A DNA stretch of 64,000 bases from Candidatus Harrisonbacteria bacterium. GTDB lineage: Bacteria; Patescibacteriota; Minisyncoccia; UBA6257; UBA11618. The notes under the pieces were generated by a model. It was given only the letters and a program-made list of their open reading frames with translations. It did not search any database and was not told the DNA's origin. Both the position numbers and the translations under genes were made by a program. This document shows, piece by piece, positions 1 through 64,000 of the stretch. The DNA lies in contig VGJO01000001.1 of NCBI GenBank assembly GCA_016867415.1, positions 148,312 to 212,311 of the forward strand. Reading direction: 5' to 3'. Numbering within the stretch: the first letter of the stretch is position 1; every line of letters starts with the position of its first letter.

Positions 1-550
1 CCACCTCCTTTGGCGTCGCATTTCCCATTCGTTCCATTACCTTGGTCACCTGGTAGCCAAACTGCTTATTTTTTGTAAGGTAGTCAGTCAGTTCGCCCGT
101 TAAAATATTCTCTCCGGCAATCGCCACTTTGGTAAGCGGCGCCCCCTTAATAAGAAAATTATTAAACCATCGCCGCCAAAACAATTCGATAAACACAAAA
201 ACTATCAGAAAGAGAACCAAATTTGTTTTTGGGGTAAGCGTATTAGAAAAAATATATAAGATTACAATCGCTGCTCCACCAACCACAAGAAGTGTTCGCC
301 CCAATTTTTTGAAAAATTCGAGCGCTCCCCGGAAGTAGTGAATTTCATAAAAGCCTGCGATATAAAAAATAATCAAAGTTACCGCAAAGATAAGAGAAAA
401 TACGGGCATATGCTCGTAGAAAGGCGGATTCTCCGTAAAGTCCACTCGAGGGAAATATCTGAGATAGAGAGATACTGCGAGGGATAAATAGAGTGCCACC
501 GTGTCTCCCAAAAGAAGCACTACTTGCTTTAATTTGACAGAGCTTTTCAC
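1..550 (-). CDS. polyprenyl glycosylphosphotransferase (WbaP/CpsE-type sugar transferase), N-terminal part; gene runs off the window start
   Basis: Own translation of minus strand (absent from ORF track, no in-window stop): GTG at 550, open to position 1; TM helices then 'RTLLVVG...KVAIAGENILTGELTDYL...GYQV' Rossmann-like segment typical of WbaP N-termini. Confidence 0.5.
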   Translation of the reverse strand, partial: MKSSVKLKQVVLLLGDTVALYLSLAVSLYLRYFPRVDFTENPPFYEHMPVFSLIFAVTLIIFYIAGFYEIHYFRGALEFFKKLGRTLLVVGGAAIVILYIFSNTLTPKTNLVLFLIVFVFIELFWRRWFNNFLIKGAPLTKVAIAGENILTGELTDYLTKNKQFGYQVTKVMERMGNATPKEV

Positions 551-574
551 GAGCCTTATTCTATAAGAAAAAAT

Positions 575-1315
575 ATGGAAACTCAACCGAAATCCTATCT
601 TTTACCAATCAGCATCCTGCTTGCCGCGGTGATTGTCGCTGGTGCTGTCATATTTAATGCGAATGCCAAATTGAATGGTGGTATGGCAAAGGGTGATCCA
701 AACGAACCCACCGCTCCTGCCGTCTCCCCCAAAGAAGCGAAAAAAATATTAAGCGCTGCCTCCAAAGATTTTATCGTTTTGGGTGACCCGAAGGCTAAAG
801 TGGAAATTGTTGAGTTCTCCGATTTTCAGTGTCCTTTCTGTACTAAGTTTCATAAGGAAGCCGGCGAGCAGATTCGCAAGGATTACATTGAGACCGGCAA
901 GGCAAAAATGGTCCTTTTCGATCTTGTCTTCTTAGGTCCGGAATCAGTCAGAGCTGCTGAAGCGACTCACTGTGCTGGTGATCAAAAGAAGTACTGGACT
1001 TACCATGATAAGCTTTTAAATTTCTTTGATAGCCACCTCGCCAAGGGTCGAGAAGATGAAAATGGCAGCGCCTTTTCTGACGCAAATTTAAACAAGTTTG
1101 CTAAAGAAATTGGTCTTGATACCGCCGCTTTCTCCTCCTGCCTCTCTTCCGGTAAGTATGCAAGTAAAATTGAAAGAGGTCAGGAAATTGCCACTCAGGT
1201 CCTCGGTGCCGAGCTTTCCACTCCATCTATCTTTGTAAACGGTGAGCTCATCCAAGGCGCTCAGCCCTACAGGGTCTTCAAAGAAGTCATTGAGAAGGCT
1301 TTAAAGAATAGCTAA
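575..1315 (+). CDS. DsbA-like thiol:disulfide oxidoreductase (thioredoxin fold, CPFC active site), N-terminal TM anchor
   Basis: ORF track 246 aa; 'FSDFQCPFCTKF' CxxC motif in thioredoxin-fold context. Confidence 0.8.
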   Translation: METQPKSYLLPISILLAAVIVAGAVIFNANAKLNGGMAKGDPNEPTAPAVSPKEAKKILSAASKDFIVLGDPKAKVEIVEFSDFQCPFCTKFHKEAGEQIRKDYIETGKAKMVLFDLVFLGPESVRAAEATHCAGDQKKYWTYHDKLLNFFDSHLAKGREDENGSAFSDANLNKFAKEIGLDTAAFSSCLSSGKYASKIERGQEIATQVLGAELSTPSIFVNGELIQGAQPYRVFKEVIEKALKNS

Positions 1316-1340
1316 AATATTACAAAGCGTAACGTAATCA

Positions 1341-1463
1341 CAGCGCAGGATTTTTGAGAAGATTTTAGATTTTCTTTCCGAGTACGGAGCGGAGCATACA
1401 TAGAAAAAGTATGTGAGCACCGAGCGCAGGAAAAAAATCAAAAATCTTCCAAAAATACCAGCT
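1341..1463 (+). repeat. family-1 element copy (flank cacagcgcaggattttt; arms gagaagattttagattttctttcc / ggaaaaaaatcaaaaatcttcc; core gagtacggagcggagcatac-atagaaaaa-gtatgtgagcaccgagcgcag; 3' ccaaaaataccagc)
   Basis: arms ~27/30 complementary; 8 nt before glutaredoxin ATG. Confidence 0.7.
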
Positions 1464-1470
1464 CATCTTT

Positions 1471-1710
1471 ATGAAAAAAATAATAATTTATAGTACGCCC
1501 ACCTGTGTTTACTGTAAAATGGCCAAAGAATTTTTTGCCAAAAATAATATTCCTTTTGAAGATCACGATGTTTCGGCCAATATGAAAGCTCGGGAAGAGA
1601 TGATCGGCAAGTCCCATCAGCTCGGCGTGCCCGTGATCGATATCGAAGGTGAGATCTTTGTCGGCTTTGACCGCCAAGGCATCTCCGAAGCCCTCGGAAT
1701 CGTCAGCTAG
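1471..1710 (+). CDS. glutaredoxin/NrdH-like small redoxin
   Basis: 79 aa, 'IIIYSTPTCVYCKMAKEFF' CxxC glutaredoxin signature. Confidence 0.8.
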   Translation: MKKIIIYSTPTCVYCKMAKEFFAKNNIPFEDHDVSANMKAREEMIGKSHQLGVPVIDIEGEIFVGFDRQGISEALGIVS

Positions 1711-1720
1711 AATTTAATCC

Positions 1721-1750
1721 ATCATTCCAGACTTGATCTGGAATCTATAA
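1721..1750 (+). repeat. family-2 hairpin repeat subtype A (atcattccaga-cttga-tctggaatctataa)
   Basis: perfect 8-bp palindrome, 11 nt after grx stop and 4 nt before trxB ATG. Confidence 0.6.
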
Positions 1751-1753
1751 AAA

Positions 1754-2680
1754 ATGCAAGAACTAATAATAATAGGGGGAGGACCAGCCGCCGCAGGCGC
1801 CGCAGTATATTCTGCTAGAAAAAAAATAAAAACCCTCATCATCACTCCCGAATTTGCCGGTCAATCCGTTGTCTCCAATGAGATTGGTAATTGGATCGGC
1901 TCGAAATCCATCTCCGGCCTCGACCTTTCAAAAAATTTAGAAGATCATGTCCGTAGTTTTGTTGGGCCTGATCTTGCTATTGAGGAGGATAAAGTAGTTG
2001 CTGTTTCTAAAGTAGAAAAAGGTTTTATTATTACGACTGAAAAAGGTAAATCCTTTGATACCCATACGATTCTCGTGGCCTCCGGCAGTCGCCGTAAGCG
2101 CCTCGGCATTCCCGGTGAAGATCGTTTGGATGGGAAAGGTGTCGCCTGGTGCGCCACCTGCGATGCCCCGCTTTTCTCGGGGGTGGATGTGGTGGTGATT
2201 GGTGGTGGAAACGCCGGACTTGAGTCTGTCCTCGATCTCCATGCCTATGCTAAAAAGATCTATCTTCTCCACCGCCGTGATAACTTAAAAGCGGATGAAG
2301 TCACTCAAGAAAAAGTCCGGGCCTTATCAAATGTAGAGATTATTTTGAATACCGAGCCTAAAGAGATCCTTGGTGATAACTTTGTCTCCGGTATTCGCTG
2401 CTTAGATAAGGTAGCGAATGAGGAAAAAACCCTCCCTGTTTCCGGTATCTTTATTGAAATTGGTTCTCTCCCTAACAGCGATTTTGTAAAAGACCTAGTC
2501 GAGCGAAATGTGATCGGTGAGATAGTTGTCGATCATAAGACCCAATCCTCCTCTCTTCCGGGCATCTGGGCCGCTGGCGACGTCACAGACGTCCTCTATA
2601 AGCAAAACAACATAAGCGTAGGCGACGCCATTAAAGCCATTTTGAGTATCTTCGACTACCTCCACCACCACCACCGCTAG
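1754..2680 (+). CDS. trxB: thioredoxin-disulfide reductase; natural C-terminal HHHHR tail
   Basis: N-terminal GGGPAAAGAA FAD motif, 'WCATCDAPLF' redox-active disulfide, second NAD(P) GGGNAG motif. Confidence 0.9.
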   Translation: MQELIIIGGGPAAAGAAVYSARKKIKTLIITPEFAGQSVVSNEIGNWIGSKSISGLDLSKNLEDHVRSFVGPDLAIEEDKVVAVSKVEKGFIITTEKGKSFDTHTILVASGSRRKRLGIPGEDRLDGKGVAWCATCDAPLFSGVDVVVIGGGNAGLESVLDLHAYAKKIYLLHRRDNLKADEVTQEKVRALSNVEIILNTEPKEILGDNFVSGIRCLDKVANEEKTLPVSGIFIEIGSLPNSDFVKDLVERNVIGEIVVDHKTQSSSLPGIWAAGDVTDVLYKQNNISVGDAIKAILSIFDYLHHHHR

Positions 2681-2786
2681 GCTTCGCCCACCGTAGGAGC
2701 ATTTATAAATGATTAAGCGGTTTTATATCTATAATTTGAGTAGTTAATTCTAGCTAAAAGATTGGAATGATGATAAAAACCAGTCT

Positions 2787-4442
2787 TCAAAAGAAGAGTT
2801 GAGCTATCTTTATCTCATCATACGAATATCTATCACCTATGATCCTTTTTAATTCTGATAAAGTAAGACCATTCCCATTTCCTTCCCCTGCTGATTGAAC
2901 AATATCTTTAATAGTGAGAATTTTTTTCTCTGATAATTCTTCCTTTATAGCTGACAGATCGAGATCCGGAGAAAGAGAGCGTAATTTAAAAAGGTGATTA
3001 ATAATCGTTTCTTTGGTAAGTTCTCGTTCTTTCGCTATCTCCTTAATATTTTTTCCTTGAAGAAGGAGTTCTTTGGTAAGAGAAAGAGTATTGGAAGCTT
3101 CACCTTTCTCCGCTTTTGTTTTTTTAGATTTCGCTCCCGATCTCGCAAGAAACTCATTCGATCGTTGCTTATAAGTCTCTTCATCAAGGAGCCGGATTTC
3201 CTTTGCGTGCTCCGCCGATATTTTTCGAAAATAATCATCATATTGGAGGACTTCTTCATTCATTCGGAGCGCTCCTTCATTAATTCCTTTGAGAGTGAGA
3301 CCAGCGAGACTCCGTACTCGCGAGAGCGCCACATATCCCATCCCCACCTCAAATGATTTAGAAAGATCAATCTCCGCCGCGTCCATGCTCATTCCTTGAC
3401 TCTTATGAATAGTGATCGCCCAGGCGAGGCGTAGGGGATACTGATTAATCTCGGCGACTTTTCGCCCATTATCTTCAATGATCCAGCTTGTAGGGACTAC
3501 TTTTATCTCTCGTCCGGAAAGAGTCTTCACCTTCACGCCATACTGATCACATTCGACTACCGTCCCGAGAGTGCCGTTCGCGTACCCCTCCTCAAAATTA
3601 TTTTTCACAAACATTACCCGCGCGTCTTTTTTGAGCGTCAGCACCTCGGGCGCGAGACACCCTTTTTTAAGCGCTTCCACCGCCCGATCATTGCCCTTGC
3701 CCGTCATCTTGTAGCTGTAGGCCTTAGTAGGGAGTTTCGCTAATTCCCGCTCATTTTCCCGGTCCACATCCGCATTGTGCGGATAGAGTCGGGTAAGGAC
3801 GCCTTCTCCAGCGCCTTTTCCCATCCTAGAAAAAAGAAGAGCCATCTCTGGATGTTTCACTCGATTATCTCGGATCGCGTTCAAGACTCCTAAATATGCC
3901 TTGTCATTCTGCCGATGTTGTTCCTCTAAGTAGCAAATTTTTAGCCCCATTTTTTTCCACGCCTCCGAGTGGTAAATAAAGAGTGGTTCCTCTTCGCTTC
4001 CTCGAGACACCGGCGGTAGTTGGAAAAAATCCCCGCACAAGATCACCTGCAGTCCGCCAAAAGCTTTCTCCCGTCTTCGTAAAAATCGCGCCACCCGCTC
4101 CACCATGTCGAGCCGGAAGTGATGCAGCATCGACACCTCGTCAATGATAAGTACCGTCGCTTTTTGCATCCGCTTGAAAAGCATCGCTCGCTCCTCAAGC
4201 TCCTCAAGCTCTCGTTCGGAAAGAAAATCCCGGATTCCTAATCCTGACCAAGAGTGAATCGTCGTCCCGCCGATATGTGTTGCCGCAATGCCGGTCGAGG
4301 CCGTGATCTCCGGCTCCACCCCACTTTCTCGAAGATACGCTATATATTGATTAATGACATGCGTCTTACCCGATCCGGCCGGCCCGGTAATAAAAACATT
4401 TTCTCCCGTCTTAAGTATCTTGAGTGCCTCCTCCTGTGTCAT
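2787..4442 (-). CDS. Pif1/RecD-like superfamily 1 helicase with C-terminal helix-turn-helix (HTH_40-like) domain
   Basis: Walker A 'ITGPAGSGKTHV', Pif1-type motifs, C-terminal 'NIKEIAKERELTKETIINHL' HTH; ATG at 4442 preferred over the TTG at 4475 used by the track. Confidence 0.75.
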   Translation of the reverse strand: MTQEEALKILKTGENVFITGPAGSGKTHVINQYIAYLRESGVEPEITASTGIAATHIGGTTIHSWSGLGIRDFLSERELEELEERAMLFKRMQKATVLIIDEVSMLHHFRLDMVERVARFLRRREKAFGGLQVILCGDFFQLPPVSRGSEEEPLFIYHSEAWKKMGLKICYLEEQHRQNDKAYLGVLNAIRDNRVKHPEMALLFSRMGKGAGEGVLTRLYPHNADVDRENERELAKLPTKAYSYKMTGKGNDRAVEALKKGCLAPEVLTLKKDARVMFVKNNFEEGYANGTLGTVVECDQYGVKVKTLSGREIKVVPTSWIIEDNGRKVAEINQYPLRLAWAITIHKSQGMSMDAAEIDLSKSFEVGMGYVALSRVRSLAGLTLKGINEGALRMNEEVLQYDDYFRKISAEHAKEIRLLDEETYKQRSNEFLARSGAKSKKTKAEKGEASNTLSLTKELLLQGKNIKEIAKERELTKETIINHLFKLRSLSPDLDLSAIKEELSEKKILTIKDIVQSAGEGNGNGLTLSELKRIIGDRYSYDEIKIAQLFF

Positions 4443-4575
4443 AAGTTTAATAAATCTACCACGCCCCCAAAACAAATCCTATATATACATTCATATTGAT
4501 AATTTTTTCTCAAATATTACAAAGTTCACAAGACGTTTTCAGTTCCGCGAAATAATTTTGCTTTTTCTCGCCTCC

Positions 4576-5136
4576 CTACCCTTCAGTAAGGGTTTTTGCT
4601 ATCAATCCAATAGTGAAGATGCCCATGCTATTAAAAATAAATGCTATCGTAAAAAACACTCTAGATTTTACTTTTGACAAGCCAAGCATAGCGACACCAA
4701 TCTCATCTGGAAAAGGAGAAGCTATTATAAGTGCCCCCAGAATTGGAATGAAAAATCGAAAAAATCTTGTTCTAAAAAAACTAATCCACCCTTTTTTTCT
4801 CTTTGAAGAAAATAAATAGGTAAAATCACTTGAAATTTTGTCTTTCACAAATCTGAAAATAATATAATCGCCGACAGCCGCCCCTAGTCCTCCCAAAAGA
4901 ACAAGAAGTGGGAGGGGAGTTACCTGGGCTAATTCTCCAAGCAAGACAATAGATGGAGCGGTGGTAAAGACAGAGGTAAAAAATAATCCAGCAAGAAATA
5001 TTCCTAGCCACTCTAATGTATTAAGTGATGCGACAAGCTGAGTTGCAAGACCAGTTACGCTAAAAAAGAACGCAAAAAGAATACTGACTGTTAGAAATAA
5101 AAGGTCTTTATAAAAGATTTTCTGTTGTTTCTTCAC
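4576..5136 (-). CDS. polytopic membrane protein, unknown function
   Basis: 186 aa, several hydrophobic helices, no recognisable catalytic motif. Confidence 0.45.
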   Translation of the reverse strand: MKKQQKIFYKDLLFLTVSILFAFFFSVTGLATQLVASLNTLEWLGIFLAGLFFTSVFTTAPSIVLLGELAQVTPLPLLVLLGGLGAAVGDYIIFRFVKDKISSDFTYLFSSKRKKGWISFFRTRFFRFFIPILGALIIASPFPDEIGVAMLGLSKVKSRVFFTIAFIFNSMGIFTIGLIAKTLTEG

Positions 5137-5177
5137 TAAGAAAATAATATCAATTCAATAACGAAAAGGATAATCTG

Positions 5178-5250
5178 GGTGCCTGACGGGAATCGAACCC
5201 GCATCACCGGAACCACAACCCGGGGCTTTACCACTAAGCTACAGGCACCA
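5178..5250 (-). tRNA. tRNA-His (anticodon GTG) with encoded G-1
   Basis: Reverse complement folds as cloverleaf: G-1 + acceptor GTGCCTG/CAGGCAC, anticodon loop TTGTGGT, T-loop GGTTCGATTCC, discriminator C; no encoded CCA. Confidence 0.8.
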
Positions 5251-5360
5251 TCATTCTTCTCAAAAAAATTGCAAAAAAAGATTCTTGAGAAACCTTATAA
5301 TAACACATATATCACTTTTTTCAAGTTTTTCTCCGCTTCTTTTTGTGAGAAAATACTTGG

Positions 5361-5999
5361 GTGCAGGCTCTTCTTGAATCCATAAAATTTTTCATCATTG
5401 ATCATGGCCCTTTGGCCATTTTTTTAATAGGTCTTATAGAAGAGCTGGTTTTTTTTATCCCCTCTTCGCCCATCTTTATCACTGCTGGCTTCTTTCTCAC
5501 TGATCCGCAAAGTAGTTTTACTGACGTCTTTCTGCAAGTGTTTTTTAATTTTGGCATCCTCGGCGCCTCTGGTCTCACTCTAGGATCCTACTTTATCTAT
5601 TATATCTTCTATTATGGCGGCAAACCCTTCATTCTTCGTTTTGGTAAATACGTTGGCGTGTCTTGGCAGGGGATTGAGCGTTTTGAAGAAAAAATGAAAG
5701 ATACGTATATCGATGAGTGGACTATTTTTTCTTTGCGGGCCATTCCCATTCTACCCATCACCTTTGTTTCTGTTTTTGCTGGTCTTATCCGGATTCACCC
5801 GCGAGAATTCGGCCTCTTCACTTTCTTAGGTGCGGTAGTAAGACTCACTATTTTAGGTCTTATCGGCTGGGCTTTTGGTGAGGCATACTCCACTTTCATA
5901 AAAGACATTCTTGAGGTAGAAAGATATGGCTCTATCCTGGTTATTCTCATAGTTCTCGCTTGTCTCTACTACCTTCTTAAAAAACGCAAATCTTTTTAA
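5361..5999 (+). CDS. DedA/VTT-family membrane protein (GTG start)
   Basis: 212 aa; 'GLIEELVFFIPSSPIFITAGFF' resembles the DedA re-entrant loop motif; multiple TM segments. Confidence 0.5.
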   Translation: MQALLESIKFFIIDHGPLAIFLIGLIEELVFFIPSSPIFITAGFFLTDPQSSFTDVFLQVFFNFGILGASGLTLGSYFIYYIFYYGGKPFILRFGKYVGVSWQGIERFEEKMKDTYIDEWTIFSLRAIPILPITFVSVFAGLIRIHPREFGLFTFLGAVVRLTILGLIGWAFGEAYSTFIKDILEVERYGSILVILIVLACLYYLLKKRKSF

Positions 6000-6002
6000 A
6001 AT

Positions 6003-7112
6003 ATGGCTGATTCAAAGCTCGAGAAAACCCTCAAAAAAATATCTTCAGAAAAAGAAAGTATTCTCCCTCTTTCCTCTAAAAAAGATATTGGTGCCAACCT
6101 TCTTCGTGATCTTATCGCTGACCGTCTTCACCATCTTTTTTCTCTTAAAAAGGATTGGTATGTAAATATTGATTCTGCTTCCGTTGAAGTTGCTTCTCTT
6201 GCCGCGCTTTCCTCTCTCATGGACTTTGGTGAGACCTTTCTCACTCTTTCTCTTGCCTCCGGCGGCTACCCGTTCTATAGTTCGCGCTTGAGTATAGTGA
6301 GCCGCGCCTATCGGCCTATCTCCTATAATGTCGATCCTTCTTCTGGTCTCATTGATTACGACGAAATCGCTCGGTTGATCGAGCTCCATGCTCCCAAGGT
6401 GATCATTTCTGGCGGCCTCACCTATCCTCGCATTATTGATTTTGAAAAAATCAGTAAGCTTGCCCATCGCGCCTCCGCTTTTCACCTTGCTGATATTTCT
6501 TCCATTGCCCCGCTCATTCTCGCCGGCCTCTACCCCCCACCTTTCAAAAGTACCGATCTTGTCCTTCTTGATACCCAATCTCTAACCGGCATAAAAAGTG
6601 GTTGTCTTCTTTCAGGGGAAGAGCTTTCTGATCGTCTTGCTCGTGCTGTCACTCCTGGTATTGAAACTACTTTCGATGAGGATAAATATATTTCTCTAGC
6701 CGCCGCTTTTCCTATTGCCTCTTCGCAGGAAGCAAAAAAACGGACCAAACAATCGGTAAAAAATGCCTCTCTCCTTGCAAGTCAGCTGAAAAAAACCAGC
6801 TTCACTCTAATGACCGACGGTACCGACACTGATTGCCTTATTCTTGATCTTCGCCATCAAGGCCTCTCGGGGAAAGAGGGAAGAGATCTTTTGAAAGCTG
6901 CCGGCATCTTTGCTGCTCCAAATTTTCTTTTCTCTGATTCTGATATCACTTCCCCCTCAGGTCTTCTTCTGAATACCTCGCACCTTCCGCGAGGAATGAA
7001 AGAAAGTGAAATAAAAATTCTCGCCTCCATAATAAGTGAGCTTCTCTTTAAAACAAAAAAACCTTCCGAAAAAAAATCTGAAGTTCTCGCTCTCCTAAAG
7101 AAATCTCAATGA
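6003..7112 (+). CDS. serine hydroxymethyltransferase-like protein, N-terminally truncated and lacking the PLP-binding lysine (probable pseudoenzyme)
   Basis: Collinear with GlyA: 'LSLASGGYPFYS' vs MNLAHGGHLTHG; 'HAPKVIISGG' vs HKPKMIIGGF; 'LDTQSLTGIKSG' vs TTTHKTLAGPRG (K replaced by S); 'TDGTDTDCLILDL' vs SGGTDNHLFLVDL. Confidence 0.6.
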   Translation: MADSKLEKTLKKISSEKESILPLSSKKDIGANLLRDLIADRLHHLFSLKKDWYVNIDSASVEVASLAALSSLMDFGETFLTLSLASGGYPFYSSRLSIVSRAYRPISYNVDPSSGLIDYDEIARLIELHAPKVIISGGLTYPRIIDFEKISKLAHRASAFHLADISSIAPLILAGLYPPPFKSTDLVLLDTQSLTGIKSGCLLSGEELSDRLARAVTPGIETTFDEDKYISLAAAFPIASSQEAKKRTKQSVKNASLLASQLKKTSFTLMTDGTDTDCLILDLRHQGLSGKEGRDLLKAAGIFAAPNFLFSDSDITSPSGLLLNTSHLPRGMKESEIKILASIISELLFKTKKPSEKKSEVLALLKKSQ

Positions 7113-7156
7113 ATAAAATAAATGGTCACCTTATCGCCAAAATTGCGAGCGTGAGC

Positions 7157-8341
7157 TTACTCAGAGGCTTCTCCTGCACCCATCTCCGTCCTCTTAGCCG
7201 CTTCTTTAATTTCCTTCTCTATTCTCTTAAGTAATTCTGGTTGTTCTTTAAGACTGACTCGTACGTTGTCAAAACCCACTCCGAGTTTAGTGTCCGAGAA
7301 AGAGTAGCTCGCTCCCGATTTAGTCACTACTTTGTATGCTAGACCCGTATTTAAAACATCGGCCTCATAAGAAATTCCTTCTCCATACATAATATCAAAT
7401 TCTGCATTTTTGAAGGGTGGTGCCACTTTATTTTTAACCACCTTTGCCTTCACTCGGTTACCTATAATTGTTTCACCTTTTTTGATCTGGGCCATCCGGC
7501 GAATATCAATCCGGACAGAGGAATAAAATTTGAGTGCCCGGCCGCCCGGCGTGGTCTCTGGTGAGCCAAACATCACCCCAATCTTTTCTCTGAGTTGGTT
7601 GATGAAAATAATCAGCGTATTCGTCTTAGCTGAAATTGCGGTTAGTTTCCGCAAAGCTTGCGACATCATCCGAGCTTGAAGGCCGATAAACTGCTGGCCC
7701 ATCTCTCCTTCAATTTCTGCTTTCGGCGTAAGCGCCGCTACTGAGTCTACTACTACCACGTCAATAATCTCCGATTTCACTAAGCCTTCTAGGATCGAGA
7801 GTGCTTCTTCTCCATTATTAGGTTGGGAGATAATCAGGTCTTTTACCTTCACTCCTAATCGAGCTGCATAGTCCGGATCCATGGCGTGCTCCGCGTCAAT
7901 GAAGGCGCACCGACCGCCTTTTTGCTGTGATTGAGCAATGCAATTAAGAGCTAAAGTTGTCTTTCCTGAAGATTCCGGTCCGAAGACTTCGATGACTCGT
8001 CCTTTTGGCAAGCCGCCGACTCCAAGGGCTAAGTCGAGTGAAAAGGATCCTGTGGGGATTACATCAATATTTACTTTTCGAAGTTCTCCCATCCGCATCA
8101 CTGATCCTTCGCCAAATCGATCCTGTAAATCCTCAATGAGCTTCTGTACTTCGCTGTTTTTCTCCTTCTCCTTTTTCTGATCTGCTGTCTGTGATGAGCC
8201 TCGATCTGAGCGGGCGGCCTGCTCTTTCTCTCGCTTCGCCGCCGCCTTCATATCCTCCTTCTCTTTTTTCTCCTTGTCCATATTTTTATTTGATGGGATT
8301 TTGTAATTCAAAGTTATATCGAATTTTTTCCTCTTATTCAA
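7157..8341 (-). CDS. recA: recombinase RecA with ~55-75 aa lysine/glutamate-rich N-terminal extension
   Basis: 'GSVMRMG', Walker A '[12 protein letters not shown]', 'IDAEHA', L2 loop region; extension MNKRKK...KKEKEKNSE precedes canonical start region. Confidence 0.9.
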
Positions 8342-9062
8342 TAGGGAAGATGTCTTCGAATGGAGAAATCTTTTTAGTGGTTATCGTAGGCGTACTCGTC
8401 GCCGCATGTATTTGTTCGTAGACAATCCGCTTGGTGAGAGTCGTCTCTCTACCCAAAAGTTTTTTCGCTTTAACCTCAATGATATTTATTCCTGCTGTGA
8501 GTGATAATTCTTTTTCAAATCGGCCATCTTCATCCACAAAAACATCCACGCCGTTGATCGTGATCTTTCCGCCTGCACCCGTCTTTCCTTCGATCTGAAC
8601 GCTGTTTTCCCGGACGATGAGATTATCGCTTTCTGGATAGGTGATAGTAAGTTTCGGTGTCCCAAGAAGGGTATTGATATTAAAAAGGGCATAAAGGGCA
8701 AAAAGAAAGATGATAAAGAGTGCTAAGAAATATTTTTTTCTATAAAATCGCAACGCATAGCGGTTGTTAGGAAGTAGATCCCTTTCTCCGGAGCTCCGTG
8801 GCCGAGTCTCCCGCTTATATGCCCGCCAGATATCCTCCGCCTGAAATCCCAGATTATCTCCGAGCCGCAAGATAAAGCCTCGTACATATGGCTCCGGCGG
8901 CAGCTTCTCATATTGCCCGAGAAGCATTGCATTAATAAATCGTTCCTGCACTCCGGTCTCCTCCACCAATTTTTTAACGCTTGTCCCCTTAGCATTAATG
9001 GCTTCTTTTAGGTATTCAGAAAACCGGAAATTTTCCATGGGGTCATTATAGGTAAGTCCCAC
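8334..9062 (-). CDS. RodZ-like HTH (HTH_25) membrane protein
   Basis: N-terminal HTH followed by '[20 protein letters not shown]' RodZ signature, one TM helix, C-terminal beta-rich domain; 8-bp overlap with recA. Confidence 0.55.
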
Positions 9063-9157
9063 TTTTATGCAACTCGCCTACGTAGCTGTTCTAAAGTTCT
9101 AAAAAAAGCCAGAGCGTGGAGCCGGCCCACCTAGGGTCGAGCCTCCCTTAAGGGAGA

Positions 9158-9195
9158 ATAAAAACAGAGAATGTACTCATTCTCTGTTTTTATAA
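9158..9195. terminator. bidirectional hairpin with flanking A/T tracts (aaaaacagagaatg-tac-tcattctctgttttt) inside a divergent intergenic region
   Basis: perfect 9-bp inverted repeat seen directly; T-tract on + strand, A-tract upstream. Confidence 0.5.
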
Positions 9196-9256
9196 AAAGA
9201 TTAAAAATCTTTTGCTCGCCCCGCATACTTCACCACCCCTCCTAATCTTTGTGTTA

Positions 9257-9375
9257 CCAAAGAACCCCTCCCTTCCCCTATAGTGACTATTCTGAGAAAA
9301 AAATCTTTTCCGAAGATAAAGGGAAAGTTCGCCGGAAACTTTCCTGTGTCACGGTAGGGAAAGAAGGGGTTCTGG
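9257..9375 (+). repeat. motif-A element copy A: 28-nt inverted repeats (ccaaagaacccctcccttcccctatagtgac / gtcacggtagggaaagaaggggttctgg) flanking nested hairpins
   Basis: direct reading; arms ~26/28 complementary; shares core with copies at 18239, 32894, 39471. Confidence 0.6.
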
Positions 9376-9421
9376 AAACTATCTAAAATATAAGCTTAGT
9401 ATTTTTCCTAAAAAAGTATCC

Positions 9422-9946
9422 ATGCTTGCTTTTTATTTTTATTTTGTATATAAAGCTTTCAATTCCAATTTCCTTAAAATGAATCGCCTTCTTAAGCTGA
9501 CACTAGCGGTTATTATATTTTTTCTTTTTGCCAGCTTCTCTTTTGTTCTGCATGCCTTCTATATTTCTCCCTCCCACACCTTCGCTCTTAGTGAAAAAAA
9601 ATTTGCCAAAGACTCTGGTGGCAATCCTGATGCCGCTCTTCTTCTAAAAAACTTTTCTGATCTTCTCGAGGAGGGAAATATTGAAAAAGCTCTTCCGCTT
9701 CTTGCTAGTGCCGATAATGAAAAGAATTTCTTATTAATGAAAAAAGCTCTCGAGACAGAAAAGTCTCAAGGCTCCCTCCCACATCTCATCTCTCTTATTC
9801 GCCTTGCCACACTCGATGCTTCTCAATCCCCATCTTCCGCCGATCTTATTTTTTCTGTTTTTGACCCGGCTGCCGGTAATCTCCTAGGCGAAGTAATCAT
9901 CAGGAAAAACCAAATAGTGGGTAACTATCAGATTCACAGTTTCTAA
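9422..9946 (+). CDS. hypothetical membrane-anchored protein (likely true start at MNRLLKL, 9479)
   Basis: 174 aa ORF, N-terminal hydrophobic helix, no known motif. Confidence 0.4.
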   Translation: MLAFYFYFVYKAFNSNFLKMNRLLKLTLAVIIFFLFASFSFVLHAFYISPSHTFALSEKKFAKDSGGNPDAALLLKNFSDLLEEGNIEKALPLLASADNEKNFLLMKKALETEKSQGSLPHLISLIRLATLDASQSPSSADLIFSVFDPAAGNLLGEVIIRKNQIVGNYQIHSF

Positions 9947-9949
9947 TCC

Positions 9950-12900
9950 ATGATTTTTTCCCGCCTCCTCTTTCTTATTGTCTTCATCCCTTTTTTCTCT
10001 CCTGCGTTTGTCTTTGCCTATGAACTCTCCGCCCACGAGCGCCTCACTCGAGCTATCATCGATTCTATCAATAATTCCAGCTCTTTTTCCCTTTCAGAAA
10101 GTGAGGCCGAGGCCTTGGTGAAAGGTGTTCTTGCCGAAGATAATCTTCCTCGGCCTCTTAATCATTTTTATGATCCCGTTCATAAAAAAGGTCTTTCTCT
10201 CGGTACTCATATTTTTGAATCCGCAAAAAGATGGGCCAATGACCCCTTCTCTCAAAGAACCTTCACGAAATCAAATTTTCTTACTCGCCGCCTTTTTAAT
10301 GCCGAGGATAATATCTTCACTTACAATCGTGCCTTAGAGCTCTACAAGCAAGGCAAGAAAATTGAGGCTTACGAACATTTAGGTCACGTCCTCCATCTTG
10401 TCGAAGACATGGGCGTGCCCGATCACACTCGCAATGACGCACACCCCGCCGAGACCAGTCCTTATGAAAATTTTACTAAAGATGCTCCTCTTCCATATTC
10501 AAAAAAGTATTTGAATACCATTGCTCCTCGCCGCTTCTCTTCCCTTGACGCTGTTTTTGTTCACCTCGCCCGCTATTCGAATTCCAGTTTCTTTTCTGAA
10601 GACACCATCCTTTCCGAAGACTATCCCGCTCCTATCCCCAAAGGAATAAAAAAAGTAGCCGACGGCTATGAGTACGCCTACCGCACTGATGAGAACGGTG
10701 TTGATTATCTTCTCTATCGCCGCCGTCTTCCCTCTCTTTCCAGTTTTATTGGCAATGACGCTTATACCGAATTTAATACTCTGAAAAGTCTCCCGGTATT
10801 GGAGGATTACTATGCTCACCTAAGTCGCGAGGTGATCGCCTCCGGTCTCGGTCTTTTCTCTTTATTTTTGAAAGATGTTGGTGAGCCCGATCTTTCTTTT
10901 ATTCCAAAAGTTTCTCTTTCTGACCCTGCCTTGTCTCTTATTGATTCCGCTTCATCCTCACCCGCAATCAGTCTCACGGTAGAAAGAGAAAAAGAATATA
11001 TTCCGGTTTTTGCTCGTGCTCCAGAAGATAATATCGCCGAATTTTCCGCTCTTCTTGCCTCCACTCCTAAAGTGCTAGAAGTCTTCTACAATGCCCCACC
11101 CGTCATTCCTCTTATTCTTGCTCCCTCCACCTCTTCCTCTCTTGCTTCTTCCTCGACTACCTCTCTCACATCTACTTCGACAGCCTCTTCTTTTTCTTCC
11201 CTCACTATTGCTGATTCAGAAAATTCCTCTTCCCCCGCTTCTTCTACGCTTGCCTCTACAACCCCACTTATTTCCGGATCCGCCCTTATCTCCGAAGTTT
11301 TCTTCGATGCCGAAGGTTCTGATACTGGCAAAGAATTTATTGAATTATTTAATCCCGGCGAAACTGCCTTTGATCTTTCTCTTGCCTCTCTGCAGTTTGG
11401 CGAGCTTGGAGGCACTATCAAGAAAAAGAATTTTGAATTGGGCAATAGCATTCCGCCTCACGGATTCTTTCTGATTACGATTGGAGAAGGGGATGCTCGC
11501 GATGGTAAGAAAGGGGACATGCTCTACAAAAGTGGTTCTTTGAAAAATGCCTCCGATACCATCCGCCTCGTAGCCGACCAAATCTCTCTCTCCGCTTCCT
11601 CTACTATCCTTGATAGCTTCCATTATGACATAAGAAATTTCCCGAACTTTACTCCTGGCGCTTCTCTTGAGCGGGCCACTCTTCTTGGCCCTTCCTCTTC
11701 TGACTGCGTAAGAAGCCAGGGTGATGCCGAATACTCCGGTCATTTCTGTCCTGCTCCTACTTTTTACCTTCGCTCTCTTCCTCACTCGCAAAACTTCGCT
11801 TCTTTCAAAGAGCCTCGAGCCTATCCTGAAGAGCCTATTAGCTACGCCTTCACTTTTGATTCCGCTACCCGTTCTCTTAATCTCTCCCTTTCCTCTATTA
11901 ACCCTTTTTCTTATAAGATAAATCTCATTCCCTCCACTGATTTCTTTTATCCCTCATCTGCTTCTCAAAGTTTCTCCACTACGACTAGCGTCTCTGCCAT
12001 TTTTCCTCTCTCTACCCTGGGCCATTCCCTCACCTTTGAGATCAATCTCACCGATGAAGAAGGATTCTCTCTCCCTCCAATATTGCTTCTCTATAATTCT
12101 CCCTCTCTTCTTTCTCATCCTTCATACATAGTCCGTGATGATCTGGGTGATGTCGCCGATCTTAACTTCTCCCTCTCTGATTTTACGAAAGAAATTATCA
12201 GGACTAATACCTCTCATTCCGCTGATACCTATCTTGGTTTTATGAAGCCCGGTTATCAAGACTTTATATTCTCCTCCTCTTCTCCTTCATTCGATCTCTA
12301 CCTGCCTTTCTTTGAGTCACTTTCACCCAGTGCCCCCGCCTCATATTTCCTAAAAATATCCCCCTATGGGAATATCCCCGCGAGTGACACGCTCTCCCTC
12401 GCTATCCAAAAATCCGAATCCGCAATTCCTGTACTTTTCTCCCGCCTTTACGCCTCTTCGACCACCGAGGTTGTCCCTCTCTATACCAATCCATCTCTTC
12501 TTCTCTCCGACCCGCTCTGCGACGGGAGCTTAGACTCTGATCCTTTCCGTGTTTCCTATAATTCCTTCTTCCACCGAGTCACCCTCCGCTCTTGCCGGAG
12601 CGAGAACGATCGCTTTCTCTTTAGTTTCCGTCCAGTAAATTCCGACATCTCTCCTCTAGAAATAAAAAACTCTTCTGATCCCTTTGCTGTCTTTTCTCCG
12701 CTTGCGACCAACGAAAAGTATGAATTCTTAGTCGACCTCCTCGGTGTCGACGGCTCCATTATGAATCATTTCTCTACCACCCTTTTTATCCCCGGCCTCT
12801 TCTCTCGCTTCTCCTTCCCCTCCGAGCTTACGCCCGAAATTGATTCTGCTCTCTCTGAAGAGTTTGAAGAAATCCCTCCCTATATTAGTCTCGAATATTC

Positions 12901-13426
12901 CCGCACTCACCTCTCAGGTTTTCTTACTGAAAAATTATTCAATCGCTCTCTTGGTCTTATTCCGCCCATCACCTCCTCTGGCCAGAGCTTTATTTATCCC
13001 TACGCCAATCATCGTCTTATCCTCTTCACCGACACCGATCCCTCTACCCTTACCCCACCTGATAGCCTCACTCTCTCCAAAGACACCGACTTCACCCTCG
13101 ATTCTGGCACCCTCGGCTTTTCTCCGATCGAAGTCGCCTACACTAATGAAGACATGAGCCTCGAGTATAAGAATCGTTTCCCATATCTTCTCCTCTGCGA
13201 ATCTCGCTTCTATATCCTCGGCCTCGATAATAATTGTTTCAAGACCGACCTTTTACGCTCCTACAGTCTCCGCCTCCCGCTTCTTGTAAAAGACGAAGTT
13301 ACCGAATTTTCTCTCTTGATCTATCGTTTGCAACAGCTCCTCCCGGCCGCCGAAGGTGTCGAAGAATCCGCCCGTTTTGTCCTCGAAAGCATCGACAAAA
13401 ACCGCTATAAAAAATCCGCCGAATAA
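9950..13426 (+). CDS. giant secreted/surface protein: N-terminal zinc-dependent phospholipase C / P1-nuclease-like domain + lamin-tail domain (LTD) + long S/T/P-rich low-complexity region
   Basis: signal/anchor 'LLFLIVFIPFFSPAFVFA'; 'GHVLHLVEDMGVPDHTRNDAHP' His/Asp zinc-ligand pattern; 'ISEVFFDAEGSDTGKEFIELFNPGETAFDLSLASLQF' LTD signature. Confidence 0.65.
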   Translation: MIFSRLLFLIVFIPFFSPAFVFAYELSAHERLTRAIIDSINNSSSFSLSESEAEALVKGVLAEDNLPRPLNHFYDPVHKKGLSLGTHIFESAKRWANDPFSQRTFTKSNFLTRRLFNAEDNIFTYNRALELYKQGKKIEAYEHLGHVLHLVEDMGVPDHTRNDAHPAETSPYENFTKDAPLPYSKKYLNTIAPRRFSSLDAVFVHLARYSNSSFFSEDTILSEDYPAPIPKGIKKVADGYEYAYRTDENGVDYLLYRRRLPSLSSFIGNDAYTEFNTLKSLPVLEDYYAHLSREVIASGLGLFSLFLKDVGEPDLSFIPKVSLSDPALSLIDSASSSPAISLTVEREKEYIPVFARAPEDNIAEFSALLASTPKVLEVFYNAPPVIPLILAPSTSSSLASSSTTSLTSTSTASSFSSLTIADSENSSSPASSTLASTTPLISGSALISEVFFDAEGSDTGKEFIELFNPGETAFDLSLASLQFGELGGTIKKKNFELGNSIPPHGFFLITIGEGDARDGKKGDMLYKSGSLKNASDTIRLVADQISLSASSTILDSFHYDIRNFPNFTPGASLERATLLGPSSSDCVRSQGDAEYSGHFCPAPTFYLRSLPHSQNFASFKEPRAYPEEPISYAFTFDSATRSLNLSLSSINPFSYKINLIPSTDFFYPSSASQSFSTTTSVSAIFPLSTLGHSLTFEINLTDEEGFSLPPILLLYNSPSLLSHPSYIVRDDLGDVADLNFSLSDFTKEIIRTNTSHSADTYLGFMKPGYQDFIFSSSSPSFDLYLPFFESLSPSAPASYFLKISPYGNIPASDTLSLAIQKSESAIPVLFSRLYASSTTEVVPLYTNPSLLLSDPLCDGSLDSDPFRVSYNSFFHRVTLRSCRSENDRFLFSFRPVNSDISPLEIKNSSDPFAVFSPLATNEKYEFLVDLLGVDGSIMNHFSTTLFIPGLFSRFSFPSELTPEIDSALSEEFEEIPPYISLEYSRTHLSGFLTEKLFNRSLGLIPPITSSGQSFIYPYANHRLILFTDTDPSTLTPPDSLTLSKDTDFTLDSGTLGFSPIEVAYTNEDMSLEYKNRFPYLLLCESRFYILGLDNNCFKTDLLRSYSLRLPLLVKDEVTEFSLLIYRLQQLLPAAEGVEESARFVLESIDKNRYKKSAE

Positions 13427-13437
13427 TTTTTTTGTAT

Positions 13438-13473
13438 TGTCATTCCGGCCACCGAGCCAGAATCCAGTACCTC
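13438..13473 (+). repeat. family-2 hairpin repeat (tgtcattccggcc-accgag-ccagaatccagtacctc)
   Basis: 12 nt after stop of 9950..13426; imperfect palindrome attccgg/ccagaat. Confidence 0.6.
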
Positions 13474-13608
13474 AAAAAAATAAAAGTTCGCAGAAGCTTT
13501 CATGTTTCCAAAAAAGGATAAAGACTTCTTTCAAGCAGTAATGATTTTTATATATAAAACCAAATTGTATTTGATTGAACTCTCAACTCAAGTTACTGTA
13601 AAGAAAAT

Positions 13609-14082
13609 ATGCTCGTCGCTATTCTCCATAATATCCGTTCTCTTCATAATGTCGGCTCTATTTTCCGTACGGCCGACGGCGCCGGGGTAGATAAGCTTTA
13701 CCTCGGTGGTATTACCCCGAGCCCCCTCGATCGGCTCGGCCGCCTCAAGCCTCAGTTTGATAAAGTCGCGCTTGGTAGTCATATAAGCGTCCCATTCGAA
13801 TCTGTCCGCTCCACCCGTACTCTTATCAAGAAGCTCAAAGACCAAGGCTACTCCATCCTCGGCCTCGAGCTCGCTTCAAAAGCTATTCTTTACAGTGACT
13901 TTCACCCAAAAAACCGTAAACTTGCTCTCATTGTCGGTAATGAAGTCCAGGGTTTACGCAAAGACATTCTTGATCTCTGCGATCATATGCTCATGATTCC
14001 TATGCGTGGTGCGAAAGAATCTTTAAACGTCAGTATTGCTTTTGGGATAGTAGCCTACGAATTAATGCGTCATAATCAATAA
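13609..14082 (+). CDS. SpoU/TrmH-family RNA 2'-O-methyltransferase
   Basis: 'LHNVGSIFRTADGAGVDKLYL', 'IVGNEVQGL', 'LMIPMRGAKESLNVSIAFGI' SPOUT motifs. Confidence 0.85.
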   Translation: MLVAILHNIRSLHNVGSIFRTADGAGVDKLYLGGITPSPLDRLGRLKPQFDKVALGSHISVPFESVRSTRTLIKKLKDQGYSILGLELASKAILYSDFHPKNRKLALIVGNEVQGLRKDILDLCDHMLMIPMRGAKESLNVSIAFGIVAYELMRHNQ

Positions 14083-14090
14083 ATAAAAAA

Positions 14091-14645
14091 ATGGAAGCAT
14101 TAGACAAAATAATCGGCCCTCTTGTCATCGGTATTATTATTCTTTTCATAATTATATATTCAAGCGGAGCTTTGAATAATCTTGTCATCTTCCTTCTTCG
14201 CCCGCACTATCTCCGAAGGGAAGTCGCTCCCGACGGCGCCGTCTCCTACACCTACGACAAAGCCGCCTCTTCAAGCGTCGCGATCAATAATCACCTGATC
14301 CGAGTCACTCTCGCTGAGACCTCCTTCTCTCGTTCCAAAGGTCTCTCTGGTCACGCCCCCCTCGCCTCTGATGAAGGTATGCTCTTTCTCTTCCCTCGCG
14401 CGACTATTCAATCCTTCTGGATGAAGGACATGCTTTTTCCTCTCGACATCATCTGGCTCCAAAGCGTGAGCGCTAAGGAAGCCAAAATCATCGGTGTCGC
14501 CAAAAACGCCCAACCCTTAAAAAGTCTCCTCAATCTCGAATATTTCACCTCACCCGCGCCTGTCGACTGGGTTCTCGAAGTTTCCGCCGGCACCTTTGAC
14601 TCCTTAAAAATGAAAGTAGGAGACTCCGCCACCTTCTCCCGCTAG
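14091..14645 (+). CDS. DUF192 (COG1430) family protein with N-terminal TM helix
   Basis: 'RSKGLSGHAPLASDEGMLFLFPRATIQSFWMKDMLFPLDIIWL...VLEVSAG' matches DUF192 pattern. Confidence 0.7.
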   Translation: MEALDKIIGPLVIGIIILFIIIYSSGALNNLVIFLLRPHYLRREVAPDGAVSYTYDKAASSSVAINNHLIRVTLAETSFSRSKGLSGHAPLASDEGMLFLFPRATIQSFWMKDMLFPLDIIWLQSVSAKEAKIIGVAKNAQPLKSLLNLEYFTSPAPVDWVLEVSAGTFDSLKMKVGDSATFSR

Positions 14646-14675
14646 ACTATCTTATCTTGGATCCCTAGTTGGAAT

Positions 14676-15131
14676 CTAGATTTGCTTTATTTTCTCAATT
14701 CGTCTCGCGTGCCGCTCCTCTCCGGAAAAAGCTGTCGTAAGAAAAAGCTTCACTGCCGCGAGTGCCTCCTCCTGAGTCATAAATCGCGCCGCGAGTGACA
14801 AGACGTTTGCATCATTGTGTTCCCGAGCGAGTCGCACTATCCCTCTTCCTCGCTCATCCCATGGCCCATAAAAAGTCACTGCCCGCACTCCCGCGACTCT
14901 GTTTGCCACTATGGCCTCGCCCGCTCCCGATCCGCCCAGAATAACCCCAAAAGATCCCGCTTCCTTCGCTACCGCCTCCGCACACGGCCGAATATAGTCC
15001 GGATAATCATCCGCCGGATCAAAAGCCTCCGTTCCATGATCGATTACCATCATCCCCTCCGCTGCAAGCGCCCCTTTCAAAAATTCCTTAAGCTCAAAAC
15101 CTGCATGATCCGTAGCAATATGAATTGTCAT
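14676..15131 (-). CDS. rpiB: ribose-5-phosphate isomerase B
   Basis: 'IHIATDHAGFELKE', 'GVILGGSGAGEAIVANRVAGVRA' RpiB/LacAB signatures. Confidence 0.85.
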   Translation of the reverse strand: MTIHIATDHAGFELKEFLKGALAAEGMMVIDHGTEAFDPADDYPDYIRPCAEAVAKEAGSFGVILGGSGAGEAIVANRVAGVRAVTFYGPWDERGRGIVRLAREHNDANVLSLAARFMTQEEALAAVKLFLTTAFSGEERHARRIEKIKQI

Positions 15132-15148
15132 AAATTATTAAATCCACT

Positions 15149-16183
15149 TTATAGAAGTGCTGCCACTTTTTCCAGATGATGCACGAGTGTAGTCACATAC
15201 CCCCACTCATTGTCATACCATGCCATCACTTTTACAAGATCTCCTCCTACCACTTTAGTATATGAAAGATCCACCACGCAGCCATACGGCGTCCCAATTA
15301 TGTCCGAGGAGACTACTGGGTCCGAGATAGTGGCGAGCGCTCGATGCCATCGAGGTGTCTTTGCCTCTTCAATAAAGATGTGATTAATCTCGGCAACCTC
15401 TGTCTTTCTCTTTGATACAAAGGTAAAATCCGCGAGAGATACTGTTGGCGTTGGCACCCGCACTGCTACCGCGTCAAATTTCCCCATAAGAGAGGGGAGT
15501 GCTCGAGTGACCGCGATTGCCGCTCCCGAGTCTGATGGCACCATATTCACCCCCGCCGCTCGTCCCCGTCGAAAATCATTCTTCCCCCCCGTCCCATCCA
15601 CGAGGCCCTGCGTCGCCGTGTAGCTATGTGTCGTATTCAAAAATCCTTTCACTACTCCTACCGACTCTTCCATAATAGTCGCCAAAGGATGTGTGGCATT
15701 CGTCGTGCAGGAGCCATTCGAAGTGATAGCGCAAGCGCCGAGCGCTTCTTCATTCAGCCCCATGAGCACCGTCTGTCCGAGCTCCGAATCTAGATCCTTT
15801 GATGGCGCGGATAGGATCACCCGCTTCGCCCCTGCTTCAAGATGAGCCTTCGCCTTCTCATATGAATCAAATACCCCTGTGCACTCGATCACCGCATCTA
15901 CTGCAAGCTCCCTCCACGGCAGTGCCTGCGGCTCCCGATCATGTAGGATCGTGATCTGGGTGTCCCGTACCGTAAGATACTCCGCCGTCCCGCGCCGTGT
16001 GACAGAGACCGGATGCGCATACGAGTGATAGACCGAATCATATTTCAATAAGTATGCAAGATTATCCGCGGGCGTGAGATCATTGATCGCCACTATTTCA
16101 AACTCCGGCTTGCCAAAAATCTGCCGGAAAAAAATCCTCCCAATCCGTCCAAACCCATTGATCGCCACCCGCGTCTTCTTCAT
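15149..16183 (-). CDS. gap: glyceraldehyde-3-phosphate dehydrogenase
   Basis: 'VAINGFGRIGR' NAD motif, 'SNGSCTTN' catalytic Cys region (ASCTTN-like). Confidence 0.9.
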   Translation of the reverse strand: MKKTRVAINGFGRIGRIFFRQIFGKPEFEIVAINDLTPADNLAYLLKYDSVYHSYAHPVSVTRRGTAEYLTVRDTQITILHDREPQALPWRELAVDAVIECTGVFDSYEKAKAHLEAGAKRVILSAPSKDLDSELGQTVLMGLNEEALGACAITSNGSCTTNATHPLATIMEESVGVVKGFLNTTHSYTATQGLVDGTGGKNDFRRGRAAGVNMVPSDSGAAIAVTRALPSLMGKFDAVAVRVPTPTVSLADFTFVSKRKTEVAEINHIFIEEAKTPRWHRALATISDPVVSSDIIGTPYGCVVDLSYTKVVGGDLVKVMAWYDNEWGYVTTLVHHLEKVAALL

Positions 16184-16222
16184 TCCTCTATTTTACCAAA
16201 AAATCGATTGGGGATAGACGGT

Positions 16223-16260
16223 TGTGTCATTCCGGGCCAAGATCCGGAATCCAGTACCTT
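16223..16260 (+). repeat. family-2 hairpin repeat (tgtgtcattccggg-ccaagat-ccggaatccagtacctt)
   Basis: perfect 7-bp palindrome attccgg/ccggaat; located 40 nt upstream of gap start on opposite strand. Confidence 0.6.
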
Positions 16261-16858
16261 TAAAGTAGTAATATAAAATCCCTTGCCTTTTATAGATAAA
16301 GTAAGCAAATAAAAAAAGCCTACCCGCCCCTCGCGCCAAACAAGCTTTTCTTTCGTTTCCTCGATCATCCGCTGGAGTAATTTTGACCCCTAGTAGAAAG
16401 TAATCCAAAGCCGCATAGATTCTATTCAGTATCGCCTTTGGACATTCCAGTCAGAAGCAGTTATCAAAGTTGGGACTTTCCTCGGTCAAGTATTCGACCT
16501 CAGAAATTTTGACCTTCTTGATGATCTCAATCACTACCCTATAGCATTTCTTCTGCTGGTCTCGCTGGCTTTTTGTGATCTTTGTAAAAGGAAGACAGAC
16601 ATCTCCTTCTCTGCCCCGCCATTTTTCATTTTCTTCCTAGGAAAATCCAATGAGGTAGCACTCCTCAATATTCTTGCAGAGTACCACGTCGATCTTGAAG
16701 AATTTGTTAAGTTTACCCACCGCCTGATGACTCGATCCATAAAAAACCAGTGCGCTCTTAATCATCTTCCCCTCGTCCTAAAAAAAATAAAAAATGTGAG
16801 TGTTCCGTAACCGAAGTATTAAAAAATAATAAATAAAAAAGTAAAATAAAGCTCTCCT

Positions 16859-16886
16859 TTGACATATAAAATATTAGCTCTATACT
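16859..16886 (+). promoter_or_regulatory. near-consensus sigma70-type promoter TTGACA-N16-TATACT driving the tRNA-like/ncRNA locus
   Basis: ttgacatataaaatattagctctatact read directly; rare consensus match in this window. Confidence 0.5.
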
Positions 16887-17015
16887 AATTAAGCTCTTTA
16901 AATTGAGAGACATTACGCGTTTATACATTTCTAATAAATTTGTGGATGTGGTCGATTGGAGAGGCAGCGGCTCCGTAAGCCGTGCATCGAAGTTTGATTC
17001 TTTGTATCTACTTTT

Positions 17016-17087
17016 GTCGGGATAGATCAGTGGTAGGGCATAGGATTAAAAATCCAAATGTCGGAGGTTCAATTCCTTCACCCGGCT
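17016..17087 (+). ncRNA. tRNA-like gene with 7-nt anticodon loop UUAAAAA (anticodon AAA); possible pseudo-tRNA or tRNA-like module of a longer ncRNA
   Basis: cloverleaf: acceptor GTCGGGA/ACCCGGC (one A.A mismatch), D-arm GATC-AGTGGTA-GGGC, T-arm GGAGG-TTCAATT-CCTTC; unusual A34 anticodon; lies 125 nt downstream of promoter and 195 nt upstream of a strong terminator. Confidence 0.35.
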
Positions 17088-17280
17088 CTCGGTCTGAAGT
17101 CGCAAGTTACTTTGCCATTTAGATCGAAATCTCTCTTTGTCTATCGTCTTGATTTCCTTATTAGTCTTATACAAGCCCTGCGCTTGAGACTTTCCGAAAG
17201 GATTCCTAAAGGAAATGATTGACAAACTCCAGTCAACATCGAGTTCATTCCCTCGTTACTGGATGAGAGATGTTTCCTCT

Positions 17281-17316
17281 GCCGCTCGGACGAAAGTCCG
17301 AGCGGTTTTTCTTTTT
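17281..17316 (+). terminator. intrinsic terminator: gccgctcggac-GAAA-gtccgagcgg + TTTTTCTTTTT
   Basis: 10-bp GC-rich stem with GNRA loop followed by T-tract. Confidence 0.75.
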
Positions 17317-17337
17317 AATTCACTAGTTTTTCAAGAA

Positions 17338-17462
17338 GAAATTGTAGGATTTTTTGGATGAAGTTTTGTAGTTCTTTTCGAGTATGTACCGGAGCATTCA
17401 AGAATTTGAGTGTGTGAAGATTAAGCTCAGAAAAAACTACAAAAATTCGACAAAAAGATCAG
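17338..17462 (+). repeat. family-1 structured element copy (arms attttttggatgaagttttgtagttctttt / aaaaaactacaaaaattcgacaaaaagat, core ...cggagcattc...gtgtgtgaag...)
   Basis: arms ~26/30 complementary; ends 24 nt before rpe ATG. Confidence 0.6.
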
Positions 17463-17485
17463 ACTTAATTTGTTATAATTAATTA

Positions 17486-18133
17486 ATGAGAATAATCCCC
17501 GCCACCAACGCCGACACCATCGAAAAATTCCGCACCCAACTCCACCGCTTCTCCTCATTTCTCCCTCATGACGCTACTATCCACATTGATCTCTGCGATG
17601 GTAAGTTCACCTCTCACAAGACTCTCCTTGATCTCTCCCTCATCGCCCCGGAAATAAAAAAGACCCCCTTCCGCTTTGAGGGTCATTTTATGGTAAATAA
17701 TCCTGAGCTTCTCATCCCCAATTTTTTAAGCCAAGCCATTTCCCGCGCTTTAATCCCTGTCGAAGTTTTTCACCACTATGAAAAGATCTTTGAGTGGGAA
17801 GAAAAGTACGCCGCCTCCCTCGCTTTCTCCGCCCGCGCTCTCAAGTCCGATGAGCTTCTCCTCTATGCGTTAAAAAAATCTCACCTCCGCGACTGCCTCA
17901 TCCTCGCCGTCCCTCCCGGCCCCGCTGGCCAAACCTTTGATCCTCACGCTCTCCAATCTGTCACAAAGATCAAAAATCATTTCCCCGACTGTCGCATCAC
18001 GGTCGACGGGGGTGTCACCCCCATTCTAATTCCGCTCTTGAAAGATCTCGGCGTCGACGCTGTCGTCCTCCATTCCACCTTCATCACCTCCGGCGACCCA
18101 TCCGCCCTCTTCTTCAATCTTTCTAATATATAA
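17486..18133 (+). CDS. rpe: ribulose-phosphate 3-epimerase-like protein (divergent)
   Basis: 'IHIDLCDGKF', 'GHFMV', 'LAVPPGPAGQTFDP', 'ITVDGGV' align to RPE metal/catalytic positions. Confidence 0.65.
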   Translation: MRIIPATNADTIEKFRTQLHRFSSFLPHDATIHIDLCDGKFTSHKTLLDLSLIAPEIKKTPFRFEGHFMVNNPELLIPNFLSQAISRALIPVEVFHHYEKIFEWEEKYAASLAFSARALKSDELLLYALKKSHLRDCLILAVPPGPAGQTFDPHALQSVTKIKNHFPDCRITVDGGVTPILIPLLKDLGVDAVVLHSTFITSGDPSALFFNLSNI

Positions 18134-18238
18134 GCTTACAGGCCGCATGGATATAATCGCCTTTACGGGCCGCAGGTGACGTGAGAATTATGTGCTCATA
18201 ATTTTCAGTTAATCCTTTCCAAGGACATAATAAAAATT

Positions 18239-18282
18239 CGCAGGAATTTTTTATGTGTTATGGCAGGGTAAAGAAGGGGTTC
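18239..18282 (+). repeat. hybrid element: family-1 5' flank (cgcaggaatttttt) fused to motif-A 28-mer (tgtgttatggcagggtaaagaaggggttc)
   Basis: direct reading; ~95 nt upstream of transketolase N ATG. Confidence 0.5.
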
Positions 18283-18378
18283 TTAAAGTTAACTTGCTCT
18301 ACAAGCTCTCCCTCCTCTTTTCCTAAATACTATCCACTATCTACTAATTAGTAATCTAATTATTTATAATCAAATTGT

Positions 18379-27415: not shown

Positions 27416-28156
27416 ATGGATTTTCAAAAAATAATTCTTGAGGTAAGAGGCGGCGCTGGTGGCGACGAAGCCGCCATCTTTGCCGCCGACCTTGCCCGCA
27501 TGTATCAGCGCTATGCTGCAAAGCGGAATTGGTATTTTAATGTGATTGAATCCGCCGAGAGCGGTATTGGTGGGATCAAAAATTTTGTCGCTCAAATCCA
27601 GGGCGATAGCGCGTATGACGATTTGAAGCAGGAGTCTGGTGTTCATCGCGTCCAGCGCGTTCCCAAGACGGAAAAAAACGGACGGGTCCATACCTCGACC
27701 GCTACCGTCGCTGTCCTCCCCGAAGTCTCTCCCAAGGAAGTCGAGCTTCGCCAATCCGATATTGAGATGACCTTTTTCCGTTCCTCCGGTCCTGGTGGTC
27801 AAAACGTCAATAAAGTGGAGACTGCTGTCCGCCTCCATCACAAACCCACCGGCATCATTGTCGCTTCTCAAAACGAACGCTCCCAATTAAAAAACCGCGA
27901 AAACGCCGAAGGCATTCTCCGCGCCAAGCTCTATGAAGCAAAGATCGCCGAAGAAACCGCCGCTCTCGGCGCCGACCGCCGCTCCCAAGTGGGAACAGGG
28001 GATAGGAGTGAAAAAATGCGCACCTACAATTTCCCTCAAGACCGCATCACTGACCACCGCGTAGAAAAAAAATTCCACAATATTGAAAAAATAATGGAAG
28101 GTGATCTCGACCCAATCATCAAAGCCTTCAAAAAATCCTCCGAAGAAAATAAATAA
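27416..28156 (+). CDS. class I peptide chain release factor, RF1-like (PKT tripeptide, GGQ) lacking N-terminal domain 1
   Basis: starts at domain-2 equivalent '[17 protein letters not shown]'; '[23 protein letters not shown]'; '[11 protein letters not shown]'; 246 aa vs ~360 for RF1. Confidence 0.75.
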
Positions 28157-28216
28157 GAGAATCTGTGGATAAATTGCCATCTTGGAAAATATATTTTGTC
28201 ATTCATAATTAAGGTA

Positions 28217-28423
28217 ATGTCAAAGAAAAAGAAAAAGGCAGGAAACAGTATGAAGGGAGGCTCTGTCGCAATGCGACTTGGCAGTGAATCTCGGAATCCT
28301 AATTGGCTTGTGAAGTCCATCCTTATTATCTCCATTCTCATTTTGATTGGATTGGTACTTAAGGAATCCTCCCTCGGCCTTGATCTCCTCGCTTCAGCGT
28401 TCACTACTCTCGGATTTAAATAA
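28217..28423 (+). CDS. candidate small basic membrane protein (68 aa)
   Basis: MSKKKKKAGNS... then one TM helix; followed by terminator at 28451. Confidence 0.25.
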   Translation: MSKKKKKAGNSMKGGSVAMRLGSESRNPNWLVKSILIISILILIGLVLKESSLGLDLLASAFTTLGFK

Positions 28424-28450
28424 ATCTTGGTTGTAGGTCACCGCTAACCT

Positions 28451-28487
28451 AAACAAAAACCTCCTTCTCAGAAGGAGGTTTTTGTTT
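28451..28487. terminator. bidirectional terminator aaacaaaaacctcctt-ctcag-aaggaggtttttgttt
   Basis: 8-bp stem with A/T tracts both sides; terminates the minus-strand 16S transcript as well. Confidence 0.7.
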
Positions 28488-28509
28488 AAACTATAATTTC
28501 AATATTCAT

Positions 28510-28631
28510 CACGCTAGCACCCAGCATAAGCGAAGTAATTTTGAGCTTATTTTCGTTCTTCTTTTCTAAAAAGGTACCGGAGCATACTACAGGAAGTATG
28601 TGAGGAACGTTTTTAGAAAAAAGGATGAGCC
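28510..28631 (+). repeat. family-1 element copy (subtype flank aagcgaagtaattttgag; core ggtaccggagcatac-tacaggaa-gtatgtgaggaac); truncated right arm; orphan ccaaaaatacgagc motif at 28717..28731
   Basis: read directly; sits in 16S 3' flank on the opposite strand. Confidence 0.55.
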
Positions 28632-28914
28632 TCCACTACTACTAGATAAACAAAGAAAAAGAAGAAACAGAATAATCAGTAGAAGAGAGATAAGGTCGGC
28701 TACACGAGCGAAAGAAGCCAAAAATACGAGCGAAGATAAATCCTTTCTTGTTGCCCCAAAAGGTTTTGTTTATCAAACAGAGGATAATCAAACAGTAAAG
28801 TAAGTGAACACATCAAACACTTCTTTATCAGTCCGGCATTGCCATTACAATGCTTGGATTTATCGTGTTATCGACTACTTGAGAAAAGAAAACAATAAAG
28901 TTTCTTTTCTTTTC

Positions 28915-30418
<1,504 letters not shown>

Positions 30419-30813
30419 AACATAAGCGAATAATTACTCACATTCATCAAAGATAAACATGAGTAAGTACTGCTTACGTTGTGAATTTGGGACAACAAGA
30501 AAAAATTCATCTTCTTGTCATTGAAATGAATGAGTATCGCTACTCATACATTTCGTTTATGGAATGGTTAGAACTTGGTAAAAAATATCTAAAACATTTT
30601 TTACTAATTCTTAGTTTTTCAGTTATCAATCTGCGACCTTTTATTCTCTAAAAAAGCGGGAAAAAACCACGCTTGATTAGCTAATCAAGGAATATGGGTA
30701 ATTATAGCCGCCGCACCATATAAGTCAAGACCACTTTGGTACTCCAAGTGGCAGCCGACCGTGTGAAGAAAAAAGTAACCTTTTTTCTTTTTATGTGGGG
30801 CTTTTCATTCTGT

Positions 30814-30844
30814 ATCATCATCCTGAATTAAATTCAGGATCCAG
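30814..30844 (+). repeat. family-2 hairpin repeat, subtype B (atcatcatcctgaat-taaa-attcaggatccag)
   Basis: perfect 9-bp palindrome. Confidence 0.6.
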
Positions 30845-30929
30845 ACTTCTGCTGCTTCTGACCACTTCTAATGCCTTTACTCGTTCTTATTTCCTAATCT
30901 TTTCCGCTATACTATGTATTAGTATTTTT

Positions 30930-31056
30930 GCATCTCGCATGCGCAGGATTTTTAAGAAGAGTTTGGTTTATCTTCACGAGTTTCGCACAGGGTATTCTCT
31001 AAAAGTCTGTGAGTACAGAATGCAGTAAAAAATAAAAATATTTCAAAAATACAAGC
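30930..31056 (+). repeat. family-1 element copy (flank gcatctcgcatgcgcaggattttt; core ...gtctgtgagtacagaatgcag; 3' caaaaatacaagc 8 nt before ATG)
   Basis: read directly. Confidence 0.6.
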
Positions 31057-31064
31057 TTTTCCTT

Positions 31065-31430
31065 ATGAAAAAAATACTTTTGGTAGAAGATGACCCTTTT
31101 CTCTCTCTTTTATTAAAAAATCGCCTTGCTAAAGAAAGCTATGAAGTCATGCACGCCCACGACGGCGAGGAGGCTCTTGAGCTTCTTGGTATGAATTCCT
31201 TTGATCTTATCCTCCTTGATATTATTCTCCCCAAGAAAAATGGTTTTGAAACGCTAGAAGCTATTCGACAGAGTCCTATCTTTAGTTCTGTCCGTGTTAT
31301 TATTCTCTCCAATCTTGGTCAGGAATCCGACCTCGCCCGTGGTAAGTCTTTGGGAATAATTGATTATTGGATTAAAACAGAAAATTCCATCGACACTCTC
31401 ATGGCAAAAATCCGAAATATTTTGCTCTAA
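31065..31430 (+). CDS. stand-alone response-regulator receiver domain (CheY-like), first gene of T4P locus
   Basis: 'ILLVEDDPFL', phospho-acceptor 'LILLDIILPKKNGFE', 'ILSNL', K-site 'YWIKT'. Confidence 0.85.
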   Translation: MKKILLVEDDPFLSLLLKNRLAKESYEVMHAHDGEEALELLGMNSFDLILLDIILPKKNGFETLEAIRQSPIFSSVRVIILSNLGQESDLARGKSLGIIDYWIKTENSIDTLMAKIRNILL

Positions 31431-31578
31431 GAATTTTTTAAAAATAGTTTTCCACATTTTTTTTCTTTCAAAAAGCAATATGAATGATATTCTTAGTAAA
31501 GAAAAACGGTCGAAATTCCTTTTTCAAAATTTTCCCTAATCGGAAAAATAAAAAATTATAAAGCAAAGAATATATCAA

Positions 31579-32163
31579 ATGTCGACAAAAAAAACAGGCT
31601 TTACTCTGATTGAGCTCCTGATTGTGATCGCGATCATTGCCATCTTGGCCACTACGGCCGTCTTGGTCTTGAATCCTTCTGAAATCTTAAAGAAAGCCCG
31701 CGACACGCAAAGAATCGGGGATCTTGAGACCGTAGCGAGCGCGATTGCCTATAGCTTGGCCACTTTGAGTAAGACGCCCAGCTTCCAAGCTGGTTCCGGC
31801 TTTTCCTGCGCAAGCAACTGCGCTTCTTCCCTTACTGGCGTTTCCGCGAACTGCGGCGGCCGCAACACGCAGACGCCGGCTAAGAGCACCGTTGATCGCA
31901 GCGCTACTCCCCGAGCTATTGATGGTAATGGTTGGGTAGCCTTAAACTTCAGTGCGGTGACCAATAATCCGCTCTCTATTCTCCCGATGGACCCGTCGCC
32001 GGATAACGCCTTGACATTCTACGCGTATGCCTGCGATAATGACAAACAGAAGTACGAATTGAGTGCTGTCCTTGAGGCAACCGACAACGTGAGCCGAATG
32101 AAAAACGATGGCGGTGATAAAGATTCTGTCTACGAAGTCGGTTCCGGTATCAGTTCCCTCTAA
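31579..32163 (+). CDS. type IV pilin (major pilin candidate) with class III signal
   Basis: 'KKTGFTLIELLIVIAIIAILA' prepilin cleavage/N-methylation motif (G|FTLIE). Confidence 0.85.
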   Translation: MSTKKTGFTLIELLIVIAIIAILATTAVLVLNPSEILKKARDTQRIGDLETVASAIAYSLATLSKTPSFQAGSGFSCASNCASSLTGVSANCGGRNTQTPAKSTVDRSATPRAIDGNGWVALNFSAVTNNPLSILPMDPSPDNALTFYAYACDNDKQKYELSAVLEATDNVSRMKNDGGDKDSVYEVGSGISSL

Positions 32164-32166
32164 TCT

Positions 32167-32832
32167 TTGAGAAAAAATATTTTTTCCACTCCCAGATGGG
32201 AGTGTTTTTTTACTTTTTACTTTGTTACAGTCTTACTTATGTTTCTAATGAGTTGGCCCCTTTCTCTTATTCTTCTTGTAGTTCTCTATTTTTTTTCTCT
32301 TACTCATCCTGGCCGCTTTTTTCTTATCCAGAAAAAACACCTAATTTTCTTTATTCTTATTGCTGTATTTTTTATAAAAAATACCCTCTCTAGTTATTTT
32401 CTCTATGTCTCTTGGGCTCAAGATTCCTTCGCTTACTACTTCCTCCCTCCCTACACTCCCTTCACTTATTTTATCCGCTACTCCCTCACTCATTATTGGT
32501 TTAATTTTCTTCTTTCGGTGATCTTTGCTTATTTTGCCCTTATTTTTTTTCAGTGGCTCAATCGTCGCCGCAACCATCTCCTTTTCCAGCCCGACGAGCT
32601 CTACTTTCCCTCCTTTATTATTCTCATTCTCGGTCATCCTGCCTGGCTCATTTTCTTGATCCTCACCCCCATCGCTTTTATCCTCTACTCCCTTCTTCTG
32701 TTTTTAATTAATAAAAAGACCGATCGCGTCTCCTTCTACCACCTCTTCTACCCCTTAGCTTTTCTAAGCCTCGCCCTCCATCTCTCCCTCCTCCACTCCC
32801 TCTCCTACTCCATCCTCGGCATCGGTAGGTAG
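32167..32832 (+). CDS. polytopic membrane protein of unknown function, immediately after the pilin gene
   Basis: 221 aa, 6-7 hydrophobic helices, Tyr/Phe-rich; lacks A24 prepilin-peptidase Asp motifs. Confidence 0.4.
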   Translation: MRKNIFSTPRWECFFTFYFVTVLLMFLMSWPLSLILLVVLYFFSLTHPGRFFLIQKKHLIFFILIAVFFIKNTLSSYFLYVSWAQDSFAYYFLPPYTPFTYFIRYSLTHYWFNFLLSVIFAYFALIFFQWLNRRRNHLLFQPDELYFPSFIILILGHPAWLIFLILTPIAFILYSLLLFLINKKTDRVSFYHLFYPLAFLSLALHLSLLHSLSYSILGIGR

Positions 32833-32893
32833 TCTCTAACTCAGAATCTATATAAACAAAAAGACCAGAGCGCAGCTCCGGCCTACCACAAAT

Positions 32894-32951
32894 AAAGAGA
32901 AAATCCACTGGAGATTTCCCCGTGTCACGGTGGGGAAAAGGAAGGGTTTTT
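32894..32951 (+). repeat. motif-A element copy B (hairpin aaaatcca-c-tggagattt then ccccgtgtcacggtggggaaaaggaagggttttt)
   Basis: ccgtg-t-cacgg perfect palindrome inside the conserved 28-mer; ~100 nt upstream of pilB. Confidence 0.55.
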
Positions 32952-33052
32952 AAAAAAAATATTTTATCAAGCTTTCCTAGTTATAATAAAAACTCCACTC
33001 ATCTCTCCACTCTCTTTATTTTCTCAAAATGATAAAATAAAACCATACCTCT

Positions 33053-34756
33053 ATGACTCTTGAAATTCCGGTTGAAAAACTAAAATCCATCCTAATTGAG
33101 GATGGTGTTCTTAAAGAAGCTGACTTTGATTCGGCAAAAAGAGATGCCAAGCGGATGAGTCAGTCTCTGAGTGATATTTTAATCTCCCGCAATCTCATTA
33201 CCGAAGATTACTACGAAAATCTCCTTTCTAATTTCTACGGCGTCCCTCGCATTAATCTCCTCGGTAACCCTTTAGATGAATCCCTGATCACACTTCTTCC
33301 CGAAAACATCGCTCGAGAAAAACGCGCCATTATCTTTGGTAAAAGCGATCGTGGTGAGTATCTTGTCGCCATGGAAGATCCAAGTGATCTTGAAACCATC
33401 GAATTTTTAAACCAGTTCCTCAAGGGAAAAATCATTCCCTATCTTTCCACTCGCGAGAGTCTCAACGTTGGCTTCTCCTACTATGTGAAGCGCTCCTCCG
33501 AATCTTTCCGCAAGATGATCGATGATAGCGTCCGCGCTTCCCTCCGTAAGAAGCTCGGCGATTCCAAAGAAGCCGCCGAGGAGCTTCCTGTCGTTGCTCT
33601 CGTCGACAATCTTATTGCCTATGCGATCAGCTCCCGCGCCTCTGATATTCATATTGAGATCCTTGAGGATTCTGTTCTTATCCGTTTCCGTGTTGATGGC
33701 GTCTTAAAAGAAATTATTCGCGTCCCCAAGGAAATTCACGCTGCGATTCTCGCTCGCCTGAAGCTTCTTGGTTCTTTGAAGCTTGACGAACATTCCCGCC
33801 CTCAAGATGGGCGTTTCCGCTACAAGCTCGTCGGCGAGCTTATGGATATCCGTCTTGCCATCATGCCCACTTTCTATGGTGAAAAAGCTGAAATGCGTCT
33901 CCTCGCGAGCACCGAGCGCCCACTTTCTCTAGAAGAGCTTGGTTTCTTTCCCGATCACGTCGCTATCATCAAAAAAACGATCAAAAAGACCTATGGTCTC
34001 ATTCTTATGACCGGTCCCACCGGCTCCGGTAAGACTACGACCATGTATTCGATCCTAAGTATGCTAAACAAGCCTGAGGTTAATATCGTCACCATCGAAG
34101 ATCCGGTTGAGTACGATATGAAATATATCAATCAGACGCAGATCAATCCAACCGCCGGCATCACCTTTGCCTCCGGCCTTCGTGAAATTGTTCGTCAGGA
34201 CCCAAACGTTATTATGGTCGGTGAAATCCGTGACGAGGAGACGGCTGATATCTGTGTCCAAGCAGCGCTCACCGGCCACCTTGTCTTATCTTCCTTACAC
34301 ACCAACGACGCTTCTACCGCCATTCCACGTTTCATTGATCTTAAAGTCGCCCCTTTCCTTCTCTCCGCCGTTATTAATCTTATCCAGGCCCAGCGTCTCG
34401 TCCGCCGCATCTGCCTTGAGTGCATCAGCTCTTATATTCCCGAAGAGAGTCTTCTCTCTTCGCTAAAAAATTATCTTTCACCCGATTCCCCTGTCCGTTT
34501 ACCCAGCTCCTTTTTTAAAGGAAAGGGCTGCCCTGCTTGCGGTGGCACTGGCTACAAAGGACGTATCGGTATCTTCGAGTTGCTTGATGTTTCTGATAAA
34601 GAACGCGAGGTTATCGTCTCACCTCATTTCACTCTTGATAGTCTCCGCGCCGAAGCAAGGAAGTCTGGTATGATCACCATGTTTGAAGATGGTCTTCGCA
34701 AAGTCGAGAAGGGGATTACCACTCCCGAAGAAGTCCTCCGCGTGATCCGAGAGTAA
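33053..34756 (+). CDS. pilB: type IV pilus assembly ATPase PilB (GspE family)
   Basis: Walker A 'MTGPTGSGKTTTM', Asp box, Walker B 'IMVGEIRDEET', His box 'LVLSSLHTNDA', tetracysteine 'CLEC...CPAC'. Confidence 0.9.
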   Translation: MTLEIPVEKLKSILIEDGVLKEADFDSAKRDAKRMSQSLSDILISRNLITEDYYENLLSNFYGVPRINLLGNPLDESLITLLPENIAREKRAIIFGKSDRGEYLVAMEDPSDLETIEFLNQFLKGKIIPYLSTRESLNVGFSYYVKRSSESFRKMIDDSVRASLRKKLGDSKEAAEELPVVALVDNLIAYAISSRASDIHIEILEDSVLIRFRVDGVLKEIIRVPKEIHAAILARLKLLGSLKLDEHSRPQDGRFRYKLVGELMDIRLAIMPTFYGEKAEMRLLASTERPLSLEELGFFPDHVAIIKKTIKKTYGLILMTGPTGSGKTTTMYSILSMLNKPEVNIVTIEDPVEYDMKYINQTQINPTAGITFASGLREIVRQDPNVIMVGEIRDEETADICVQAALTGHLVLSSLHTNDASTAIPRFIDLKVAPFLLSAVINLIQAQRLVRRICLECISSYIPEESLLSSLKNYLSPDSPVRLPSSFFKGKGCPACGGTGYKGRIGIFELLDVSDKEREVIVSPHFTLDSLRAEARKSGMITMFEDGLRKVEKGITTPEEVLRVIRE

Positions 34757-35967
34757 TGAAAAAATTCCGCTACACTGCCAATCGTTCTGATGGCCGCCTC
34801 ATGACCGGCGATATTGATGCCGCAAGCGCCGACCAGGTCCTCACCTATCTTCGTGGCCGCGATCTTCAGCCGCTCTCAATCAGCGAGCTTAGCACTTCGA
34901 TCCTCAAAAAAGATATTTCCTTTTTTAGCTCTATTTCCGAGATGGATAAGATTTTTCTTTGCCGCCATCTCTCCCTTATGCTCCGTCTCGGCACCGATCT
35001 TTTTCATGCGCTAGAAATCCTAATTGAAGACACTGATAATAAAGTTTTAAAGAGTATCCTTCTTGAGATTCAATCTTCTCTCGAGCGTGGTCAGCCTTTC
35101 TATCTTACTTTCGCGAATTATCCTCAACATTTTTCTCCTGTATTTGTAAATCTTATCGAGGCTGGTGAGGCCGCCGGAACCCTTGATGAATCCTTCGAAA
35201 ATCTTGCCGTCATACTCGCAAAGTCTGATGATCTGAGGAAAAAGATTCGTGGTGCCCTGATCTACCCCGCGATTCTCACCATTGGCTCCATCTCCGTCCT
35301 CTTCTTCCTTGTCTCTTTCGCTATCCCACGCATTGCCACTGTTTTTTCTGAAACCACCGCCGAGATCCCCTTTTTTTCTCGCATAGTCTTTGCAATCGGT
35401 AATTTTTTCTCCGCTTATCTCCTCATCATTCTTCTTTTTTTCATTGCTCTCGGCACCGGTCTTTTTTATTTCTTTTTAAAGACTCCTACTGGCCGTCTTT
35501 TCTTTCTCCATATCTTGAGCCGTATTCCCGTGATCAAAAAAGTCGTTCTCGAGATTGGTATAGAGCGCTTCTCCAGCACCTTGAGCTCGCTTCTTAAGGC
35601 GAATGTCCCGATTATCCGCTCCCTAGAGATCACCGCTAATTCCTCTGGTAATGAGGATATCAAAAATTCCGTCCTCCGGGTCGCCCACGAGGGCATCAAT
35701 AAAGGTCTCACCCTAGGTGAAGCCTTCAAGCGGGAAAAATCTTTTCCAAATACTGTCACGAGCCTCATCGTCATCTCCGAACGTGCCGGCCGTCTTGAAG
35801 AAGTCCTCCATTCCCTCTCCTCCTTTTATGAGTCCGAAATTGACGCCTCCTTGAAAGCCATGATCGCCTTCATTGAGCCCGTCCTTCTCGTTATTATTGG
35901 CGCCGTCGTCGCTCTTATCGCCCTCTCCGTCATCGTTCCAATCTACCAGCTCGTCGGCCAGTTCTGA
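34756..35967 (+). CDS. pilC: type IV pilus platform protein PilC (GspF family)
   Basis: two T2SSF repeats ('FLCRHLSLMLRLGTDLFHAL', 'FSSTLSSLLKANVPIIRSL'), three TM segments. Confidence 0.9.
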   Translation: MKKFRYTANRSDGRLMTGDIDAASADQVLTYLRGRDLQPLSISELSTSILKKDISFFSSISEMDKIFLCRHLSLMLRLGTDLFHALEILIEDTDNKVLKSILLEIQSSLERGQPFYLTFANYPQHFSPVFVNLIEAGEAAGTLDESFENLAVILAKSDDLRKKIRGALIYPAILTIGSISVLFFLVSFAIPRIATVFSETTAEIPFFSRIVFAIGNFFSAYLLIILLFFIALGTGLFYFFLKTPTGRLFFLHILSRIPVIKKVVLEIGIERFSSTLSSLLKANVPIIRSLEITANSSGNEDIKNSVLRVAHEGINKGLTLGEAFKREKSFPNTVTSLIVISERAGRLEEVLHSLSSFYESEIDASLKAMIAFIEPVLLVIIGAVVALIALSVIVPIYQLVGQF

Positions 35968-36025
35968 CGGTCTTTTTGCCTTAAGGTAAAAAGACCGTCA
36001 TCCTGAACTTAATTCAGGATCCAGG
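35966..36025 (+). repeat. 12-bp hairpin (gacggtcttttt/aaaaagaccgtc, overlaps pilC stop) followed by family-2 hairpin subtype B (gtcatcctgaac-ttaa-ttcaggatccagg)
   Basis: read directly. Confidence 0.6.
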
Positions 36026-36108
36026 CACCTGCCTTCTTAAGAAGACATTCTAAATCCCTATCTTTTTCTGTATTTTTCTAGTTAAAAATCCTTACCTCAC
36101 CTACTCAT

Positions 36109-36150
36109 TTGACACATCTATTGACAATATGATTATAAATATGCTATAAA
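36109..36150 (+). promoter_or_regulatory. sigma70-like promoter candidates (TTGACA-N17-ATTATA / TTGACA-N18-TATAAA) for the 36231 cassette
   Basis: tttgacacatctattgacaatatgattataaatatgctataaa read directly. Confidence 0.4.
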
Positions 36151-36230
36151 AAAAATGTTCCTTCCCAATTTTTATCCCTTCCCATTCCGGGCGCTGAGGC
36201 ATCAGCGAGACCTCTATAGGAGGACATGCC

Positions 36231-37103
36231 ATGAACGTAAACAAGACGATCCTTTTCAGAGATTCCGAAGATCGGCACGCGGGGGTGGTGATTGTAGCAG
36301 GTAGAGATCCCTTCGAAAGAAGCGATTCTTTTCAAAAGATTTGTCACATTCACGCGAAGGGTGATCGGCAATATGAAAAGGCTTTTCTTCTCAATCCCAA
36401 CGATACTGCTTTTGCGGCTCAACCCTTTTATGTCCGCAAGCCAGACGAAGAAGGAAAAGAAGTTGATTTTGCTCTTGCTGTTCTTAATGAACGATTGAGC
36501 GGCAAACCAGCAACTTCCGGTCTCGCCTTCGGTCGAAGTGGAAAACCAGACTATCCATCCCTCTTCCGCCCCCTTCCTACGAAGTATGTCATTATAGTCC
36601 CCCAGGGCTACACCTTCGAGTCATTCTGGATGACCTTCTGGGAAAAGTATGAAAACCACCCGAAGCGCTACTTCTATGAGAATCTCTCTACTGCGCAAAA
36701 CTTCTCGCAGTCCGTAGTGCTTCGCCCCGGCCAAAAGATCGAAGTGACCGTTTTTGAGCAAACAGTGGATCGACTAATGACCTCATCAGTGGAAAGAGTG
36801 AACTTTCTAAAATCCATCCCCGGCAACATCTTCACTGGTCTTTCCGGATCGGCCCTCATGTTTGATCAGCACTGGGAAAAACTCCCTAAAGGCCGAGCCT
36901 ACTGCTCTTTTGACGAGAAAGACCGCCTCCCTGCCCTCGAGTACTTCCACCGGGTGCCGTGCTTTGACTGCCACGCCGATGGGTACTTCCACTTCTTCCG
37001 CTTGGGCTTCGGGGGCAGCTGGGATTCGGACTGCCTGCTCCTGTCGTTCCGCGACTTATCTGCCGAAGCGACAGTGGAGGCAGAGAAGTCCTCGGATGCT
37101 TAG
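36231..37103 (+). CDS. hypothetical protein (290 aa) with canonical AGGAGG Shine-Dalgarno, own promoter and terminator; inserted between pilC and the minor pilins
   Basis: ataGGAGGacatgccATG; GC-richer codon usage; no signal peptide; terminator at 37148. Confidence 0.55.
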   Translation: MNVNKTILFRDSEDRHAGVVIVAGRDPFERSDSFQKICHIHAKGDRQYEKAFLLNPNDTAFAAQPFYVRKPDEEGKEVDFALAVLNERLSGKPATSGLAFGRSGKPDYPSLFRPLPTKYVIIVPQGYTFESFWMTFWEKYENHPKRYFYENLSTAQNFSQSVVLRPGQKIEVTVFEQTVDRLMTSSVERVNFLKSIPGNIFTGLSGSALMFDQHWEKLPKGRAYCSFDEKDRLPALEYFHRVPCFDCHADGYFHFFRLGFGGSWDSDCLLLSFRDLSAEATVEAEKSSDA

Positions 37104-37147
37104 GCACTTGTCTCCGATCAGTGCCTCAGATCCTTTGGTTCTTGATT

Positions 37148-37181
37148 CCCGTTTGTGTACACGCAAACGGGAATTTTTTTA
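37148..37181 (+). terminator. intrinsic terminator cccgtttg-tgtacacg-caaacggg + AATTTTTTTA
   Basis: 8-bp stem then T7. Confidence 0.75.
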
Positions 37182-37224
37182 TCTCTCTATTTTCTCTTCT
37201 TATGATAAACTTACTACAAGCACT

Positions 37225-37791
37225 ATGCCTCCTTTCTTTAAGAAAAACTTCGGCGTTACTTTGATTGAGCTTCTCATCGCTATGGGCGCCACGGTCATTA
37301 TTTCTACCTCCGCCTTCCTCTCCCTCTCTGGCATCCCCGGCCGCGAAGCCGTCGTTGACGCTACCCTAAAGCTTGCCGCCGATCTTCGCGATGTCCAATT
37401 CCGCTCAATTACCCAAGATGACGCCTCCTACTGGGGTGTCTACGTTGACTATGGCGGCGGCACCGCGCCTCTTTACAAACTCTACTCCTTGACCTCTCTT
37501 CCTGCTAATAGCTACAGAAATAAACCTACTGACCCCCCTCCTAATTCCACTTTAGAAAAATCTATTTCTCTCGATCCCAATCTTCGCTTCATCACCCCAG
37601 GCGCTACCAATAATCTCGTCCTTATCTTTGATCAATTAACCGGGCTTCCGGCTTCTTTCACTAATTTTAATTGTGGAAGCGTCGACGATGTCACTCCCCG
37701 CCCCATCCGGATTATCAATACCAATAATTACCAAGGTGAGGTCGATATTTACTGCTCCGGCCGCATCGACGTCACCTTCGCTCAACTATAA
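37225..37791 (+). CDS. type IV pilin-like protein (minor pilin/pseudopilin)
   Basis: 'MPPFFKKNFGVTLIELLIAMGATVII' class III signal; ATG at 37225 within the longer track ORF 36862..37791. Confidence 0.7.
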   Translation: MPPFFKKNFGVTLIELLIAMGATVIISTSAFLSLSGIPGREAVVDATLKLAADLRDVQFRSITQDDASYWGVYVDYGGGTAPLYKLYSLTSLPANSYRNKPTDPPPNSTLEKSISLDPNLRFITPGATNNLVLIFDQLTGLPASFTNFNCGSVDDVTPRPIRIINTNNYQGEVDIYCSGRIDVTFAQL

Positions 37792-37795
37792 AGCA

Positions 37796-37827
37796 TTGTC
37801 ATTCTGGACTCGACCCAGAATCTATAA
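37796..37827 (+). repeat. family-2 hairpin repeat subtype A (ttgtcattctgga-ctcgac-ccagaatctataa)
   Basis: perfect 7-bp palindrome attctgg/ccagaat, 5 nt after stop. Confidence 0.65.
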
Positions 37828-37840
37828 GAAAGAATCCACT

Positions 37841-38473
37841 ATGAACTCCAGTAAAAATTCAGGACAATCTCTTATTGAACTCCTCCTTGCCCTCTCTGTC
37901 GCTGTAGTCGCTATCATCTCCGGTTTTCTTGTCTTGCAGTTTCTCATTAAGCGCGCCTCCGATGAGGGTGCTTCTCAAATGGCCGCCTATCTCCGTGAAG
38001 AAACACTTAAAAAAATGCATTTCTTAAGTAATATAAGTTATACTGCTCTAATCGATCCGTCTCTTGACTCAACCGTCGACTATAAATTCGTTACCGCCGC
38101 AAACGGCACCATCTCTCTTACTCCTGGTATTGATACGCAAGTGGTAAGTGGTAAACCTTATTCCGTAGCTTTTCGTATTCTTCCTGTGTATCGTGATGCG
38201 AATAAAAATATTGTCTCAAGTGGCAACGTCGAAGATAAAAATACTCGGCAAGTAAATTTGGCAATCTCCTGGACTGGTCCAGACGGTCCGGTATCTCTCT
38301 TTTCCTCTACTTATCTCACTCGCGATCGTAATTATTCCTTCCATCAGACCGACTGGAGCGGCGGGGCGACTATCCCTGCCGACCCCATCTTTTCTGGATC
38401 GTCGTATAATAAGTATAAGCAGGGGACTGATATTGATGTTACGACCTCCCCCGGCCGCGTCACCGTCCCATAG
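37841..38473 (+). CDS. type IV pilin-like protein (minor pilin/pseudopilin)
   Basis: 'MNSSKNSGQSLIELLLALSVAVVAIISGF' class III signal; ATG at 37841. Confidence 0.7.
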   Translation: MNSSKNSGQSLIELLLALSVAVVAIISGFLVLQFLIKRASDEGASQMAAYLREETLKKMHFLSNISYTALIDPSLDSTVDYKFVTAANGTISLTPGIDTQVVSGKPYSVAFRILPVYRDANKNIVSSGNVEDKNTRQVNLAISWTGPDGPVSLFSSTYLTRDRNYSFHQTDWSGGATIPADPIFSGSSYNKYKQGTDIDVTTSPGRVTVP

Positions 38474-38476
38474 TAA

Positions 38477-38507
38477 TTGTCATTTCGGCCTCCAAGCTAG
38501 AATCTAG
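38477..38507 (+). repeat. family-2 hairpin repeat variant (ttgtcatttcggcctccaagctagaatctag)
   Basis: shares ttcggcctccaagctRgaat with copy at 46248. Confidence 0.5.
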
Positions 38508-38530
38508 CGCCTAACTTCCAATCTCTCAAA

Positions 38531-39403
38531 ATGCTCAAAAATTTTTCTCTTATAATATTTATCTCCTCCCTTTTCCTCTTTACCGCTCTCGCCGCTCCCG
38601 GCGACATTAATCCTGTTCCCGGTGAATCTTTTCATTTCGGTTGGAACGATCTTTTTGGTTTCCTTGATTGGAAGCCTGGATCGACCAATATTGTCTCGGT
38701 AAAAAGCAATCATCTTGAAGGAAAGATTGTTACGAGTATCGGCGACATCTACCTTGATTGTGCGACTGCTAAAAATACGAGCTGTGCCTCTGCTGAAGAT
38801 TGGTCCGTGAAAAAAAATCTAGACAGCCTCTGCGAATATGGCTGGAATGATCTTATTGGTTGGATAAAGTTTGCCTCGAGTTGCAACCCGCTCGAAGCCA
38901 ATCATTGGGGCGTGAGTCTTATCCCCGCTGATTCCGGTACTAATCGATTCTTTGATGGTTTCGCTTGGAACGATGTTGTCGGCTGGATTAGTTTAAGTTC
39001 TGACAATGACCATGATACTGCCGCGGGCATCCAAACTTCCTCTAGCGTCTACAAGGTAAAAGTCGAAGGCACTGGTGTCACTTCCGTAAAAGCCAGTCTC
39101 GAGTCTAATATTTTCGACACCAATTTTCCCGCTCCCTCCTGGAACTATATCCTCTGGCAGGGGAGTCTCGCTGGGAGTGAACCTACCTCCGTCTCCTTTA
39201 TCCTCCTCTCCTCTGATTCCTCTGCCGGACCCTGGGATTTCTCCAGTCTCTCTGCCGTTACCTTAAGAGGCAATCCCGGCGAAAAAATATTCTTCCCTTC
39301 AGACTTCCCCAAGAAACGCTATCTCAAATACCAAGCTCTCCTAATGTCCTTAAACGGAATTTCTCCCATCATCGACGACTTCATTATTAATTGGAGTCCG
39401 TAG
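38531..39403 (+). CDS. secreted protein with three G(W/F)ND-x2-G(W/F)(I/L) repeats; T4P-associated (tip/adhesin candidate)
   Basis: signal peptide; 'FGWNDLFGFLDW', 'YGWNDLIGWIKF', 'FAWNDVVGWISL' repeats; several Cys. Confidence 0.5.
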   Translation: MLKNFSLIIFISSLFLFTALAAPGDINPVPGESFHFGWNDLFGFLDWKPGSTNIVSVKSNHLEGKIVTSIGDIYLDCATAKNTSCASAEDWSVKKNLDSLCEYGWNDLIGWIKFASSCNPLEANHWGVSLIPADSGTNRFFDGFAWNDVVGWISLSSDNDHDTAAGIQTSSSVYKVKVEGTGVTSVKASLESNIFDTNFPAPSWNYILWQGSLAGSEPTSVSFILLSSDSSAGPWDFSSLSAVTLRGNPGEKIFFPSDFPKKRYLKYQALLMSLNGISPIIDDFIINWSP

Positions 39404-39438
39404 CTTATCATTCTGATTCCCCGAGCCAGAATCTATAA
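39404..39438 (+). repeat. family-2 hairpin repeat subtype A (cttatcattctga-ttccccgagc-cagaatctataa)
   Basis: read directly, 1 nt after stop. Confidence 0.6.
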
Positions 39439-39470
39439 AAAAGGCTGGAGCATCTCGTAGGCTTGCCAAT

Positions 39471-39534
39471 CCGAAGATAATGGGAAAGTCCTCTAAAGAC
39501 TTTCCTGTTTCACGGTAAGGAAGTGTTTTTTCTG
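39471..39534 (+). repeat. motif-A element copy C (ccgaagataatgggaaagtcc-tctaaa-ggactttcc tgtttcacggtaaggaagtgtttttt)
   Basis: perfect 9-bp hairpin ggaaagtcc/ggactttcc then conserved 28-mer; ~70 nt upstream of 39602. Confidence 0.55.
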
Positions 39535-39601
39535 AAAAAATATTATCTAAAAGAAAGTTATTTCTGGTTTTCTGTATGTAAAAAAATGTTAAACTTATTC
39601 T

Positions 39602-40087
39602 GTGACTCATAATTTTCAGTCGGGTTTTGTAGTCCTTCCCTCTATAATTATTTTTTCCGTCTTAATTCTTGGCTTCATTTTTACTGGCCTTTACTTATTC
39701 AGCAGCCTCAACTTCACTGGCGCCTCTGCTCGTTTCTCCCTCGAAGCCGAAAATATCGCCCGCTCTGCTCTTGGTGACATGACTCGCCGGATCTTAGATC
39801 AAAATGATCCAAATTTTGGCGGTCTTTCTGTTGCTTCCGATTGTAGTGATTTTAACACCGCCTCAACCTTCACTGACTATAATCTTTCTTTTCCAAGTGC
39901 TCGCATCCGTTACAAATCATGCTGTAATTCCCCAGCTACAAATCCTTGTCCTGAAATAAAAACTCGCTTCGAAATCGCTCCCACAAATCTCTTCCTCGGC
40001 AACGCCCGCCGCTTTTACTCCACTCTCTCCATCGATCCTCTCACTCGCGAGCTCCGCGTGAGTCCCTTAGAAAAGAAAAAATTCTAA
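39602..40087 (+). CDS. pilin-like protein (PilX/minor pilin-like; atypical N-terminus QSGFVVLPSIIIF)
   Basis: hydrophobic N-terminal helix after G-F, Cys pair CC/C near C-term; position in T4P operon. Confidence 0.45.
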   Translation: MTHNFQSGFVVLPSIIIFSVLILGFIFTGLYLFSSLNFTGASARFSLEAENIARSALGDMTRRILDQNDPNFGGLSVASDCSDFNTASTFTDYNLSFPSARIRYKSCCNSPATNPCPEIKTRFEIAPTNLFLGNARRFYSTLSIDPLTRELRVSPLEKKKF

Positions 40088-40099
40088 AAAACTAACCCT

Positions 40100-41656
40100 A
40101 TGAGCCTCTCAAAACGAATCTGGAAAATAATGAGTTCCAATCCTTCTGTTAGCGGTTTAGAAGTCACTGATAATAGTCTTCGTTTTGTCCTTCTCAAAAA
40201 TGCCGCGATCTCTCTCTCTGCTTCAGTTAATCTTCCCCCAGGCATCGTAGAAGATGGTCTTGTCCGTGATCGACAGCAATTCATTGCCGCCCTCGCCACC
40301 CTCCGTAATCAGATCCCCAAAAAAAATATCATAAACATCATTCTCGTAATCCCCGCCACCCACGTCTACACCCAAGTCTTCTCCCTCCCGCTTCTCCCAG
40401 AAGACAAAATCGCCGAAGCGGCCCGCCTTAATCTCGAGACTATCTCGCCTATCAATAGCAAAAATGCTTTCTTTGACTGGCAGTATGCCGGAGATCCTGC
40501 TGGCAAGGATGGCAAGCTCGAGCTTATTGGCGCTTTTATCCAGCGCAACTATATAGATGAGCTTTCTTACTGCGTCGAGCAAGCTGGCTTTGTAATTGTT
40601 GCGATTGAGCCTCTTCCGCTCTCTCTCGCTCGTCTTATTAATTTTACCTACCCCACCGTCCTCGACTCGCCTCGCCTCGTCCTTCACCTTTCAAGCGCTG
40701 GTCTTGATTTCTTTATCCTTCGCTCTGGCGCTCTCTACTTCGAATATTATCTTTCTTTCCGTGAGATTCAGGAGCGTCTGGGCGTCTCCTTGATCAAGCT
40801 TGCTGATCTGAAAAAAATTGTTATCTTCGAAGTGAATCGTCTCCTTAATTTCTATATTGCTCGCGAGTCCCAAGCCATTGAGGAATTAGTAGTAAGCTCG
40901 GTGATCGACATTGGCGACCTCCTCTCTGATCTATCCGCTTCCTTCAAGCTAAAAATTACCCCGCTTCTTCTTTCTAATTATCCAGATCTTATAAGCATTT
41001 GGTACCCGGTCTTTGGAGCCGCCCTCCGTGGTGAAATCCCACGTTCGAAAGATACATTCATCTCTCTTGCGAGCGCCGGTACGGAAGAGCGCTTCAAAGA
41101 AGAGCGGGCTATGAGCTTTATTCGTTTCTGGCGTCTTATTACTCTTTCAATCATCTCTTCGCTTACCGTAGTTTCTCTCGTCCTCTATCTCTTTGGATTA
41201 AGGCAAGAAAAAGCTCTCACGGCAAAACTTGCCGCCACCCCCACCCTCTTTTCCTCAGCTGATTTCACCGCTCTTAGCGCCGCCGCCGATTCTTTCAACG
41301 CATTAATCGCAAAGGCCGAGATGGCAGAGAAAAATACCAATACCCCTTCCCGTTTTATAAACACTCTCTCTGGTCTTGCCTTAGGAATCGACATTCTCGG
41401 TCTCGATTTTGATCCTAATTCTGGAGATTTTTCCATTACTGGGGATAGTGATTCAGAAAAATTAGTGATTGACTTCAAAAATACCCTCCTAAAAGATTCT
41501 CGTTTTGATTCGATTATCCTCCCCGTCACCGCCATCCGTCTTGATTCCTCAGGGAGTGCCCGCTTCACTCTCCGTGGTCGTGTAAAATCTTCTGATTTTC
41601 CTCCTCTCTCCATCTTTCCTGCTAGCTCCACTTCTTCTGCTCCAACCCAGCCCTAA
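40100..41656 (+). CDS. PilM-PilN fusion protein (actin-like PilM domain, TM helix, PilN/PilO-like periplasmic domain)
   Basis: N-terminal ~330 aa PilM-like ('VSGLEVTDNSLRFVLLK', 'LIGAFIQRNYIDELSYCVEQAGFVIVAIEPLP'), TM 'FWRLITLSIISSLTVVSLVLYLF', C-terminal coiled/beta domain. Confidence 0.65.
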   Translation: MSLSKRIWKIMSSNPSVSGLEVTDNSLRFVLLKNAAISLSASVNLPPGIVEDGLVRDRQQFIAALATLRNQIPKKNIINIILVIPATHVYTQVFSLPLLPEDKIAEAARLNLETISPINSKNAFFDWQYAGDPAGKDGKLELIGAFIQRNYIDELSYCVEQAGFVIVAIEPLPLSLARLINFTYPTVLDSPRLVLHLSSAGLDFFILRSGALYFEYYLSFREIQERLGVSLIKLADLKKIVIFEVNRLLNFYIARESQAIEELVVSSVIDIGDLLSDLSASFKLKITPLLLSNYPDLISIWYPVFGAALRGEIPRSKDTFISLASAGTEERFKEERAMSFIRFWRLITLSIISSLTVVSLVLYLFGLRQEKALTAKLAATPTLFSSADFTALSAAADSFNALIAKAEMAEKNTNTPSRFINTLSGLALGIDILGLDFDPNSGDFSITGDSDSEKLVIDFKNTLLKDSRFDSIILPVTAIRLDSSGSARFTLRGRVKSSDFPPLSIFPASSTSSAPTQP

Positions 41657-41664
41657 ACGTGATT

Positions 41665-41700
41665 ATAAAAAAGAGGCCCTCACGGGCCGCCTTCGTTGAT
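41665..41700 (-). terminator. minus-strand intrinsic terminator (reverse complement ggcggcccgtgagggcctc + TTTTTTAT)
   Basis: hairpin ggccc-tcac-gggcc with T-tract only on the minus strand; 400 nt downstream of tRNA-Phe. Confidence 0.5.
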
Positions 41701-41798
41701 TCATTGGAGATCACCTCCCATGTTCCACATTGTTGCTACCTAGCTTTGAGAAAATATTTTTGTGTGTCCGCTTGAGTGAAGTAGCTCACGTAGTCTCC

Positions 41799-41954
41799 CT
41801 ACTTTGCTGGTTCAGGTCTCCTCGCCGAGTAAATACTTTCCACCTCCATATAGCAACAAAGCCGTCGACCGATCTCTTCATTGCCCTTCACCATCACCCG
41901 GAAATTATCCCCATCCGCTTCCAAGGAGAAATTCTTTGTTTGAATTGCTCCCAT
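41799..41954 (-). CDS. candidate small protein (51 aa, MGAIQTKNFSLEADGDNFRVMVKGNEEIGRRLCCYMEVESIYSARRPEPAK) between tRNA-Phe and the minus-strand terminator
   Basis: own translation (below track length cutoff); purine-rich stretch before ATG; antisense to track ORF 41730..41978. Confidence 0.2.
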   Translation of the reverse strand: MGAIQTKNFSLEADGDNFRVMVKGNEEIGRRLCCYMEVESIYSARRPEPAK

Positions 41955-42108
41955 AATTTTCTCTTTTCCAGCCGATGAACGGCTTACATCGTTAAGTATT
42001 TCTGAATATAGCTTTCAGACAAGCATTCTTGATGAAAATTTCAACGTTCTCCCACAAACACTATAAGTACCCAATTTTTATATAATTATGTAAAAATTTT
42101 TATTAGTG

Positions 42109-42180
42109 TGCCGAGAGGGTGAATCGAACACCCGACGCCAGCCTCTTCAGGGCTGCGCTCTACCACTGAGCTACCTCGGC
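42109..42180 (-). tRNA. tRNA-Phe (anticodon GAA)
   Basis: reverse complement GCCGAGGTAGCTCAGTGGTAGAGCGCAGCCCTGAAGAGGCTGGCGTCGGGTGTTCGATTCACCCTCTCGGCA folds as cloverleaf; anticodon loop CTGAAGA. Confidence 0.85.
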
Positions 42181-42250
42181 TTTTAAAATATCGAGCTAAG
42201 AATAGCATTTTTTTTCTCTTCTTTCAAATAATTTGTATACTATTAGTATT

Positions 42251-42742
42251 ATGACCCAAACCGAAAAACCAAAAGATATTAAGCTTATTATAGGTCTCGG
42301 TAACCCGGGTATGAAATACGAAAATACCTATCACAATGTTGGCGTCCTTTTTATTGATAGCCTGAAGGATAAGAAAGACCGCAAGATTCTCCGCTCCTCG
42401 GTCTACATGAATGAGTCCGGCGCATTTGTAAAAAATGAATTAAAAAAGCACAAGGTGAAGCCCAGTGAGCTTCTGATCGTTCACGACGAATCCGACATCG
42501 AGCTTGGTAAAGTAAAGCTTTCTTTCGATCGCGGCGCTGCTGGTCACAATGGCGTCCAAGACATCATTGATAAGTTAAAGACCAAAGCGTTTTGGCGTCT
42601 CCGCCTTGGTATCCGCCCTATCTCTCCTCTCGGGAAAGAGCGTCCGAAAGCTGACAAATTTGTTTTGAAGCCTATCTCCGCCACCAACAAGACCGTTCTC
42701 AAAAAGATCTTCGCCCTCGAAGAAGCCAAGCTTTTCTCCTAA
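42251..42742 (+). CDS. pth: peptidyl-tRNA hydrolase
   Basis: 'LIIGLGNPGMKYENTYHNVG', 'MNESG', 'LIVHDESDIELGKVKL', 'GAAGHNGVQDI' Pth motifs. Confidence 0.85.
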   Translation: MTQTEKPKDIKLIIGLGNPGMKYENTYHNVGVLFIDSLKDKKDRKILRSSVYMNESGAFVKNELKKHKVKPSELLIVHDESDIELGKVKLSFDRGAAGHNGVQDIIDKLKTKAFWRLRLGIRPISPLGKERPKADKFVLKPISATNKTVLKKIFALEEAKLFS

Positions 42743-42763
42743 TCTTCGGCCGCCTTTAGATGG

Positions 42764-42794
42764 CTGTCATCCTGAACTTAATTTAGGATCCAGC
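42764..42794 (+). repeat. family-2 hairpin repeat subtype B (ctgtcatcctgaac-ttaa-tttaggatccagc)
   Basis: read directly, 22 nt after pth stop. Confidence 0.6.
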
Positions 42795-42847
42795 CGATTG
42801 CAGACCTTGTATGAAACATTTGTAATTAAATATTTCCCTGCTTCTCT

Positions 42848-43666
42848 ATGCCTCTTAATCCCTATAAAAAATTCTCCCTCTCTCTCGAAGCCTGGTACAG
42901 CACAAACGCCCGCCATACCCTTCCCTGGCGGGCGACCCATGATCCCTACCGCCTTCTCGTCTCCGAGGTAATGCTCCAGCAGACCCAAGTCCCGCGGGTT
43001 ATACCAAAATACGCCGAATTTTTAAAAAAATTCCCCACCGTAAAAAAGCTTGCGGCAGCAAAGTCCCAAGAAGTCCTCTCCATCTGGGATGGTCTCGGCT
43101 ATTTCCGCCGCGCCCGCGATCTCCATGAAGCAGCAAAAAAAATCGAAAAAGACCACCAAGGCAAATTCTCCCTCTCTCCCGCCGCCCTCATTCAGCTCCC
43201 CGGAGTAGGGGAGTACACTGCTGGCGCTGTTGCTTGTTTCACAACTGATACTTTTTTCTCTTTCTATGATATTAATATTCGCCGGACTCTAATCCACGAG
43301 CTCAAAGTGCGAGACGAAAAAATAGCTCTCTATAAAGCTCTCGAGAAATTATTTTCCATTTCTCATCTTTCTCCCCGTGACTTCTACTATGCTCTCTTTG
43401 ACTACGGCAGCTTCCTGAAAGGCAAAGATTCACAAAAAATAGTTTCCAAAAAGCAATCTGAGTTCAAAGGCTCCTTCCGCTCCTTCCGCTCCCTCCTTCT
43501 TAAAAAGATCGTCACAAGCGGCAGCATCAAGACGAGCACAGCTCTCAATCTTTTAGAAAATTCTATCCGCAAAGCCGAGGTCGATATTCACCCCCAAGCC
43601 GTGATCAGTAGCCTCAAGAAAGATAAGCTTGTATTTGAGAAGAAGAATCTTCTTCTTATCCTATAA
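42848..43666 (+). CDS. MutY/EndoIII-family HhH-GPD DNA glycosylase lacking the C-terminal [4Fe-4S] cysteine cluster
   Basis: 'LPWRATHDPYRLLVSEVMLQQTQVPRVIPKYAEFLKKFPTV', 'LPGVGEYTAGAV' HhH-GPD; no Cys-x6-Cys-x2-Cys-x5-Cys downstream. Confidence 0.7.
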   Translation: MPLNPYKKFSLSLEAWYSTNARHTLPWRATHDPYRLLVSEVMLQQTQVPRVIPKYAEFLKKFPTVKKLAAAKSQEVLSIWDGLGYFRRARDLHEAAKKIEKDHQGKFSLSPAALIQLPGVGEYTAGAVACFTTDTFFSFYDINIRRTLIHELKVRDEKIALYKALEKLFSISHLSPRDFYYALFDYGSFLKGKDSQKIVSKKQSEFKGSFRSFRSLLLKKIVTSGSIKTSTALNLLENSIRKAEVDIHPQAVISSLKKDKLVFEKKNLLLIL

Positions 43667-43741
43667 AAGGCTTATTCCTTTATTTTTCAATAAAACCCAA
43701 TTTGACCAGCTTCTTTGAGGGGACTATAATTAGGCAAAAAA

Positions 43742-45217
43742 ATGGCTAAAAAAGACGGAAAAGCGAAGGCAAAAACTTCCAAAAAAAGTCCGAATATAAA
43801 AAAACCCGCCAAAGCCGTTTCTCCTAAGAAGCCTACCCCAAAAGCTCCAGCTAAGAGCAAAAAAGACCTGGCATCAACAAAGTCAGCCTCTAGAATAAAA
43901 ATGCCTCATAAGGCTGTTTCTGAGGCCTTAAAAGTTGCTCCTCAGCCTTCCAAAAAATCCCTCCGTCAGGGTCTCGAAAGCGTGAAGGGGATGCACGACA
44001 TCCTCCCCAAGGATCAGCCCTATTGGGAGAAGATGCGCGATGAAGTCCGGTGCGCCGCCTACTTCTACAATTTTTCCCGCATCGATACCCCCATCGTCGA
44101 GCATGCCGCTCTCTTTGAGCGCGGAGCTGGTGAGACGAGCGAGATAGTCGAAAAGCAAATGTATTTTTTGAAGACCGAAGACAAGCTTGTCCTCCGGCCC
44201 GAAAACACCGCCTCCGTTGCCCGCGCCTACATCGAGCACGGTATGAGTCACGAGCCCCAGCCCGTCCGCCTCTATTACTTCGCGCCTATGTTCCGCTATG
44301 AGCAGCCGCAGGAAGGCCGCTTCCGCTCCTTCCACCAGGCAGGTTTTGAGATCTTAGGCGGCGAGAGTGATCCGATTTATGATGCTGAAATCATCCTCAC
44401 CACTTTCCGTCTCTTGGAGTCCTTAAAGCTCTCCAATCTCTCTATCGAAATTAATACCCTAGGCTCTCCTTTTGACCGGGCTATTTATCGCCGCAAGCTG
44501 GTGGATTTTCTAAAAAATAAAAAGCTTTCTAAAGAAGTCCACGCCAAGCTCGATACCAACCCGCTCCGCATCTTAGATAGTAAAGATGAATCCGTAAAAG
44601 AAATTCTAAAAACCGCCCCCAGTATTCTCGACTCGCTTTCCGCTAGCAGCTCCGCCCACTTCAAAGCCGTCTTAGAGTATCTCGACACGCTTGGTCTTCC
44701 TTATACCATCTCCAACAATCTCGTCCGCGGACTTGATTACTATTCCCACACCGTCTTTGAGATTTTTTCCTCCGATTTTAATTTTGCTCTTGCCGCCGGC
44801 GGCCGTTATGACGGCTTAGTGGAGCTCCTTGGCGGGAGAAAGACTCCAGCCGTCGGCTCCGCTATTGGCCTCGAACGTATCGTCCACGTGATGAAAGCGG
44901 CTGGAATAGACTTCAATAATAAAAATAAACCCAAAGTTTTCTTGATCCACGTCGGCGATCTTGCCAAGAAAAAATCATTGGCCCTTTTAGAGACTCTGAA
45001 AAATGCCAATATTTACTGCAAAGAAGCTCTTTCTAAAGACTCGCTCAAAGCCCAGTTGAAACAAGCTGATAAAGAAGGATCTCATCTCGCCCTCATCATG
45101 GGTCAAAAAGAAGCTTTTGAAGAAAGCGTTATCATCCGCGATCTCGAGTCCGGTATCCAAGAGACCGTCCCCATCGATAAACTCATCGAAAAACTCCACC
45201 ACTTCTTAAAGTCGTAA
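43742..45217 (+). CDS. hisS: histidine--tRNA ligase with ~75 aa Lys/Pro/Ala-rich (histone H1-like) N-terminal extension
   Basis: class II motifs 'LRPENTASVARAY', 'YFAPMFRYEQPQEGRFRSFHQAGFEILG', 'AAGGRYDGLV'; extension MAKKDGKAKAKTSKK... Confidence 0.9.
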   Translation: MAKKDGKAKAKTSKKSPNIKKPAKAVSPKKPTPKAPAKSKKDLASTKSASRIKMPHKAVSEALKVAPQPSKKSLRQGLESVKGMHDILPKDQPYWEKMRDEVRCAAYFYNFSRIDTPIVEHAALFERGAGETSEIVEKQMYFLKTEDKLVLRPENTASVARAYIEHGMSHEPQPVRLYYFAPMFRYEQPQEGRFRSFHQAGFEILGGESDPIYDAEIILTTFRLLESLKLSNLSIEINTLGSPFDRAIYRRKLVDFLKNKKLSKEVHAKLDTNPLRILDSKDESVKEILKTAPSILDSLSASSSAHFKAVLEYLDTLGLPYTISNNLVRGLDYYSHTVFEIFSSDFNFALAAGGRYDGLVELLGGRKTPAVGSAIGLERIVHVMKAAGIDFNNKNKPKVFLIHVGDLAKKKSLALLETLKNANIYCKEALSKDSLKAQLKQADKEGSHLALIMGQKEAFEESVIIRDLESGIQETVPIDKLIEKLHHFLKS

Positions 45218-45276
45218 TGAAGTCCTGTGCCATATGGCACAGGACGAAGTGAAGACTGTGATTGGAAAATATTTGC

Positions 45277-45404
45277 ACATCGCCACGCGCAGGATTTTTC
45301 GAGGAAATTTTGATTTTCTTTGCGAGTACTGGACGGAGCATGCTGCGGAAAGCCTGTGAGTATGGAACGCAGCAAAAAATCGAAAGTTACCGAAAAAGAC
45401 AAGC
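45277..45404 (+). repeat. family-1 element copy (flank cgccacgcgcaggattttt; core gagtactggacggagcatgc...cctgtgagtatggaacgcag; 3' ccgaaaaagacaagc)
   Basis: read directly, 27 nt before HIT ATG. Confidence 0.6.
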
Positions 45405-45430
45405 TTTAAAAATTAAAAGTAAGGAACATT

Positions 45431-45841
45431 ATGGAATGCTTATTTTGTAAGATAATATCCAAACAAATCCCCTCTGAAACAATCTACGAAGACGACTCCA
45501 TCTTCGCTTTCTTAGACATTCACCCCCTCTCTAAAGGCCATATTCTTGTCATCCCCAAAGTCCACGCCGACACTCTCGAAACCCTTCCTGAATCTGAAAT
45601 TACTCCGCTTTTCACCGCTGTTCAAAAAATTACTCGTGCCGCCAAGCCCGCCCTTTCTCCATCCGCTTTCACTATCGGTATAAATAATGGCAAAGATAGT
45701 GGTCAAGCCATAGATCACCTCCATATCCACATCATTCCTCGCTTCCCAGGTGACGGAGGCCACTCCCTCCATTCCGTCGTCCAATCCGGCACCGATGAAC
45801 CCCTTTCGATTACTTGCCAAAAGATCAGAGATCGTCTATAA
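45431..45841 (+). CDS. HIT-family (histidine triad) hydrolase
   Basis: 'CLFCKI', 'AIDHLHIHIIPR' HxHxHxx motif. Confidence 0.85.
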   Translation: MECLFCKIISKQIPSETIYEDDSIFAFLDIHPLSKGHILVIPKVHADTLETLPESEITPLFTAVQKITRAAKPALSPSAFTIGINNGKDSGQAIDHLHIHIIPRFPGDGGHSLHSVVQSGTDEPLSITCQKIRDRL

Positions 45842-45867
45842 TTCAAAAACTTAATTTATTCACTCTA

Positions 45868-46080
45868 ATGATCGATATCAAGAAAAAAGACGGCGAATCT
45901 CCTAATTCGATGATTTTCCGCTTCATTAAGAAGGTCCAGCAAAGCGGTGTCTTAAAGGAGGCAAAAAAGCGCAAGTTCTACAGCCGCAAAAACACCAAAA
46001 ACAAGCGCCGCTTGAGCGCCCTCTACCGCGAAGAAAAGAAGCAAGAGTTCATCAAGAAAAAGAAACTTGGCCTCATTTAG
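45868..46080 (+). CDS. rpsU: 30S ribosomal protein S21
   Basis: 'FRFIKKVQQSGVLKEAKKRKFYSRKNTKNKRRL' S21 pattern; ATG 45868 chosen over 45814 which overlaps HIT. Confidence 0.75.
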   Translation: MIDIKKKDGESPNSMIFRFIKKVQQSGVLKEAKKRKFYSRKNTKNKRRLSALYREEKKQEFIKKKKLGLI

Positions 46081-46247
46081 AAAAGACTATAAGAAAAAAC
46101 TCCCAAAGAGAGGTTTGTGAATAATTCTATGAACCTTCCTTTTCCTAAAAGAAGGTATAAGATAAAAAATCAACGAACTATCCCAAAATTTTCTGTATTT
46201 ATAGATATTTGTAAGCTTGTATTTTTGTCAAAAAAAGTTATTCTAGG

Positions 46248-46276
46248 ATTGTTACTTCGGCCTCCAAGCTGGAATT
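46248..46276 (+). repeat. family-2 hairpin repeat variant (ttgttacttcggcctccaagctggaattc)
   Basis: read directly. Confidence 0.45.
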
Positions 46277-46347
46277 CAAAAACAAGCCTTTAAAAGAAAG
46301 GTGCTAAAAAAATAATGTTTCATGGAAAGTATTTCTGAATTACTAAT

Positions 46348-46803
46348 ATGTTAAAAGAAACAATCTTAAATGATATTAAGTCTGCTATGAAAGCAGGTGA
46401 CTCTGCCTCTCTTGAAGTCCTCCGCGGCCTCAACTCCGCCATAAAAAACCAAGAGATCGACAAGCGCGGGAAAGGGGATGAAAGCGAACTTTCCGAAAAT
46501 GAGTATCAAGATGTGATAAAGCGGGAAGTAAAAAAGCGCCGTGATGCCGCCAATCTTTTCCGTGAGGGTGGCCGGCCCGAGCTTGCCGAAAAAGAAGAGA
46601 CCGAAATAAAAATCCTCCAAAAATATCTTCCCGAAGAATTAAGCCACGAAGCCCTCGAGGGAATAGTCCTTCAGGTCCTCGCCGATCGTCGAGCGGCAAA
46701 TTTGCCAATGGACTTTGGCCCCGTCATGAAAGCCATTATGGACGCCGCTGCCGGCCGCGCCGACGGTCGTGTCGTCTCTGAAATACTTAAAGCAAAACTA
46801 TAG
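46348..46803 (+). CDS. GatB/YqeY-domain protein
   Basis: 'LNDIKSAMKAGDSASLEVLRGLNSAIKNQEIDK', 'ILQKYLPEELSHEALEGIV', 'DFGPVMKAIM' YqeY pattern. Confidence 0.8.
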   Translation: MLKETILNDIKSAMKAGDSASLEVLRGLNSAIKNQEIDKRGKGDESELSENEYQDVIKREVKKRRDAANLFREGGRPELAEKEETEIKILQKYLPEELSHEALEGIVLQVLADRRAANLPMDFGPVMKAIMDAAAGRADGRVVSEILKAKL

Positions 46804-46875
46804 AATAAAGCATACTTCGTAATCAAAGTATGTGAAGACCCCGATAAGAATTAAGTATTCTTTATTCTTTTTATG
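46801..46875 (+). repeat. partial family-1 core (gcatac-ttcgtaatcaaa-gtatgtgaagac) flanked by short inverted repeat gaataaag/ctttattc
   Basis: read directly, overlaps yqeY stop. Confidence 0.45.
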
Positions 46876-46881
46876 GGGTAG

Positions 46882-46916
46882 AAAAAAAACCTCGCGTTCC
46901 CGCGAGGTTTTTTTCC
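46882..46916. terminator. bidirectional intrinsic terminator aaaaaaaacctcgcg-ttcc-cgcgaggtttttttcc
   Basis: 7-bp GC stem, A8 and T7 tracts. Confidence 0.8.
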
Positions 46917-46928
46917 TTGAAACTATCA

Positions 46929-47639
46929 CTAAAGCAGATCCAGTTGTTCGTGAAGCCACCAGATAGACCGAACGATATTGCTTTGCACGAGCTTCGGATT
47001 CTGGTGCTGAAAGTATTGGGTTCTATAGAATGGTCGCAATTTTTGCATTCGTTCCAGAAACTCAATTCTTTTTCTCAAGTAATCTCCTTCACTTGCGAAA
47101 ACTCCGCGCCACTCGGCTCGAATCCCTCGTTCATACTGGTCAAACTCCTCCTCTGGTGCATTAAAGACCGCAAGGTCAATATCAAGCATCACCTTCCCAT
47201 TCTCATCACTTGGATCAAATATTTGAAAGTAATCTTTAGTGAGAAGAATAAGCCTCTTCACTTCTGCAATGAAAATATCCTTGTCAGGAGTGATGATATT
47301 CCCCTCTCGTTTTTCGGCTAGCCTTGCTTGGAGATACCGCTCCGCCATATCCGCGCTCCGCTCCTCGTTATCCTTGGCGTCAGGCACATAGACTGCATCA
47401 TGAAAAAGAAGTGCAAAACTTACTGGGCGCCATTCCTCTGCCCACCCTTTGTTTCCTTGGCAGGCAGACCGATAATCTCGATCGTGCCTAAGGCAGGATA
47501 TGATATGGGTGGTGTCATGGTAGAGTCGATGAGGCTGATTGTACAAGCGTTCGAGCGCTTTCATCTCTGCTTGATTGCAGAAGAAAGCCTCTCCATGAAT
47601 TCGCGTTGCTATTTCTATGAATTGTGTTTCCCGATCCAT
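46929..47639 (-). CDS. HD-superfamily phosphohydrolase-like protein (COG4339-like), Shine-Dalgarno GAGGAG present
   Basis: 'LYHDTTHIISCL', 'LLFHDAVYVPDAKDNEERSA' pattern; cacGAGGAGcttggaaATG. Confidence 0.5.
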   Translation of the reverse strand: MDRETQFIEIATRIHGEAFFCNQAEMKALERLYNQPHRLYHDTTHIISCLRHDRDYRSACQGNKGWAEEWRPVSFALLFHDAVYVPDAKDNEERSADMAERYLQARLAEKREGNIITPDKDIFIAEVKRLILLTKDYFQIFDPSDENGKVMLDIDLAVFNAPEEEFDQYERGIRAEWRGVFASEGDYLRKRIEFLERMQKLRPFYRTQYFQHQNPKLVQSNIVRSIWWLHEQLDLL

Positions 47640-47798
47640 TTCCAAGCTCCTCGTGAAAAATTGTGTGTTTTCAAATAACTCGGCACTATAATACCACTTT
47701 TTAATAATAAAAGCAAAATAATATTGATTTATATCCGGAATTATAGTTTATTCTTAATTAAGAATTTCTCGTCCCTTAATAATGCAAAAGGAGTCGTC

Positions 47799-48452
47799 AT
47801 GACAAAAGTTATAGTGATTGGGCTCCTTATGTTCTTTCTCACAAAAGCGGCCCTTGCTGTTTTTCCCCGTTGTGCAGAGCAATGGATTGCCCTTGGTAAA
47901 AAGCGGCGTGCTTTACAACGAAATCTTTCCCTCCTCTTTTGTCATCTTTTGGATGGTGACAAGGTAGGAAAAGGAAAAGTGATAGGCCGTCGCATTCGTC
48001 TTGTAGGAAGTCAGGAGCTTCCCATTGAAATTCAGCCCTGGGTCATGCAGGAATTAAATTTCTTCGGCCGAGCTCAGAAAGTTGAATATAATCCTACTGA
48101 TTTTTCCCACTCATTCGATCTTCTAGCTCAAGGCGGTGAAGTCGAGTTAAGGATAATCCGGACCTGTATATCTGGATATGATGCCGCCCTTGAAATTCTC
48201 TGGCTCACCTTTCCTCAAAATGCTTCTTTTGTCGAAGAAGTCGCTCCCTCTCTTTTCCCACTTCTCTTTGGTTTCACTGAATTTGAAAATATTCCCTTCA
48301 CTGGCGCTTATTTCCGGGAAAGATTTGGCGAAGTAAATCTCTTAGCTATAAATTACTTCAAGCCAAAAGATACTCTCCAAATCTGCATTAGCGCCTACTC
48401 TCACATCCAGATGAAGAGATTAATGGAAAAAGAGCAAGATAAAGGAAAGTAA
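47799..48452 (+). CDS. hypothetical secreted/membrane-anchored protein with AAGGAG Shine-Dalgarno
   Basis: aaAAGGAGtcgtcATG; N-terminal hydrophobic helix MTKVIVIGLLMFFLTKAALA; no known motif. Confidence 0.45.
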   Translation: MTKVIVIGLLMFFLTKAALAVFPRCAEQWIALGKKRRALQRNLSLLFCHLLDGDKVGKGKVIGRRIRLVGSQELPIEIQPWVMQELNFFGRAQKVEYNPTDFSHSFDLLAQGGEVELRIIRTCISGYDAALEILWLTFPQNASFVEEVAPSLFPLLFGFTEFENIPFTGAYFRERFGEVNLLAINYFKPKDTLQICISAYSHIQMKRLMEKEQDKGK

Positions 48453-48460
48453 TCTCTCCC

Positions 48461-48490
48461 AAAACCGACCGCTTCACGGCCGGTTTTTTA
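48461..48490 (+). terminator. intrinsic terminator aaaaccgaccg-cttca-cggccggtttttt
   Basis: stem with one bulge, T6 tract. Confidence 0.6.
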
Positions 48491-48536
48491 CTAAAAACCA
48501 TTGCCGTCCGCCAAAAAAAAATGTATTATCCCATCC

Positions 48537-48917
48537 ATGCGTTATTCCTTAGAAAGCGTCGATAAACCGCATCTGCAAGCCGAATATGACATCAAAGAAG
48601 CACTCGAAAAAGTAAGCTCCTTCCTTCCTCTTGAGGACGCCTTCTTTGAAATATATCTCGTTTCTGATGATTTTAATGTTCATTCCTACGAGCCCGCTCC
48701 CAATTTTCCCTACCCTAATCTCGAAGGTGGAGAGTATTTTCTGGGAGAAATCCATCTCAATCCGGAGAAGATTATGAAAAATGATGAGAGTCTCATCTTT
48801 ATGCTTATTCACGGCCTCCTCCATCTCCTCGGATACGACCATAAGAATGATGATGATAGAATAAAAATGGAAAAAAAAGAGGCCGAAATACTCAAGCTTC
48901 TCGGAGAATCTTTTTAA
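48537..48917 (+). CDS. ybeY: rRNA maturation RNase YbeY
   Basis: 'HGLLHLLGYDH' zinc-binding motif. Confidence 0.85.
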   Translation: MRYSLESVDKPHLQAEYDIKEALEKVSSFLPLEDAFFEIYLVSDDFNVHSYEPAPNFPYPNLEGGEYFLGEIHLNPEKIMKNDESLIFMLIHGLLHLLGYDHKNDDDRIKMEKKEAEILKLLGESF

Positions 48918-48927
48918 TTATTTTTTT

Positions 48928-50211
48928 ATGGCTTCTTCCCCTTATTATCTGGGTATAGATATAGGATCTTCCACGACTAAGGTGGCCGTAGGTATTTTTT
49001 CCACTGGCCGTTTTTCTTTAGTTAAACTGCTCAAATTTCCCACCCGTGGCGTGAAGCGCGGTCTCATTGATGATATTAAAGAAGCTACCTCTGGTCTCAA
49101 TCCGGTCCTGAGTGAATTAAAGACCACTTATCCTGGCTCGGAAAAAAATATTTTTTTAAGTATTGGGAGTGCCTATATTAATTCTCGCGTCTCCCAAGGC
49201 ATCGTCGCCGTCGCCCGTGCAGATTTTGAAATCGGTCATGATGATATCGATCGCGCTATTTCTTCTGCCTCTGCCATGCGCTTGCCGATCAATCGCACTT
49301 TGATTGGCAAAAGTCTTTTGGAGTATATCGTCGATGGTGTAGGTGAAATCCATAATCCTCTTGGCATGATTGGCAATCGTCTGGAATCCCGTATTCTTTT
49401 AATCGATGTTTTTACTCCCGTCATCAAAAATATTGAGAAAGCTCTTGAGTCCAATGGGGGAGTTATTCGTGGTCACTTTTATTCCGCCCCTGCCGCCGCT
49501 GAATCTGTCCTCACGGAAGAAAAAAAAGAAGAAGGATGTCTCCTCATCGATCTTGGCGCTCACACGACCTCTCTCTCTGTCTTCGAAGAAGGCCGTCTTC
49601 TTCATACTGCCATTCTTCCTTTTGGTTCTTACAATATTACCAATGACTTAGCTATAGGTTTGAAAACTAGCCTCGAGACTGCTGAGATGATTAAATATTC
49701 CTTTGGAGCCGCCTATGCTAAGGATGCCTCTCCCAAAGAAAATATTGATCTGAAACGCCTAGACATTCGTCTCTCCGGTAAAGCCTCTCGTCGCTTCATC
49801 GCTCAGATTATCGAAGCCCGGCTCATGGAGCTTCTCGAATCCATCGTGAATGAGCTCGAAAAGGCTGGCCGCGTCGGAAAACTCCCCGCCGGTGTCATCC
49901 TGGTCGGCGGCGGCGCCAAGCTCCCTGGTATTCTCGACCTCTTCCGCGAAGAGCTTGGTCTTGTCGCTGAGCTTGGTCTCCCGCGCTCTGATCTTTTCCT
50001 CACCTTAGAAGAAAAAGAAGAGGGAAGTGGTGATAAAGAGGTTACTCCTACTAATTCCCCTAGTTTTTACCCCCGTGCTGACGATCCCGAATTCGCCACC
50101 ACTCTTGGTCTTCTCGATCTCGGCCTCAAAGGCTTCCATCTCCATAAAAAATCCAGCGCTTCCCCCTTCAAAAATTTCCTCCTCTGGCTCGCCGACCACT
50201 TCCTCCCCTAA
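48928..50211 (+). CDS. ftsA: cell division protein FtsA
   Basis: actin-fold motifs 'LGIDIGSSTTKVAVG', 'LLIDLGAHTTSLSVF', 'GVILVGGGAKLPGI'. Confidence 0.9.
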   Translation: MASSPYYLGIDIGSSTTKVAVGIFSTGRFSLVKLLKFPTRGVKRGLIDDIKEATSGLNPVLSELKTTYPGSEKNIFLSIGSAYINSRVSQGIVAVARADFEIGHDDIDRAISSASAMRLPINRTLIGKSLLEYIVDGVGEIHNPLGMIGNRLESRILLIDVFTPVIKNIEKALESNGGVIRGHFYSAPAAAESVLTEEKKEEGCLLIDLGAHTTSLSVFEEGRLLHTAILPFGSYNITNDLAIGLKTSLETAEMIKYSFGAAYAKDASPKENIDLKRLDIRLSGKASRRFIAQIIEARLMELLESIVNELEKAGRVGKLPAGVILVGGGAKLPGILDLFREELGLVAELGLPRSDLFLTLEEKEEGSGDKEVTPTNSPSFYPRADDPEFATTLGLLDLGLKGFHLHKKSSASPFKNFLLWLADHFLP

Positions 50212-50417
50212 TTCCCTCAAGGAATTAGTCTTCCTAAAATTGATCTAGGATCCATAATTCAGCCTCCTTAAGGAAGTATTTAAAAATATTTTTCTTATTT
50301 CTTTATTTCTTTTAAATCTCCAAAAAACCTATTCCATATACTAAAAAACTGTCGTAAAAGCAATCTTTTATTTTACGACAATGTTTTTTAAAAATTTTTA
50401 TTATAAATAAGACATTA

Positions 50418-50630
50418 TGCAGCACAAGTGAAGTAATTTTGGATAAAGTTTGAAATTTATTTTTGAGAATGAGCCTCTACTACCAAAAGATAGTCATATT
50501 GAATGCAAAGTCTATAGAATCAGAAGTAAAGATCAGAAAGAGGAAAGATGAGCGCAAGGGAGTATATATAAAGAAGAGATTGTGAGTATGCAGTACAGAA
50601 AAAAATCCCAAAATCCAAAAAAATACGAGC
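50418..50630 (+). repeat. long (~213 nt) family-1 element copy (flank gcagcacaagtgaagtaattttgg; core ...gagtatatataaagaagagattgtgagtatgcagtacag; 3' ccaaaaaaatacgagc) located in the ftsA-ftsZ gap, not upstream of a + gene
   Basis: read directly. Confidence 0.55.
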
Positions 50631-50642
50631 ATTTAAAAAATA

Positions 50643-50672
50643 AAAAAACCCGGAATTAATAAAATTCCGGGC
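50643..50672 (-). terminator. minus-strand intrinsic terminator (cccggaatt-ttatta-aattccggg + TTTTTTT on minus)
   Basis: 9-bp stem; T-tract on minus strand; 33 nt past stop of 50705..53242. Confidence 0.75.
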
Positions 50673-50704
50673 CACCCATATTGGGTTAGTAATGAACTGA
50701 ATTT

Positions 50705-53242
50705 CTACGCCGCCGCAGTTTCAGTAAGATCGTCCTTCGCTTCCTCCCACCGTCCATAATGTTTCAGGACGAGAGTGAGAAAGTTAGACACCACCTGAAT
50801 TCGCGCCCGCCAGAGACTGCACTTCATGGCGTGTGCGAGCTTTGGCTTACCCAAATGCTCTTCGAGGAATCCATTAGCTTCAAGAAGCAGAGCGTCGAAT
50901 GATCCGATCTTAGTCTTCTTCTTAGACTTTACCAAATCATCTTTGCGGGCCTGTTCCTCAGTTTTTTCCTGAGTTTTTGCTGACTCATTCTCATGAGCCC
51001 GCTCTTCTTCTTGCTCCTGAATTTTGAGGAGCTGGGAAAAGACTTCTCGTTGCTCATCTTGCGTACCCATGGTCTCCGACATGTGACAGACAAGTGCCTG
51101 CCGCAGGCGGCCTTGCAGATGCGCTTCTTCCCGTTGACCTTTTTGGAAAAGACTCAAAAGGTAAGCGCCGGCCGTAATCTGACCCCCAGTCTCTTGCTCC
51201 TTTTGCTGGGCTTCAAACAGCATTTCTGCTGAATGAATCCCGCTCTGGAAGCGGGTAAGAAGATCAAAGAATCCTGGTGCCACCTTAAAGAGCATCTCCG
51301 TTTCTGGAGTAGCTTCTCCCGTCTTGCTTTCGAGAAGTCGGAAGAGATCTTCCCGATGTTTGCAAGCTTGTTTGAGAAGCTCATGAGTCTCAGCACGGAG
51401 AGTGGGATCATCGATGAGAAGTCCCTTCTGAGTTGCAAGTGCTTGTTTCATCGCTTGGTAAGGCATTCCCGAGTTGGTAAACCGCCTCTTGCAACCTTCT
51501 GCATCTCCGAAAAACCATGAAAGGAAGTATTTTCGCCGTTTAATATGTCCCGGCTCTTCCTTCTTATCTCCACTATTTGAATCCTCACCTCTTTCCGTCG
51601 ATTGACTTGGAGCAGTATCCACCTTGGTAGTCATTAGTCCTGCCGCCTGCATCCTCTTGATAAAAGAATGCATAGCGAGACTTCCTCGTAAGCGAGAGTG
51701 GGGCTTCACAAGCGTCTCTTCGAGTTTGGCTTCAAAATCAGCCAGCTTTCCGGGGAAAGCTTTCTCAAAGACACTCTTTGCCGCCTCTCTCACGCTTTGT
51801 TCTGGATGAAAAGCGGCAATGAGTCCCACCTCAATGAATGTTCGGCTCCGTCGCATGAGTTCCATGAGTCGGCGGCCGTTGCTCATCTTGATGGTCCAGG
51901 TCTTTTCGAGAAACCAGATGATCATCCGCTGAGCCACTCCCGTCTGCCGGCCTGATTGTTTTTTCACTAATCGGCCTTGGTCGTCGGTCGTGAGAGCAAG
52001 ACAAAAGAGCATTCGTTGTAGGGCCGCCTTTCCTCGGCCAAATCGTTCGAAGTTGACAAGCGTCGCGATGAGATTGATCCAGAAGCTCACGCCCAGATTC
52101 CACTGAGGGCAAAAATCTTTGAGAGATTTGAAAACGGTGGTTTTTGCCAATGCCGTTCCAAATTTATTCTCCGAACTATTTTCCTCGGCCTGCATCTGAG
52201 CAAAGAGCTCATTCTCTTCGACTCGAATCCCCATTACCTCTTTTTGGACATCATTGGACAAAAAGATCATTCCTTTTCTGAATGATTGAGCGCACGCTCT
52301 CTTGTCCACTCGATTGCCCTGGCCAATCCGGTCACGCATCAAGACTTTTCGCTCATAAGCGAGAACGTAGAGAGCGTGAGTGTCGGGGAGTTTCTCGGTG
52401 ATGTAGTATCGGGAAGAAAGCCCTGTCCCTTTCTCTTGCATTCCAAGAAATTGTCCCATCTCTTCTTGGAGCTTTTCTTGGACTATGAGCCCTTTTCCTG
52501 GTGGGAAAAGAGCGATCGTGACGCCGAGAGGCGCCAGCTTTTCAAAGAGAGTCGGCACCATATCCCTATAACTGGGACCGGAGTTGGGAGCCAGCACGAA
52601 GCTTCCCTTAGAAAATCGGATGACCGCCGCTGGAAACAAATGGAATTTGCTCCACTGGTCTTTTGCTACCTCTGGAGTCTCTGGCGCACTTACTGCCTCG
52701 CTTGGAAGATCTTCTTCTTGAGAAGATTTCTCCCTGCCCGGGATTGAGAGAGTCGCAGGCGTTCCTTCGCTTGTTGTTTCATCTTCTGTTTTGACTTCCT
52801 CCTCTTCATTTTTCTTAAACGCGCCCTTCTTGGGCACGAAGAGGTAGCGGATCCCTCCATCCTTGGCAGTCAAGAATCGCGGCATCTGTAGCGTCTCGCC
52901 ACCGCTCCCCAAAACTGGAAGAGAGACAAGCGAAAGCTCACTGTCAGCAAGCGCAGTCTCTTTCTTCTTTGGACTGAGTTTGTTACCGTTTGGCCTCACG
53001 AGTATCCCTTGATGAAGCAGTTCAAAGGCCTGTATGGAGTTGGGATTGAGAGTAATCTCGACTAATCGGTCGCCAGTCTCGGAGAGGCCGACGATATAGG
53101 CGAGGAGAGCGTTTTCTCCCGACATTGGAGCATAGCGCACCGCCATCGCCCATTGTGTCACTAAAGAGATAGAAACCGTTGAGATTATCTCTGCCCCATC
53201 TTCCGTTTCGTCGTTTGGGGAGATTTTTTTCTTTCGGACCAT
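50705..53242 (-). CDS. large hypothetical protein (845 aa), opposite strand, inserted between ftsA and ftsZ
   Basis: uninterrupted ORF, own terminator, AT-rich upstream region; no recognisable catalytic or NTP-binding motif; charged low-complexity patches. Confidence 0.55.
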   Translation of the reverse strand: MVRKKKISPNDETEDGAEIISTVSISLVTQWAMAVRYAPMSGENALLAYIVGLSETGDRLVEITLNPNSIQAFELLHQGILVRPNGNKLSPKKKETALADSELSLVSLPVLGSGGETLQMPRFLTAKDGGIRYLFVPKKGAFKKNEEEEVKTEDETTSEGTPATLSIPGREKSSQEEDLPSEAVSAPETPEVAKDQWSKFHLFPAAVIRFSKGSFVLAPNSGPSYRDMVPTLFEKLAPLGVTIALFPPGKGLIVQEKLQEEMGQFLGMQEKGTGLSSRYYITEKLPDTHALYVLAYERKVLMRDRIGQGNRVDKRACAQSFRKGMIFLSNDVQKEVMGIRVEENELFAQMQAEENSSENKFGTALAKTTVFKSLKDFCPQWNLGVSFWINLIATLVNFERFGRGKAALQRMLFCLALTTDDQGRLVKKQSGRQTGVAQRMIIWFLEKTWTIKMSNGRRLMELMRRSRTFIEVGLIAAFHPEQSVREAAKSVFEKAFPGKLADFEAKLEETLVKPHSRLRGSLAMHSFIKRMQAAGLMTTKVDTAPSQSTERGEDSNSGDKKEEPGHIKRRKYFLSWFFGDAEGCKRRFTNSGMPYQAMKQALATQKGLLIDDPTLRAETHELLKQACKHREDLFRLLESKTGEATPETEMLFKVAPGFFDLLTRFQSGIHSAEMLFEAQQKEQETGGQITAGAYLLSLFQKGQREEAHLQGRLRQALVCHMSETMGTQDEQREVFSQLLKIQEQEEERAHENESAKTQEKTEEQARKDDLVKSKKKTKIGSFDALLLEANGFLEEHLGKPKLAHAMKCSLWRARIQVVSNFLTLVLKHYGRWEEAKDDLTETAAA

Positions 53243-53594
53243 AATTCATCTCACTTTCTGCTTGAGAAATTTTTCAAAGGACGGGCCCATAATTTGCATT
53301 GGGCCCCCTCCAGCACATAGGAGTTCCGATATTATATATATTAATATAAATATGTCAATATTGACTTAAGATAAAATTTATTATTAAATTTATTAGAGTT
53401 CTTTAAAATTTATAAATCTTCTCCAAGATTTTTTCCTCAACCCCCTTTACCGCTTGAGAGATGGAGTAGTGTAAAAAAATCATGAATTCCTCTCAAGCCC
53501 CTTCTTCAAAGAGCAAGATGGATAAAATTGGCAAGCGTGGGCCATCCTTGCTCTTCATTTTTTTGGCTGTGTGGAGTTAATTCTCTTCATGATC

Positions 53595-53624
53595 TCTCCC
53601 TCCGTCTTCGGAGGGATTTTTTAT
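53595..53624 (+). terminator. hairpin ctccctccg-tctt-cggaggg + ATTTTTTAT upstream of ftsZ
   Basis: 7-bp stem, T6. Confidence 0.5.
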
Positions 53625-53650
53625 ATCCCTCTTAAATTACCTGCGTTAGG

Positions 53651-55720
53651 TTGCTTTTCCCACCTTCTTTTTCGTACAATACTCGAAAACAGCTTATGCC
53701 CCCAAAGAAGCAAAAAAAATCCTCTCTGGCAAAGCCTATTTCCAAGCCTTTGGCAAAAAAGAAAGGGAGTGTGAAAAGTCCGCTCGCTATTTTAAGCAAA
53801 TCAATCAGCAAGCCCAAAAAAGCCAAGGCCTTAGTAAAATCAAAAACTTCCTCCGTCAAAAAATCTCCTATTGTAAAGAATTCAATCTCTTCAAAAAAAA
53901 TAATCACTCCCAAAAAGAAAAAAAATTCTCTTAAAAAACCGCCCCACTCTCAAAAGAAGTTTAGTATTCAAAATATTCTTGAAGAGACACCCGTAAAAAA
54001 AATCGAAGATCCTAAAGAAATTGAAGGAGATGAGGAAGAGGAGCGCGACCGCACCCCCCTCATTCATTCCCGAGCTGCTCTTCGCAAGAAATCCACTTCC
54101 AATAATTCTCTCAAGTCCCGTCTTGATTCTCTTATTAATAATAAGAAGCCTATTAATCAAGAAAAATCCGCTTCCTCTGATCGCCGTTCTATCTCAAAGA
54201 CGACGCCTGCCACAGGCGTAGTCGTGAATTCTGCTCGCCCCTCTCTTCGTCCCCGGCCGCTAGTCTCTAATAAAGCCGTTATCAAAGTTGTGGGCGTTGG
54301 CGGCGGCGGCGGGAATGCTATCAGTCGCATGTATGATGATTTCCCTCGCAATATCGAGTTTGTTGCCATTAATACCGATGCTCAAGATCTCGATCACCGC
54401 AAGGCTGACAAGAAAGTCTATATTGGTAAAAATATTACCAAAGGCCTAGGTACTGGTATGAATCCCGAGCTTGGCCGCAAAGCCGCCGAAGAAAATCGCC
54501 ATGAGATAGCCGAGGTGTTGGCCGGCAGTAATCTTGTCTTTGTGACCGCAGGCTTAGGCGGTGGCACTGGCTCCGGCGCCTCGGCCATCGTCGCTGATAT
54601 TGCCAAAGAAGTCGGTGCTCTCGTAATCGCCGTCGTCACCAAGCCCTTCATTTTTGAAGGTGGTGAGCGGGCTCGGATTGCCGATCTTGCTCTCCAAAAA
54701 ATTAAGGAAAAAGTTGATACCTATATAGTAGTTAGTAACGATCGTATCTTTGATATCGTCGGCAAAGACACTTCTATTCATAAAGCTTTCGTCGAGATCG
54801 ACAAGATTCTTCGTGGTGCGGTACAGGGGATCGCCGAGCTTATCGCCATGCCCGGTATTATCAATGTTGACTTCGCTGACGTCCGTACCATTATGGAGCA
54901 CTCCGGTAGTGCTCTCGTCGGCATGGGCCTTGCCGATGGCCCCACCCGTGGCGAAAAAGCCGTCAAAAATGTCCTCAATTTTCCGCTCCTTGATGTCTCT
55001 ATGTTTGGGGCAAAAGGAGTTCTCTTTGGTGTCTCCGGCGGCCGTGATCTCAAAATGACCGAAATTCAGGAAATCGCCCGAGCCATCACGGAAAATATTG
55101 ATTCCTCAGCAAAAGTTATTTTTGGGGCCTATCAAGACCGCAAGCTCCCGCCTGGGACTATTAAAGTCACTTTGATTGCTACTGGTTTTGAAGAATATTC
55201 TGGTGGAAAAGATGTGAAGCATGTCGAATTTCGTGTTGGCTCTCATCTCGCTGTTACTGGCCGTGACAGTTCCGAGCCTCGCCTCGAGCCCAAAAATATT
55301 TTAGAAAATCCCATCGAAGATCGCGTTTCGGCCGCGAGTCTCTCTTCCGCCGATCGTAATTCTTCTTCTCGCCCCTTTTCCATTCCTGAAAAAGAATTAG
55401 CTGAAGAAGAAAAAAAAGAAGAATCTTTTTTTGACTCGCCGCCCCGCCCCCCTTCTTTTTCTCTAAAAGAAAAAGAGATTATTTCTTCTCGACCTACCCC
55501 AGAAAAAAGAGCGGAAGATTTTTTCAAAAACAATGTCCGCGCCCCCTTTGCCGCCCCACCCCGTTCTCTCGAGCTTTCCTCAAAAGAAGCAACTAAAAAT
55601 ACCCCTTCTTTTGGAGACGAAAATGAGCCTCAAGAAATCATTCCTGAAAAAGAAGACCAAAAAAATAAACTCTTTGACATCTGGGATATCCCTGCTTTCT
55701 TGCGCAAGAAAAAGAAATAG
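53651..55720 (+). CDS. ftsZ: cell division GTPase FtsZ with ~215 aa Lys-rich N-terminal extension and long C-terminal tail
   Basis: 'IKVVGVGGGGGNAISRM', 'NTDAQDL', 'AGLGGGTGSGASAIVADIAKE' tubulin signature, 'NVDFADV'; extension MPPKKQKKSSLAKPISKPLAKKKGSVKSP... Confidence 0.9.
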   Translation: MLFPPSFSYNTRKQLMPPKKQKKSSLAKPISKPLAKKKGSVKSPLAILSKSISKPKKAKALVKSKTSSVKKSPIVKNSISSKKIITPKKKKNSLKKPPHSQKKFSIQNILEETPVKKIEDPKEIEGDEEEERDRTPLIHSRAALRKKSTSNNSLKSRLDSLINNKKPINQEKSASSDRRSISKTTPATGVVVNSARPSLRPRPLVSNKAVIKVVGVGGGGGNAISRMYDDFPRNIEFVAINTDAQDLDHRKADKKVYIGKNITKGLGTGMNPELGRKAAEENRHEIAEVLAGSNLVFVTAGLGGGTGSGASAIVADIAKEVGALVIAVVTKPFIFEGGERARIADLALQKIKEKVDTYIVVSNDRIFDIVGKDTSIHKAFVEIDKILRGAVQGIAELIAMPGIINVDFADVRTIMEHSGSALVGMGLADGPTRGEKAVKNVLNFPLLDVSMFGAKGVLFGVSGGRDLKMTEIQEIARAITENIDSSAKVIFGAYQDRKLPPGTIKVTLIATGFEEYSGGKDVKHVEFRVGSHLAVTGRDSSEPRLEPKNILENPIEDRVSAASLSSADRNSSSRPFSIPEKELAEEEKKEESFFDSPPRPPSFSLKEKEIISSRPTPEKRAEDFFKNNVRAPFAAPPRSLELSSKEATKNTPSFGDENEPQEIIPEKEDQKNKLFDIWDIPAFLRKKKK

Positions 55721-55852
55721 ATTGTATATATATTGCGACCCCTCTTGAACGGGAGTATCTTTAAAAAATAAAAATATTTTTTCCCTAAATATTTTCCTAA
55801 AAGTGTTTAAAGGTTGTTTAATTTTTCTTTTTAAAATACAAAAATAAAAAAT

Positions 55853-55988
55853 GTCGCGCTACCACAGCGAAATAATTTTGGAGGGTATTTCGATTTTCTT
55901 TGCGAGCAGCGAACGGAGCATACAAGAACTTTAGTATGTGAGTACGCAGCGGATCAAAAAAATTAAAATACCCTCCAAAAGTACGAGC
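55853..55988 (+). repeat. family-1 element copy (flank gtcgcgctaccacagcgaaataattttgg; arms ggagggtatttcgattttcttt / aaaaaaattaaaataccctcc; core gagcagcgaacggagcatac-aagaacttta-gtatgtgagtacgcagcgg; 3' ccaaaagtacgagc)
   Basis: arms end in perfect 11-bp ggagggtattt/aaataccctcc. Confidence 0.7.
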
Positions 55989-56017
55989 TTGTAGATAGTT
56001 ACTAAAAAGTAGTAAAT

Positions 56018-58894
56018 ATGGTGAAGAATTCAATTGAGAAAATCAAGAAACGTTCTGGTCGTCTCGTCCCTTTTGATCGCATTCGTATTGAGCGTGCGAT
56101 GGAAAAAGCTTTCATTAGCACTGAAGTTGATTATGAGATTAGTCTCTTAATCAGTCTCGCCGATGAAATTATTGAGACTCTTGAAGCTTGTTTTATTGAT
56201 CGGATTCCTAGCGTAGAAGATGTTCAGGATGAGGTGGAACGGAAGTTGCTTAAAAAAGGATTCTTGATGGTTGCCAAACACTATATTATTTATCGCCGCG
56301 AACATGAGAAGCTTCGCGAGAAAAAGCAAAAGGAGATCCTAAAAAAGATCGAACGCAGTGATCTCACGGTCAAAAAGCGTTCTGGAGAATTTGTTAATTT
56401 TGATATCACTCAAATTGAAGAATTAGTCTCAAACTGCGCCTCTGGTTTTCCTGATGGGATTATCGATGTGGCCGGCATTTTGGAAGATGCTAAGAAAAAT
56501 ATTTTTGACGGCATCAGTACCCGCGAAATCAATCAAGCTATTCTTCTTGGAGTGAAGAATCGTCTCGAGCTCGATCCTGAATATTCTTCCTACGCCGCCC
56601 GCCTCCTTTTCAATGATCTCTATAAAGACGTCTTGGGAGTCAATGAATTTTCTCCTGATTTTCAAAAGAAGCATCAGCAGTATTTTCCTAATCAGATAGT
56701 GGAAGGAGTAAATTCTGGCCGCCTCGACACTCGCCTTCTCGACTTTGACCTTTCCCGATTGAGTAAGGCGCTTAGCGCTGAAAATGATCGCTTCTTCGGC
56801 TATCTTGGTGCTCAAGTCATCTATGACCGCTATCTCGTCCGCGACGAATCCGACAAGCTCTATGAGACCCCTCAATATTTCTTTATGCGTGTTGCGATGG
56901 GTATTGCTATTAATGAGGAAAAGAAAGATGAGCGGGCAATTGAGTTTTATAAACTTATCTCGAGTTTTCTATATATGCCTTCTACCCCCACTTTGCTTCA
57001 TGCAGGCACCATCAAGCCTCAGATGAGCTCCTGCTACCTTACGACTGTTGAGGACGAGCTTTCTCATATTTTTAAGTGCATTGGCGACAACGCCCAGCTT
57101 TCCAAGTTTTCTGGTGGTGTGGCAAATGACTGGAGTAATATCCGAGCGACCGGTAGTCTTATTAGGTCTATTAATGTAGAGAGTCAGGGAGTGATTCCTT
57201 TCCTAAAAATTACCGATTCCACTACCTCCGCCATCAATCGCTCTGGAAAGCGCCGGGGTGCGACCTGCGTCTATCTTGAGACCTGGCACTATGACATCGA
57301 AGAATTTCTTGATCTTCGCCGCAATACTGGCGATGAGCGCCGCCGTACCCACGATACCAATACTGCCAACTGGATCCCTGATCTTTTTATGCAGCGTGTT
57401 GCCACTGATGGCTACTGGACGCTCTTCTCGCCTGAAGAAGTGCCCGAGCTTCATCATATCTATGGTCAAGCTTTCCGAGAAAAGTATGAAGCCTACGAAA
57501 AAGCTGCTGAAGAGGGCAAAATGCAGCTCACAAAAAAACTTAAGGCTCGTGACCTCTGGCGCAAGATGATTACAATGATTTTTGAGACGGGTCATCCGTG
57601 GGTTACTTTCAAAGATCCCTGTAATATCCGTTCGCCCCAAGATCATGTTGGCGTCGTCCACTCCTCCAATCTTTGCACTGAAATCACTCTCAATACCTCC
57701 GCCTCCGAGACCGCCGTCTGCAATCTTGGTTCTATCTCTATTCCCAGTCACATTGAGAATGGCCGCTTGGACAAAGTTGCCCTCGAGCGAACTATTCGGG
57801 TCGCGATGCGCATGCTCGACAATATCATTGATCACAATTTTTACCCCACCATCGAGGCCAAGTTTTCCAATCTTCGCCATCGTCCTGTCGGCCTTGGTAT
57901 TATGGGTTTCCAAGACGCACTTTTTGAGCTCGGTCTCCAGTTTGATTCCGTTGAAGCCGTTGAGTTTTCCGACGAGCTTATGGAATTTGTCGCCTATCAC
58001 GCCTACCTGGGTTCCTCCGAGCTTGCCGCTGAGCGGGGAAGTTACTCTACCTTCAAAGGAAGTAAGTGGGATCGGGGTATTCTCCCCTTAGATTCCTTAG
58101 GTCTTCTGGAGAAAGAGCGAGGTGAGCTTATTGAAGTTGATCATAAGACTCGTCTTGATTGGAATAAGCTTCGGAGCTTGATTAAAGAGCAGGGGATGAG
58201 GAACTCTAATTGCCTCGCAATCGCCCCTACGGCCACCATCTCCAATATTTCCGGCTGCCTCCCATCCATTGAGCCTATTTATAAAAATCTCTACGTAAAA
58301 TCAAATTTTAGTGGGGAATTTACTATCGTAAATAAGTACCTTATTCTTGATCTCAAAAAACTCGGCATTTGGACCAAAGATATCCTTGATAAGATAAAGT
58401 ACTTTGACGGCAGCATCCAAAAAATCGAGGAGATTCCCCTTAATATCCGTCTTCGCTACAAAGAAGCCTTTGAGATTGATCCCTATTGGGTGATTGCCCA
58501 CGCCGCTTTTCGTGGTAAATGGATCGACCAAAGCCAATCAGTGAATATCTTTACCACCAGCCAATCTGGTAAATTTATCGCCGATATTTACCTCAATGCC
58601 TGGCGGATGGGCCTCAAGACCACATATTATCTCCGCACCCTTGCTGTTTCCGGTATCGAAAAATCCACCATCGACATTAACAAAAACTACGAGAAAAAAG
58701 AGATTATTGATCAGGCGGTCGCTCCTATCGTAGAGACTATCGCCTCTCTTTCCTCTGTTCCTGTCTCCGCCCCTGTCATGATGGAAGCCGCCTCTTCTAC
58801 TGTAGCTTCTATCTCCGAGTCAATTTCTCCTAGTCCCGTCCTAAAAACCGGTATCCACATCTTCGAAGCCGGCCTCTGCGAATCCTGTCAGTAG
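56018..58894 (+). CDS. nrdA: class Ia ribonucleoside-diphosphate reductase alpha subunit with two N-terminal ATP-cone domains
   Basis: two 'VKKRSG..V.FD..' ATP cones, catalytic 'SSNLCTEI', C-terminal 'TTYYLRT' radical-transfer tyrosines and terminal CESCQ. Confidence 0.9.
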   Translation: MVKNSIEKIKKRSGRLVPFDRIRIERAMEKAFISTEVDYEISLLISLADEIIETLEACFIDRIPSVEDVQDEVERKLLKKGFLMVAKHYIIYRREHEKLREKKQKEILKKIERSDLTVKKRSGEFVNFDITQIEELVSNCASGFPDGIIDVAGILEDAKKNIFDGISTREINQAILLGVKNRLELDPEYSSYAARLLFNDLYKDVLGVNEFSPDFQKKHQQYFPNQIVEGVNSGRLDTRLLDFDLSRLSKALSAENDRFFGYLGAQVIYDRYLVRDESDKLYETPQYFFMRVAMGIAINEEKKDERAIEFYKLISSFLYMPSTPTLLHAGTIKPQMSSCYLTTVEDELSHIFKCIGDNAQLSKFSGGVANDWSNIRATGSLIRSINVESQGVIPFLKITDSTTSAINRSGKRRGATCVYLETWHYDIEEFLDLRRNTGDERRRTHDTNTANWIPDLFMQRVATDGYWTLFSPEEVPELHHIYGQAFREKYEAYEKAAEEGKMQLTKKLKARDLWRKMITMIFETGHPWVTFKDPCNIRSPQDHVGVVHSSNLCTEITLNTSASETAVCNLGSISIPSHIENGRLDKVALERTIRVAMRMLDNIIDHNFYPTIEAKFSNLRHRPVGLGIMGFQDALFELGLQFDSVEAVEFSDELMEFVAYHAYLGSSELAAERGSYSTFKGSKWDRGILPLDSLGLLEKERGELIEVDHKTRLDWNKLRSLIKEQGMRNSNCLAIAPTATISNISGCLPSIEPIYKNLYVKSNFSGEFTIVNKYLILDLKKLGIWTKDILDKIKYFDGSIQKIEEIPLNIRLRYKEAFEIDPYWVIAHAAFRGKWIDQSQSVNIFTTSQSGKFIADIYLNAWRMGLKTTYYLRTLAVSGIEKSTIDINKNYEKKEIIDQAVAPIVETIASLSSVPVSAPVMMEAASSTVASISESISPSPVLKTGIHIFEAGLCESCQ

Positions 58895-58950
58895 CTTGTC
58901 ATTCCGGCTTCACTCATTCTTAGTGAAGGCAGGTCATCTTGGACTTGACC
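58895..58950 (+). repeat. degenerate family-2-like hairpin cluster directly after nrdA stop (cttgtcattccggcttcac-tcattct-tagtgaaggcagg...)
   Basis: read directly. Confidence 0.4.
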
Positions 58951-59022
58951 CGTATTTAGGGTCTGCCTCCAAAGGAGGCATTATAGAATCTTCGTCCGTT
59001 TTTTGTATTTTTCTCTTACATA

Positions 59023-59055
59023 AAAAAATCCCCGCTTAGGCAGGGATTTCGGGGC
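59023..59055 (-). terminator. minus-strand intrinsic terminator (aaatccctg-cctaagc-ggggattt + TTTTTTTATG on minus)
   Basis: stem aaatccc/gggattt with T-tract on minus strand, 13 nt past stop of 59068..59643. Confidence 0.7.
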
Positions 59056-59067
59056 ACGCTTCTCATT

Positions 59068-59643
59068 TCATATCTTCTTTGCCACTATTCTTTTCATGCA
59101 TGCCTGGTATATCTGAGTCTTTATGTCGGCAGGTAACTCAAAAAGAATAGCCACAATGAGGGCGTACATATCCTCCATTTCTTGTCGTATTTCAGGAGAA
59201 AGATGGGAGAGTGCTCCTGTCCACCGCTCTCCATTTTCTTCCAGGCTAACCGAAGAATGAAGAGAGGGGAACTGTAATCCGGCGTTTTCCTGAATCGTGA
59301 TTTTTCTTCCCTTATTTTCGTATAAAAGACAACTTTCCGTGATCTTTATCCGTCGCATGACTGTTTGTGATTGGGTCTCCTCAAAAAAGATTATCTCTCC
59401 CTCTTCTCTTTCAAAATCGAGACAGAGTCGAGCTTGCTTGCATTTCCAGCAAGTGAGAGGTATTGCTCCTTTCATAGTCTCTCTAATTATTTCTTCATCT
59501 AGAAGAAATATTCTCTTGTTTTGTGAAATGGGAGCCTTTCCTTTCAAAGCTGAGCTTTTCGTAAAGCGGAGGCTTGTGAGGGAAAAACTACTAATAAGAA
59601 AAGAGACAATGGCCAAACCACCAATCACATATTTCCGCGGCAT
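59068..59643 (-). CDS. hypothetical membrane-anchored protein (191 aa) encoded antisense between nrdA and nrdB
   Basis: N-terminal TM helix, CWKCKQARLC cysteine pair, own terminator. Confidence 0.4.
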   Translation of the reverse strand: MPRKYVIGGLAIVSFLISSFSLTSLRFTKSSALKGKAPISQNKRIFLLDEEIIRETMKGAIPLTCWKCKQARLCLDFEREEGEIIFFEETQSQTVMRRIKITESCLLYENKGRKITIQENAGLQFPSLHSSVSLEENGERWTGALSHLSPEIRQEMEDMYALIVAILFELPADIKTQIYQACMKRIVAKKI

Positions 59644-59809
59644 AATCCTTTGCCTTTCTGGAAAAGTGTTTTCAAATTACCATCCTAGATTTCATTGTAA
59701 TAATAATTAAGCAAGAAATAAAACTCCGTACTTTTACTATCTATTCAAGTATTTACTTTGATTTTTGAAAGTGTACTATTAATAGTGCACAGATTTCCTC
59801 CTAAAAACT

Positions 59810-60814
59810 ATGTCCAGCGAGAAGAAAATTTTAAACTGCGGCACTACCGACCCGAACAAGATCCTTCCTATCAAGTACAAGTGGGCTCGCGAGTACTACA
59901 AAAAAGGCGTTGCTAACAACTGGGTCCCTGAGGAGGTTAATATGCAGGGTGATCTTGAGATCTGGAAGAATCCTCGTGCCCTCTCCGATGATGAGCGCCG
60001 CCTCATTCTCTGGAATATGGGTTTTTTCTCGACCGCCGAGAGTCTTACGGCTAATAATCTCGTCCTCTCTATCTACAAGCACATTACCAATCCCGAGTGC
60101 CGCCAGTATCTTCTCCGACAAGCATTCGAAGAGGCAATTCACACTGACACCTTTATCTACTGCTGTGATACCCTGAGCCTCAATCCCGATGAAGTCTATG
60201 ATATGTACCGCAGTATTCCTAGTATTAAGGATAAGGATGATTTTGTGGTGGATATGACCAAGTCCTTGTTGAATCCTTCTTTTGAGACCAAGACCAAAGA
60301 AGATATACAGAATTTTGTCCACGATCTCGTCGGCTTCTATGTGATTATGGAAGGAATCTTCTTCTATGCTGGCTTTGTCATGATTCTTTCTTTCCTTAGG
60401 CAAAATCGGATGGTGGGAATAGGGGAGCAGTTTCAATTTATTCTCCGGGACGAATCCATTCACCTCGCCTTCGGCACCGATCTTATCAAAACCATCGTGG
60501 CGGAAAATCCCGAGATTTGGACCAGCGACTTTAAAGAAGTCATCCGCAAAAATATTATTCGCGCCGTCGAGCTTGAATATACCTATGCCAAGGACTGCCT
60601 CCCGCAGGGAATCCTCGGTCTTAACGCTGACTTCATCAAAGAATACATCCAATACATCGCCGACCGTCGCCTTGAGCGCATCGGTCTCGAAAAGATCTAC
60701 GGTTCACAAAATCCCTTCCCTTGGATGAGTGAAATTATCGACCTCCGCAAGGAAAAAAACTTCTTCGAGACCCGCGTCACCGAGTATCAGTCTGGCACCC
60801 TCCGCTGGGATTGA
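59810..60814 (+). CDS. nrdB: class Ia ribonucleotide reductase beta subunit (ferritin-like di-iron)
   Basis: 'FEEAIHTDTFIYC', 'EGIFFYAGF', 'RDESIHLAFG' iron-ligand ExxH motifs. Confidence 0.9.
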   Translation: MSSEKKILNCGTTDPNKILPIKYKWAREYYKKGVANNWVPEEVNMQGDLEIWKNPRALSDDERRLILWNMGFFSTAESLTANNLVLSIYKHITNPECRQYLLRQAFEEAIHTDTFIYCCDTLSLNPDEVYDMYRSIPSIKDKDDFVVDMTKSLLNPSFETKTKEDIQNFVHDLVGFYVIMEGIFFYAGFVMILSFLRQNRMVGIGEQFQFILRDESIHLAFGTDLIKTIVAENPEIWTSDFKEVIRKNIIRAVELEYTYAKDCLPQGILGLNADFIKEYIQYIADRRLERIGLEKIYGSQNPFPWMSEIIDLRKEKNFFETRVTEYQSGTLRWD

Positions 60815-60869
60815 GCGCTTTTTAATTTCTAAATTCTTTAGTGTAGAAAGCGCGAGAATCCCGTGGAAC

Positions 60870-60960
60870 AAAAATCCCTTTTTCTAAAAAGGGATTTTTA
60901 TTCTTTACGGGACATTCCATTAAAAAAATTGCCCGCCGAGATTTTTTCGGCGGGACTTTT
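60870..60960 (+). terminator. two tandem intrinsic terminators after nrdB (aaaaatcccttttt-ctaaaaa-gggattttta; cccgccgag-atttttt-cggcggg + ACTTTT)
   Basis: read directly. Confidence 0.65.
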
Positions 60961-61192
60961 GTATACTAAGGAATCACCAACTATCTTCACCTTCCTCTGA
61001 AGATGGACTCGAGAGAAAATCCTCTCTTTCAATTGGTAATTACTATAATTATAGCATATTGATATATTATGTCAAATTAACACTAATTGACATAAGTATA
61101 AATATTATGTTATTTATTAAAAATAGCCTTTATCGCCAAAGGCTTTTCCCCGAAACTTGAAAACCCAACTCTTCTTCTGAAAGGTATCTATT

Positions 61193-61921
61193 GTGGCCTA
61201 TTCTGATGATCAAGCTCGAGAAGATGAATCAAAAAAGAAAAATCGTCGTGGCCCATGGCTTTTAGGGGGCTTTTGGCCGTTGCTTTTTATTCCGAGTCTT
61301 TTAATGACTTTGATCACATCTGGCTTACTGAATGTGTCTATTAGTTTCAATAGAGGCGGAAATCCATCCGTCCCTCTCGACGGCCTTGATGAATTTCACC
61401 CTGTCACCGATCTTGATAGTTCAGGTCGAGTGCAAAAAATCACTATCAATGGTCATTTTGTCGGTCTTGATGAACTTCATCTTCACTGGCAGCGAGTGAG
61501 TAATGCGCTCGGGTCCTTAGATCGTTTTGATAGGCCCTTCTCCTTTGAGAAAGATTTAGTGAATAGGCGCCGAACGCTCACTATTGAAGCTTATACTCAT
61601 CTCCCACGCCGCCTTGAGACTGTGACCCGCTATGTGGAGCATGGAGATGAGATCGAAGAAATTTCTTTAAGTGATGGGTATGTTCTCCGTCATTTCATCG
61701 GGACCGATGATCTTCTCATTACTCACAAGCGAGCGCAAGGGACGAGGGCGAAGATGATGAGCCTTAATTCTCCTGAGCTTTCCCAAAGTTTCCGAGAATT
61801 TCTCATTGGCTTCAAGCTTCTTGATCGGATAGAATCCGAGCTCGCCCCAGTCCTAAAGCCTATTGAAGACTCCGCTTTTGAGAAAAATCTGGAGCTCGGC
61901 CTCAGTGTGAGATATGATTGA
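61193..61921 (+). CDS. hypothetical membrane-anchored protein (GTG start)
   Basis: 242 aa, one N-terminal TM helix, no known motif. Confidence 0.35.
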   Translation: MAYSDDQAREDESKKKNRRGPWLLGGFWPLLFIPSLLMTLITSGLLNVSISFNRGGNPSVPLDGLDEFHPVTDLDSSGRVQKITINGHFVGLDELHLHWQRVSNALGSLDRFDRPFSFEKDLVNRRRTLTIEAYTHLPRRLETVTRYVEHGDEIEEISLSDGYVLRHFIGTDDLLITHKRAQGTRAKMMSLNSPELSQSFREFLIGFKLLDRIESELAPVLKPIEDSAFEKNLELGLSVRYD

Positions 61922-62143
61922 AAGACCTTCGGCTTGAGAGAATTACTCCCATAAAAAGTCAGTGCTTCCTCTCAAGTTTCTTCTTCCGCCTAGGAAAATC
62001 GTATCATTACTAAAATGAATTCTTTTTTTCTAGACTCCTCCCACCGCCCGCACGTCCCGTGCGGGTTTTTTCTTTAAAAATGCTTAAGCGCAACGAAAGT
62101 CTACTAAAGGGCGAGTCTCCAATCCAAAAGAGGAAGGAAGGAA

Positions 62144-64000
62144 TTAATATCCCTTATCTTTTAATTCATTTAATCTCTCTTGTATTACTGCCTCTAGTCT
62201 TTCGGTAGTAGCTATTAGTAGATTTCTCGTCCCCGCCTTCACTGTCGTCGTAAGTTTCGGCGTAAACCCAATATTATTTTTATTAATGACATTCATTGCT
62301 TTATAGTATACCCGCTTGCTTCCCAAGGTTCCTGGTGTCCCTGAGATCTGCAAGAAGCAACTTTCCATATCCGAAAAAGCCTCCACCGTCAACATCGGTG
62401 GCACGACAATATCTTTCTTATTAGCTTTTTTGACCGCTATCTCAAGGCCGCTGTAAGCCCGCCCTAAAGAATATTTAGTCGTCGCCTCAATCATGCGGGT
62501 AATGGCGAGGATCACCAAGTCTTTATGTTTTTTTAATCTATCCTCCGCATCAAGCAGTAGAATAGCGCTCTCAATCGCTGCAATATTTTCCTTAATCACT
62601 TCACTCCCTCCCGCCGCCATAAGACATATCGGCATCAGCGAGTAATCTCGCAGTAACTCCTCTGGCTTCTTTTCTTTTTTTACTTTTTTCTTTGATGGGG
62701 GATTAAGAATAGAAAGTCCGGAATTATCAGTCGTTTCTTCTACGTTAAATAATCCTTTGAAATTATTTACCAAATTTTCAAAAAAAGTCGTTTCTTCTTC
62801 TGTCGGTTGCTTTTTATACTCTGGCAAATAATATTCTTCTTCATAATCAGTGACGTAGGTATTTTGCTTTGCTGAAATCTCCGGTATCACATCATACTTA
62901 GCTAATTTTTCCCCCCAGTCTTTAATTACTCGGAAGCAATAAGAGCTCTCCACTCGGAAAGCGGGCCCGGCTGTGAGAGAAAGATCAAATAACCCTCCTT
63001 CATTTGCATTTATATTGGTCCTATTGGAAAATTTTTCATTGCTTTCCAAATACTTTTGCTCAATAGTCTTTCCATGGTTGGGTACGACATCTTTTGGATC
63101 TTCGGTTGATATTCGGGCATAATCCCCATCATCCGGAAGGTTATTATAGTATTGAAAAAGTCCAGATTTATTCGTCACGTCATTATACGTTTCCCCAGCA
63201 CCTTCCGCATCGCAAGTACCCACTCGCTCCGCTGTCTGGAGTTTGAAGCGTTCTTGAGAAATAAGATCCTTGTCGCTTACATGAAGGATGAGGCGTAAGC
63301 GAAAATTAGCATTGCCCTCATGAAAGAAAGTGGTATCGAGCGGAGTTTTATCTGGCGCTATCGGTCTCCCCGCTTTAGTCGTCTTCGTCATTGAGAAAAA
63401 TCTATATCCTGAAAGCCTTATGCTCGGAATGATTACTCCGCTGCTACCTCCACCTCCGCTACTACCTCCGCTGCTACCTCCACCTCCGCTACTACCTCCG
63501 CTGCTACCTCCACCTCCGCTACTACCTCCGCTGCTACCTCCACCTCCGCTACTACCTCCGCCTCCGCTACTACCTCCGCTGCTACCTCCACCTCCTCCAC
63601 CTTCGTCACCACCTCCGCCTCCTCCACCTTCGTCTCCTCCACCACCCGAAGCCGCTTCTGTTATAAAATTCCATGTGTCAGCATCATTGATCCCTGAATA
63701 ATTATTATTAGAAAGATCTTGAAATGCCCCATTCGAAATATTGATGTGATAGTTATGAGAGTTAGAAAGATTCCCGATTGGATTAATAGTTACTGTATCT
63801 CCTGATATGGTTACTTCTGATGAGTTCACGTTGATTGTCGCCGCCGTTGAGTTATTTGTGTCGTCTATAATGCTAATAGATCCACTTCCTTTTTTAATAT
63901 TTTCTGAAAAGGTGATGACAAAGTCGCTCGCAATTGAGACATTTGTGCTGTTGTCTGCGGGGGATAAAGTGCTGATAGTTGGCCCCCCGCTTCCGATCAC
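62144..64000 (-). CDS. surface protein, C-terminal ~618 aa of a gene continuing past the window end: bacterial Ig-like (SbsA/Big_5-type) domain, Gly/Ser-rich linker, unknown C-terminal domain
   Basis: 'LSPADNSTNVSIASDFVITFSENI...VTINPIGNLSNSHNYHINISNGAFQDLSNNN' Ig-like pattern; linker encoded by tandem 30-nt repeats. Confidence 0.55.
   Translation of the reverse strand: MIGSGGPTISTLSPADNSTNVSIASDFVITFSENIKKGSGSISIIDDTNNSTAATINVNSSEVTISGDTVTINPIGNLSNSHNYHINISNGAFQDLSNNNYSGINDADTWNFITEAASGGGGDEGGGGGGGDEGGGGGGSSGGSSGGGGSSGGGGSSGGSSGGGGSSGGSSGGGGSSGGSSGGGGSSGVIIPSIRLSGYRFFSMTKTTKAGRPIAPDKTPLDTTFFHEGNANFRLRLILHVSDKDLISQERFKLQTAERVGTCDAEGAGETYNDVTNKSGLFQYYNNLPDDGDYARISTEDPKDVVPNHGKTIEQKYLESNEKFSNRTNINANEGGLFDLSLTAGPAFRVESSYCFRVIKDWGEKLAKYDVIPEISAKQNTYVTDYEEEYYLPEYKKQPTEEETTFFENLVNNFKGLFNVEETTDNSGLSILNPPSKKKVKKEKKPEELLRDYSLMPICLMAAGGSEVIKENIAAIESAILLLDAEDRLKKHKDLVILAITRMIEATTKYSLGRAYSGLEIAVKKANKKDIVVPPMLTVEAFSDMESCFLQISGTPGTLGSKRVYYKAMNVINKNNIGFTPKLTTTVKAGTRNLLIATTERLEAVIQERLNELKDKGY
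63433..63600. repeat. tandem ~30-nt DNA repeat (ccgctgctacctccacctccgctactacct, ~5 units) encoding GGGGSSGGSS linker
   Basis: periodicity read directly in sequence. Confidence 0.7.

Follow-up and report, generated by a model that had tools for sequence, protein, structure and literature searches.

The open reading frame at 6003..7112 of the window, as the whole 64,000-nucleotide (64-kb) stretch of DNA analysed here is called, is real and clearly encodes a homolog of serine hydroxymethyltransferase (SHMT, the product of glyA). It occupies the genomic slot of glyA in its lineage and is predicted to be devoid of SHMT activity. The preferred reading, to which a probability of roughly 55% is assigned, is that of a pseudoenzyme, that is, a catalytically dead SHMT-fold protein that would still be under weak purifying selection. 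A pseudoenzyme or a repurposed SHMT fold had been proposed in the original prediction. This proposal draws support from the loss of catalytic residues, the open frame, the conservative replacements and the predicted fold, from which we infer a retained function. The features of the locus are collected in Table 1.

Table 1. Coordinates of the SHMT-like gene, its motifs and its neighbours in the window.
Feature	Position	Strand	Description
SHMT-like ORF	6003..7112	+	369 aa; positional ortholog of glyA, stripped of most catalytic residues; MBM3281266.1 in GenBank ('hypothetical protein FJY91_00740', from a Candidatus Harrisonbacteria MAG)
N-terminal segment, residues 1-31	6003..6095	+	aligns from residue 1 with sister SHMT N-termini; LIASEN replaced by LPLSSK
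Deletion junction A31/N32	6093..6098	+	31-residue in-frame loss of the NKYSEGYPGKRYYPG loop (E. coli Y55, E57, Y64, Y65)
PLP-phosphate motif, degenerate	6174..6197	+	SASVEVAS replaces (H)SGAQAN; S97 kept, G98V, N102S
HGGHLTHG counterpart	6258..6281	+	SGGYPFYS; PLP-stacking H126 replaced by Y, H129 by Y
(V/A)D(M/I)(A/S)HIAGL counterpart	6486..6515	+	LADISSIAPL; D200 kept, H203S
Lysine region	6564..6602	+	LLDT-QSLTGIKSG replaces TTTHKTLRGPRGG; Schiff-base lysine deleted, H228Q, R235K
FPGxQGGP counterpart	6651..6674	+	TPGIETTF; phosphate contacts G262 and G263 replaced by T and T
TSGIRxGT counterpart	6954..6977	+	PSGLLLNT; substrate-carboxylate R363 replaced by L
DedA/VTT-domain membrane protein gene	5361..5999	+	TAA stop 3 nt before the SHMT-like ATG
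Spacer, 44 bp	7113..7156	.	between the stops of the SHMT-like gene and recA; folD occupies this interval in sister genomes
recA	7157..8281	-	convergent with the SHMT-like gene; used as synteny anchor and divergence yardstick
HTH_25 gene	8334..9062	-	upstream of recA; conserved neighbour in sister loci

The frame is uninterrupted from its ATG to its TGA and lies, as had been stated, between the DedA gene and recA. Its product carries only the PGAP name 'hypothetical protein'. The coding score of 0.283 per codon is typical when compared with that of the other genes of the window (0.240 ± 0.086), and a scan of positions 5100-8500 for promoters and terminators gave no signal above shuffled background. 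An identical protein, together with its flanks, is encoded on at least five independently assembled contigs from different samples; a sixth assembly holds an allele differing by three residues, and the frame is intact in all six. The source samples are JGI 3300020214 and 3300020198, SRR7990525, SRR16108670, SRR16108673 and ERR14789947. An artefact of assembly, binning or gene calling (a chimeric contig, sequencing errors or an alternative genetic code) has as its sole favourable point the origin of the DNA from a metagenome-assembled genome, and is already effectively refuted in view of these independent assemblies and the near-identical allele. A read-through fusion with DedA was ruled out, as the DedA gene ends in its own TAA ahead of the SHMT-like ATG, and so was an alternative code, as ORFs are long under the standard code throughout the window.

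Membership of the SHMT/GlyA family (PF00464, NCBIfam NF000586, EC 2.1.2.1) was examined by profile scoring with active-site annotation, which returned a clear family match in which the catalytic residues are mostly lost. The Pfam SHMT profile PF00464 matches with 176.9 bits (E = 6.4e-52) over positions 69-399 of 399, exceeding the gathering cut-off of 27 by 150 bits. The collinearity with GlyA noted originally holds over the large and C-terminal domains. The score against NCBIfam PRK00011 is 193.9 bits, under the curated cut-off of 335 for naming a protein SHMT. The best match among solved structures is the Thermus SHMT (E = 1.5e-45). An AlphaFold2 model was obtained with a pLDDT of 93.3 and a pTM of 0.91 from an input alignment of canonical SHMTs; its top Foldseek match is the SHMT of B. 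stearothermophilus (1KKJ), with a TM score of 0.86 and an rmsd of 1.7 Å. The predicted structure displays the two-domain architecture of fold-type I. As the prediction was guided by the alignment of canonical SHMTs, it does not prove that the SHMT-like protein folds.

Sister loci were located by using RecA as an anchor among GTDB species representatives, which do not include the genome of the window itself (best RecA 76%). Ten were found, with RecA proteins 67-77% identical over the aligned length. In all ten loci, which belong to related CPR genomes, an SHMT gene is convergent with recA, and folD lies 0-1.7 kb downstream. The order HTH25, recA, SHMT, DedA is common to the window and to three sisters (L013, L022 and L090), and in L013 and L022 DedA heads the gene string DedA-MFS-PLD-SHMT-FolD. 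Since this order, convergent with recA, is shared, the gene of the window is, on positional evidence, the ortholog of the real glyA of the lineage. It sits in the same slot as the SHMT genes of the ten sister loci, without its folD partner: folD is absent from the locus, where a 44-bp spacer takes its place, and from the 64-kb window. No second SHMT was found in the window either. The apparent truncation of one sister SHMT (L021, 256 aa) proved not to be real, since part of the record is masked with N. The best canonical matches, P0002 and P0007, lie in contexts that are not syntenic with the window. P0002 is two genes away from folD, and P0007 looks archaeal. Synteny was obtained with the RecA-anchored loci alone.

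The loss of catalytic capacity is directly shown by the alignment, at the level of residues, and is more extensive than originally listed. K occupies the column of the Schiff-base lysine (K229 in E. coli) in 104 of 104 canonical SHMTs, as it does in nine of nine full-length sister orthologs. In the SHMT-like protein, a one-residue deletion falls in this column (LLDT-QS versus TTTHKT). The missing PLP lysine of the original prediction is thus borne out by profile alignment; a conserved lysine, defined beforehand as the observation that would count against it, was looked for in the proper alignment and did not appear. The correspondence of HGGHLTHG with SGGYPFYS was also recovered. The pairing of HSGSQAN with DSASVEV had been two residues out of register, HSGAQAN aligning with ASVEVAS.

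All 21 catalytic residues that were checked are present in the nine full-length sister SHMTs. The SHMT-like protein keeps only S97, D200, T226 and N347, plus the conservative replacement R235K. Within the PLP-binding set, S97, D200 and T226 are kept, G98V, H126Y, H203S, H228Q, G262T and G263T are found, and the partner-subunit residue Y55 is deleted. Within the substrate and folate set, N347 alone is kept; E57, Y64 and Y65 are deleted, the S35 motif is degenerate, and R363 is replaced by leucine. The losses H203S, H228Q, G262T, G263T, R363L, S175L and G98V come in addition to those first reported. The conserved catalytic motifs, whose loss characterizes a pseudoenzyme, are therefore gone. With the Schiff-base lysine, the PLP and substrate contacts and a loop of the active site missing, neither an internal aldimine nor SHMT chemistry is to be expected; as far as sequence can show it, the protein cannot form the one or perform the other.

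This loop was removed by a change that differs from the one first described. About 60 N-terminal residues had been thought absent; the N-terminus is present, and a single internal in-frame deletion removes the NKYSEGYPGxRYY loop instead. The first 31 residues (MADSKLEKTLKKISSEKESILPLSSKKDIGA) can be aligned from position 1 onwards with the N-terminal ends of the sister proteins (MKDKVLEKLIKAEAKRQVKTINLIASENYAS). At 401-410 aa, the four sister orthologs with coinciding starts exceed the SHMT-like protein by about 32-41 aa. Compared with L013, it contains only three internal indels (31, 1 and 1 residues), all in frame. The original prediction is therefore partly confirmed: the SHMT homology, the loss of the lysine and the neighbours stand, the N-terminal absence and the register of one motif do not.

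Obligate dimerization is a feature of SHMT, and both subunits build its active sites. Prozyme-type heterodimers are known for other dead paralogs of obligate-dimer enzymes. The SHMT-like protein could by analogy pair, in a regulatory or structural capacity, with a second, canonical SHMT whose gene lies elsewhere in the genome, and its fold, presumably with the dimer core, is predicted to be retained. Such a partnership is improbable. The gene occupies the native glyA slot, which makes it an ortholog rather than an extra paralog, and the 64-kb window holds neither a second SHMT nor folD. Besides, it is the deleted loop that extends into the active site of the partner, so that one site of a heterodimer would be crippled.

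New chemistry, either independent of PLP, with non-covalently bound PLP, or with a relocated lysine such as K198 in GIKSG, would be compatible with the maintained ORF, with the retention of D200, S97, T226 and N347, and with the presence of a lysine 6-7 residues downstream of the lost one. K198, however, aligns with the conserved R235, which is not a pocket position. Nearly all residues of the PLP, substrate and folate pocket have changed together, and the bulky replacements G98V, G262T and G263T would fill the phosphate cup. The strong drift towards Ser and Leu described below also speaks against a finely tuned new active site, and a new conserved motif cannot be derived for a protein that has no homologs to compare. 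A repurposed enzyme is accordingly regarded as very improbable.

The SHMT-like protein appears to have undergone a lineage-specific acceleration. The RecA divergence of the window lineage is ordinary (67-77% identity). The SHMTs of the sisters are 53-65% identical among themselves, and the window protein is 31-38.5% identical to them. About 58% would be expected from RecA, and the shortfall amounts to z = -5.9 to -8.2. No ortholog closer than about 39% identity was found in 1.84 billion protein representatives or 5.8 billion clusters. The gene is a singleton of one species-level population, its nearest relatives being CPR SHMTs at 37-40%.

Among 149 aligned columns conserved in at least eight of the nine sisters, 49% are replaced and 51% retained in the SHMT-like protein. 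Reaching 49% replacement by a neutral route would take about 1.05 mutations per codon, including 13-17 stop-creating mutations. The probability of an open ORF under neutrality is 4e-8 to 2e-6, depending on the three starting genes and the several mutation models used. As 13-17 stop codons would be expected, neutral decay cannot explain the open ORF. The replacements are also more conservative than neutral ones, with a BLOSUM62 score of -0.38 versus -0.81 (z = 2.3), and 70% of the replaced hydrophobic residues stay hydrophobic versus 48% under neutrality (z = 2.3). At conserved sites, retention is 61% for hydrophobic and 39% for polar residues. Proline is avoided (4.3% versus 12.8% at equilibrium), and the Ser and Leu content is at mutational equilibrium, which indicates that many sites are free to drift. 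Invariant columns are retained in 3 of 14 active-site positions versus 30 of 64 others, a trend only (Fisher p = 0.09-0.13), the others including many second-shell residues.

The marks of a unitary pseudogene were looked for as well. Frame disruption or truncation was not seen, the ORF being intact from ATG to TGA with in-frame indels. A neutral-like substitution pattern was not seen either; the effect sizes are modest, and the non-retained sites are near compositional equilibrium. With its open frame, conservative replacements, normal coding signal and confidently predicted fold, the gene is not a plain pseudogene.

Variation within the population adds a different signal. Four nucleotide changes in three codons were recorded in the SHMT-like gene, all non-synonymous, which is too few to measure selection. 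RecA and DedA together show no non-synonymous and six synonymous changes, and the difference from the SHMT-like gene is significant (Fisher p = 0.012); the comparison with all flanking genes (7:11) is not (p = 0.09). Present-day constraint seems, from these counts, to be very weak or absent.

The main rival explanation is a non-functional relic, namely a glyA that became useless when the folate one-carbon module was lost and whose frame is simply not yet disrupted. It would be a pseudogene in all but name, which may have kept some weak function for a long time beforehand. The deletion of folD from the locus, the restriction of the gene to one species-level population with no relative above about 39% identity, the polymorphic codons (three of three non-synonymous, against 0:6 in RecA plus DedA), the Ser and Leu composition and the PGAP name all fit this explanation. 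It has to be reconciled with a frame of 369 codons that is open after about one mutation per codon, with indels that are all in frame, with the conservative replacements and the avoidance of proline, and with the typical coding score. Dispensable flanking genes were wholly and cleanly removed, yet the 1.1-kb ORF was kept at full length. Given the evidence against neutrality, a relic would require selection during most of the divergence and neutrality only recently, and is considered less likely than the pseudoenzyme.

A pseudoenzyme retained under weak purifying selection may have arisen as follows. The ancestral arrangement, still found in related CPR genomes, would have been glyA followed by folD, convergent with recA, and the SHMT-like ORF would be the in-place descendant of this glyA. 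The one-carbon module was presumably dismantled in the window lineage, folD being deleted without trace, and the MFS and PLD genes, which lie between DedA and glyA in two relatives, were probably deleted likewise. Catalysis would have been lost from glyA through the deletion of the lysine and the replacement of the PLP-stacking histidine by tyrosine, of the phosphate-cup glycines by valine, threonine and threonine, and of the carboxylate-binding arginine by leucine. The 31-residue in-frame deletion would have taken away the loop from which the active site receives Tyr55, Glu57, Tyr64 and Tyr65. The protein is probably still produced, from a transcript shared with the DedA gene 3 nt upstream and by coupled translation, and weak purifying selection may keep it as a scaffold of SHMT fold without catalysis. 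As the ligand contacts are gone, it may be speculated that it binds a protein or has some other structural task rather than sensing serine or folate.

Since the Pfam threshold is passed by 150 bits, pipelines based on domain presence would record 'glyA present' for this genome. Such presence calls underlie surveys of folate metabolism in CPR bacteria; in one survey of 4,581 CPR genomes, glyA was reported in 81.3% and folD in 79.7% (PMC11974145). The window locus suggests that a positive Pfam result for glyA is compatible with a catalytically dead product and a missing folD partner. It would document the stepwise dismantling of an SHMT-FolD module in one CPR lineage. It may also serve as a natural experiment on a fold-type I PLP enzyme once catalysis escapes selection while the protein is kept: the active-site loop disappears, as do the lysine and the glycines in contact with the cofactor, and the hydrophobic core persists together with D200 and the domain architecture.

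No description of bacterial SHMT pseudoenzymes or of degenerate glyA in reduced genomes was found in the literature. Profile alignment identified four lysine-less proteins among the 149 nearest representatives; a screen of the same set with motif regular expressions, which gave 97 'failures', was discarded as too strict. A Firmicute-like glyA-derived family (P0142, P0271-P0274, P0276, P0277 and P0279; loci L092, L094 and L095) resembles the window protein in several respects. It occupies the native glyA slot of its own lineage, in an rpiB-[glyA]-Epimerase_2-atp operon, as the window gene does in its own. The NKYxEGYPGxRYY loop is deleted, G98 is replaced and the QGG glycines are lost. The lysine is missing in seven of the eight members, which are about 370 aa long, and D200, T226 and S97 are kept, as in the window protein. 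This family is found in multiple species and is under purifying selection (dN/dS 0.21-0.26).

The two differ in the deletion, which is 19 aa long in the Firmicute-like family and 31 in the window protein, and in the additional truncation of an N-terminal helix in the former. Common descent was rejected, as each has its nearest relatives among the canonical SHMTs of its own phylum: Firmicute SHMTs (46-55%) for the family, CPR SHMTs (37-40%) for the window protein. The window protein is 35% identical to P0142, no more than to canonical SHMTs, and the genomic slots differ. The Firmicute-like family is, by these comparisons, an independent origin of the same stripped architecture. Because this architecture arose independently and is under purifying selection in the Firmicute-like lineage, a second, non-enzymatic role of the SHMT scaffold is a testable possibility. 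Tentatively, glyA derivatives without the lysine, the phosphate cup and the Tyr55-Tyr65 loop might form a recurrent, convergent non-catalytic class in bacteria with reduced metabolism, kept for a second scaffold function. If so, this function would outlive one-carbon metabolism, with the window protein as the CPR example and the Firmicute-like family as the second.

The SHMT-like protein is akin to canonical GlyA (1KKJ of B. stearothermophilus, 1DFO of E. coli and the CPR sisters L013, L022 and L090) in homology, collinearity, predicted fold and genomic slot. It differs in the loss of the lysine, in H126Y, H203S, H228Q, G98V, G262T, G263T, R363L and S175L, in the 31-residue deletion of the Y55/E57/Y64/Y65 loop, in its NCBIfam score below the cut-off and in the absence of an adjacent folD. 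Another SHMT-family protein inactive as SHMT is the nuclear homolog MSA1/SHM7 of Arabidopsis, which has a biological role, shows no SHM activity in vitro and does not complement the glycine auxotrophy of an E. coli shmt- strain (PMC5021336). Its PLP and folate binding sites were marked by the authors on an alignment and a model (PMC5021336). The window protein shares with it a presumed inactivity, predicted here from residues. MSA1/SHM7 is a eukaryotic paralog beside active SHMs, whereas the protein of the window is a bacterial ortholog, seemingly the sole copy at its locus, whose binding sites are destroyed. The form of human SHMT2 that is bound to BRISC is reportedly a PLP-free dimer. As a component of the human BRISC complex, SHMT2 gives a precedent for an SHMT polypeptide that acts as a protein-binding partner (Walden et al. 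2019, as listed in PMC10211241). Unlike the degenerate gene of the window, it stands for an intact enzyme that has a second role.

The protein encoded between a DedA membrane protein gene and recA, where the original prediction had placed it (see table), is clearly homologous by sequence to serine hydroxymethyltransferase (SHMT, GlyA), as had also been proposed. The match to Pfam PF00464 (E = 6.4e-52) spans profile positions 69-399 of 399, and its top match among solved structures is the Thermus thermophilus SHMT (E = 1.5e-45). Its score against NCBIfam PRK00011 is 193.9 bits, below the curated cut-off of 335. The GenBank entry, from a Candidatus Harrisonbacteria MAG, is MBM3281266.1, 'hypothetical protein FJY91_00740'. 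The same protein and flanks were found with no differences in at least five contigs assembled independently from different samples, and a sixth contig carries an allele differing at three residues. The ORF is therefore not an assembly artefact, an explanation left with a negligible probability.

Features of the window and loci of a parallel glyA-derived family
Feature	Coordinates	Strand	Remark
SHMT-like ORF, 369 codons, ATG to TGA	6003..7112	+	
DedA/VTT-domain gene, TAA stop	5361..5999	+	stop 3 nt before the SHMT-like ATG
recA, convergent with the SHMT-like gene	7157..8281	-	stop 44 nt past the SHMT-like end
Two tandem tRNA-like genes	16942-17012, 17016-17088	+	weak Rfam scores, 35.9 and 39.7 bits
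Normal tRNA-Phe(GAA)	42108-42180		
16S rRNA gene, complete	28913-30418	-	
glyA-derived family loci	L092:8001-9104, L094:555-1676, L095:3330-4481		

Some other features of the window were noted. RecA begins with a Lys/Glu-rich low-complexity extension of about 50 residues (8132-8281, minus strand) before its conserved core. Of the two tRNA-like genes, ARAGORN called the second alone and assigned it to tRNA-Phe, with AAA as an unusual anticodon. The 16S gene has no 23S or 5S counterpart anywhere in the 64 kb; the rRNA genes are thus not linked.

Catalytic columns were read from a profile of 104 canonical SHMTs, with E. coli numbering. The Schiff-base lysine K229, present in 104 of 104, falls in a one-residue deletion (LLDT-QS versus TTTHKT); no conserved lysine occupies the column, in agreement with the predicted loss of the PLP lysine, and the protein cannot form the internal aldimine. 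Also lost are G98V, N102S, H126Y, L127P, H129Y, S175L, H203S, H228Q, G262T, G263T, P264F, and R363L; the PLP-stacking His, the phosphate-cup Gly residues, and the carboxylate-binding Arg are thus absent. Residues S97, D200, T226, and N347 are still present, and R235 is conservatively replaced by Lys. The motif changes first described hold in substance, the register of HSGSQAN having been two residues off. The supposed absence of about 60 N-terminal residues was not borne out: residues 1-31 match the N-termini of orthologs from the first residue (MADSKLEKTLKK... versus MKDKVLEKLIKA...), and the loss is instead a single internal in-frame deletion of 31 residues that cuts out the loop ...LGSxLxNKYSEGYPGKRYYPGN.... 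In the alignment with the closest orthologs, Y55, E57, Y64, and Y65 are all on this loop, so that the segment supplying the catalytic Glu and Tyr residues is missing. By every criterion of catalytic residues, the protein falls outside the SHMTs.

The adjacent RecA was used as a synteny anchor to search one genome per GTDB species, a set outside which the window's own genome lies. The nearest RecAs (72-77% identity) belong to MAGs of Harrisonbacteria and related Patescibacteria. In ten RecA-anchored loci, an SHMT gene is convergent with recA, 1-5 kb beyond its 3' end, and folD lies 0-1.7 kb downstream of the SHMT gene in all ten. Three of these loci (L013, L022, and L090) share with the window a DedA gene farther along the SHMT strand and an HTH_25 gene before recA. 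All 21 catalytic residues checked are intact in the nine full-length sister SHMTs, the tenth (L021), broken by a masked N run, having been left out. These proteins are unusually basic, with a calculated pI of 9.1-9.8 in eight of nine (L013, L020, L090, L018, L022, L024, L025, and L027), versus 8.6 for the window protein. The gene string in L013 and L022 is DedA-MFS-PLD-SHMT-FolD, tail-to-tail with recA. The window lacks folD as well as the MFS and PLD genes, with spacers of only 3 and 44 nt left, and tblastn of the whole 64 kb revealed neither a trace of folD nor a second SHMT. A role as partner of a second, canonical SHMT encoded elsewhere in the genome is considered quite improbable. The slot shared with ten sister loci makes the gene, by position, the ortholog of glyA in this lineage, still in place after its one-carbon partner was deleted. 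The complementary state, with folD tail-to-tail with recA and no SHMT within 10 kb, is found in L012, L017, L019, and L023. The SHMT-FolD pair has evidently been dismantled by different routes across the clade.

Identity of RecA between the window and the sister loci is 67-77%, inside the 65-79% spanned by the sisters among themselves. The sister SHMTs are 53-65% identical to one another, whereas the window protein is only 31-38.5% identical to them, versus about 58% expected from RecA (z = -5.9 to -8.2). The acceleration is confined to this gene in the window lineage.

In eight or more of the nine sisters, 167 columns are conserved; the window protein has deleted 18 of them and replaced 73 of the other 149 (49%). 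Neutral decay was simulated from the DNA of three sister genes with the base composition of the window and several transition/transversion ratios. About 1.05 mutations per codon were required to reach the observed loss, for which a mean of 13-17 stop-creating mutations is expected; the probability that the frame stays open is 4e-8 to 2e-6, frameshifts not yet counted. Compared with L013, the protein has three internal indels, of 31, 1, and 1 residues, none of which shifts the frame. Its replacements are of a more conservative kind than those of the neutral simulation (mean BLOSUM62 -0.38 versus -0.81, z = 2.3), replaced hydrophobic residues remain hydrophobic in 70% of cases versus 48% (z = 2.3), and conserved sites are retained at 61% when hydrophobic and 39% when polar. 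Codon usage (log-likelihood 0.283 per codon; window genes 0.240 ± 0.086) and frame margin (0.637; 0.609 ± 0.115) are those of a typical gene of the window. While folD, MFS, and PLD were removed without a scar, the 1.1-kb ORF was retained at full length.

In all 2-kb bins of the window (1-64000), the GC skew is negative; plus-strand genes predominate, and their third codon positions are strongly T/C-rich. A mutational bias of this kind, specific to the strand, drives fast-evolving proteins to higher Ser and Leu content; a 1158-aa protein (9950-13426) and the protein at 38531-39403 contain 14.7 and 14.1% Ser. The corresponding mutational equilibrium is 14% Ser, 16% Leu, 12.8% Pro, and 2% Gly. 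The SHMT-like protein, with 13.6% Ser and 15.2% Leu (averages in other window genes, 7.9 and 10.8%), is at equilibrium for these residues, whereas Pro (4.3%) and Gly (5.1%) are held off, indicating that many sites were free to drift but that changes breaking the fold were not tolerated. The AlphaFold2 model (pLDDT 93.3, pTM 0.91) has as top Foldseek match the Bacillus stearothermophilus SHMT 1KKJ (TM 0.86, r.m.s.d. 1.7 Å); the prediction leans on aligned canonical SHMTs and so indicates that the sequence is compatible with the SHMT fold, which is not proof of folding. Together, the results support an ORF held open by selection over most of its divergence.

Several observations count against maintenance. 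Relative to L006, the gene differs by only four nucleotides, which fall in three codons and are all non-synonymous, versus no non-synonymous and six synonymous changes in RecA and DedA together (Fisher p = 0.012), or 7:11 in all flanking genes together (p = 0.09). Invariant columns are retained at 3 of 14 active-site and 30 of 64 other positions, a trend only, and no signal stands out in a promoter and terminator scan. Any constraint that acts today is therefore weak. It is possible, if rather doubtful, that the gene is a relic that selection kept through the greater part of its past and that became neutral or useless only recently.

Also counting against a maintained protein, no second species with the gene was found among 5.8 billion protein clusters and 1.84 billion representatives: the word-indexed search of the former gave nothing above 37% identity except the protein itself, and the exhaustive HMMER scan of the latter nothing nearer than 39%. 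The nearest matches inspected are canonical SHMTs with intact motifs, and the lysine is absent from only four others among the 149 nearest representatives. Besides P0142 and its family, three SHMT-like representatives from the HMMER scan lack the lysine: P0251 (682 aa, THN for THK, with an N-terminal extension of about 300 residues, multi-transmembrane in appearance), P0167 (440 aa, high-GC, TDR), and P0250 (SGG).

Another lysine-less representative, P0142 (367 aa), occupies the classic Firmicute glyA slot, prfA-prmC-sua5-LMWPc-rpiB-[glyA]-Epimerase_2-atp operon. With seven relatives that share 52-86% identity with it (P0271-P0274, P0276, P0277, and P0279), it forms a multi-species family from a Firmicute-like lineage, placed in the native rpiB-[glyA]-Epimerase_2-atp slot. 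A 19-residue deletion has removed the NKYxEGYPGxRYY loop from all seven full-length members, which also carry G98A; P0279 (320 aa), gapped at the loop, may be incomplete. Every one of the eight proteins has lost one or both of the QGG glycines, and seven have lost the Schiff-base lysine. As the nearest canonical relatives are Firmicute SHMTs (46-55% identity), this family arose independently of the window protein, with the same stripped architecture. Comparison of three members gave a dN/dS of 0.21-0.26, while six neighbouring genes gave 0.02-0.16; a stripped glyA derivative can therefore last under purifying selection through speciation, which raises the prior for a functional window protein. 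The parallel suggests a recurrent class of such derivatives.

The evidence supports an in-place, catalytically dead glyA ortholog in a CPR lineage that also lacks folD at the locus. The loss of catalytic residues and the improbable open frame support the proposed pseudoenzyme or repurposed SHMT fold, the ancestor being a PLP enzyme of fold type I. With a probability of roughly 0.55, the protein would still be produced, probably through co-transcription and translational coupling with DedA, and would have a non-catalytic role as an SHMT-fold protein. Speculatively, this role could be structural or lie in protein binding; sensing of serine or folate is disfavoured because the ligand contacts themselves are lost. 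New chemistry appears more improbable still than partnership with a second SHMT.

In a survey of 4,581 CPR genomes, glyA and folD were present in 81.3 and 79.7% (PMC11974145); Pfam-level criteria would score a gene like this one as glyA present. Literature searches turned up no account of an SHMT pseudoenzyme in bacteria or of a degenerate glyA in a reduced genome. SHMT2 within the BRISC complex, as listed in PMC10211241, is a precedent for an SHMT as a binding partner. Among described proteins, Arabidopsis MSA1/SHM7 comes closest: it plays a biological role although it has no SHM activity in vitro and does not rescue an E. coli shmt- strain (PMC5021336); unlike the window protein, a positional glyA ortholog, it is a eukaryotic paralog alongside active SHMs.

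Follow-up and report, generated by a model that had tools for sequence, protein, structure and literature searches.

What kind of element lies upstream of the operon for a giant secreted protein in the genome of a Candidatus Harrisonbacteria bacterium, and on which strand does it act? The question was raised by a sequence-only reading of a stretch of 64,000 nt (positions 148,312 to 212,311 of contig VGJO01000001.1, assembly GCA_016867415.1), which is called the window in the following. At positions 9257–9375, a 28-mer preceded by a hairpin had been noticed, with further copies upstream of three other genes, and an operator, possibly shared by surface and pilus genes, or a cis-regulatory RNA reminiscent of an attenuator had been proposed.

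Results

A repeat family in the intergenic regions of the window

A repeat search of the window revealed that the recurring unit is an ungapped core of 53 nt, which is present on the + strand at 9309 (copy A), 18218 (copy D), 32885 (copy B), and 39470 (copy C). The identities to the reference are 100%, 68%, 74%, and 83%, respectively. A spaced pattern of 50 columns matched these four sites exclusively, with 0.01 matches expected by chance, and a degenerate core of 14 columns matched the same four sites and no others (0.39 expected with at most one mismatch). Repeat search and 50-column pattern thus confirmed the four-copy, + oriented family at the places that had been described. When a corrected covariance model was used with the filters off, copies A to D scored 90–96 bits, and two matches were added, i.e., a degenerate fifth copy on the + strand (copy E, about 20 bits, E-value about 0.04) and a weak match adjoining copy A, which is the sole match on the minus strand (copy A′).

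The designation as a "conserved 28-mer" held only in part. A related box is present in the four copies and matches the 28-mer at 25 (D), 23 (B), and 19 (C) of 29 aligned positions, the box of copy C being devoid of the GAAGGGGTTC end. The exact 28-mer, however, was found at a single site (9345–9372), even when three mismatches were permitted.

In total, the window contains four strong copies, a fifth that is degenerate, and a partial one in inverted orientation, and none of them is inside a gene. The repeat family is real, non-coding, and intergenic. The element has a length of about 70–95 nt and a density of about one copy per 13–16 kb; the 9.4 kb of left flank beyond the window contain no copy. 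The data on constraint come from 4–6 copies, all from one clonal population. The contigs that carry the window proteins are all 100% identical to the window, and the one divergent strain (L040) is identical across the 215 nt surrounding copy A. The right end of the 150-kb contig breaks inside a repeat-rich gene.

The individual copies

Copy A (9305–9397, + strand, 95 bits) consists of a hairpin (9305–9359, apical stem 9322–9344), the box (9345–9372), and an AT-rich stretch with the −10-like hexamer TAAAAT at 9384–9389 (TATATT on the minus strand), followed by AAGCTT at 9392–9397. The consensus hairpin has a folding energy of −17.6 kcal/mol and is identical to the minimum free energy (MFE) structure. 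The partial copy A′ (9259–9300, minus strand, 13.7–18 bits) has retained the 5′ strand of the lower stem and the box (GTCACTATAGGGGAAGGGAGGGGTTC, 22 of 29 positions) and has no apical stem. It is situated back-to-back with copy A, both boxes point outward, and the A′ box faces the minus-strand gene at 8334–9062. The inverted partner of the 28-mer had been interpreted as a 28-bp inverted repeat. The partner exists, but the ungapped arms (9261–9277 and 9357–9373) comprise 17 nt and are 88% complementary, and allowing one indel extends the match to about 22 of 29 positions. The region of 124 nt around copy A folds at −46.2 kcal/mol (z = −4.0).

Copy D (18214–18307, + strand, 96 bits) is located between the genes for ribulose-phosphate 3-epimerase (17486–18133) and transketolase N (18379–19239). 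It has a hairpin at 18214–18268 (−17.9 kcal/mol, z = −4.2), a box at 18254–18282, and ACAAGCTC at 18301–18308. In copy B (32881–32975, + strand, 93.7 bits), the hairpin occupies 32881–32935, the box 32921–32949, and AAGCTT 32970–32975; TGATAAAAT is found on the minus strand at 32961–32969, and the next gene is pilB (33053). Copy C (39466–39553, + strand, 90.7 bits) sits between the pilus-operon genes for a 290-aa and a 161-aa protein and has a hairpin at 39466–39520 (−17.9 kcal/mol, z = −2.9) and a truncated box at 39506–39533, which ends in T6. The degenerate copy E (13469–13559, + strand, 20.2 bits, E-value 0.044) lies between the gene for the giant LTD-domain protein and the SpoU methylase gene; it has kept ATAAAAGTTCGC-AGAAGCTTTCATGTTTC, and its box is decayed. 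The tetranucleotide GTAG is present in copy A only (GGTAG), the equivalents being GGTGG in B, GGTAA in C, and GGCAG in D.

Additional GC-rich hairpins were found next to several copies on the minus strand. A hairpin with a U5 run that resembles an intrinsic terminator abuts copy B (32858–32884), and two A·C mismatches on its + strand are G·U pairs on the minus strand. A weaker GC hairpin with U6 abuts copy C (39437–39467), as read from the sequence and the minus-strand fold. A second member of the sequence family of the hairpin at 32858 (AAAAAGNCCAGAGCG..CCGGCC) is located at 9102–9128, also on the minus strand and about 180 nt from copy A.

Neighboring genes and orientation

Copy A precedes the gene for a hypothetical protein of 155 aa, which is followed by the giant gene (9950–13426) for the LTD-domain protein. 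The latter comprises 1158 aa and is 100% identical to FJY91_00760 (Candidatus Harrisonbacteria bacterium); a protein search revealed no paralogs in the host genome, and the remaining matches are at most 36% identical and belong to other organisms. The genes downstream of D, B, and E encode transketolase N, PilB, and a SpoU methylase, respectively, and copy C is followed by the gene for the 161-aa pilus-operon protein and then by that for a PilM-like protein. Between the end of the box and the start codon lie 106 nt (A, ATG at 9479), 96 nt (D), 103 nt (B), and 68 nt (C), in place of the 40–100 nt that had been stated.

All five + copies have a + gene downstream. The sole minus-oriented piece, A′, is located where the neighboring genes diverge, and its box points at the sole minus-strand neighbor. 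As the box is directed at the next gene start in every case, a cis-acting role of some kind that is linked to this gene would fit. The downstream genes are heterogeneous (the LTD giant, pilB, a pilus-operon gene, transketolase, and SpoU), and therefore, they do not form a coherent regulon. The proposed surface and pilus regulon was not borne out, as transketolase N and, for the degenerate copy, SpoU are also downstream genes.

A covarying hairpin overlaps the box

Columns 6–60 of the alignment form one imperfect hairpin of 55 nt, with the outer and middle stems CC/GG, CCG/CGG, and GATA/TGTC and an apical stem of 8 bp. The hairpin that had been described as preceding the 28-mer does exist, but it is merely the apical part of this larger structure, and the first 15 nt of the 28-mer constitute the 3′ strand of the 55-nt hairpin. 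The covariation that had been claimed was verified. For the hairpin, 88% of the cells are paired, compared to 37–57% when the partner is slid by 1–3 columns, and there are five compensatory pairs, four of them in the apical stem. Three compensatory changes divide the copies as {A,C|B,D}, {A,D|B,C}, and {D|rest}; each division is different, and thus, they represent separate events. On the + strand, copies A, C, and D adopt this hairpin architecture as their unconstrained MFE structure, at −17.6 to −17.9 kcal/mol and with z-scores of −1.8, −2.9, and −4.2, respectively. Folding as single-stranded DNA yielded the hairpin on both strands in the same three copies.

All copies have the same 5′ boundary. 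Directly after the hairpin follows a purine-rich tail (AAAGAAGGGGTTCT); the consensus of the purine-rich box is GTGTCACGGTAGGGAAAGAAGGGGTTCT. The stem sequences vary while the pairing is kept, which argues for selection on the structure and not for a protein that reads both half-sites. A simple operator, as had been suggested, does not agree with these differing stem sequences, and the perfect palindrome CCGTG-T-CACGG is indeed present in copy B, but only there. In the favored explanation, selection would have kept the imperfect hairpin of 55 nt, to which the box and the AT-rich stretch are joined.

In the proposed attenuator, the purine tail would have to pair with the 3′ arm of the apical stem in an alternative helix. 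The pairing value of this helix (85.7%) was equaled when the partner was slid by −1 column (85.7%), and 145 of 500 shuffles reached it. A U-run after this helix is present in copy C only. The alternative helix is a complementarity of purine and pyrimidine tracts and not a conserved helix, and the attenuator was not supported.

Promoter-like sequences and expression signals of the host

About 20 nt of AT-rich sequence follow the purine-rich tail, and then AAGCTT in A and B and AAGCTC in D; in A and B, AAGCTT lies 20–21 nt past GGGGTT/AGGGTT. A reading of the sequence shows −10-like hexamers at a fixed distance of 11–13 nt after the box in copies A, B, and C, without a −35 element and without a TG extension; in copy D, the hexamer at the corresponding place is a poor −10. 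Among the hexamers of the element, only that on the minus strand of copy B has the TGn extension by which the −10 boxes of the host genome are typically marked. These assignments, like those of the terminators below, are consensus matches in AT-rich DNA, and one and the same site can show a −10-like hexamer on either strand.

Stronger candidates than the element's own were found at the start codons of the downstream genes, i.e., TTGCTT-17-TATAAA for A, TGATAAAAT for pilB, TATAAT for tktN, and TGTTAAACT for C. As each downstream start codon has such a candidate, the element's own promoter may be irrelevant. The start codon-proximal −10 boxes would also place the motif about 70–100 nt upstream of the likely transcription starts and not in a leader. 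The view of the motif as a 5′-UTR RNA is thus not supported; for pilB, transketolase, and the gene after C, among others, extended −10 boxes lie between motif and start codon. The segments between box and start codon showed no significant similarity among the copies, apart from a marginal one between A and D.

The host belongs to an isolated lineage, the best non-self match of PilB being 66% identical. Its 16S rRNA gene (28913–30418, minus strand) has the 3′ end ...GUAGAUCAUUUAAUG, which does not contain the anti-Shine-Dalgarno sequence CCUCC. The absence of this sequence is a known trait of one Parcubacteria subgroup (PMC9297842). In the window, extended −10 boxes of the TGnTATAAT type sit 7–20 nt 5′ of many start codons, which suggests that the host has leaderless mRNAs or mRNAs with very short leaders.

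Four further candidates were considered and rejected. As judged by eye, a sigma-54 or ECF-type promoter at the box was discarded because spacings and key bases do not fit. A CsrA-binding sponge does not agree with copy D, which has no GGA motif, and no csrA gene is present in the window. For a coding remnant, one frame reads similar to CHG.E..GFLKK, but stop codons lie upstream, and only copy D has a start codon. A TIGR-Tas guide array would need a tandem array, box C/D motifs, and a gene for a Nop-domain protein, and none of these was found.

Structural and terminator features of the two strands

The evidence on the strand is split, and the sequence does not decide which strand is transcribed. 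For copies A, C, and D, the + strand fold is the more stable one by 2–6 kcal/mol, and five pairs of the lower stem toggle through G·U, which is possible on the + strand only. In contrast, copy B folds better on the minus strand, where all four of its A·C mismatches are G·U pairs, and the covariation term of RNAalifold is also better for the minus strand (−1.88 vs. −0.69).

A U-rich tract follows the apical stem on the minus strand in every copy (CUUUAUCUUC, UUUAUUUGUG, CAUUAUCUUC). When the minus strand was scanned for terminators, the apical stem with its T-rich tail was flagged in A, B, and C (9–10 pairs, 3–4 GC pairs, and at least 5 T in 8). Copy D did not pass the scan, its stem having fewer than 3 GC pairs; its apical stem consists entirely of A/U pairs and would be a weak terminator, yet copy D has the best-preserved hairpin and box. 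The second GC hairpins with U5–U6 directly follow copies B and C on the minus strand, and that of B was flagged by the scan. The minus strand of copy B folds at −29.8 kcal/mol (z = −2.4) and has TGATAAAAT as a putative extended −10, an unpaired C/U-rich 5′ end of about 25 nt, two hairpins, and a 10-bp GC terminator with U5. A candidate promoter and a candidate terminator of its own on the minus strand are both present in copy B, weak in A and C, and absent in D.

The repeat was not found in relatives or in other collections

Related Patescibacteria share the gene order around copies B, C, and D without the repeat. At the pilB junction, the upstream gene ends 12–20 nt before pilB in L020, L042, L043, and L044, and L023 has a spacer of 197 nt with no copy inside. 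The genes for the 290-aa protein and a protein of about 150 aa overlap by 4 nt in L020, L023, L043, and L044, and the distance between rpe and tktN is 11 nt in L041. The same junctions comprise 220 nt (B), 198 nt (C), and 245 nt (D) in the window. As the flanking genes abut or overlap in relatives, the comparison indicates that copies B, C, and D are lineage-specific insertions. No credible match was obtained in a covariance model search of the syntenic loci of the relatives; a match of 19.7 bits in L041 turned out to be an ordinary terminator plus promoter.

Two further abundant repeat families occupy the intergenic DNA of the window, and they are not found in that of the relatives; for the family of 3′-end hairpins, the pattern had no exact match in the relatives' loci. 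The pilus cluster has a length of 10.6 kb in the window and of 8.46 kb in L020 and L043, a difference of 2.1 kb.

The motif had no match at the gathering thresholds of Rfam 15 across the window, and scans up to an E-value of 10 around A, B, and C gave only noise of 8–23 bits, with no family that matches either strand. The spaced degenerate pattern yielded 2 matches in 185,579 species genomes and 13 in JGI metagenomes, and a 17-mer yielded 5 in IMG/VR; all were unrelated and mostly in coding sequences. A blastn search of phages and plasmids returned nothing. The negative results of the pattern scans apply to other taxa and to this strict pattern only. The scanned collections do not include this organism, as neither the source MAG nor the JGI contig with copy B (L003) was matched.

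Terminal inverted repeats were not found in B, C, D, and E, and only copy A has an inverted box partner. Inspection of the alignments by eye revealed no shared or duplicated flank that would represent a target-site duplication, and the ends of the element are not sharply defined. The genes of the window plus flank (73 kb) encode no transposase (neither Y1_Tnp nor DDE), no RAYT, no recombinase, and no classical transcription factor. Among the window proteins, only a RodZ-like one (HTH_25) has a domain of the DNA-binding type.

Taken together, the element is firmly established as a lineage-specific, dispersed, and structured intergenic repeat, which is inserted at gene junctions, at least five in number, and faces the downstream gene.

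Discussion

A gene-boundary cassette as a model

The mode of spread of the repeat and any promoter activity, role in termination, or benefit for the host are inferred. The single model that accounts for most of them is a dispersed intergenic repeat of the Correia/REP/BOX kind that would act as a gene-boundary cassette, and we favor it tentatively. It is preferred because it can explain the covarying stem, the U-rich flank and the terminators on the minus strand, the fixed spacing between box and AT-rich end, the orientation of the box toward the gene, and the back-to-back pair.

According to this model, insertion or duplication would have brought the copies into junctions of which the counterparts in related bacteria are compact. 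The end with the box and the AT-rich stretch would be directed at the downstream gene and supply or modulate its promoter. When the other strand is read, the apical stem with its U-rich flank (YUUUAUCUUC) would form an intrinsic terminator, which in B and C would be reinforced by the second GC hairpin with its U-run, and these terminators could stop divergent or antisense transcripts before they reach the upstream gene. Upon read-through from the upstream gene, the sense-strand hairpin might mark or protect its 3′ end. Insertions inside former operons would be tolerated only with the promoter end toward the downstream gene, and this is our proposed reason for the uniform orientation.

Alternative explanations

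The features of the minus strand might also be read as a family of small RNA genes, with an AT-rich promoter, a C/U-rich 5′ seed (GAACCCCUUCUUUCCCUACCGUGACAC), and an end formed by the apical stem and U-tract, plus a second terminator in B and C. Copy B, with its G·U pairs in place of mismatches, has every expected part on this strand; the terminator-like calls in A, B, and C and the better covariation term point in the same direction, and a single-stranded, best-conserved segment next to a variable, covarying stem is the usual pattern of sRNA paralogs. However, the G·U-toggling pairs of the lower stem function on the + strand only, the folds of A, C, and D are more stable on this strand, and neither a credible promoter nor a credible terminator is present on the minus strand of copy D. 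Furthermore, the density of copies beside two other families suits a dispersed repeat better, the orientation away from the downstream gene and the partial copy A′ would be unexplained, and Rfam has no match for either strand. Small RNA genes are therefore a possible but rather improbable reading, which overlaps with the cassette model insofar as a short divergent transcript could itself be functional. We regard it as equally improbable that the element is a selfish, non-autonomous palindrome of the MITE, REPIN, or IS200 type without a host function, the hairpin and box of which would be recognized by a transposase encoded elsewhere. Its absence from the syntenic junctions of relatives, the decayed copy E and the deleted copy A′, the REPIN-like doublet with inverted boxes at copy A, and the formation of the hairpin in single-stranded DNA (A, C, D) would all be in agreement with such an element, and it coexists with two abundant repeat families, one of which has the same AYRAGCTT end. 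Yet terminal inverted repeats (B, C, D, E), target-site duplications, and a Y1 or DDE transposase in the 73 kb were not found, and the common 5′ boundary of all copies and the box that always points toward a gene start also do not fit. In addition, the copies are 17–32% divergent while the pairing has been kept by compensation, which would be unexpected for dead copies.

Two explanations that assign the element to the regulation of the downstream gene fared less well. The box could be the site of an activator or repressor that would cover the −35 region of a weak promoter directly after the box. The box is the best-conserved segment, its distance to the −10-like hexamers without −35 or TG is fixed in A, B, and C, surface or pilus genes lie downstream of three of the four good copies, and A′ has retained the box and not the hairpin. 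But dyad symmetry is confined to copy B, the boxes of D and C differ at 4–10 positions, the downstream genes include transketolase and SpoU, and the only candidate protein in the window is the RodZ-like one; moreover, the covarying hairpin and the minus-strand terminators would have no explanation. Such a site is quite unlikely. A 5′-UTR attenuator or riboswitch on the + strand that toggles between the apical stem and the purine-tail helix appears very improbable. It would be in accord with the stable, covarying hairpin on this strand, with the alternating GGGAAAG and CTTTCC segments, and with upstream sequences that could serve as + promoters, namely TATAAT near 18153 for D and others following the 3′ hairpins that precede B and C. 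Nevertheless, the alternative helix is no better than the slid or shuffled controls, a U-run follows it in a single copy, likely promoters intervene between motif and start codons, and Rfam has no match. The downstream genes are also functionally unrelated, and relatives with the same genes have no such element.

Comparison with known elements

Correia elements (CREE/NEMIS) of Neisseria are dispersed intergenic repeats of about 100–150 bp, which are lineage-restricted, occur about once per 10–20 kb, and are often located just upstream of genes. They form long hairpins when transcribed, contain promoter- and terminator-like signals, and invariably show terminal inverted repeats of 26 bp as well as a TA target duplication. 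The element described here resembles them, by description and not by sequence, in being short, dispersed, intergenic, hairpin-forming, and lineage-restricted; in contrast, an imperfect inverted partner is present in copy A only, and no duplication was seen.

REP/BIME elements and REPIN doublets are extragenic, have a high copy number, consist of an imperfect palindrome with a conserved short sequence, and are mobilized by RAYT transposases. REPs have a length of 20–40 nt and a conserved GTAG head, and REP/BIME elements stabilize or terminate transcripts. Copy A and its inverted partner are similar to a REPIN doublet. Unlike a REP, the unit comprises 70–95 nt, GTAG is present in one copy only, no RAYT is encoded in the 73 kb, and the orientation follows the downstream gene. 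BOX and RUP of Streptococcus pneumoniae are modular, structured intergenic repeats with about 100 copies per genome, which sometimes alter the expression of neighbors. The likeness concerns the structured intergenic repeat, whereas the modular A-B-C organization is lacking, the sequences are unrelated, and the phylum is another one.

If the element were read on the minus strand, its conserved single-stranded C/U-rich 5′ part, its covarying terminator hairpin, and its several paralogs would be reminiscent of multi-copy base-pairing sRNAs with C/U-rich seeds, such as the csRNAs, LhrC, and Qrr. It differs from them in that the copy density is higher than in the known families and that Rfam has no match. 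Furthermore, the usual target logic of a Shine-Dalgarno mimic would not be applicable, because the host has no anti-Shine-Dalgarno sequence.

Significance for candidate-phyla-radiation bacteria

Knowledge of transcription signals, non-coding RNAs, and mobile repeats is extremely scarce for bacteria of the candidate phyla radiation, the genomes of which are usually described as compact and repeat-poor. The Harrisonbacteria genome is an exception, as at least three structured repeat families are found in junctions that are tight in relatives. If the copies were functional cassettes or small RNAs, they would offer a first handle on the organization of gene expression in such a lineage. If they were selfish repeats, the repeat invasion of a reduced genome would have been documented. 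In either case, the finding is modest: a well-known kind of element has been met in a new form that is restricted to one lineage.

A more far-reaching possibility, which we consider improbable, is that several structured repeat families would have split compact operons into separately transcribed leaderless units. A portable promoter-terminator cassette that acts in both directions would then delimit each unit and also give rise to a short upstream antisense RNA with a conserved, C/U-rich sequence. Should this reading be true, the repeat would represent a functional element of a genome-wide transcription architecture or a new class of multi-copy sRNAs in the candidate phyla radiation.

Sequences associated with the third motif

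The partial inverted copy that lies back-to-back with copy A of the third motif, a dispersed intergenic hairpin repeat, marks the beginning of a candidate RNA on the minus strand (window 9150-9290). It is strongly structured, with a folding energy of -41.7 kcal/mol and a z-score of -4.1, and it ends in a strong bidirectional terminator (9160-9192), which is followed by a second terminator (9108-9128) just 5′ of a RodZ-like gene. The candidate RNA overlaps a 31-aa ORF, which is preceded by an AGGAGG-like sequence.

The loci of copies C and D have the 15-mer CTCATAATTTTCAGT in common, which occurs twice. At 18195-18209, it is part of a small hairpin 4 nt upstream of copy D, and in the gene that follows copy C, it constitutes codons 2-6 (39606-39620). 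The two loci have 15-mer and motif in permuted order, a hint of segmental copying between them. In the related Patescibacteria locus L041, the LTD gene and spoU, the SpoU methylase gene, have a gene for CsrA between them (L041 10686-10880). The equivalent junction in the window (13427-13608) contains the degenerate motif copy E, and no csrA gene was found within the 64 kb of the window.

Hairpin families at gene borders

The second repeat family of the window, family 1, is a long-hairpin element of about 120 nt with the layout CAGCGCAGGATTTTT...GTATGTGAGTAC...CCAAAAATAYRAGC(TT). Every copy is located on the plus strand (1341-1462, 17405-17463, 27295-27415, 28529-28622, 30939-31058, 45285-45412, 50581-50638, and 55865-55987), two copies flank the 16S gene, and an ATG usually follows 0-30 nt past the end of the copy. 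The third motif shares the terminal AYRAGCTT box of family 1 in its copies A, B, and D.

Another hairpin family, TCATTCYRG-loop-YYRGAATC(C/T)A, lacks a U-tract and is located directly 3′ of stop codons, in the orientation of the upstream gene. Members were found on the plus strand at 1722, 13438, 16225, 30818, 35998, 37799, 38478, 39410, 42767, 46248, 50229, and 58895 and on the minus strand at about 2745-2775. The family may represent a non-canonical 3′-end signal or an uptake-sequence-like repeat; a search with the exact pattern yielded no match in the loci of relatives.

Variable and repetitive genes

Within the giant LTD-domain gene, the C-terminal half (11100-13300) differs by 15-25% at the nucleotide level from the divergent strain L040 of the same species (ERR14789947), with a protein identity of 89%, and the divergence of the flanks is below 1%. 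This is a hypervariable or recombined segment of a surface protein. A large minus-strand gene (62144-64000) contains a CTCCGCTGCTACCTCCACCTCC repeat with a periodicity of 12/18/30 nt (63406-63645) that encodes a Gly/Ser-rich repeat, and public assemblies of the organism end at this region.

16S rRNA and start codon signals

The 3′ end of the 16S rRNA (28913-28950, minus strand) reads ...GUAGAUCAUUUAAUGAAAAG, and the anti-Shine-Dalgarno sequence CCUCC is absent there. Loss of the anti-SD sequence has been reported for a Parcubacteria subgroup (PMC9297842). Alignment to the bacterial model also revealed that the first 5′ hairpin of the 16S rRNA (30305-30340, minus strand) contains a 32-nt insertion and that the 515-region has CAGCAGCAGCGG in place of CAGCAGCCGCGG.

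In many genes of the window, TGnTATAAT boxes are located 7-20 nt 5′ of the start codon, and this suggests mRNAs that are leaderless or have short leaders.

Follow-up and report, generated by a model that had tools for sequence, protein, structure and literature searches.

Judged by analogy, the closest described counterpart of the locus analyzed here is tRNA-Other of Bacillus cereus (Rogers et al. 2012, PMC3399842), in which a pseudo-tRNA serves as the tRNA-like element of a longer regulatory RNA. Both are located at a genome rearrangement site or island border, and in both, a cloverleaf derived from a tRNA would presumably not function in translation. The transcript of tRNA-Other reaches beyond the cloverleaf on its 5' and 3' sides, a layout that the present unit shares, as known here from the sequence alone. 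Unlike tRNA-Other, the unit contains a tandem pair of cloverleaves, one of Thr and one of Phe ancestry, and bears no sequence relationship to the B. cereus element; no T-box or Fur-box link was found for it.

With ordinary tRNA operons and tRNA pseudogenes (Rfam family RF00005), the unit shares the 7/4/5/5 geometry of its cloverleaves and the mostly retained T-loop and D-loop GG; as in ordinary operons, the genes are spaced by 3 nt and lie between a sigma-70 promoter and an intrinsic terminator. The unit differs from such operons in its cloverleaf scores (36–40 bits as compared with 65), in residues C33 and U56, in an AAA anticodon, in three mismatched pairs, and in a structured trailer of 190 nt. 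tRNA-linked small RNAs whose processing and function have been demonstrated include the 3' external transcribed spacer of glyW-cysT-leuZ in E. coli, MALAT1/mascRNA, and the tRNA-miRNA units of MHV68. In these systems the tRNA module sets the end of a neighboring noncoding RNA through RNase P or RNase Z, and the unit resembles them in architecture only. In tmRNA and the bacterial Y RNA (YrlA), a tRNA mimic likewise lies within a longer structured RNA; in tmRNA the 5' and 3' ends together make up the tRNA-like domain, and tmRNA also has the G3:U70 pair that is present in the first of the two cloverleaves. In contrast to these RNAs, the anticodon arms of both cloverleaves are complete, a tag reading frame is not apparent, and there is no corresponding Rfam match at E ≤ 10; a tmRNA was also rejected on the ARAGORN results, which include none in the window, even at a threshold of 90%.

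A dedicated mistranslating tRNA, tRNAProX, has been described in Streptomyces (PMC10404621). Like tRNAProX and the anticodon variants of tRNA-Ala, the first cloverleaf joins one acceptor-stem identity (here alanine, G3:U70) to the anticodon of another amino acid (here CGU, Thr), but the mistranslating tRNAs are well formed, conserved across genera, and adjoin a dedicated synthetase, whereas this cloverleaf has defects at universal positions, no relatives, and no partner gene. Patescibacteria also have tRNAs with a group I intron of ~200–300 nt in the anticodon loop (PMC13011429). An intron-containing tRNA was rejected as a candidate here: both cloverleaves are uninterrupted, ARAGORN with introns adds nothing, and there is no match to Intron_gpI at E ≤ 10. 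The unit most likely belongs with the pseudo-tRNA and tRNA-like genes, as a curiosity rather than a new class.

Architecture of the unit

The locus is best read as a transcription unit of the stable-RNA type, complete in itself, that comprises two tandem tRNA-derived cloverleaves and a folded trailer. The order of its parts is promoter, leader of ~49 nt, tRNA-like 1, a UUU spacer, tRNA-like 2, trailer of ~190 nt, and terminator, and it is flanked by genes of the pentose-phosphate pathway and glycolysis (gap, rpiB, rpe, and tkt). Coordinates are those of the window, by which we mean the whole 64-kb stretch of DNA that was analyzed, from a genome of the CPR (Patescibacteria).

14676–15131, minus strand: rpiB
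15149–16183, minus strand: gap
16819–16858, plus strand: A/T-rich tract, 40 nt nearly all A/T, directly 5' of the -35 hexamer; putative UP element
16859–16886, plus strand: sigma-70-type promoter, TTGACA-N16-TATACT; expected transcription start near 16893
16893–16941, plus strand: 5' leader of ~49 nt with its start placed from the -10 hexamer; weak structure (MFE -4.7 kcal/mol, z = -0.8)
16942–17012, plus strand: tRNA-like 1, Thr(CGU)-type cloverleaf, anticodon at 16974–16976
17013–17015, plus strand: UUU spacer between the cloverleaves, as read from the sequence
17016–17087, plus strand: tRNA-like 2, Phe-derived cloverleaf, anticodon AAA at 17048–17050
17088–17280, plus strand: structured trailer, made up of the next three elements
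17089–17127, plus strand: hairpin A (10+5 bp), predicted fold
17129–17271, plus strand: multibranch domain closed by AUCUCUC/GAGAGAU, predicted fold
17272–17280, plus strand: unpaired C/U-rich stretch just 5' of the terminator, with UUUCCUCU at 17272–17279
17281–17316, plus strand: intrinsic terminator, an 11-bp G+C-rich stem with a GAAA loop (17281–17306) and the tail TTTTTCTTTTT
17486–18133, plus strand: rpe, with split transketolase (tkt) genes beyond

The near-consensus promoter recognized by the first-pass annotation matches the consensus at 11 of 12 positions. Sites with at least 11 of 12 matches number 8 in the 64-kb window as compared with 1.5 ± 1.2 in shuffled sequences, so that the promoter of the unit cannot be put down to a random match. 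A promoter-like site with the same N16 spacing (30728→30701) lies ~283 nt upstream of the 16S rRNA gene. At the other end of the unit, the strong terminator with a GNRA loop is also borne out, with 8 G-C pairs in its stem and a T-run that extends to 17316. The same annotation had placed a single tRNA-like gene with an AAA anticodon in a unit of ~420 nt; the promoter, this cloverleaf, and the terminator stand, but there are two tandem tRNA-like genes rather than one. The 125 nt that had been taken as leader contain a second cloverleaf at 16942–17012, which leaves a true leader of ~49 nt. The nucleotide at position -1 is U in both tRNA-like sequences.

Within the trailer, the stretch 17088–17276 has an MFE of -56.3 kcal/mol, with z = -4.5 for the plus strand as compared with -2.6 for the minus strand. 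The z-score is noisy, and in a rough genome background ~8% of 189-nt windows match it, so that the fold is notable rather than exceptional. No Rfam match was obtained for the trailer at E ≤ 10, including tmRNA, 6S, SRP, RNase P, Y RNA, T-box, and group I intron. A match to a known RNA family, which had been named beforehand as counting against the proposed reading, is thus formally present for the cloverleaves (RF00005) and absent for the trailer. Two further decayed tRNAs in the trailer were considered and rejected as noise, since ARAGORN reports them only at a threshold of 70%, at which the window yields 150 calls. A crude scan for small RNA-target duplexes between the trailer and the 5' regions of the window's genes, a weak method, gave a best value of -49.3 kcal/mol, which lies within the range of the shuffled controls (mean -42.3, S.D. 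3.3, minimum -51.5).

The two cloverleaves

The gathering cut-off of the Rfam tRNA model is 29 bits, and both tRNA-like sequences exceed it, with 35.9 bits for tRNA-like 1 and 39.7 bits for tRNA-like 2, as compared with 65.3 and 65.4 bits for the window's genuine tRNA-His and tRNA-Phe(GAA). The genuine tRNA-Phe(GAA), which had been noted previously, is located by ARAGORN and Rfam at 42108–42180 on the minus strand. In both genuine tRNAs the cloverleaf is the MFE fold, whereas in the tRNA-like sequences it is 5–6 kcal/mol worse (-15.1 as compared with -21.4 kcal/mol for tRNA-like 1 and -16.5 as compared with -21.6 kcal/mol for tRNA-like 2), and the MFE fold of each is not a cloverleaf. The helices are not those of functional elongators, in which all four are formed by standard pairs and the cloverleaf is thermodynamically competitive, since neither cloverleaf here is the MFE fold and the pairs 7-66, 11-24, and 28-42 of tRNA-like 2 are mismatched. 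An encoded CCA is absent from both tRNA-like sequences and from the genuine tRNAs here; because the genuine tRNA genes also lack it, the processing route that we assume below would already be needed in this organism.

tRNA-like 1 is identified by ARAGORN as tRNA-Thr(cgt) at a threshold of 95%, and it is the sole additional call across the window both at 95% and at 90%. All 21 of its 21 pairs are formed without a mismatch, and five of them are G-U (3-70, 7-66, 11-24, 27-43, and 50-64). Neutral substitution in a Watson-Crick pair has a G-U outcome only about one time in four, and the retention of every pair despite five G-U pairs therefore suggests selection for the fold; tRNA-like 1 appears still to be constrained to fold. 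Elongator tRNAs have the universal nucleotides U8, A14, G18, G19, U33, G53, U54, U55, C56, A58, and C61. tRNA-like 1 departs from this set in having C33 in place of U33 in its anticodon loop (UCCGUAA) and U56 in place of C56 in its T-loop (UUUGAUU), and it also has G21 and the discriminator U73. The putative assignment to Thr rests on the anticodon arm. Recognition by the E. coli ThrRS depends on G1-C72, C2-G71, G35, and U36, of which G1-C72, G35, and U36 are present in tRNA-like 1, and the 2-71 pair is U-A; the molecule also carries G3:U70, the alanine identity pair. No BLAST match to tRNA-like 1 was found in phage records or E. coli genomes.

tRNA-like 2 was the cloverleaf with an AAA anticodon described in the first-pass annotation, and it is recovered as such by ARAGORN with default settings, as tRNA-Phe(aaa) at 17016–17088, and by Rfam with a score above the cut-off. 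The anticodon loop UUAAAAA and the A·A mismatch at 7-66 are likewise seen in the Rfam alignment and in the structure drawing. The D-arm, which had been called normal, is not so, because its stem contains an A11·G24 mismatch and a U12·G23 pair. In all, the molecule has three non-canonical pairs, A7·A66, A11·G24, and A28·A42 (the last in the anticodon stem), together with three G-U pairs, and its discriminator is U73, not A73. The universal nucleotide positions are kept in the Rfam alignment, and among the residues retained are G18, G19, U20, the T-loop UUCAAUU, A35, A36, U59, and U60. Identity for the E. coli and Thermus thermophilus PheRS is conferred by G34, A35, A36, A73, and U20, with U59/U60. 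In tRNA-like 2 this set is incomplete, with A34 and U73 in place of G34 and A73. To our knowledge, bacteria make no use of AAA as an anticodon, and their Phe anticodon is GAA.

tRNA-like 2 reads clearly as Phe-derived. BLAST searches of 50,697 phage records and of 5,426 E. coli genomes matched it only to annotated tRNA-Phe genes, with 79% identity over 57 nt. It is not a recent duplicate of the resident tRNA-Phe(GAA), because the two are only 63% identical; its origin may lie in an old duplication or in gene acquisition, and in the best explanation it is decaying.

Comparative evidence and genomic setting

No homologue of the unit was found in genomes, metagenomes, viral contigs, or phage records by exact loop patterns and BLAST. 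A loop-anchored pattern for the Phe-type AAA cloverleaf, in which the stems were left free, was matched in none of 185,579 species genomes, and neither of the loop-anchored patterns has a match in viral contigs. The tandem pattern Thr(CGU)-Phe(RAA) is matched in JGI metagenomes at 2 unrelated loci only. Of the pattern matches that were followed up and rejected, L013 is a GC-rich cluster of genuine tRNAs and L014 is a chance match.

Nine contigs of the same species (L001–L009) are 99.7–100% identical over the region, and for this reason no covariation is available. The tRNA-like part is invariant in all five of the other assemblies that cover it (L001–L005, from five separate sequencing runs), where ~1.7 variant sites would be expected. 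Variant sites in the same-species contigs number 0 in the promoter, leader, and tRNA-like sequences, 2 in the trailer, and 5 in the upstream intergenic region, counts that are too few to test constraint. The density in the trailer, 2 in 228 nt, equals the intergenic rate, and both of the SNPs fall in predicted loops. A polymorphism in the length of a T/A run is located at 16830, inside the upstream A/T tract, with an indel in L001, L003, and L004.

The Rpe protein encoded at 17486–18133 is identical to FJY91_00785 of 'Candidatus Harrisonbacteria bacterium' in the protein search; it has no homologue besides itself at E ≤ 1e-10 in the protein collection and no relative in GTDB genomes. The closest GAPDH is 62% identical. 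In the three nearest relatives (L010–L012) the order of genes is spoU-DUF192-gap-rpiB-rpe-tkt, all on one strand, with close packing of gap, rpiB, and rpe in L011; the unit is absent from the contigs of all three, which contain no tRNA. This order is likely to be ancestral. In the window, gap and rpiB are inverted and the unit lies inside a junction of 1.3 kb. Because gap, rpiB, and rpe are contiguous in the nearest relatives and the unit is absent from them, we conclude that it occupies a lineage-specific rearrangement junction. Nothing significant emerged when the inverted gap-rpiB block was checked for inverted repeats on its flanks and the 1.3-kb junction for remnants of genes. Other non-coding debris and repeats are also present in the rearranged junction.

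Possible roles of the unit

Nucleotides needed for normal decoding or aminoacylation have been lost from both cloverleaves, and for this reason we take the two to be expressed pseudo-tRNAs or tRNA-like RNAs. The reading that we prefer, to which we assign a probability of roughly 0.45, is that the unit is an expressed pair of this kind that is excised by the tRNA-processing enzymes and stands outside normal decoding. The first cloverleaf would descend from a tRNA of the Thr(CGU) type and the second from a tRNA-Phe whose wobble G has changed to A, from GAA to AAA. A primary transcript of ~420 nt would be cleaved by RNase P at G1 of each cloverleaf and trimmed 3' of U73 by RNase Z or exonucleases, to give two tRNA-like RNAs and a trailer stabilized by the terminator, none of which would serve as a regular decoder. 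The unit would then be a lineage-specific relic of an acquired or displaced Thr-Phe tRNA pair, in a junction that probably arose by inversion of gap-rpiB relative to the ancestral order gap-rpiB-rpe-tkt. The first-pass annotation had offered a pseudo-tRNA, a processing handle, or an unusual noncoding RNA. Its view of the sequence as tRNA-derived and non-canonical agrees with the low Rfam scores, the loss of universal and identity nucleotides, cloverleaves that are not the MFE fold, and the AAA pattern that is found in none of the species genomes; that there are two tandem genes had been missed.

Several observations count against the preferred reading. A near-consensus promoter and a very strong terminator are unexpected for a long-dead gene, and the 21 pairs kept in tRNA-like 1 point to selection for the fold. 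The identity of the tRNA-like part in five assemblies weighs weakly in the same direction. The trailer, too, is more structured than its shuffles and has its SNPs in predicted loops.

A tentative alternative, possible though less probable than the preferred reading, is that the tRNA-like sequences are processing handles. The product would then be a small RNA of ~230 nt formed from the trailer (17089–~17315), with a 5' end defined by RNase P or RNase Z and a 3' end stabilized by the terminator, or else the regulatory RNA would be the whole transcript, with the tRNA-like elements contained in it, as has been proposed for B. cereus tRNA-Other, which provides a precedent for a pseudo-tRNA within a larger regulatory RNA (PMC3399842). 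The strand difference in the trailer z-scores, the strong terminator that the trailer has of its own, the unpaired C/U-rich UUUCCUCU directly before it, the location of both SNPs of the same-species contigs in predicted loops, and the lack of a trailer ORF with homologues are consistent with such a product, but a comparable z-score is reached by ~8% of 189-nt windows, the trailer varies at the intergenic rate, neither a homologue nor covariation was found, and the duplex search did no better than the shuffled controls. That both cloverleaves are instead functional, if unusual, tRNAs is unlikely. Such tRNAs would serve the ribosome or a tRNA-dependent enzyme; they might be an ACG reader charged by AlaRS through G3:U70, in a deliberate Thr-to-Ala mistranslation, and a UUU-specific tRNA-Phe(AAA), or they might be aminoacyl donors for modification of the cell wall or lipids. 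Scores above the Rfam gathering cut-off, the alanine pair of tRNA-like 1, and the G18, G19, U20, A35, A36, and UUCAAUU T-loop kept by tRNA-like 2 are in accord with this proposal, as are the strong promoter of the stable-RNA type and the use of codons, UUU being the commoner Phe codon at 30 per 1000 (ACG, 8.6 per 1000). An A34, unmodified or deaminated, in the split Phe/Leu box would misread Leu codons, and this consequence for tRNA-like 2 argues against the proposal together with its lack of G34 and A73, its three mismatched pairs, and the absence of a Phe-type AAA cloverleaf from 185,579 species genomes. It is further opposed by C33 and U56 of tRNA-like 1 at universally conserved positions, by MFE folds that are not cloverleaves, and by the neighbors of the unit (gap, rpiB, rpe, and tkt), among which no gene for a synthetase or a tRNA-dependent transferase adjoins it, although dedicated mistranslating tRNAs are known in Streptomyces (PMC10404621).

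At the other extreme, the locus could be a silent relic or a chance assembly, in which dead pseudogenes happen to lie among promoter-like and terminator-like sites that are not used together. Matches to a consensus are in themselves no proof of function, and the unit does lie in a rearranged junction with other non-coding debris and repeats, but this explanation is quite unlikely. Sites with 11 of 12 matches are five times enriched over shuffles and precede real genes, including that for 16S rRNA, and a promoter, two cloverleaves, and an 11-bp terminator, all ordered on the same strand within 460 nt, would not be expected by chance. It is hardly credible that the region instead encodes a small protein. 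An ORF of 54 amino acids (17058–17222) is present on the plus strand, with an AGGA 12 nt upstream of its ATG at 17058, as is one of 59 amino acids (17046–17225) on the minus strand; however, the plus-strand ORF begins within the cloverleaf of tRNA-like 2, has never been called as a gene, and lacks homologues in a set of 1.84 billion representative proteins, where the one match (E = 7e-5) came without an aligned stretch. This result upholds the earlier statement that the ~190 nt of the trailer contain no plausible ORF. There are also no Pfam matches, no gene is called in the region of the unit in the public contigs, and the consecutive NCBI protein accessions allow a single CDS between gap and tkt, namely rpe.

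A broader proposal is that the unit is a functional operon of tRNA-mimic noncoding RNAs, with foldable modules, one with the alanine pair G3:U70 on a Thr anticodon and one with an all-A anticodon loop, that act as decoys or handles and with processing by RNase P and RNase Z that releases a regulatory RNA of ~230 nt. We regard this as doubtful. If true, it would be the first tRNA-handle unit for small RNA biogenesis in Patescibacteria, or the first natural tRNA there with Ala identity and a Thr anticodon; we know of no description of either in this group. Expression and processing of the unit, if they occur, would make it a natural case in which modules derived from tRNAs were taken into a non-coding transcript, in an organism whose genome is very small and in which hardly any regulatory RNAs have been characterized, and would allow a test of an acceptor stem with alanine identity joined to a Thr anticodon. 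If it is merely a decaying pair of tRNAs, its value is in annotation: the "tRNA-Phe(AAA)" reported by ARAGORN with default settings should be flagged as a pseudogene, and its Thr-like neighbor is missed. The locus is also the marker of an inversion, specific to this lineage, in the cluster of pentose-phosphate genes.

Long hairpins upstream of open reading frames

The window contains three copies of a long hairpin, each of ~115 nt, that make up one family.

Copies of the long hairpin in the 64 kb window
17348–17460 (+): copy 1, ending 26–27 nt upstream of the rpe start codon
27301–27414 (+): copy 2, with its 3' end abutting the first ATG of the ORF at 27416–28156
55880–55990 (+): copy 3, ending 26–27 nt upstream of the start of a 958-residue ORF at 56018 (+)

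The conserved apical core, CGGAGCATWCAAGAAYTTNAGTRTGTGA, is exact in two of the three copies, against a chance expectation of 0. The outer stems diverge, with compensatory changes at 11 of the 37 predicted pairs. The family has no match to any Rfam family; it could represent a regulatory element, RNA or DNA, in a 5'-proximal position, or a repeat of the REP or MITE type.

The gap-rpiB segment and its surroundings

In the contigs of three relatives (L010–L012), the gene order is spoU-DUF192-gap-rpiB-rpe-tktN, relative to which gap-rpiB is inverted in the window (14676–16183). A search for a flanking inverted repeat able to account for the inversion found none. A 40-nt repeat is present in two copies, 13438–13477 and 16225–16264, that are 80% identical and include the palindrome ATTCCGG...CCGGAAT. 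The second copy falls within a 62-residue ORF upstream of gap, so this ORF is possibly not a genuine gene.

The rpe gene starts with the ATG at 17486 (region 17469–17486); gap, on the minus strand, starts with the ATG at 16183 (region 16183–16200). Each start codon is preceded, at a distance of only ~7–10 nt, by a −10-like hexamer that carries an extended TG: TGTTATAAT for rpe and TGGTAAAAT for gap. This close spacing suggests that both mRNAs are leaderless or near-leaderless.

Other structured regions and the 16S rRNA locus

Besides the tRNA-like unit, another non-coding promoter-to-terminator unit is present at 61075–60925 (−). It has a perfect promoter, TTGACA-N16-TATAAT (12/12), followed by an RNA of ~115 nt with a good predicted fold (z = −4.1, the fold-energy score relative to shuffled sequences) and a 3' end at the terminator CCCGCCGAAAAAATCTCGGCGGGCAATTTTTTT; comparison of the unit with Rfam gave nothing above noise. 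The 368-nt intergenic region at 9063–9430 (+) has a very strong predicted structure (z = −6.9), with a long C-rich/G-rich hairpin around 9260–9375 as well as hairpins resembling terminators, and has no Rfam match at the gathering threshold.

The 16S rRNA gene region occupies 28913–30728 (−), and the 23S gene is absent from the window. A promoter-like site, TTGACT-N16-TATAAT, is located at 30728→30701, and the 16S leader is strongly structured (z of about −8.6 for 30430–30618).

A tRNA cluster in a metagenome contig

Positions 1–800 of Ga0190275_10401237, an unrelated GC-rich metagenome contig matched by the tandem Thr(CGU)-Phe(RAA) tRNA pattern, hold at least five tightly clustered tRNAs with high scores, among them a real Thr(CGU)-Phe(GAA) tandem. 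The cluster, which is adjoined by a small Cys-rich ORF, looks like a phage-type tRNA cluster.

Follow-up and report, generated by a model that had tools for sequence, protein, structure and literature searches.

In a 64,000-nucleotide stretch of DNA from a Candidatus Harrisonbacteria MAG (CPR/Patescibacteria), referred to here as the window, a single gene with expression signals of its own stands in a type IV pilus operon, between pilC and the minor-pilin genes. What is this gene, and how did it come to be there? A preliminary description had taken it for a recently acquired, self-contained cassette that encodes an orphan protein, perhaps an anti-phage or accessory factor, under foreign expression signals. 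The encoded protein is identical to NCBI MBM3281292.1 (FJY91_00875).

Layout and setting of the inserted gene

The operon and the signals around the gene are arranged as follows.

31065-31430: response regulator of the pilus operon (Pfam and gene tables)
31579-32163: pilin of the pilus operon (Pfam and gene tables)
between the pilin and PilB: pilus operon gene of ~194 aa
33053-34756: PilB, pilus operon
34756-35967, + strand: pilC (T2SSF; Pfam PF00482, E 9e-49), left neighbor of the ORF
35966-36020, + strand: two strong hairpins (15 bp and 8 bp) overlapping the pilC stop, at the left edge of the insert
36109-36136, + strand: sigma-70-like promoter 1, TTGACA-N16-GATTAT
36121-36150, + strand: sigma-70-like promoter 2, TTGACA-N18-TATAAA with TGn upstream, read by eye, overlapping promoter 1
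36192-36207, + strand: leader hairpin CGCUGA-GGCA-UCAGCG, 6 bp
36218-36223, + strand: AGGAGG, Shine-Dalgarno (SD)-like hexamer, 7 nt 5' of the ATG
36231-37103, + strand: ORF of 290 aa, a diverged member of the CPR diversity-generating retroelement (DGR) variable-protein family
37128-37137, + strand: 3'-UTR motif AGATCCTTTG, just 5' of the terminator, conserved in the family
37144-37182, + strand: intrinsic terminator, 14-bp stem (37144-37175), 4-nt loop, T7
37225-37791, + strand: first minor pilin (prepilin N_methyl motif), right neighbor of the ORF
3' of this minor pilin, before the PilM/N-like gene: three more small genes of the pilus operon
40100-41656: PilM/N-like gene, pilus operon

All of the signals listed in the preliminary description were recovered at these positions. 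Its AGGAGG lies at the distance given, and its canonical terminator is the strongest within 12 kb (-29 kcal/mol, z -5.2). Both of its promoter matches are present; they overlap, and their spacings and -10 boxes are those listed above. The small leader hairpin also exists, but the leader as a whole is no better folded than shuffled sequences (z -0.8). In the fold prediction, the AGGAGG is able to pair with CCUCU at 36211-36215.

If the gene had been inserted into an existing operon, relatives would be expected to have the operon without it. We therefore compared the locus with those of four relatives (L007 to L010), whose PilC proteins, at 50 to 55% identity, are the closest homologues outside the same species. 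A scan of GTDB representative genomes with PilC yielded an unrelated Nitrospiria locus and no other. All four loci keep the operon order, with the 16S rRNA gene upstream and pth, hisS and HIT downstream. A minor pilin begins 0 to 4 nt after pilC in L007, L008 and L009, and an fn3 protein takes its place in L010. The pilC alignment is intact up to the stop codon and diverges beyond it, and none of the four pilus loci contains a member of the gene family described below. Positions 35968-37224 (1,257 nt) are therefore an insert relative to all of the relatives examined. These results support the earlier proposal of a self-contained insert in the pilus operon, and the insert is lineage specific. 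The hairpin pair at its left edge is strongly folded relative to shuffles (-39.4 kcal/mol, z -6.6) with no U-run 3' of it; a terminator, an insertion scar and a recombination site are candidate roles. The second 290-aa gene of the operon (38531-39403) was considered as a paralogue and rejected, as it is a conserved operon member in the relatives. A second family member in the window was sought with tblastn and with the family profile, and neither detected one.

Features of a horizontally acquired cassette were present in part: the gene is absent at the site in four relatives (PilC ≤55% identical) and its signals are unique in the window, but its codon usage is typical (z -0.59). Atypical codon usage, which the preliminary description had implied, was thus not borne out, as the gene ranks 13th of 50 in synonymous usage. 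The richer GC of its codons is real but marginal (GC 0.509 vs 0.465 ± 0.039; GC3 0.57 vs 0.48 ± 0.07; z ~1.2), and the excess is concentrated in the A-poor last 123 nt of the ORF, which are 62% GC. We infer that the gene is of horizontal origin. A recent acquisition found no backing: codon usage is host-like, the protein is the most diverged family member seen, and close relatives that could date the event are lacking.

Several repeats and RNA genes were noted elsewhere in the window. A 53-nt element with an internal hairpin (TCCGAAGATAAAGGGAAAGTTCGCCGGAAACTTTCCTGTGTCACGGTAGGGAA) is present in four copies (9309-9361, 18218-18270, 32885-32937 and 39470-39522), two of them belonging to the pilus operon, where one lies upstream of pilB and the other before a 161-aa gene. 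A family of ~60- to 150-nt intergenic repeats (GCGCAGGATTTTT...GAGTA..GAACGGAGCATAC...GTATGTGAGTACG..CGCAG.AAAAAA) lies upstream of several genes, including the first of the pilus operon (1341-1462, 17405-17463, 27295-27415, 30939-31065, 45285-45412, 50581-50638 and 55865-55987). At 16942-17088, Rfam places two adjacent tRNAs with low scores (35.9 and 39.7 bits), and ARAGORN predicts one tRNA only, a tRNA-Phe with the unusual anticodon AAA; a normal tRNA-Phe(GAA) is at 42108-42180. Tandem repeats with 12-, 18- and 30-nt periods, rich in CTCCGCTGCTACCTCC, occupy 63406-63645 inside a long minus-strand ORF (62144-64000).

The SD-like hexamer has no equivalent among the neighboring genes. As the preliminary description had noted for nearly all of them, other genes in the window lack an SD: AGGAGG, or any 5-mer of it, occurs within 25 nt of the start in this ORF alone (1 of 50 genes). 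Also as described, the resident 16S rRNA (28913-30418, - strand) lacks an anti-SD, ending in ...GUAGAUCAUUUAAU without CCUCC. The 16S rRNAs of the window genome and of the four relatives end in GAUCA(A/C/U)UUAA or GAACAAUUAA, not in GAUCACCUCCUUA (relatives' 3' ends: L007 3966-4014; L008 ~4153-4200; L009 ~2280-2330; L010 3756-3804). Because CCUCC is missing in the four relatives as well, the loss of the anti-SD is a clade trait and not an assembly artefact. A single literature search turned up no description of CPR 16S rRNA without CCUCC. Only 10 AGGAGG hexamers occur on the plus strand of the 64 kb, and from this count we estimate the chance of one falling at SD distance from any of 50 starts at ~0.04. 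The perfect AGGAGG is most plausibly a signal that came down from a donor lineage that used SDs; it would be a putative imported signal whose anti-SD partner is missing in the present host.

Most gene starts in the window are preceded by A/T-rich sequence, often with a TATAAT-like box ~10 to 25 nt before the start and no SD (examples near 575, 1754, 17486, 23781, 24725 and 43742), which suggests leaderless mRNAs or mRNAs with very short leaders. In the relatives, the 16S genes that lie 5' of the pilus operon are on the operon strand and contain group I intron matches (L008 1508-3901; L009 389-2288), and that of L008 contains a group II intron fragment in addition. The window 16S gene is intron free and inverted relative to those of the relatives.

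Kinship with variable proteins of CPR retroelements

The protein had been called an orphan with no recognisable domain. This claim held for Pfam, NCBIfam, PHROGs, PADLOC and PDB sequences, which gave no match, whether searched with the single sequence or with a profile, and for a word-indexed protein search, which found only the protein itself. It did not hold in an exhaustive phmmer search of 1.84 billion representatives, which returned 305 proteins at E ≤1e-3, all of which align to residues ~106 to 280 (median length, 222 aa); in this search, 90 proteins matched the window protein at E values of 1e-24 to 1e-10. A profile search gathered 331 proteins, all annotated "hypothetical" and none with a Pfam domain; those with a named source are all from Patescibacteria. 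A scan of viral contigs found no family member.

Two loci reveal the setting in which such genes occur. In both L012 and L013, bAvd and an RVT_1 reverse transcriptase (RT) come after the family gene, and a second copy of the gene's last ~122 nt lies ~470 to 490 nt downstream with 83 to 86% identity. Of the mismatches between the two copies, 17 of 18 and 21 of 21, respectively, fall at adenines of the template. Such adenine-specific mismatches are the signature of a DGR, with the gene copy as variable region (VR) and the downstream copy as template repeat (TR). A six-sequence alignment served to gather further family loci, in which VR/TR pairs were identified by blastn and their mismatches counted base by base. 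Of 80 further metagenomic loci, at least 24 contain such pairs, with mismatches almost exclusively of the A type, next to RT and/or Avd. The occurrence of these pairs in so many loci marks the family as the standard target of CPR DGRs; the window ORF belongs to this family by significant sequence similarity. The literature agrees with this: the DGRs of CPR make up a cellular clade, and their targets, in which no domain is recognisable, are suspected of being new variants of the C-type lectin (Roux et al. 2021; Wu et al. 2018, PMC5758913). Among the VR classes of Wu et al. 2018, the counterpart of the family is probably an ungrouped or "UVR" one.

RT and Avd are both missing from 18 of the 32 family loci that have at least 3 kb on both sides, and a stand-alone copy such as that in the window is therefore not unusual. 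In CPR DGRs, the sequence just 3' of the target-gene terminator holds a TATAAT-like box and, after it, a conserved motif, TAGATAGNGCATGCGGYTAYGR (L012 7811-7832; L016 1481-1502; L038 6656-6677; L062 6661-6682; L083 1342-1363), to which many loci have near matches; the DGR RNA that contains the TR presumably has its 5' end at this motif. L062, where the motif is present but RT and Avd are missing within 6 kb, may represent a decayed element.

The foreign-looking signals of the window gene turned out to be arranged as is usual for the family in other CPR genomes. Of 66 nonredundant family genes elsewhere, 43 have, within 200 nt, a sigma-70 promoter with 10 or more matches in 12 positions; the -35 box is mostly an exact TTGACA, and the -10 box ends 47 to 100 nt before the ATG. 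An SD-like motif, typically AAAGGAnAAAACG-ATG, precedes 49 of the 66. Family 3' UTRs have a common start (TAG TCCTTGG... or TAG GCACT...), an AGAYCCTTTG motif and a hairpin with a T-run, the last of which follows nearly all family genes. AGAYYCYTTG stands at the same place in 23 of 75 family 3' UTRs, the window's own included, with near matches in most others. The window 3' UTR, with its TAG GCACTT start, AGATCCTTTG and terminator, has this same layout. Family genes also exceed their loci in GC content by 7.7 points on average. Because promoter, SD, terminator and GC excess are family wide, they are traits carried with the gene. After the CFCD strand, many family proteins end in a short conserved tail (SSDA, SGT, LVA, LDT or LET); the window protein ends in ...EKSSDA, and the family tails match the conserved DNA around the stop codon (TAG TCCTTGG or TAG GCACT).

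Predicted fold, variable region and present activity

The ORF is intact, and its parts are as follows.

36231-36545, + strand: N-terminal ~105 aa, lineage specific, low-confidence model, no TM segment or signal peptide
36546-37070, + strand: C-terminal domain, aa ~106 to 280, common to the family, predicted C-type-lectin-like fold
36936-37058, + strand: VR-like segment LEYFHRVPCFDCHADGYFHFFRLGFGGSWDSDCLLLSFRDL, which aligns with the family VR and is homologous to VRs with A-specific TR mismatches

No homologue of the N-terminal ~105 aa was found in any of the sequences searched. We considered whether it was a remnant of a gene formerly at the site and rejected this, as it has no similarity to the relatives' loci. 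The protein contains no hydrophobic or TM segment (maximum KD over 19 residues, 0.86) and no match to the prepilin N_methyl motif. AF2 run on the single sequence gave a pLDDT of 31; in the model used here, the C-terminal domain is confidently folded. Structure comparison of the predicted domain gave values of 7.0 for the C-terminal domain of Bd2740, 6.5 for LYVE-1, 6.3 for PvdO, 6.2 for both CD72 and PorK, 6.1 for the C-terminal domain of Lcl, 5.7 for the DGR variable protein TvpA and 5.6 for an FGE paralogue. Because Foldseek found no significant match for the model in PDB or BFVD, we regard the predicted C-terminal C-type-lectin-type fold carrying the VR as an assignment of moderate strength. 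Ligand binding by the window protein would be in keeping with this predicted fold.

If the VR-like segment had once been rewritten by a DGR, its composition would be expected to reflect this. Adenine makes up 10.6% of 36936-37058 vs 26.4% of the rest of the ORF; the family averages are 11.9% for VRs and 24.8% for TRs. At the eight sites where at least 60% of family templates have AAY, the ORF has TGC, GAC, CAC, TTC, GGC, GGC, GAT and TGC, all eight being NNY codons reachable from AAY by A-only changes. With its adenine depletion and its NNY codons at AAY sites, the segment looks like the product of adenine mutagenesis and not like a template.

The window protein is also the most diverged family member that we have seen. 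It keeps 38 of 59 conserved positions (≥85%), against 55.9 ± 2.2 (minimum, 50) for 113 homologues, and a profile built without it scores it at 139 bits, against 194 to 267 for other stand-alone copies; the comparison sets were picked with typical members, which exaggerates both contrasts. The GAQG and CFC motifs have been lost, and at the end of the VR, non-adenine positions that are normally invariant have changed (CFC to SFR). Its nearest relatives are 39 to 45% identical and have PGN and RLP features in common with it.

We then asked whether the VR-like segment could still be diversified. The 64-kb window contains no RT or Avd (tblastn with the RT and Avd of L012 and L013 gave nothing below E 0.9) and no copy of the VR or template repeat (repeat search and blastn-short). 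Under a "same base or A" rule applied to 36936-37058, there was no match in the window; the same kind of pattern recovers the TR in L012 and L013. The conserved 5' motif of the DGR RNA is likewise absent from the window, that is, from -37 to +27 kb of the ORF. A scan of the metagenome for a remote template with the "A-or-same" pattern yielded nothing and carries no weight, since it also missed the VR itself. Five contigs from different sequencing runs are 99.95 to 100% identical to the window. Their VR-like segments have no DGR-type change, the only difference being a synonymous C-to-T at 36938 in L005, and S205P, which lies outside the VR, is the sole protein variant in the 90% cluster; these data are consensus assemblies of a near-clonal population and have limited power. 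Diversification would seem, from these observations, to be inactive at present.

Explanations and relation to known systems

Taken together, we consider it likely that the gene is a stand-alone, apparently frozen homologue of a CPR DGR variable protein, inserted as an autonomous unit after pilC. It would have arrived as the family's usual unit of sigma-70 promoter, ~75-nt leader, SD, ORF, 3'-UTR motif and terminator, and would have landed directly after the pilC stop, splitting an operon that is uninterrupted here in relatives. In the family, the VR is rewritten by an adjacent cassette of Avd, reverse transcriptase and template repeat through adenine-specific mutagenic retrohoming. The last ~40 codons of the putative C-type-lectin-like ligand-binding domain (aa ~106 to 280) would then be a former, possibly dormant, VR, with a lineage-specific N-terminal extension of ~105 aa preceding the lectin-like domain. 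Given that the window holds no DGR cassette or template and that the VR has no DGR-type change, the protein is now most likely either a soluble binding protein of fixed specificity or a slowly decaying relic.

The gene might instead be an active remote target of a DGR elsewhere in the genome, with the invariance of its VR due to low activity or to consensus assembly. DGRs are able to work in trans on targets far away (Wu et al. 2018, PMC5758913), the VR-like segment, 3'-UTR motif and hairpin are all intact, and some of the well-flanked family loci without an adjacent RT, which are more than half of the total, could be such targets. We nevertheless think this unlikely: TR, RT, Avd and DGR-RNA motif are all missing from -37 to +27 kb, five assemblies agree in having no DGR-type VR change, and the change from CFC to SFR affects usually invariant positions that are not adenines. 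Alternatively, the position in the operon could reflect function, with the protein co-opted as a pilus-associated factor such as a lectin-like adhesin or receptor-binding accessory. The predicted ligand-binding fold would suit this role, and a PilB-PilC-pilin-like cluster directly precedes one other family member (L050). However, that is one pilus-adjacent case among 32 well-flanked loci, which is about what chance would give by our estimate from the ratio of operon to genome size, and we therefore do not read the pilus location as functional. Moreover, the gene has its own promoter and a strong terminator and so is not cotranscribed by design; four relatives have this operon without it; prepilin motif, signal peptide and TM segment are all missing from its product; and family genes and DGRs occupy many unrelated housekeeping contexts, including rpsB/tsf-prfA (L094), ftsZ-ftsA (L095) and the vicinity of murG/murC (L011). 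The Patescibacteria contig L095, in which a complete DGR with target and RT (2824-7926) lies between ftsZ and ftsA, shows that DGR cassettes land inside conserved housekeeping clusters. A pilus-associated role is thus quite improbable.

An anti-phage defence or other conflict module acquired horizontally, as had been suggested earlier, is to our minds barely credible. An accessory, lineage-specific, self-contained cassette would fit such a module, and PMC10907252 proposes DGR-diversified proteins as antigen sensors in some multicellular bacteria. But this is one small gene with no effector or NTPase domain, PADLOC (0 families at E ≤1) and PHROGs gave no match, and the family was not found on viral contigs.

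The frozen homologue that we favor leaves current views in place and would be a fairly ordinary accessory gene for the CPR group. Its value lies in making an apparent ORFan with odd signals interpretable as a stand-alone copy of a CPR DGR target module and in exposing an unannotated family of hundreds of members without a Pfam domain. The analysis further contributes a fold prediction for this family, a conserved UTR architecture and the contrast between SD and anti-SD. The target gene travels as a conserved unit of promoter, leader, SD, 3'-UTR motif and terminator, and in a clade that has lost the anti-SD from its 16S rRNA, a perfect AGGAGG may serve as a mark of imported DNA. Type IV pili and DGR-diversified binding proteins are two systems thought to mediate CPR attachment, and DGR targets are abundant in CPR genomes. 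A long shot, in our view, is that a DGR-born lectin-like protein, whether fixed binder or remote target, has been captured in the type IV pilus operon of a CPR epibiont for pilus-linked recognition of a host or ligand; if true, this would connect type IV pili with DGR-diversified binding proteins.

Among known systems, the characterised C-type-lectin DGR proteins (Mtd of Bordetella phage BPP-1, TvpA of Treponema denticola and the archaeal and Thermus proteins) have no detectable sequence similarity to the window protein, and the Pfam FGE-sulfatase and DUF1566 models do not match it. The window domain is smaller than those of characterised C-type-lectin variable proteins, and the likeness to them rests on a model, not on a structure. 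Remote DGR targets, such as the seven extra DGR targets of Treponema (Wu et al. 2018), likewise have a VR-bearing gene away from the RT cassette, but they need a matching TR with A-to-N differences in the genome, and the 64 kb contain none for the window gene. The closest counterparts are the CPR DGR targets ("DGR clade 2" of Roux et al. 2021). Unlike these, the window gene has no adjacent Avd, TR or RT, its VR is not variable in the data examined, and its product has an extra, unique N-terminal extension of ~60 aa. The two are nonetheless homologous over ~170 aa, and it is very probable that the family represents a new variant of the C-type lectin, which is what Roux et al. had expected of CPR targets. 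Like the CPR targets described so far, the window protein is small and soluble, without a TM segment or Pfam domain. In both, the VR lies at the very C terminus in a common HRVP...LG.F...W...LLCFCD frame, and the genes have the same layout of promoter, leader, SD, 3' UTR and terminator.

Follow-up and report, generated by a model that had tools for sequence, protein, structure and literature searches.

Results

Gene content of the window and accompanying repeats

Besides a 16S rRNA gene and genes of central metabolism, the window analysed in this study (the whole 64-kb stretch of DNA from a Harrisonbacteria genome) contains a type IV pilus gene cluster, the PilC protein of which has its best named homologs (~50% identity) in Colwellbacteria, Harrisonbacteria, Wolfebacteria and the "Patescibacteria group". 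No 23S rRNA gene adjoins the 16S rRNA gene, a release-factor gene occupying the place where it would be expected, so that the rRNA genes appear to be unlinked. Two adjacent tRNA-like genes were detected with low scores (36 and 40 bits), of which ARAGORN recognised the second only, as a tRNA-Phe with an unusual AAA anticodon. A gene for a surface protein with a Big_5 (bacterial Ig-like) domain holds a tandem repeat with a 30-nt period and 12- and 18-nt sub-steps. Within the pilus region a perfect 12-bp hairpin overlaps the PilC stop codon, while a 14-bp hairpin with a T-run follows ORF 36231-37103, and the next pilin-like gene after that hairpin probably starts at 37225 rather than at 36862.

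Three families of dispersed repeats are described here. The first consists of units of approximately 125 nt placed immediately ahead of start codons, with a few bases between the end of the repeat and the ATG. Its sequence takes the form CAGCGCAGGATTTTT...GAGCATAC...AAGTATGTGAGYAC...CAGAAAAAA...AAAAATAC, and a shared promoter or leader module is its probable role. The second, termed D8, is a structured 53-nt repeat (GGGAAAGTY...RACTTTCC-TGTGTCACGGTAGGGAA) located approximately 110 nt upstream of four genes, for which no Rfam match was obtained at gathering scores. Three of the four D8 repeats are preceded by an AAAAAG-CCAGAGCG...GGCC unit and two of the four by a copy or a 3' remnant of the third family, a neighbourhood which suggests mosaic units like those of NIME or BIME. 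The third family, a hairpin repeat of approximately 30 nt, is the subject of this study (Table 1).

Table 1. Hairpin repeats and other features of the 64-kb window; E-values refer to models R1 and R2 described in the text
Feature	Coordinates	Strand	Type and sequence	Context	R1 E	R2 E
Full-length copy 1718	1718..1750	+	subtype A, ATCAT-TCCAG...CTGGA-ATC-TATAAAAAA	7 nt past glutaredoxin stop; ends 3 nt before next start codon	6e-9	1e-5
Full-length copy 13436	13436..13469	+	subtype C, GTCATTCCGGC...GCCAGAATCCAGTACC	9 nt past stop of 1158-aa ORF	7e-8	3.5e-4
Full-length copy 16223	16223..16256	+	subtype C	divergent region, 39 nt from GAPDH(-) start; no preceding + gene	4e-8	1e-6
Full-length copy 30814	30814..30846	+	subtype B, ATCATCCTGAATTAAATTCAGGATCCAG	divergent region, 16S rRNA(-) / response-regulator gene(+)	7e-8	3e-8
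Full-length copy 35994	35994..36026	+	subtype B, GTCATCCTGAACTTAATTCAGGATCCAG; top match of both models	26 nt past PilC stop; strain contig L150 terminates here	9e-10	2e-11
Full-length copy 37795 (flagged by the first-pass annotation)	37795..37827	+	subtype A, GTCATTCTGGACTCGACCCAGAATCTATAA	3 nt past pilin-like gene stop; 13-14 nt before next pilin-like start at 37841	5e-9	1e-7
Full-length copy 38476	38476..38509	+	near subtype C, decayed stem	2 nt past stop	7e-6	0.16
Full-length copy 39404	39404..39438	+	subtype A, decayed	begins on base directly after stop codon; D8 repeat next	3e-4	3.2
Full-length copy 42763	42763..42795	+	subtype B, one G-T wobble	20 nt past peptidyl-tRNA hydrolase stop	6e-9	2e-10
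Full-length copy 50225	50225..50257	+	near subtype B, decayed, GTCTTCCTAAAATTGATCTAGGATCCAT	13 nt past FtsA stop, convergent genes either side	8e-4	0.45
Marginal degenerate copy	46248..46281	+	GTTACTTCGGCCTCCAAGCTGGAATTCA		about 4	
3' remnant	32836..32856	+	subtype A, TCAGAATCTATATAAAC	after stop at 32832, then D8 repeat	undetected	undetected
Two partial heads	58897..58945	+	TTGTCATTCCGGC... and GGTCATCTTGGACTTGACCCG	past ribonucleotide reductase stop	below threshold	below threshold
Weak possible copy	2747	-			below threshold	
~125-nt repeat	1341-1462, 27295-27415, 28529-28622, 30939-31058, 45285-45412, 55865-55987; partial: 17405-17463, 50581-50638			directly 5' of start codons		
53-nt D8 repeat	9309-9361, 18218-18270, 32885-32937, 39470-39522			upstream of four genes		
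16S rRNA gene	28913-30418	-				
tRNA-like genes	16942-17012, 17016-17088	+				
Tandem repeat	63406-63645			in ORF 62144-64000 (-), surface protein gene		
12-bp hairpin	35966-35999		GACGGTCTTTTT...AAAAAGACCGTC	overlaps PilC stop, abuts copy 35994		
14-bp hairpin with T-run	37144-37175			after ORF 36231-37103		

Inventory of the hairpin repeats

A covariance model (R1), built from an alignment (A2) of 36 diverse copies that were in part selected for pairing, was applied without filters to every position of the window. It returned ten full-length copies at E ≤ 8e-4, all of them on the + strand (binomial P = 0.002) and none on the - strand. The pattern TCATYYYRRN{3,9}YYRGRATCYA has nine matches in the 64-kb window, all on the + strand, where 0.01 would be expected from dinucleotide-preserving shuffles. 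No Rfam family matched the copies, either at gathering scores across the whole window or at E ≤ 1 between 35.9 and 39.6 kb.

The first-pass annotation had listed at least twelve copies, nine of which are robust; that at 46248 is marginal, with 89% identity to the core of copy 38476 (repeat family D20), and those at 14652 and 58895 fall below threshold, while copy 50225 had been overlooked. The latter lies outside the training set of R1 and was also recovered in repeat families D10 and D17. No intact hairpin of the family is present between 58895 and 58990, the two partial heads found there surrounding an unrelated hairpin, TTCACTCATTCTTAGTGAAG. Comparable left-half fragments precede full copies by approximately 25 nt at loci L011, L012, L020 and L092 of other phyla, and it may be that such partial heads are footprints of cleavage and rejoining.

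The consensus architecture comprises (C/T)GTC, an imperfect palindrome of 7-9 bp starting with AT, a short loop and C-YAG. The (T)GTCAT head that had been attributed to every copy applies to six of the ten, as three carry ATCAT and copy 50225 carries GTCTT; the 5' flank is thus GTC in seven copies, the decayed 50225 being counted, and ATC in three. A C immediately 3' of the palindrome is present in all ten and is followed by CAG or TAG (6/10), TAT (3/10) or CAT (1/10). Stems measure 7-9 bp and loops 3-8 nt. The division into subtypes A, B and C with their respective tails (CTATAA..., CCAGNC and CCAGTACC) stands as it was originally described.

Hairpin structure and covariation

The compensatory changes in the palindrome arms noted at the outset were borne out in alignment A2, in which both sides have changed in seven of the eight stem pairs and 98% of cells pair; none of 500 shuffles reached the covariation score, and register shifts of one to three columns came nowhere near it. 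When elements were selected by their flanks only, with no pairing criterion, 100 of 188 presented six out of six Watson-Crick inner pairs. Among the clear members of this set G-T pairs outnumber A-C pairs (32 versus 15), as would be expected if the forward strand folds and not if the duplex is recognised. The T and C of the GTC head are invariant in A2, and GTC and the C following the palindrome are invariant or nearly so.

As DNA, six of the ten window copies fold well (-4.5 to -6.8 kcal/mol; -6.4 kcal/mol for copy 1718) while the other four are decayed. Copy 13436, with one C-A mismatch in its stem, has a weak fold of -2.5 kcal/mol, and copy 38476 has G-T wobbles and a C-A mismatch, its hairpin not being the minimum-free-energy fold. 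Such coexistence of intact and decayed copies would be expected of a population of weakly selected insertions. The RNA folds of the intact copies range from -7.5 to -16 kcal/mol.

Relationship to the Ssn nucleases and their target motifs

The repeats correspond to a motif described recently, the NTS (CGTCATTCCCGCGMAVGCGGGAATCYRG), which belongs to a broader class of Ssn-related motifs or SRM (Chenal et al., Nat Commun 2025, PMC11893778). Its partner SsnA is a 94-aa single-domain GIY-YIG protein (cd10448). The forward strand of the NTS forms a hairpin when the DNA is single-stranded, and it is this hairpin that Ssn binds, the C just 3' of the palindrome being the most important base; cleavage occurs just upstream of the palindrome, where the three preceding bases matter most, and is limited to forward-strand ssDNA, as dsDNA, RNA and the reverse strand are left uncut (PMC11893778). 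In N. meningitidis, cutting by Ssn lowers the integration of NTS-bearing transforming ssDNA; the NTS-ssnA-NTS arrangement resembles an insertion sequence, and its authors liken the system to REP/RAYT (PMC11893778).

Subtype C of the window (TGTCATTCCGG...CCGGAATCCAG) has the GTC head and the post-palindrome C of the published NTS. In loci fetched from other genomes, small GIY-YIG ORFs of approximately 95 aa (Pfam PF01541, E = 4e-20) have motifs within approximately 150 nt on either side, heads pointing outward (L023, L072, L096, L103, L087, L115, L011 and L145); by our own reading of the alignment, their Y/Y/E residues align with Y6, Y17 and E64 of SsnA. Locus L103 originates from a Saccharibacteria genome, and L145, a further SRM-ssn-SRM unit, from a metagenome. 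In L023, L072, L096, L103 and L145 the outward GTCAT heads are reminiscent of the inverted repeats that bound an insertion sequence, here a very small one. Model R2, trained solely on the ssn-flanking motifs of other genomes, retrieved seven window copies at E-values from 2e-11 to 3.5e-4 and three weak ones, and subtype-B copies identical to those of the window flank ssn genes in other genomes. Membership of the window repeats in the NTS/SRM family is accordingly well supported by sequence and structure.

The published degenerate pattern, HGTCWYN(0-2)YYVSBRHN(0-5)WNVSBRGN(0-2)RNCYNB, has no match in the window. This failure is uninformative because the pattern demands G/C at inner stem positions and is narrower than the family; as it misses 20 of 21 ssn-flanking motifs, as well as 30 of 36 diverse members, it was rejected as a membership criterion. 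Since most A+T-rich members escape it, the published counts probably understate the family.

A six-frame HMM search for an ssn/GIY-YIG gene in the window and the 9.4 kb upstream of it (L121), approximately 73 kb together, was negative, and Pfam scans of 60 window ORFs yielded no transposase or nuclease candidate and no Y1_Tnp domain. A metagenome scan with the loop variant of this lineage, TCATCCTGAAYTWAATTYAGGATCCAG, returned 21 loci, none from the window organism. Ssn-like proteins are present in CPR lineages, namely Levybacteria, Roizmanbacteria, Saccharimonadales and the Patescibacteria group. A cognate nuclease is predicted to be present and to act in this organism.

The REP-like palindromes proposed by the first-pass annotation come closest to this identity, in that the window elements belong to a described family of hairpin repeats with a set orientation and a nuclease of their own, yet the partner is the small GIY-YIG nuclease Ssn, whose published activity is confined to ssDNA, and not a RAYT. 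A classical REP/BIME moved by a RAYT (Y1 HUH) transposase, or relics of IS200/IS605 ends, would account for extragenic palindromes with an oriented head and for the avoidance of divergent promoter regions seen in other genomes (27 copies in convergent regions versus 5 in divergent ones). This explanation is nevertheless highly improbable, as the head is GTC-AT and not of the GTAG/CTAC type, the scanned window ORFs include no Y1 transposase, and the gene adjacent to the motif in other genomes encodes a GIY-YIG nuclease.

Distribution across bacteria

The exact subtype-B sequence (TCATCCTGAA-N3-7-TTYAGGATCCAG) was searched in the GTDB species representatives (one genome per bacterial or archaeal species, 596 Gb) and was found at no fewer than 120 loci, at least 120 thus standing against approximately 0.3 chance matches by our own estimate. 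Among the matches listed are Sphingomonadaceae (Sphingomonas), Shewanella, Sulfurovum/Sulfurimonas, Saccharibacteria, Nomurabacteria, Kazan, Berkelbacteria, Doudnabacteria, Dependentiae, Margulisbacteria, Armatimonadota, Treponema, Rhodothermales, Pedobacter, Prevotella and others, the base 5' of TCAT being nearly always G in these matches. The same loci hold many more hairpins with identical flanks and other arms (ATGCTGA, ATTCCGG, ACCCTGA, ATTCCCG or ATTCCAG), the loop of which is conserved as CTTGA, CTTGT or GAAG. Since the exact sequence occurs in many phyla, the element is not specific to a genome or phylum, and the view of it as a feature local to the Harrisonbacteria genome had to be abandoned. 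In IMG/VR the subtype-B pattern was matched twice in 2.9 million viral contigs, and phages are therefore not obvious carriers.

The palindromic core, together with the location of six of the ten copies inside 12 kb spanning the type IV pilus gene cluster (a post hoc observation), could also be reconciled with double-stranded operators for a transcription factor or with DNA uptake sequences for a competence pilus. We give very little credence to either: the arms vary freely with pairing kept, which indicates a constraint on structure and not on sequence, G-T pairs exceed A-C pairs, and the same motifs are found in phyla whose regulators are unrelated, while the strict one-strand orientation and asymmetric flanks are unlike a symmetric operator.

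Placement relative to genes and insertion in this lineage

Eight of the ten copies begin 0-26 nt past the stop codon of a + strand gene, where random intergenic placement would give 12% (P = 1.6e-6), the exceptions being copies 16223 and 30814, which lie within divergent regions, in front of GAPDH(-) and 16S(-), respectively, and follow no + strand gene. A motif scan of the 64-kb window with orientation and stop-codon statistics thereby upheld the post-stop placement reported earlier, all copies being on the + strand and enriched behind stops. Of the six copies in the pilus region, four separate pseudopilin genes from their neighbours, giving an NTS-gene-NTS arrangement.

All ten window copies are solo, none having an inverted partner. 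In other genomes, an inverted partner is present less than 200 nt away for 190 of 282 copies (67%), and the loci hold similar numbers on each strand; orientation in tandem gene contexts is unbiased there (40 co-oriented versus 37 anti-oriented). As in the window, copies elsewhere also have co-oriented gene ends within 30 nt of their head side more often than anti-oriented ones (54 versus 24). The published model does not explain the solo one-strand layout of the window. The + strand GC skew is negative (-0.06 to -0.28) throughout positions 1-64000, though approximately 50 of the 63 genes lie on that strand; usually, the G-rich strand carries co-oriented genes, the opposite of what the window presents. 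Because the skew is negative throughout, with no sign switch, it does not separate a replication-linked from a transcription-linked orientation of the copies.

Two syntenic relatives (L152 and L153, PilC ~55% identical) have the same gene order, with pil genes overlapping or abutting, and contain no SRM at E < 0.05. In the window, these pil junctions are opened up and accommodate copies 35994, 37795, 38476 and 39404; all but the first of these lie 0-3 nt past a stop codon. Since the syntenic relatives with abutting pilus genes lack them, the copies are lineage-specific insertions. Short-read contigs of the window organism repeatedly end inside copies (several, for example, break inside copy 1718), which implies that identical k-mers are present at other places in the genome. 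Essentially identical contigs (99.9-100%) are found in several public samples, and no presence/absence variants were detected among these; the organism is represented in ENA ERZ27247963 (contig k141_1603434), Logan SRR7990525 and JGI 3300020198; copy 30814 was additionally found in the 99%-identical strain contig L150.

The sense orientation of most copies just behind stop codons raises the alternative of a primary function at the RNA level, and it had been suggested that the hairpins are 3'-UTR stabilisers, RNase processing sites or U-tract-independent terminators. As terminators lacking a U-tract, barriers to 3'-exonucleases or processing sites at mRNA 3' ends, they would be expected where eight of the ten are located, and the RNA folds of the intact copies point the same way; in CPR loci, likewise, the gene ends found within 30 nt upstream are more often co-oriented than anti-oriented (11 versus 3). 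The REP elements of E. coli stabilise upstream mRNA, and translation is lowered when a REP lies no more than approximately 15 nt from a stop codon. Such a role as the primary identity of the repeats is, however, improbable. No copy is followed by a T-run, the downstream sequence being CCAG... or CTATAAAAAA, and none overlaps a terminator-like site, which agrees with the lack of a U-tract noted in the first-pass annotation. The unpaired flanks GTC...C-YAG, needless for an RNA hairpin, are kept across phyla and match the determinants of Ssn, which does not bind the RNA form of the motif (PMC11893778). Furthermore, two of the ten copies have no preceding + strand gene, four are decayed, several occupy junctions within the pilus operon at which the genes overlap in relatives, and orientation in tandem contexts elsewhere is unbiased.

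Two conventional readings of the copies were also discarded. Intrinsic terminators were rejected, as none of the 30 terminator-like sites between 30.6 and 50.5 kb coincides with a copy (20 ± 5 such sites would be expected, so that they are not enriched). A sigma-70 promoter in subtype A, extending from TTGTCA to TATAAG 21 nt later, would have too long a spacer.

Discussion

Employing covariance models and comparisons across genomes, it was possible to assign the hairpin repeats of this window to the NTS/SRM family. The explanation which we hold to be very probable as a whole combines this membership with a cognate Ssn encoded elsewhere, spread in the manner of REP elements and selection for positions behind stop codons. 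The cognate Ssn would be encoded elsewhere in the genome and would recognise its sites whenever replication, transcription or DNA uptake exposes the + strand in single-stranded form. The elements may spread as non-autonomous, REP-like passengers, and selection in a compact genome would retain only those insertions that lie just behind stops and clear of the start signals of the next gene. Ssn is not known to mobilise the motifs in any genome. Given the sense orientation just past stops, side effects at the RNA level are possibilities.

There is a smaller, though appreciable, chance that Ssn-type hairpins have become fixed as solo, one-orientation post-stop sites around individual pseudopilin genes of the competence-type pilus cluster and would then be more than selfish repeats, either as cut sites or as RNA hairpins. 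In the former case they would be strand-specific cut sites shaping which taken-up ssDNA recombines at the pilus locus, and in the latter they would have been co-opted as RNA 3' hairpins inside the pilus operon. If they were fixed in this way, the uniform strand would result either from insertion into the strand exposed by replication or transcription or from selection acting on that strand, an origin that has not been described for the NTS/SRM family.

What is new here is the CPR host and what is unusual is the solo one-strand post-stop layout, the kind of element being already known. An apparently CPR-specific "post-stop-codon hairpin" thereby acquires a testable identity as the target of a site-specific ssDNA nuclease family, and Ssn/SRM motifs are seen to reach the ultra-small genomes of Patescibacteria at approximately one copy per 6 kb. 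The motif-free syntenic relatives represent direct evidence that the motifs arrived as insertions which pried overlapping genes apart. The layout of the window provides a natural case in which spread via the replication-exposed strand can be set against selection through transcription, and it could help to establish whether the motifs affect how DNA is taken up and recombined by organisms believed to rely on scavenged DNA.

Comparison with known systems

The closest likeness is to the NTS/SRM elements themselves, with which the window repeats share (C/T)GTC, the AT..palindrome..AT core and C-YAG, as well as being oriented, extragenic, multi-copy and endowed with covarying arms; window copies bracket genes for surface structures in an NTS-gene-NTS arrangement, as in Neisseria. 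They differ in that their stems are more A+T-rich than the published pattern permits, in that they are solo, confined to one strand and mostly adjoin stop codons with no ssn in the approximately 73 kb searched, and in their host, a member of the Patescibacteria/CPR, a group unnamed in the main text of PMC11893778.

The ATTCC...GGAAT palindrome core of the Neisseria dRS3/NIME elements is that of subtypes A and C, although the exact ATTCCC-N8-GGGAAT is absent and the window arms are ATTCCGG, ATTCTGG or ATCCTGAA. Two window copies are followed by D8-family units, a hint of mosaic structure as in NIMEs, yet the window has no inverted pairs flanking repeat units. With the REP/BIME and RAYT systems of E. 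coli and Pseudomonas the repeats have in common short extragenic hairpins, a dedicated nuclease that recognises ssDNA and clustering after gene ends, while the enzyme is GIY-YIG and not HUH Y1, the head is another one and the window contains no RAYT gene. Integron attC sites, finally, are likewise ssDNA hairpins recognised by structure, co-oriented, with variable arms and located right after ORFs; the window repeats, in contrast, lack the R''/R' GTTRRRY core, an integrase and a cassette array, and their neighbours are housekeeping and pilus genes whose synteny is conserved.
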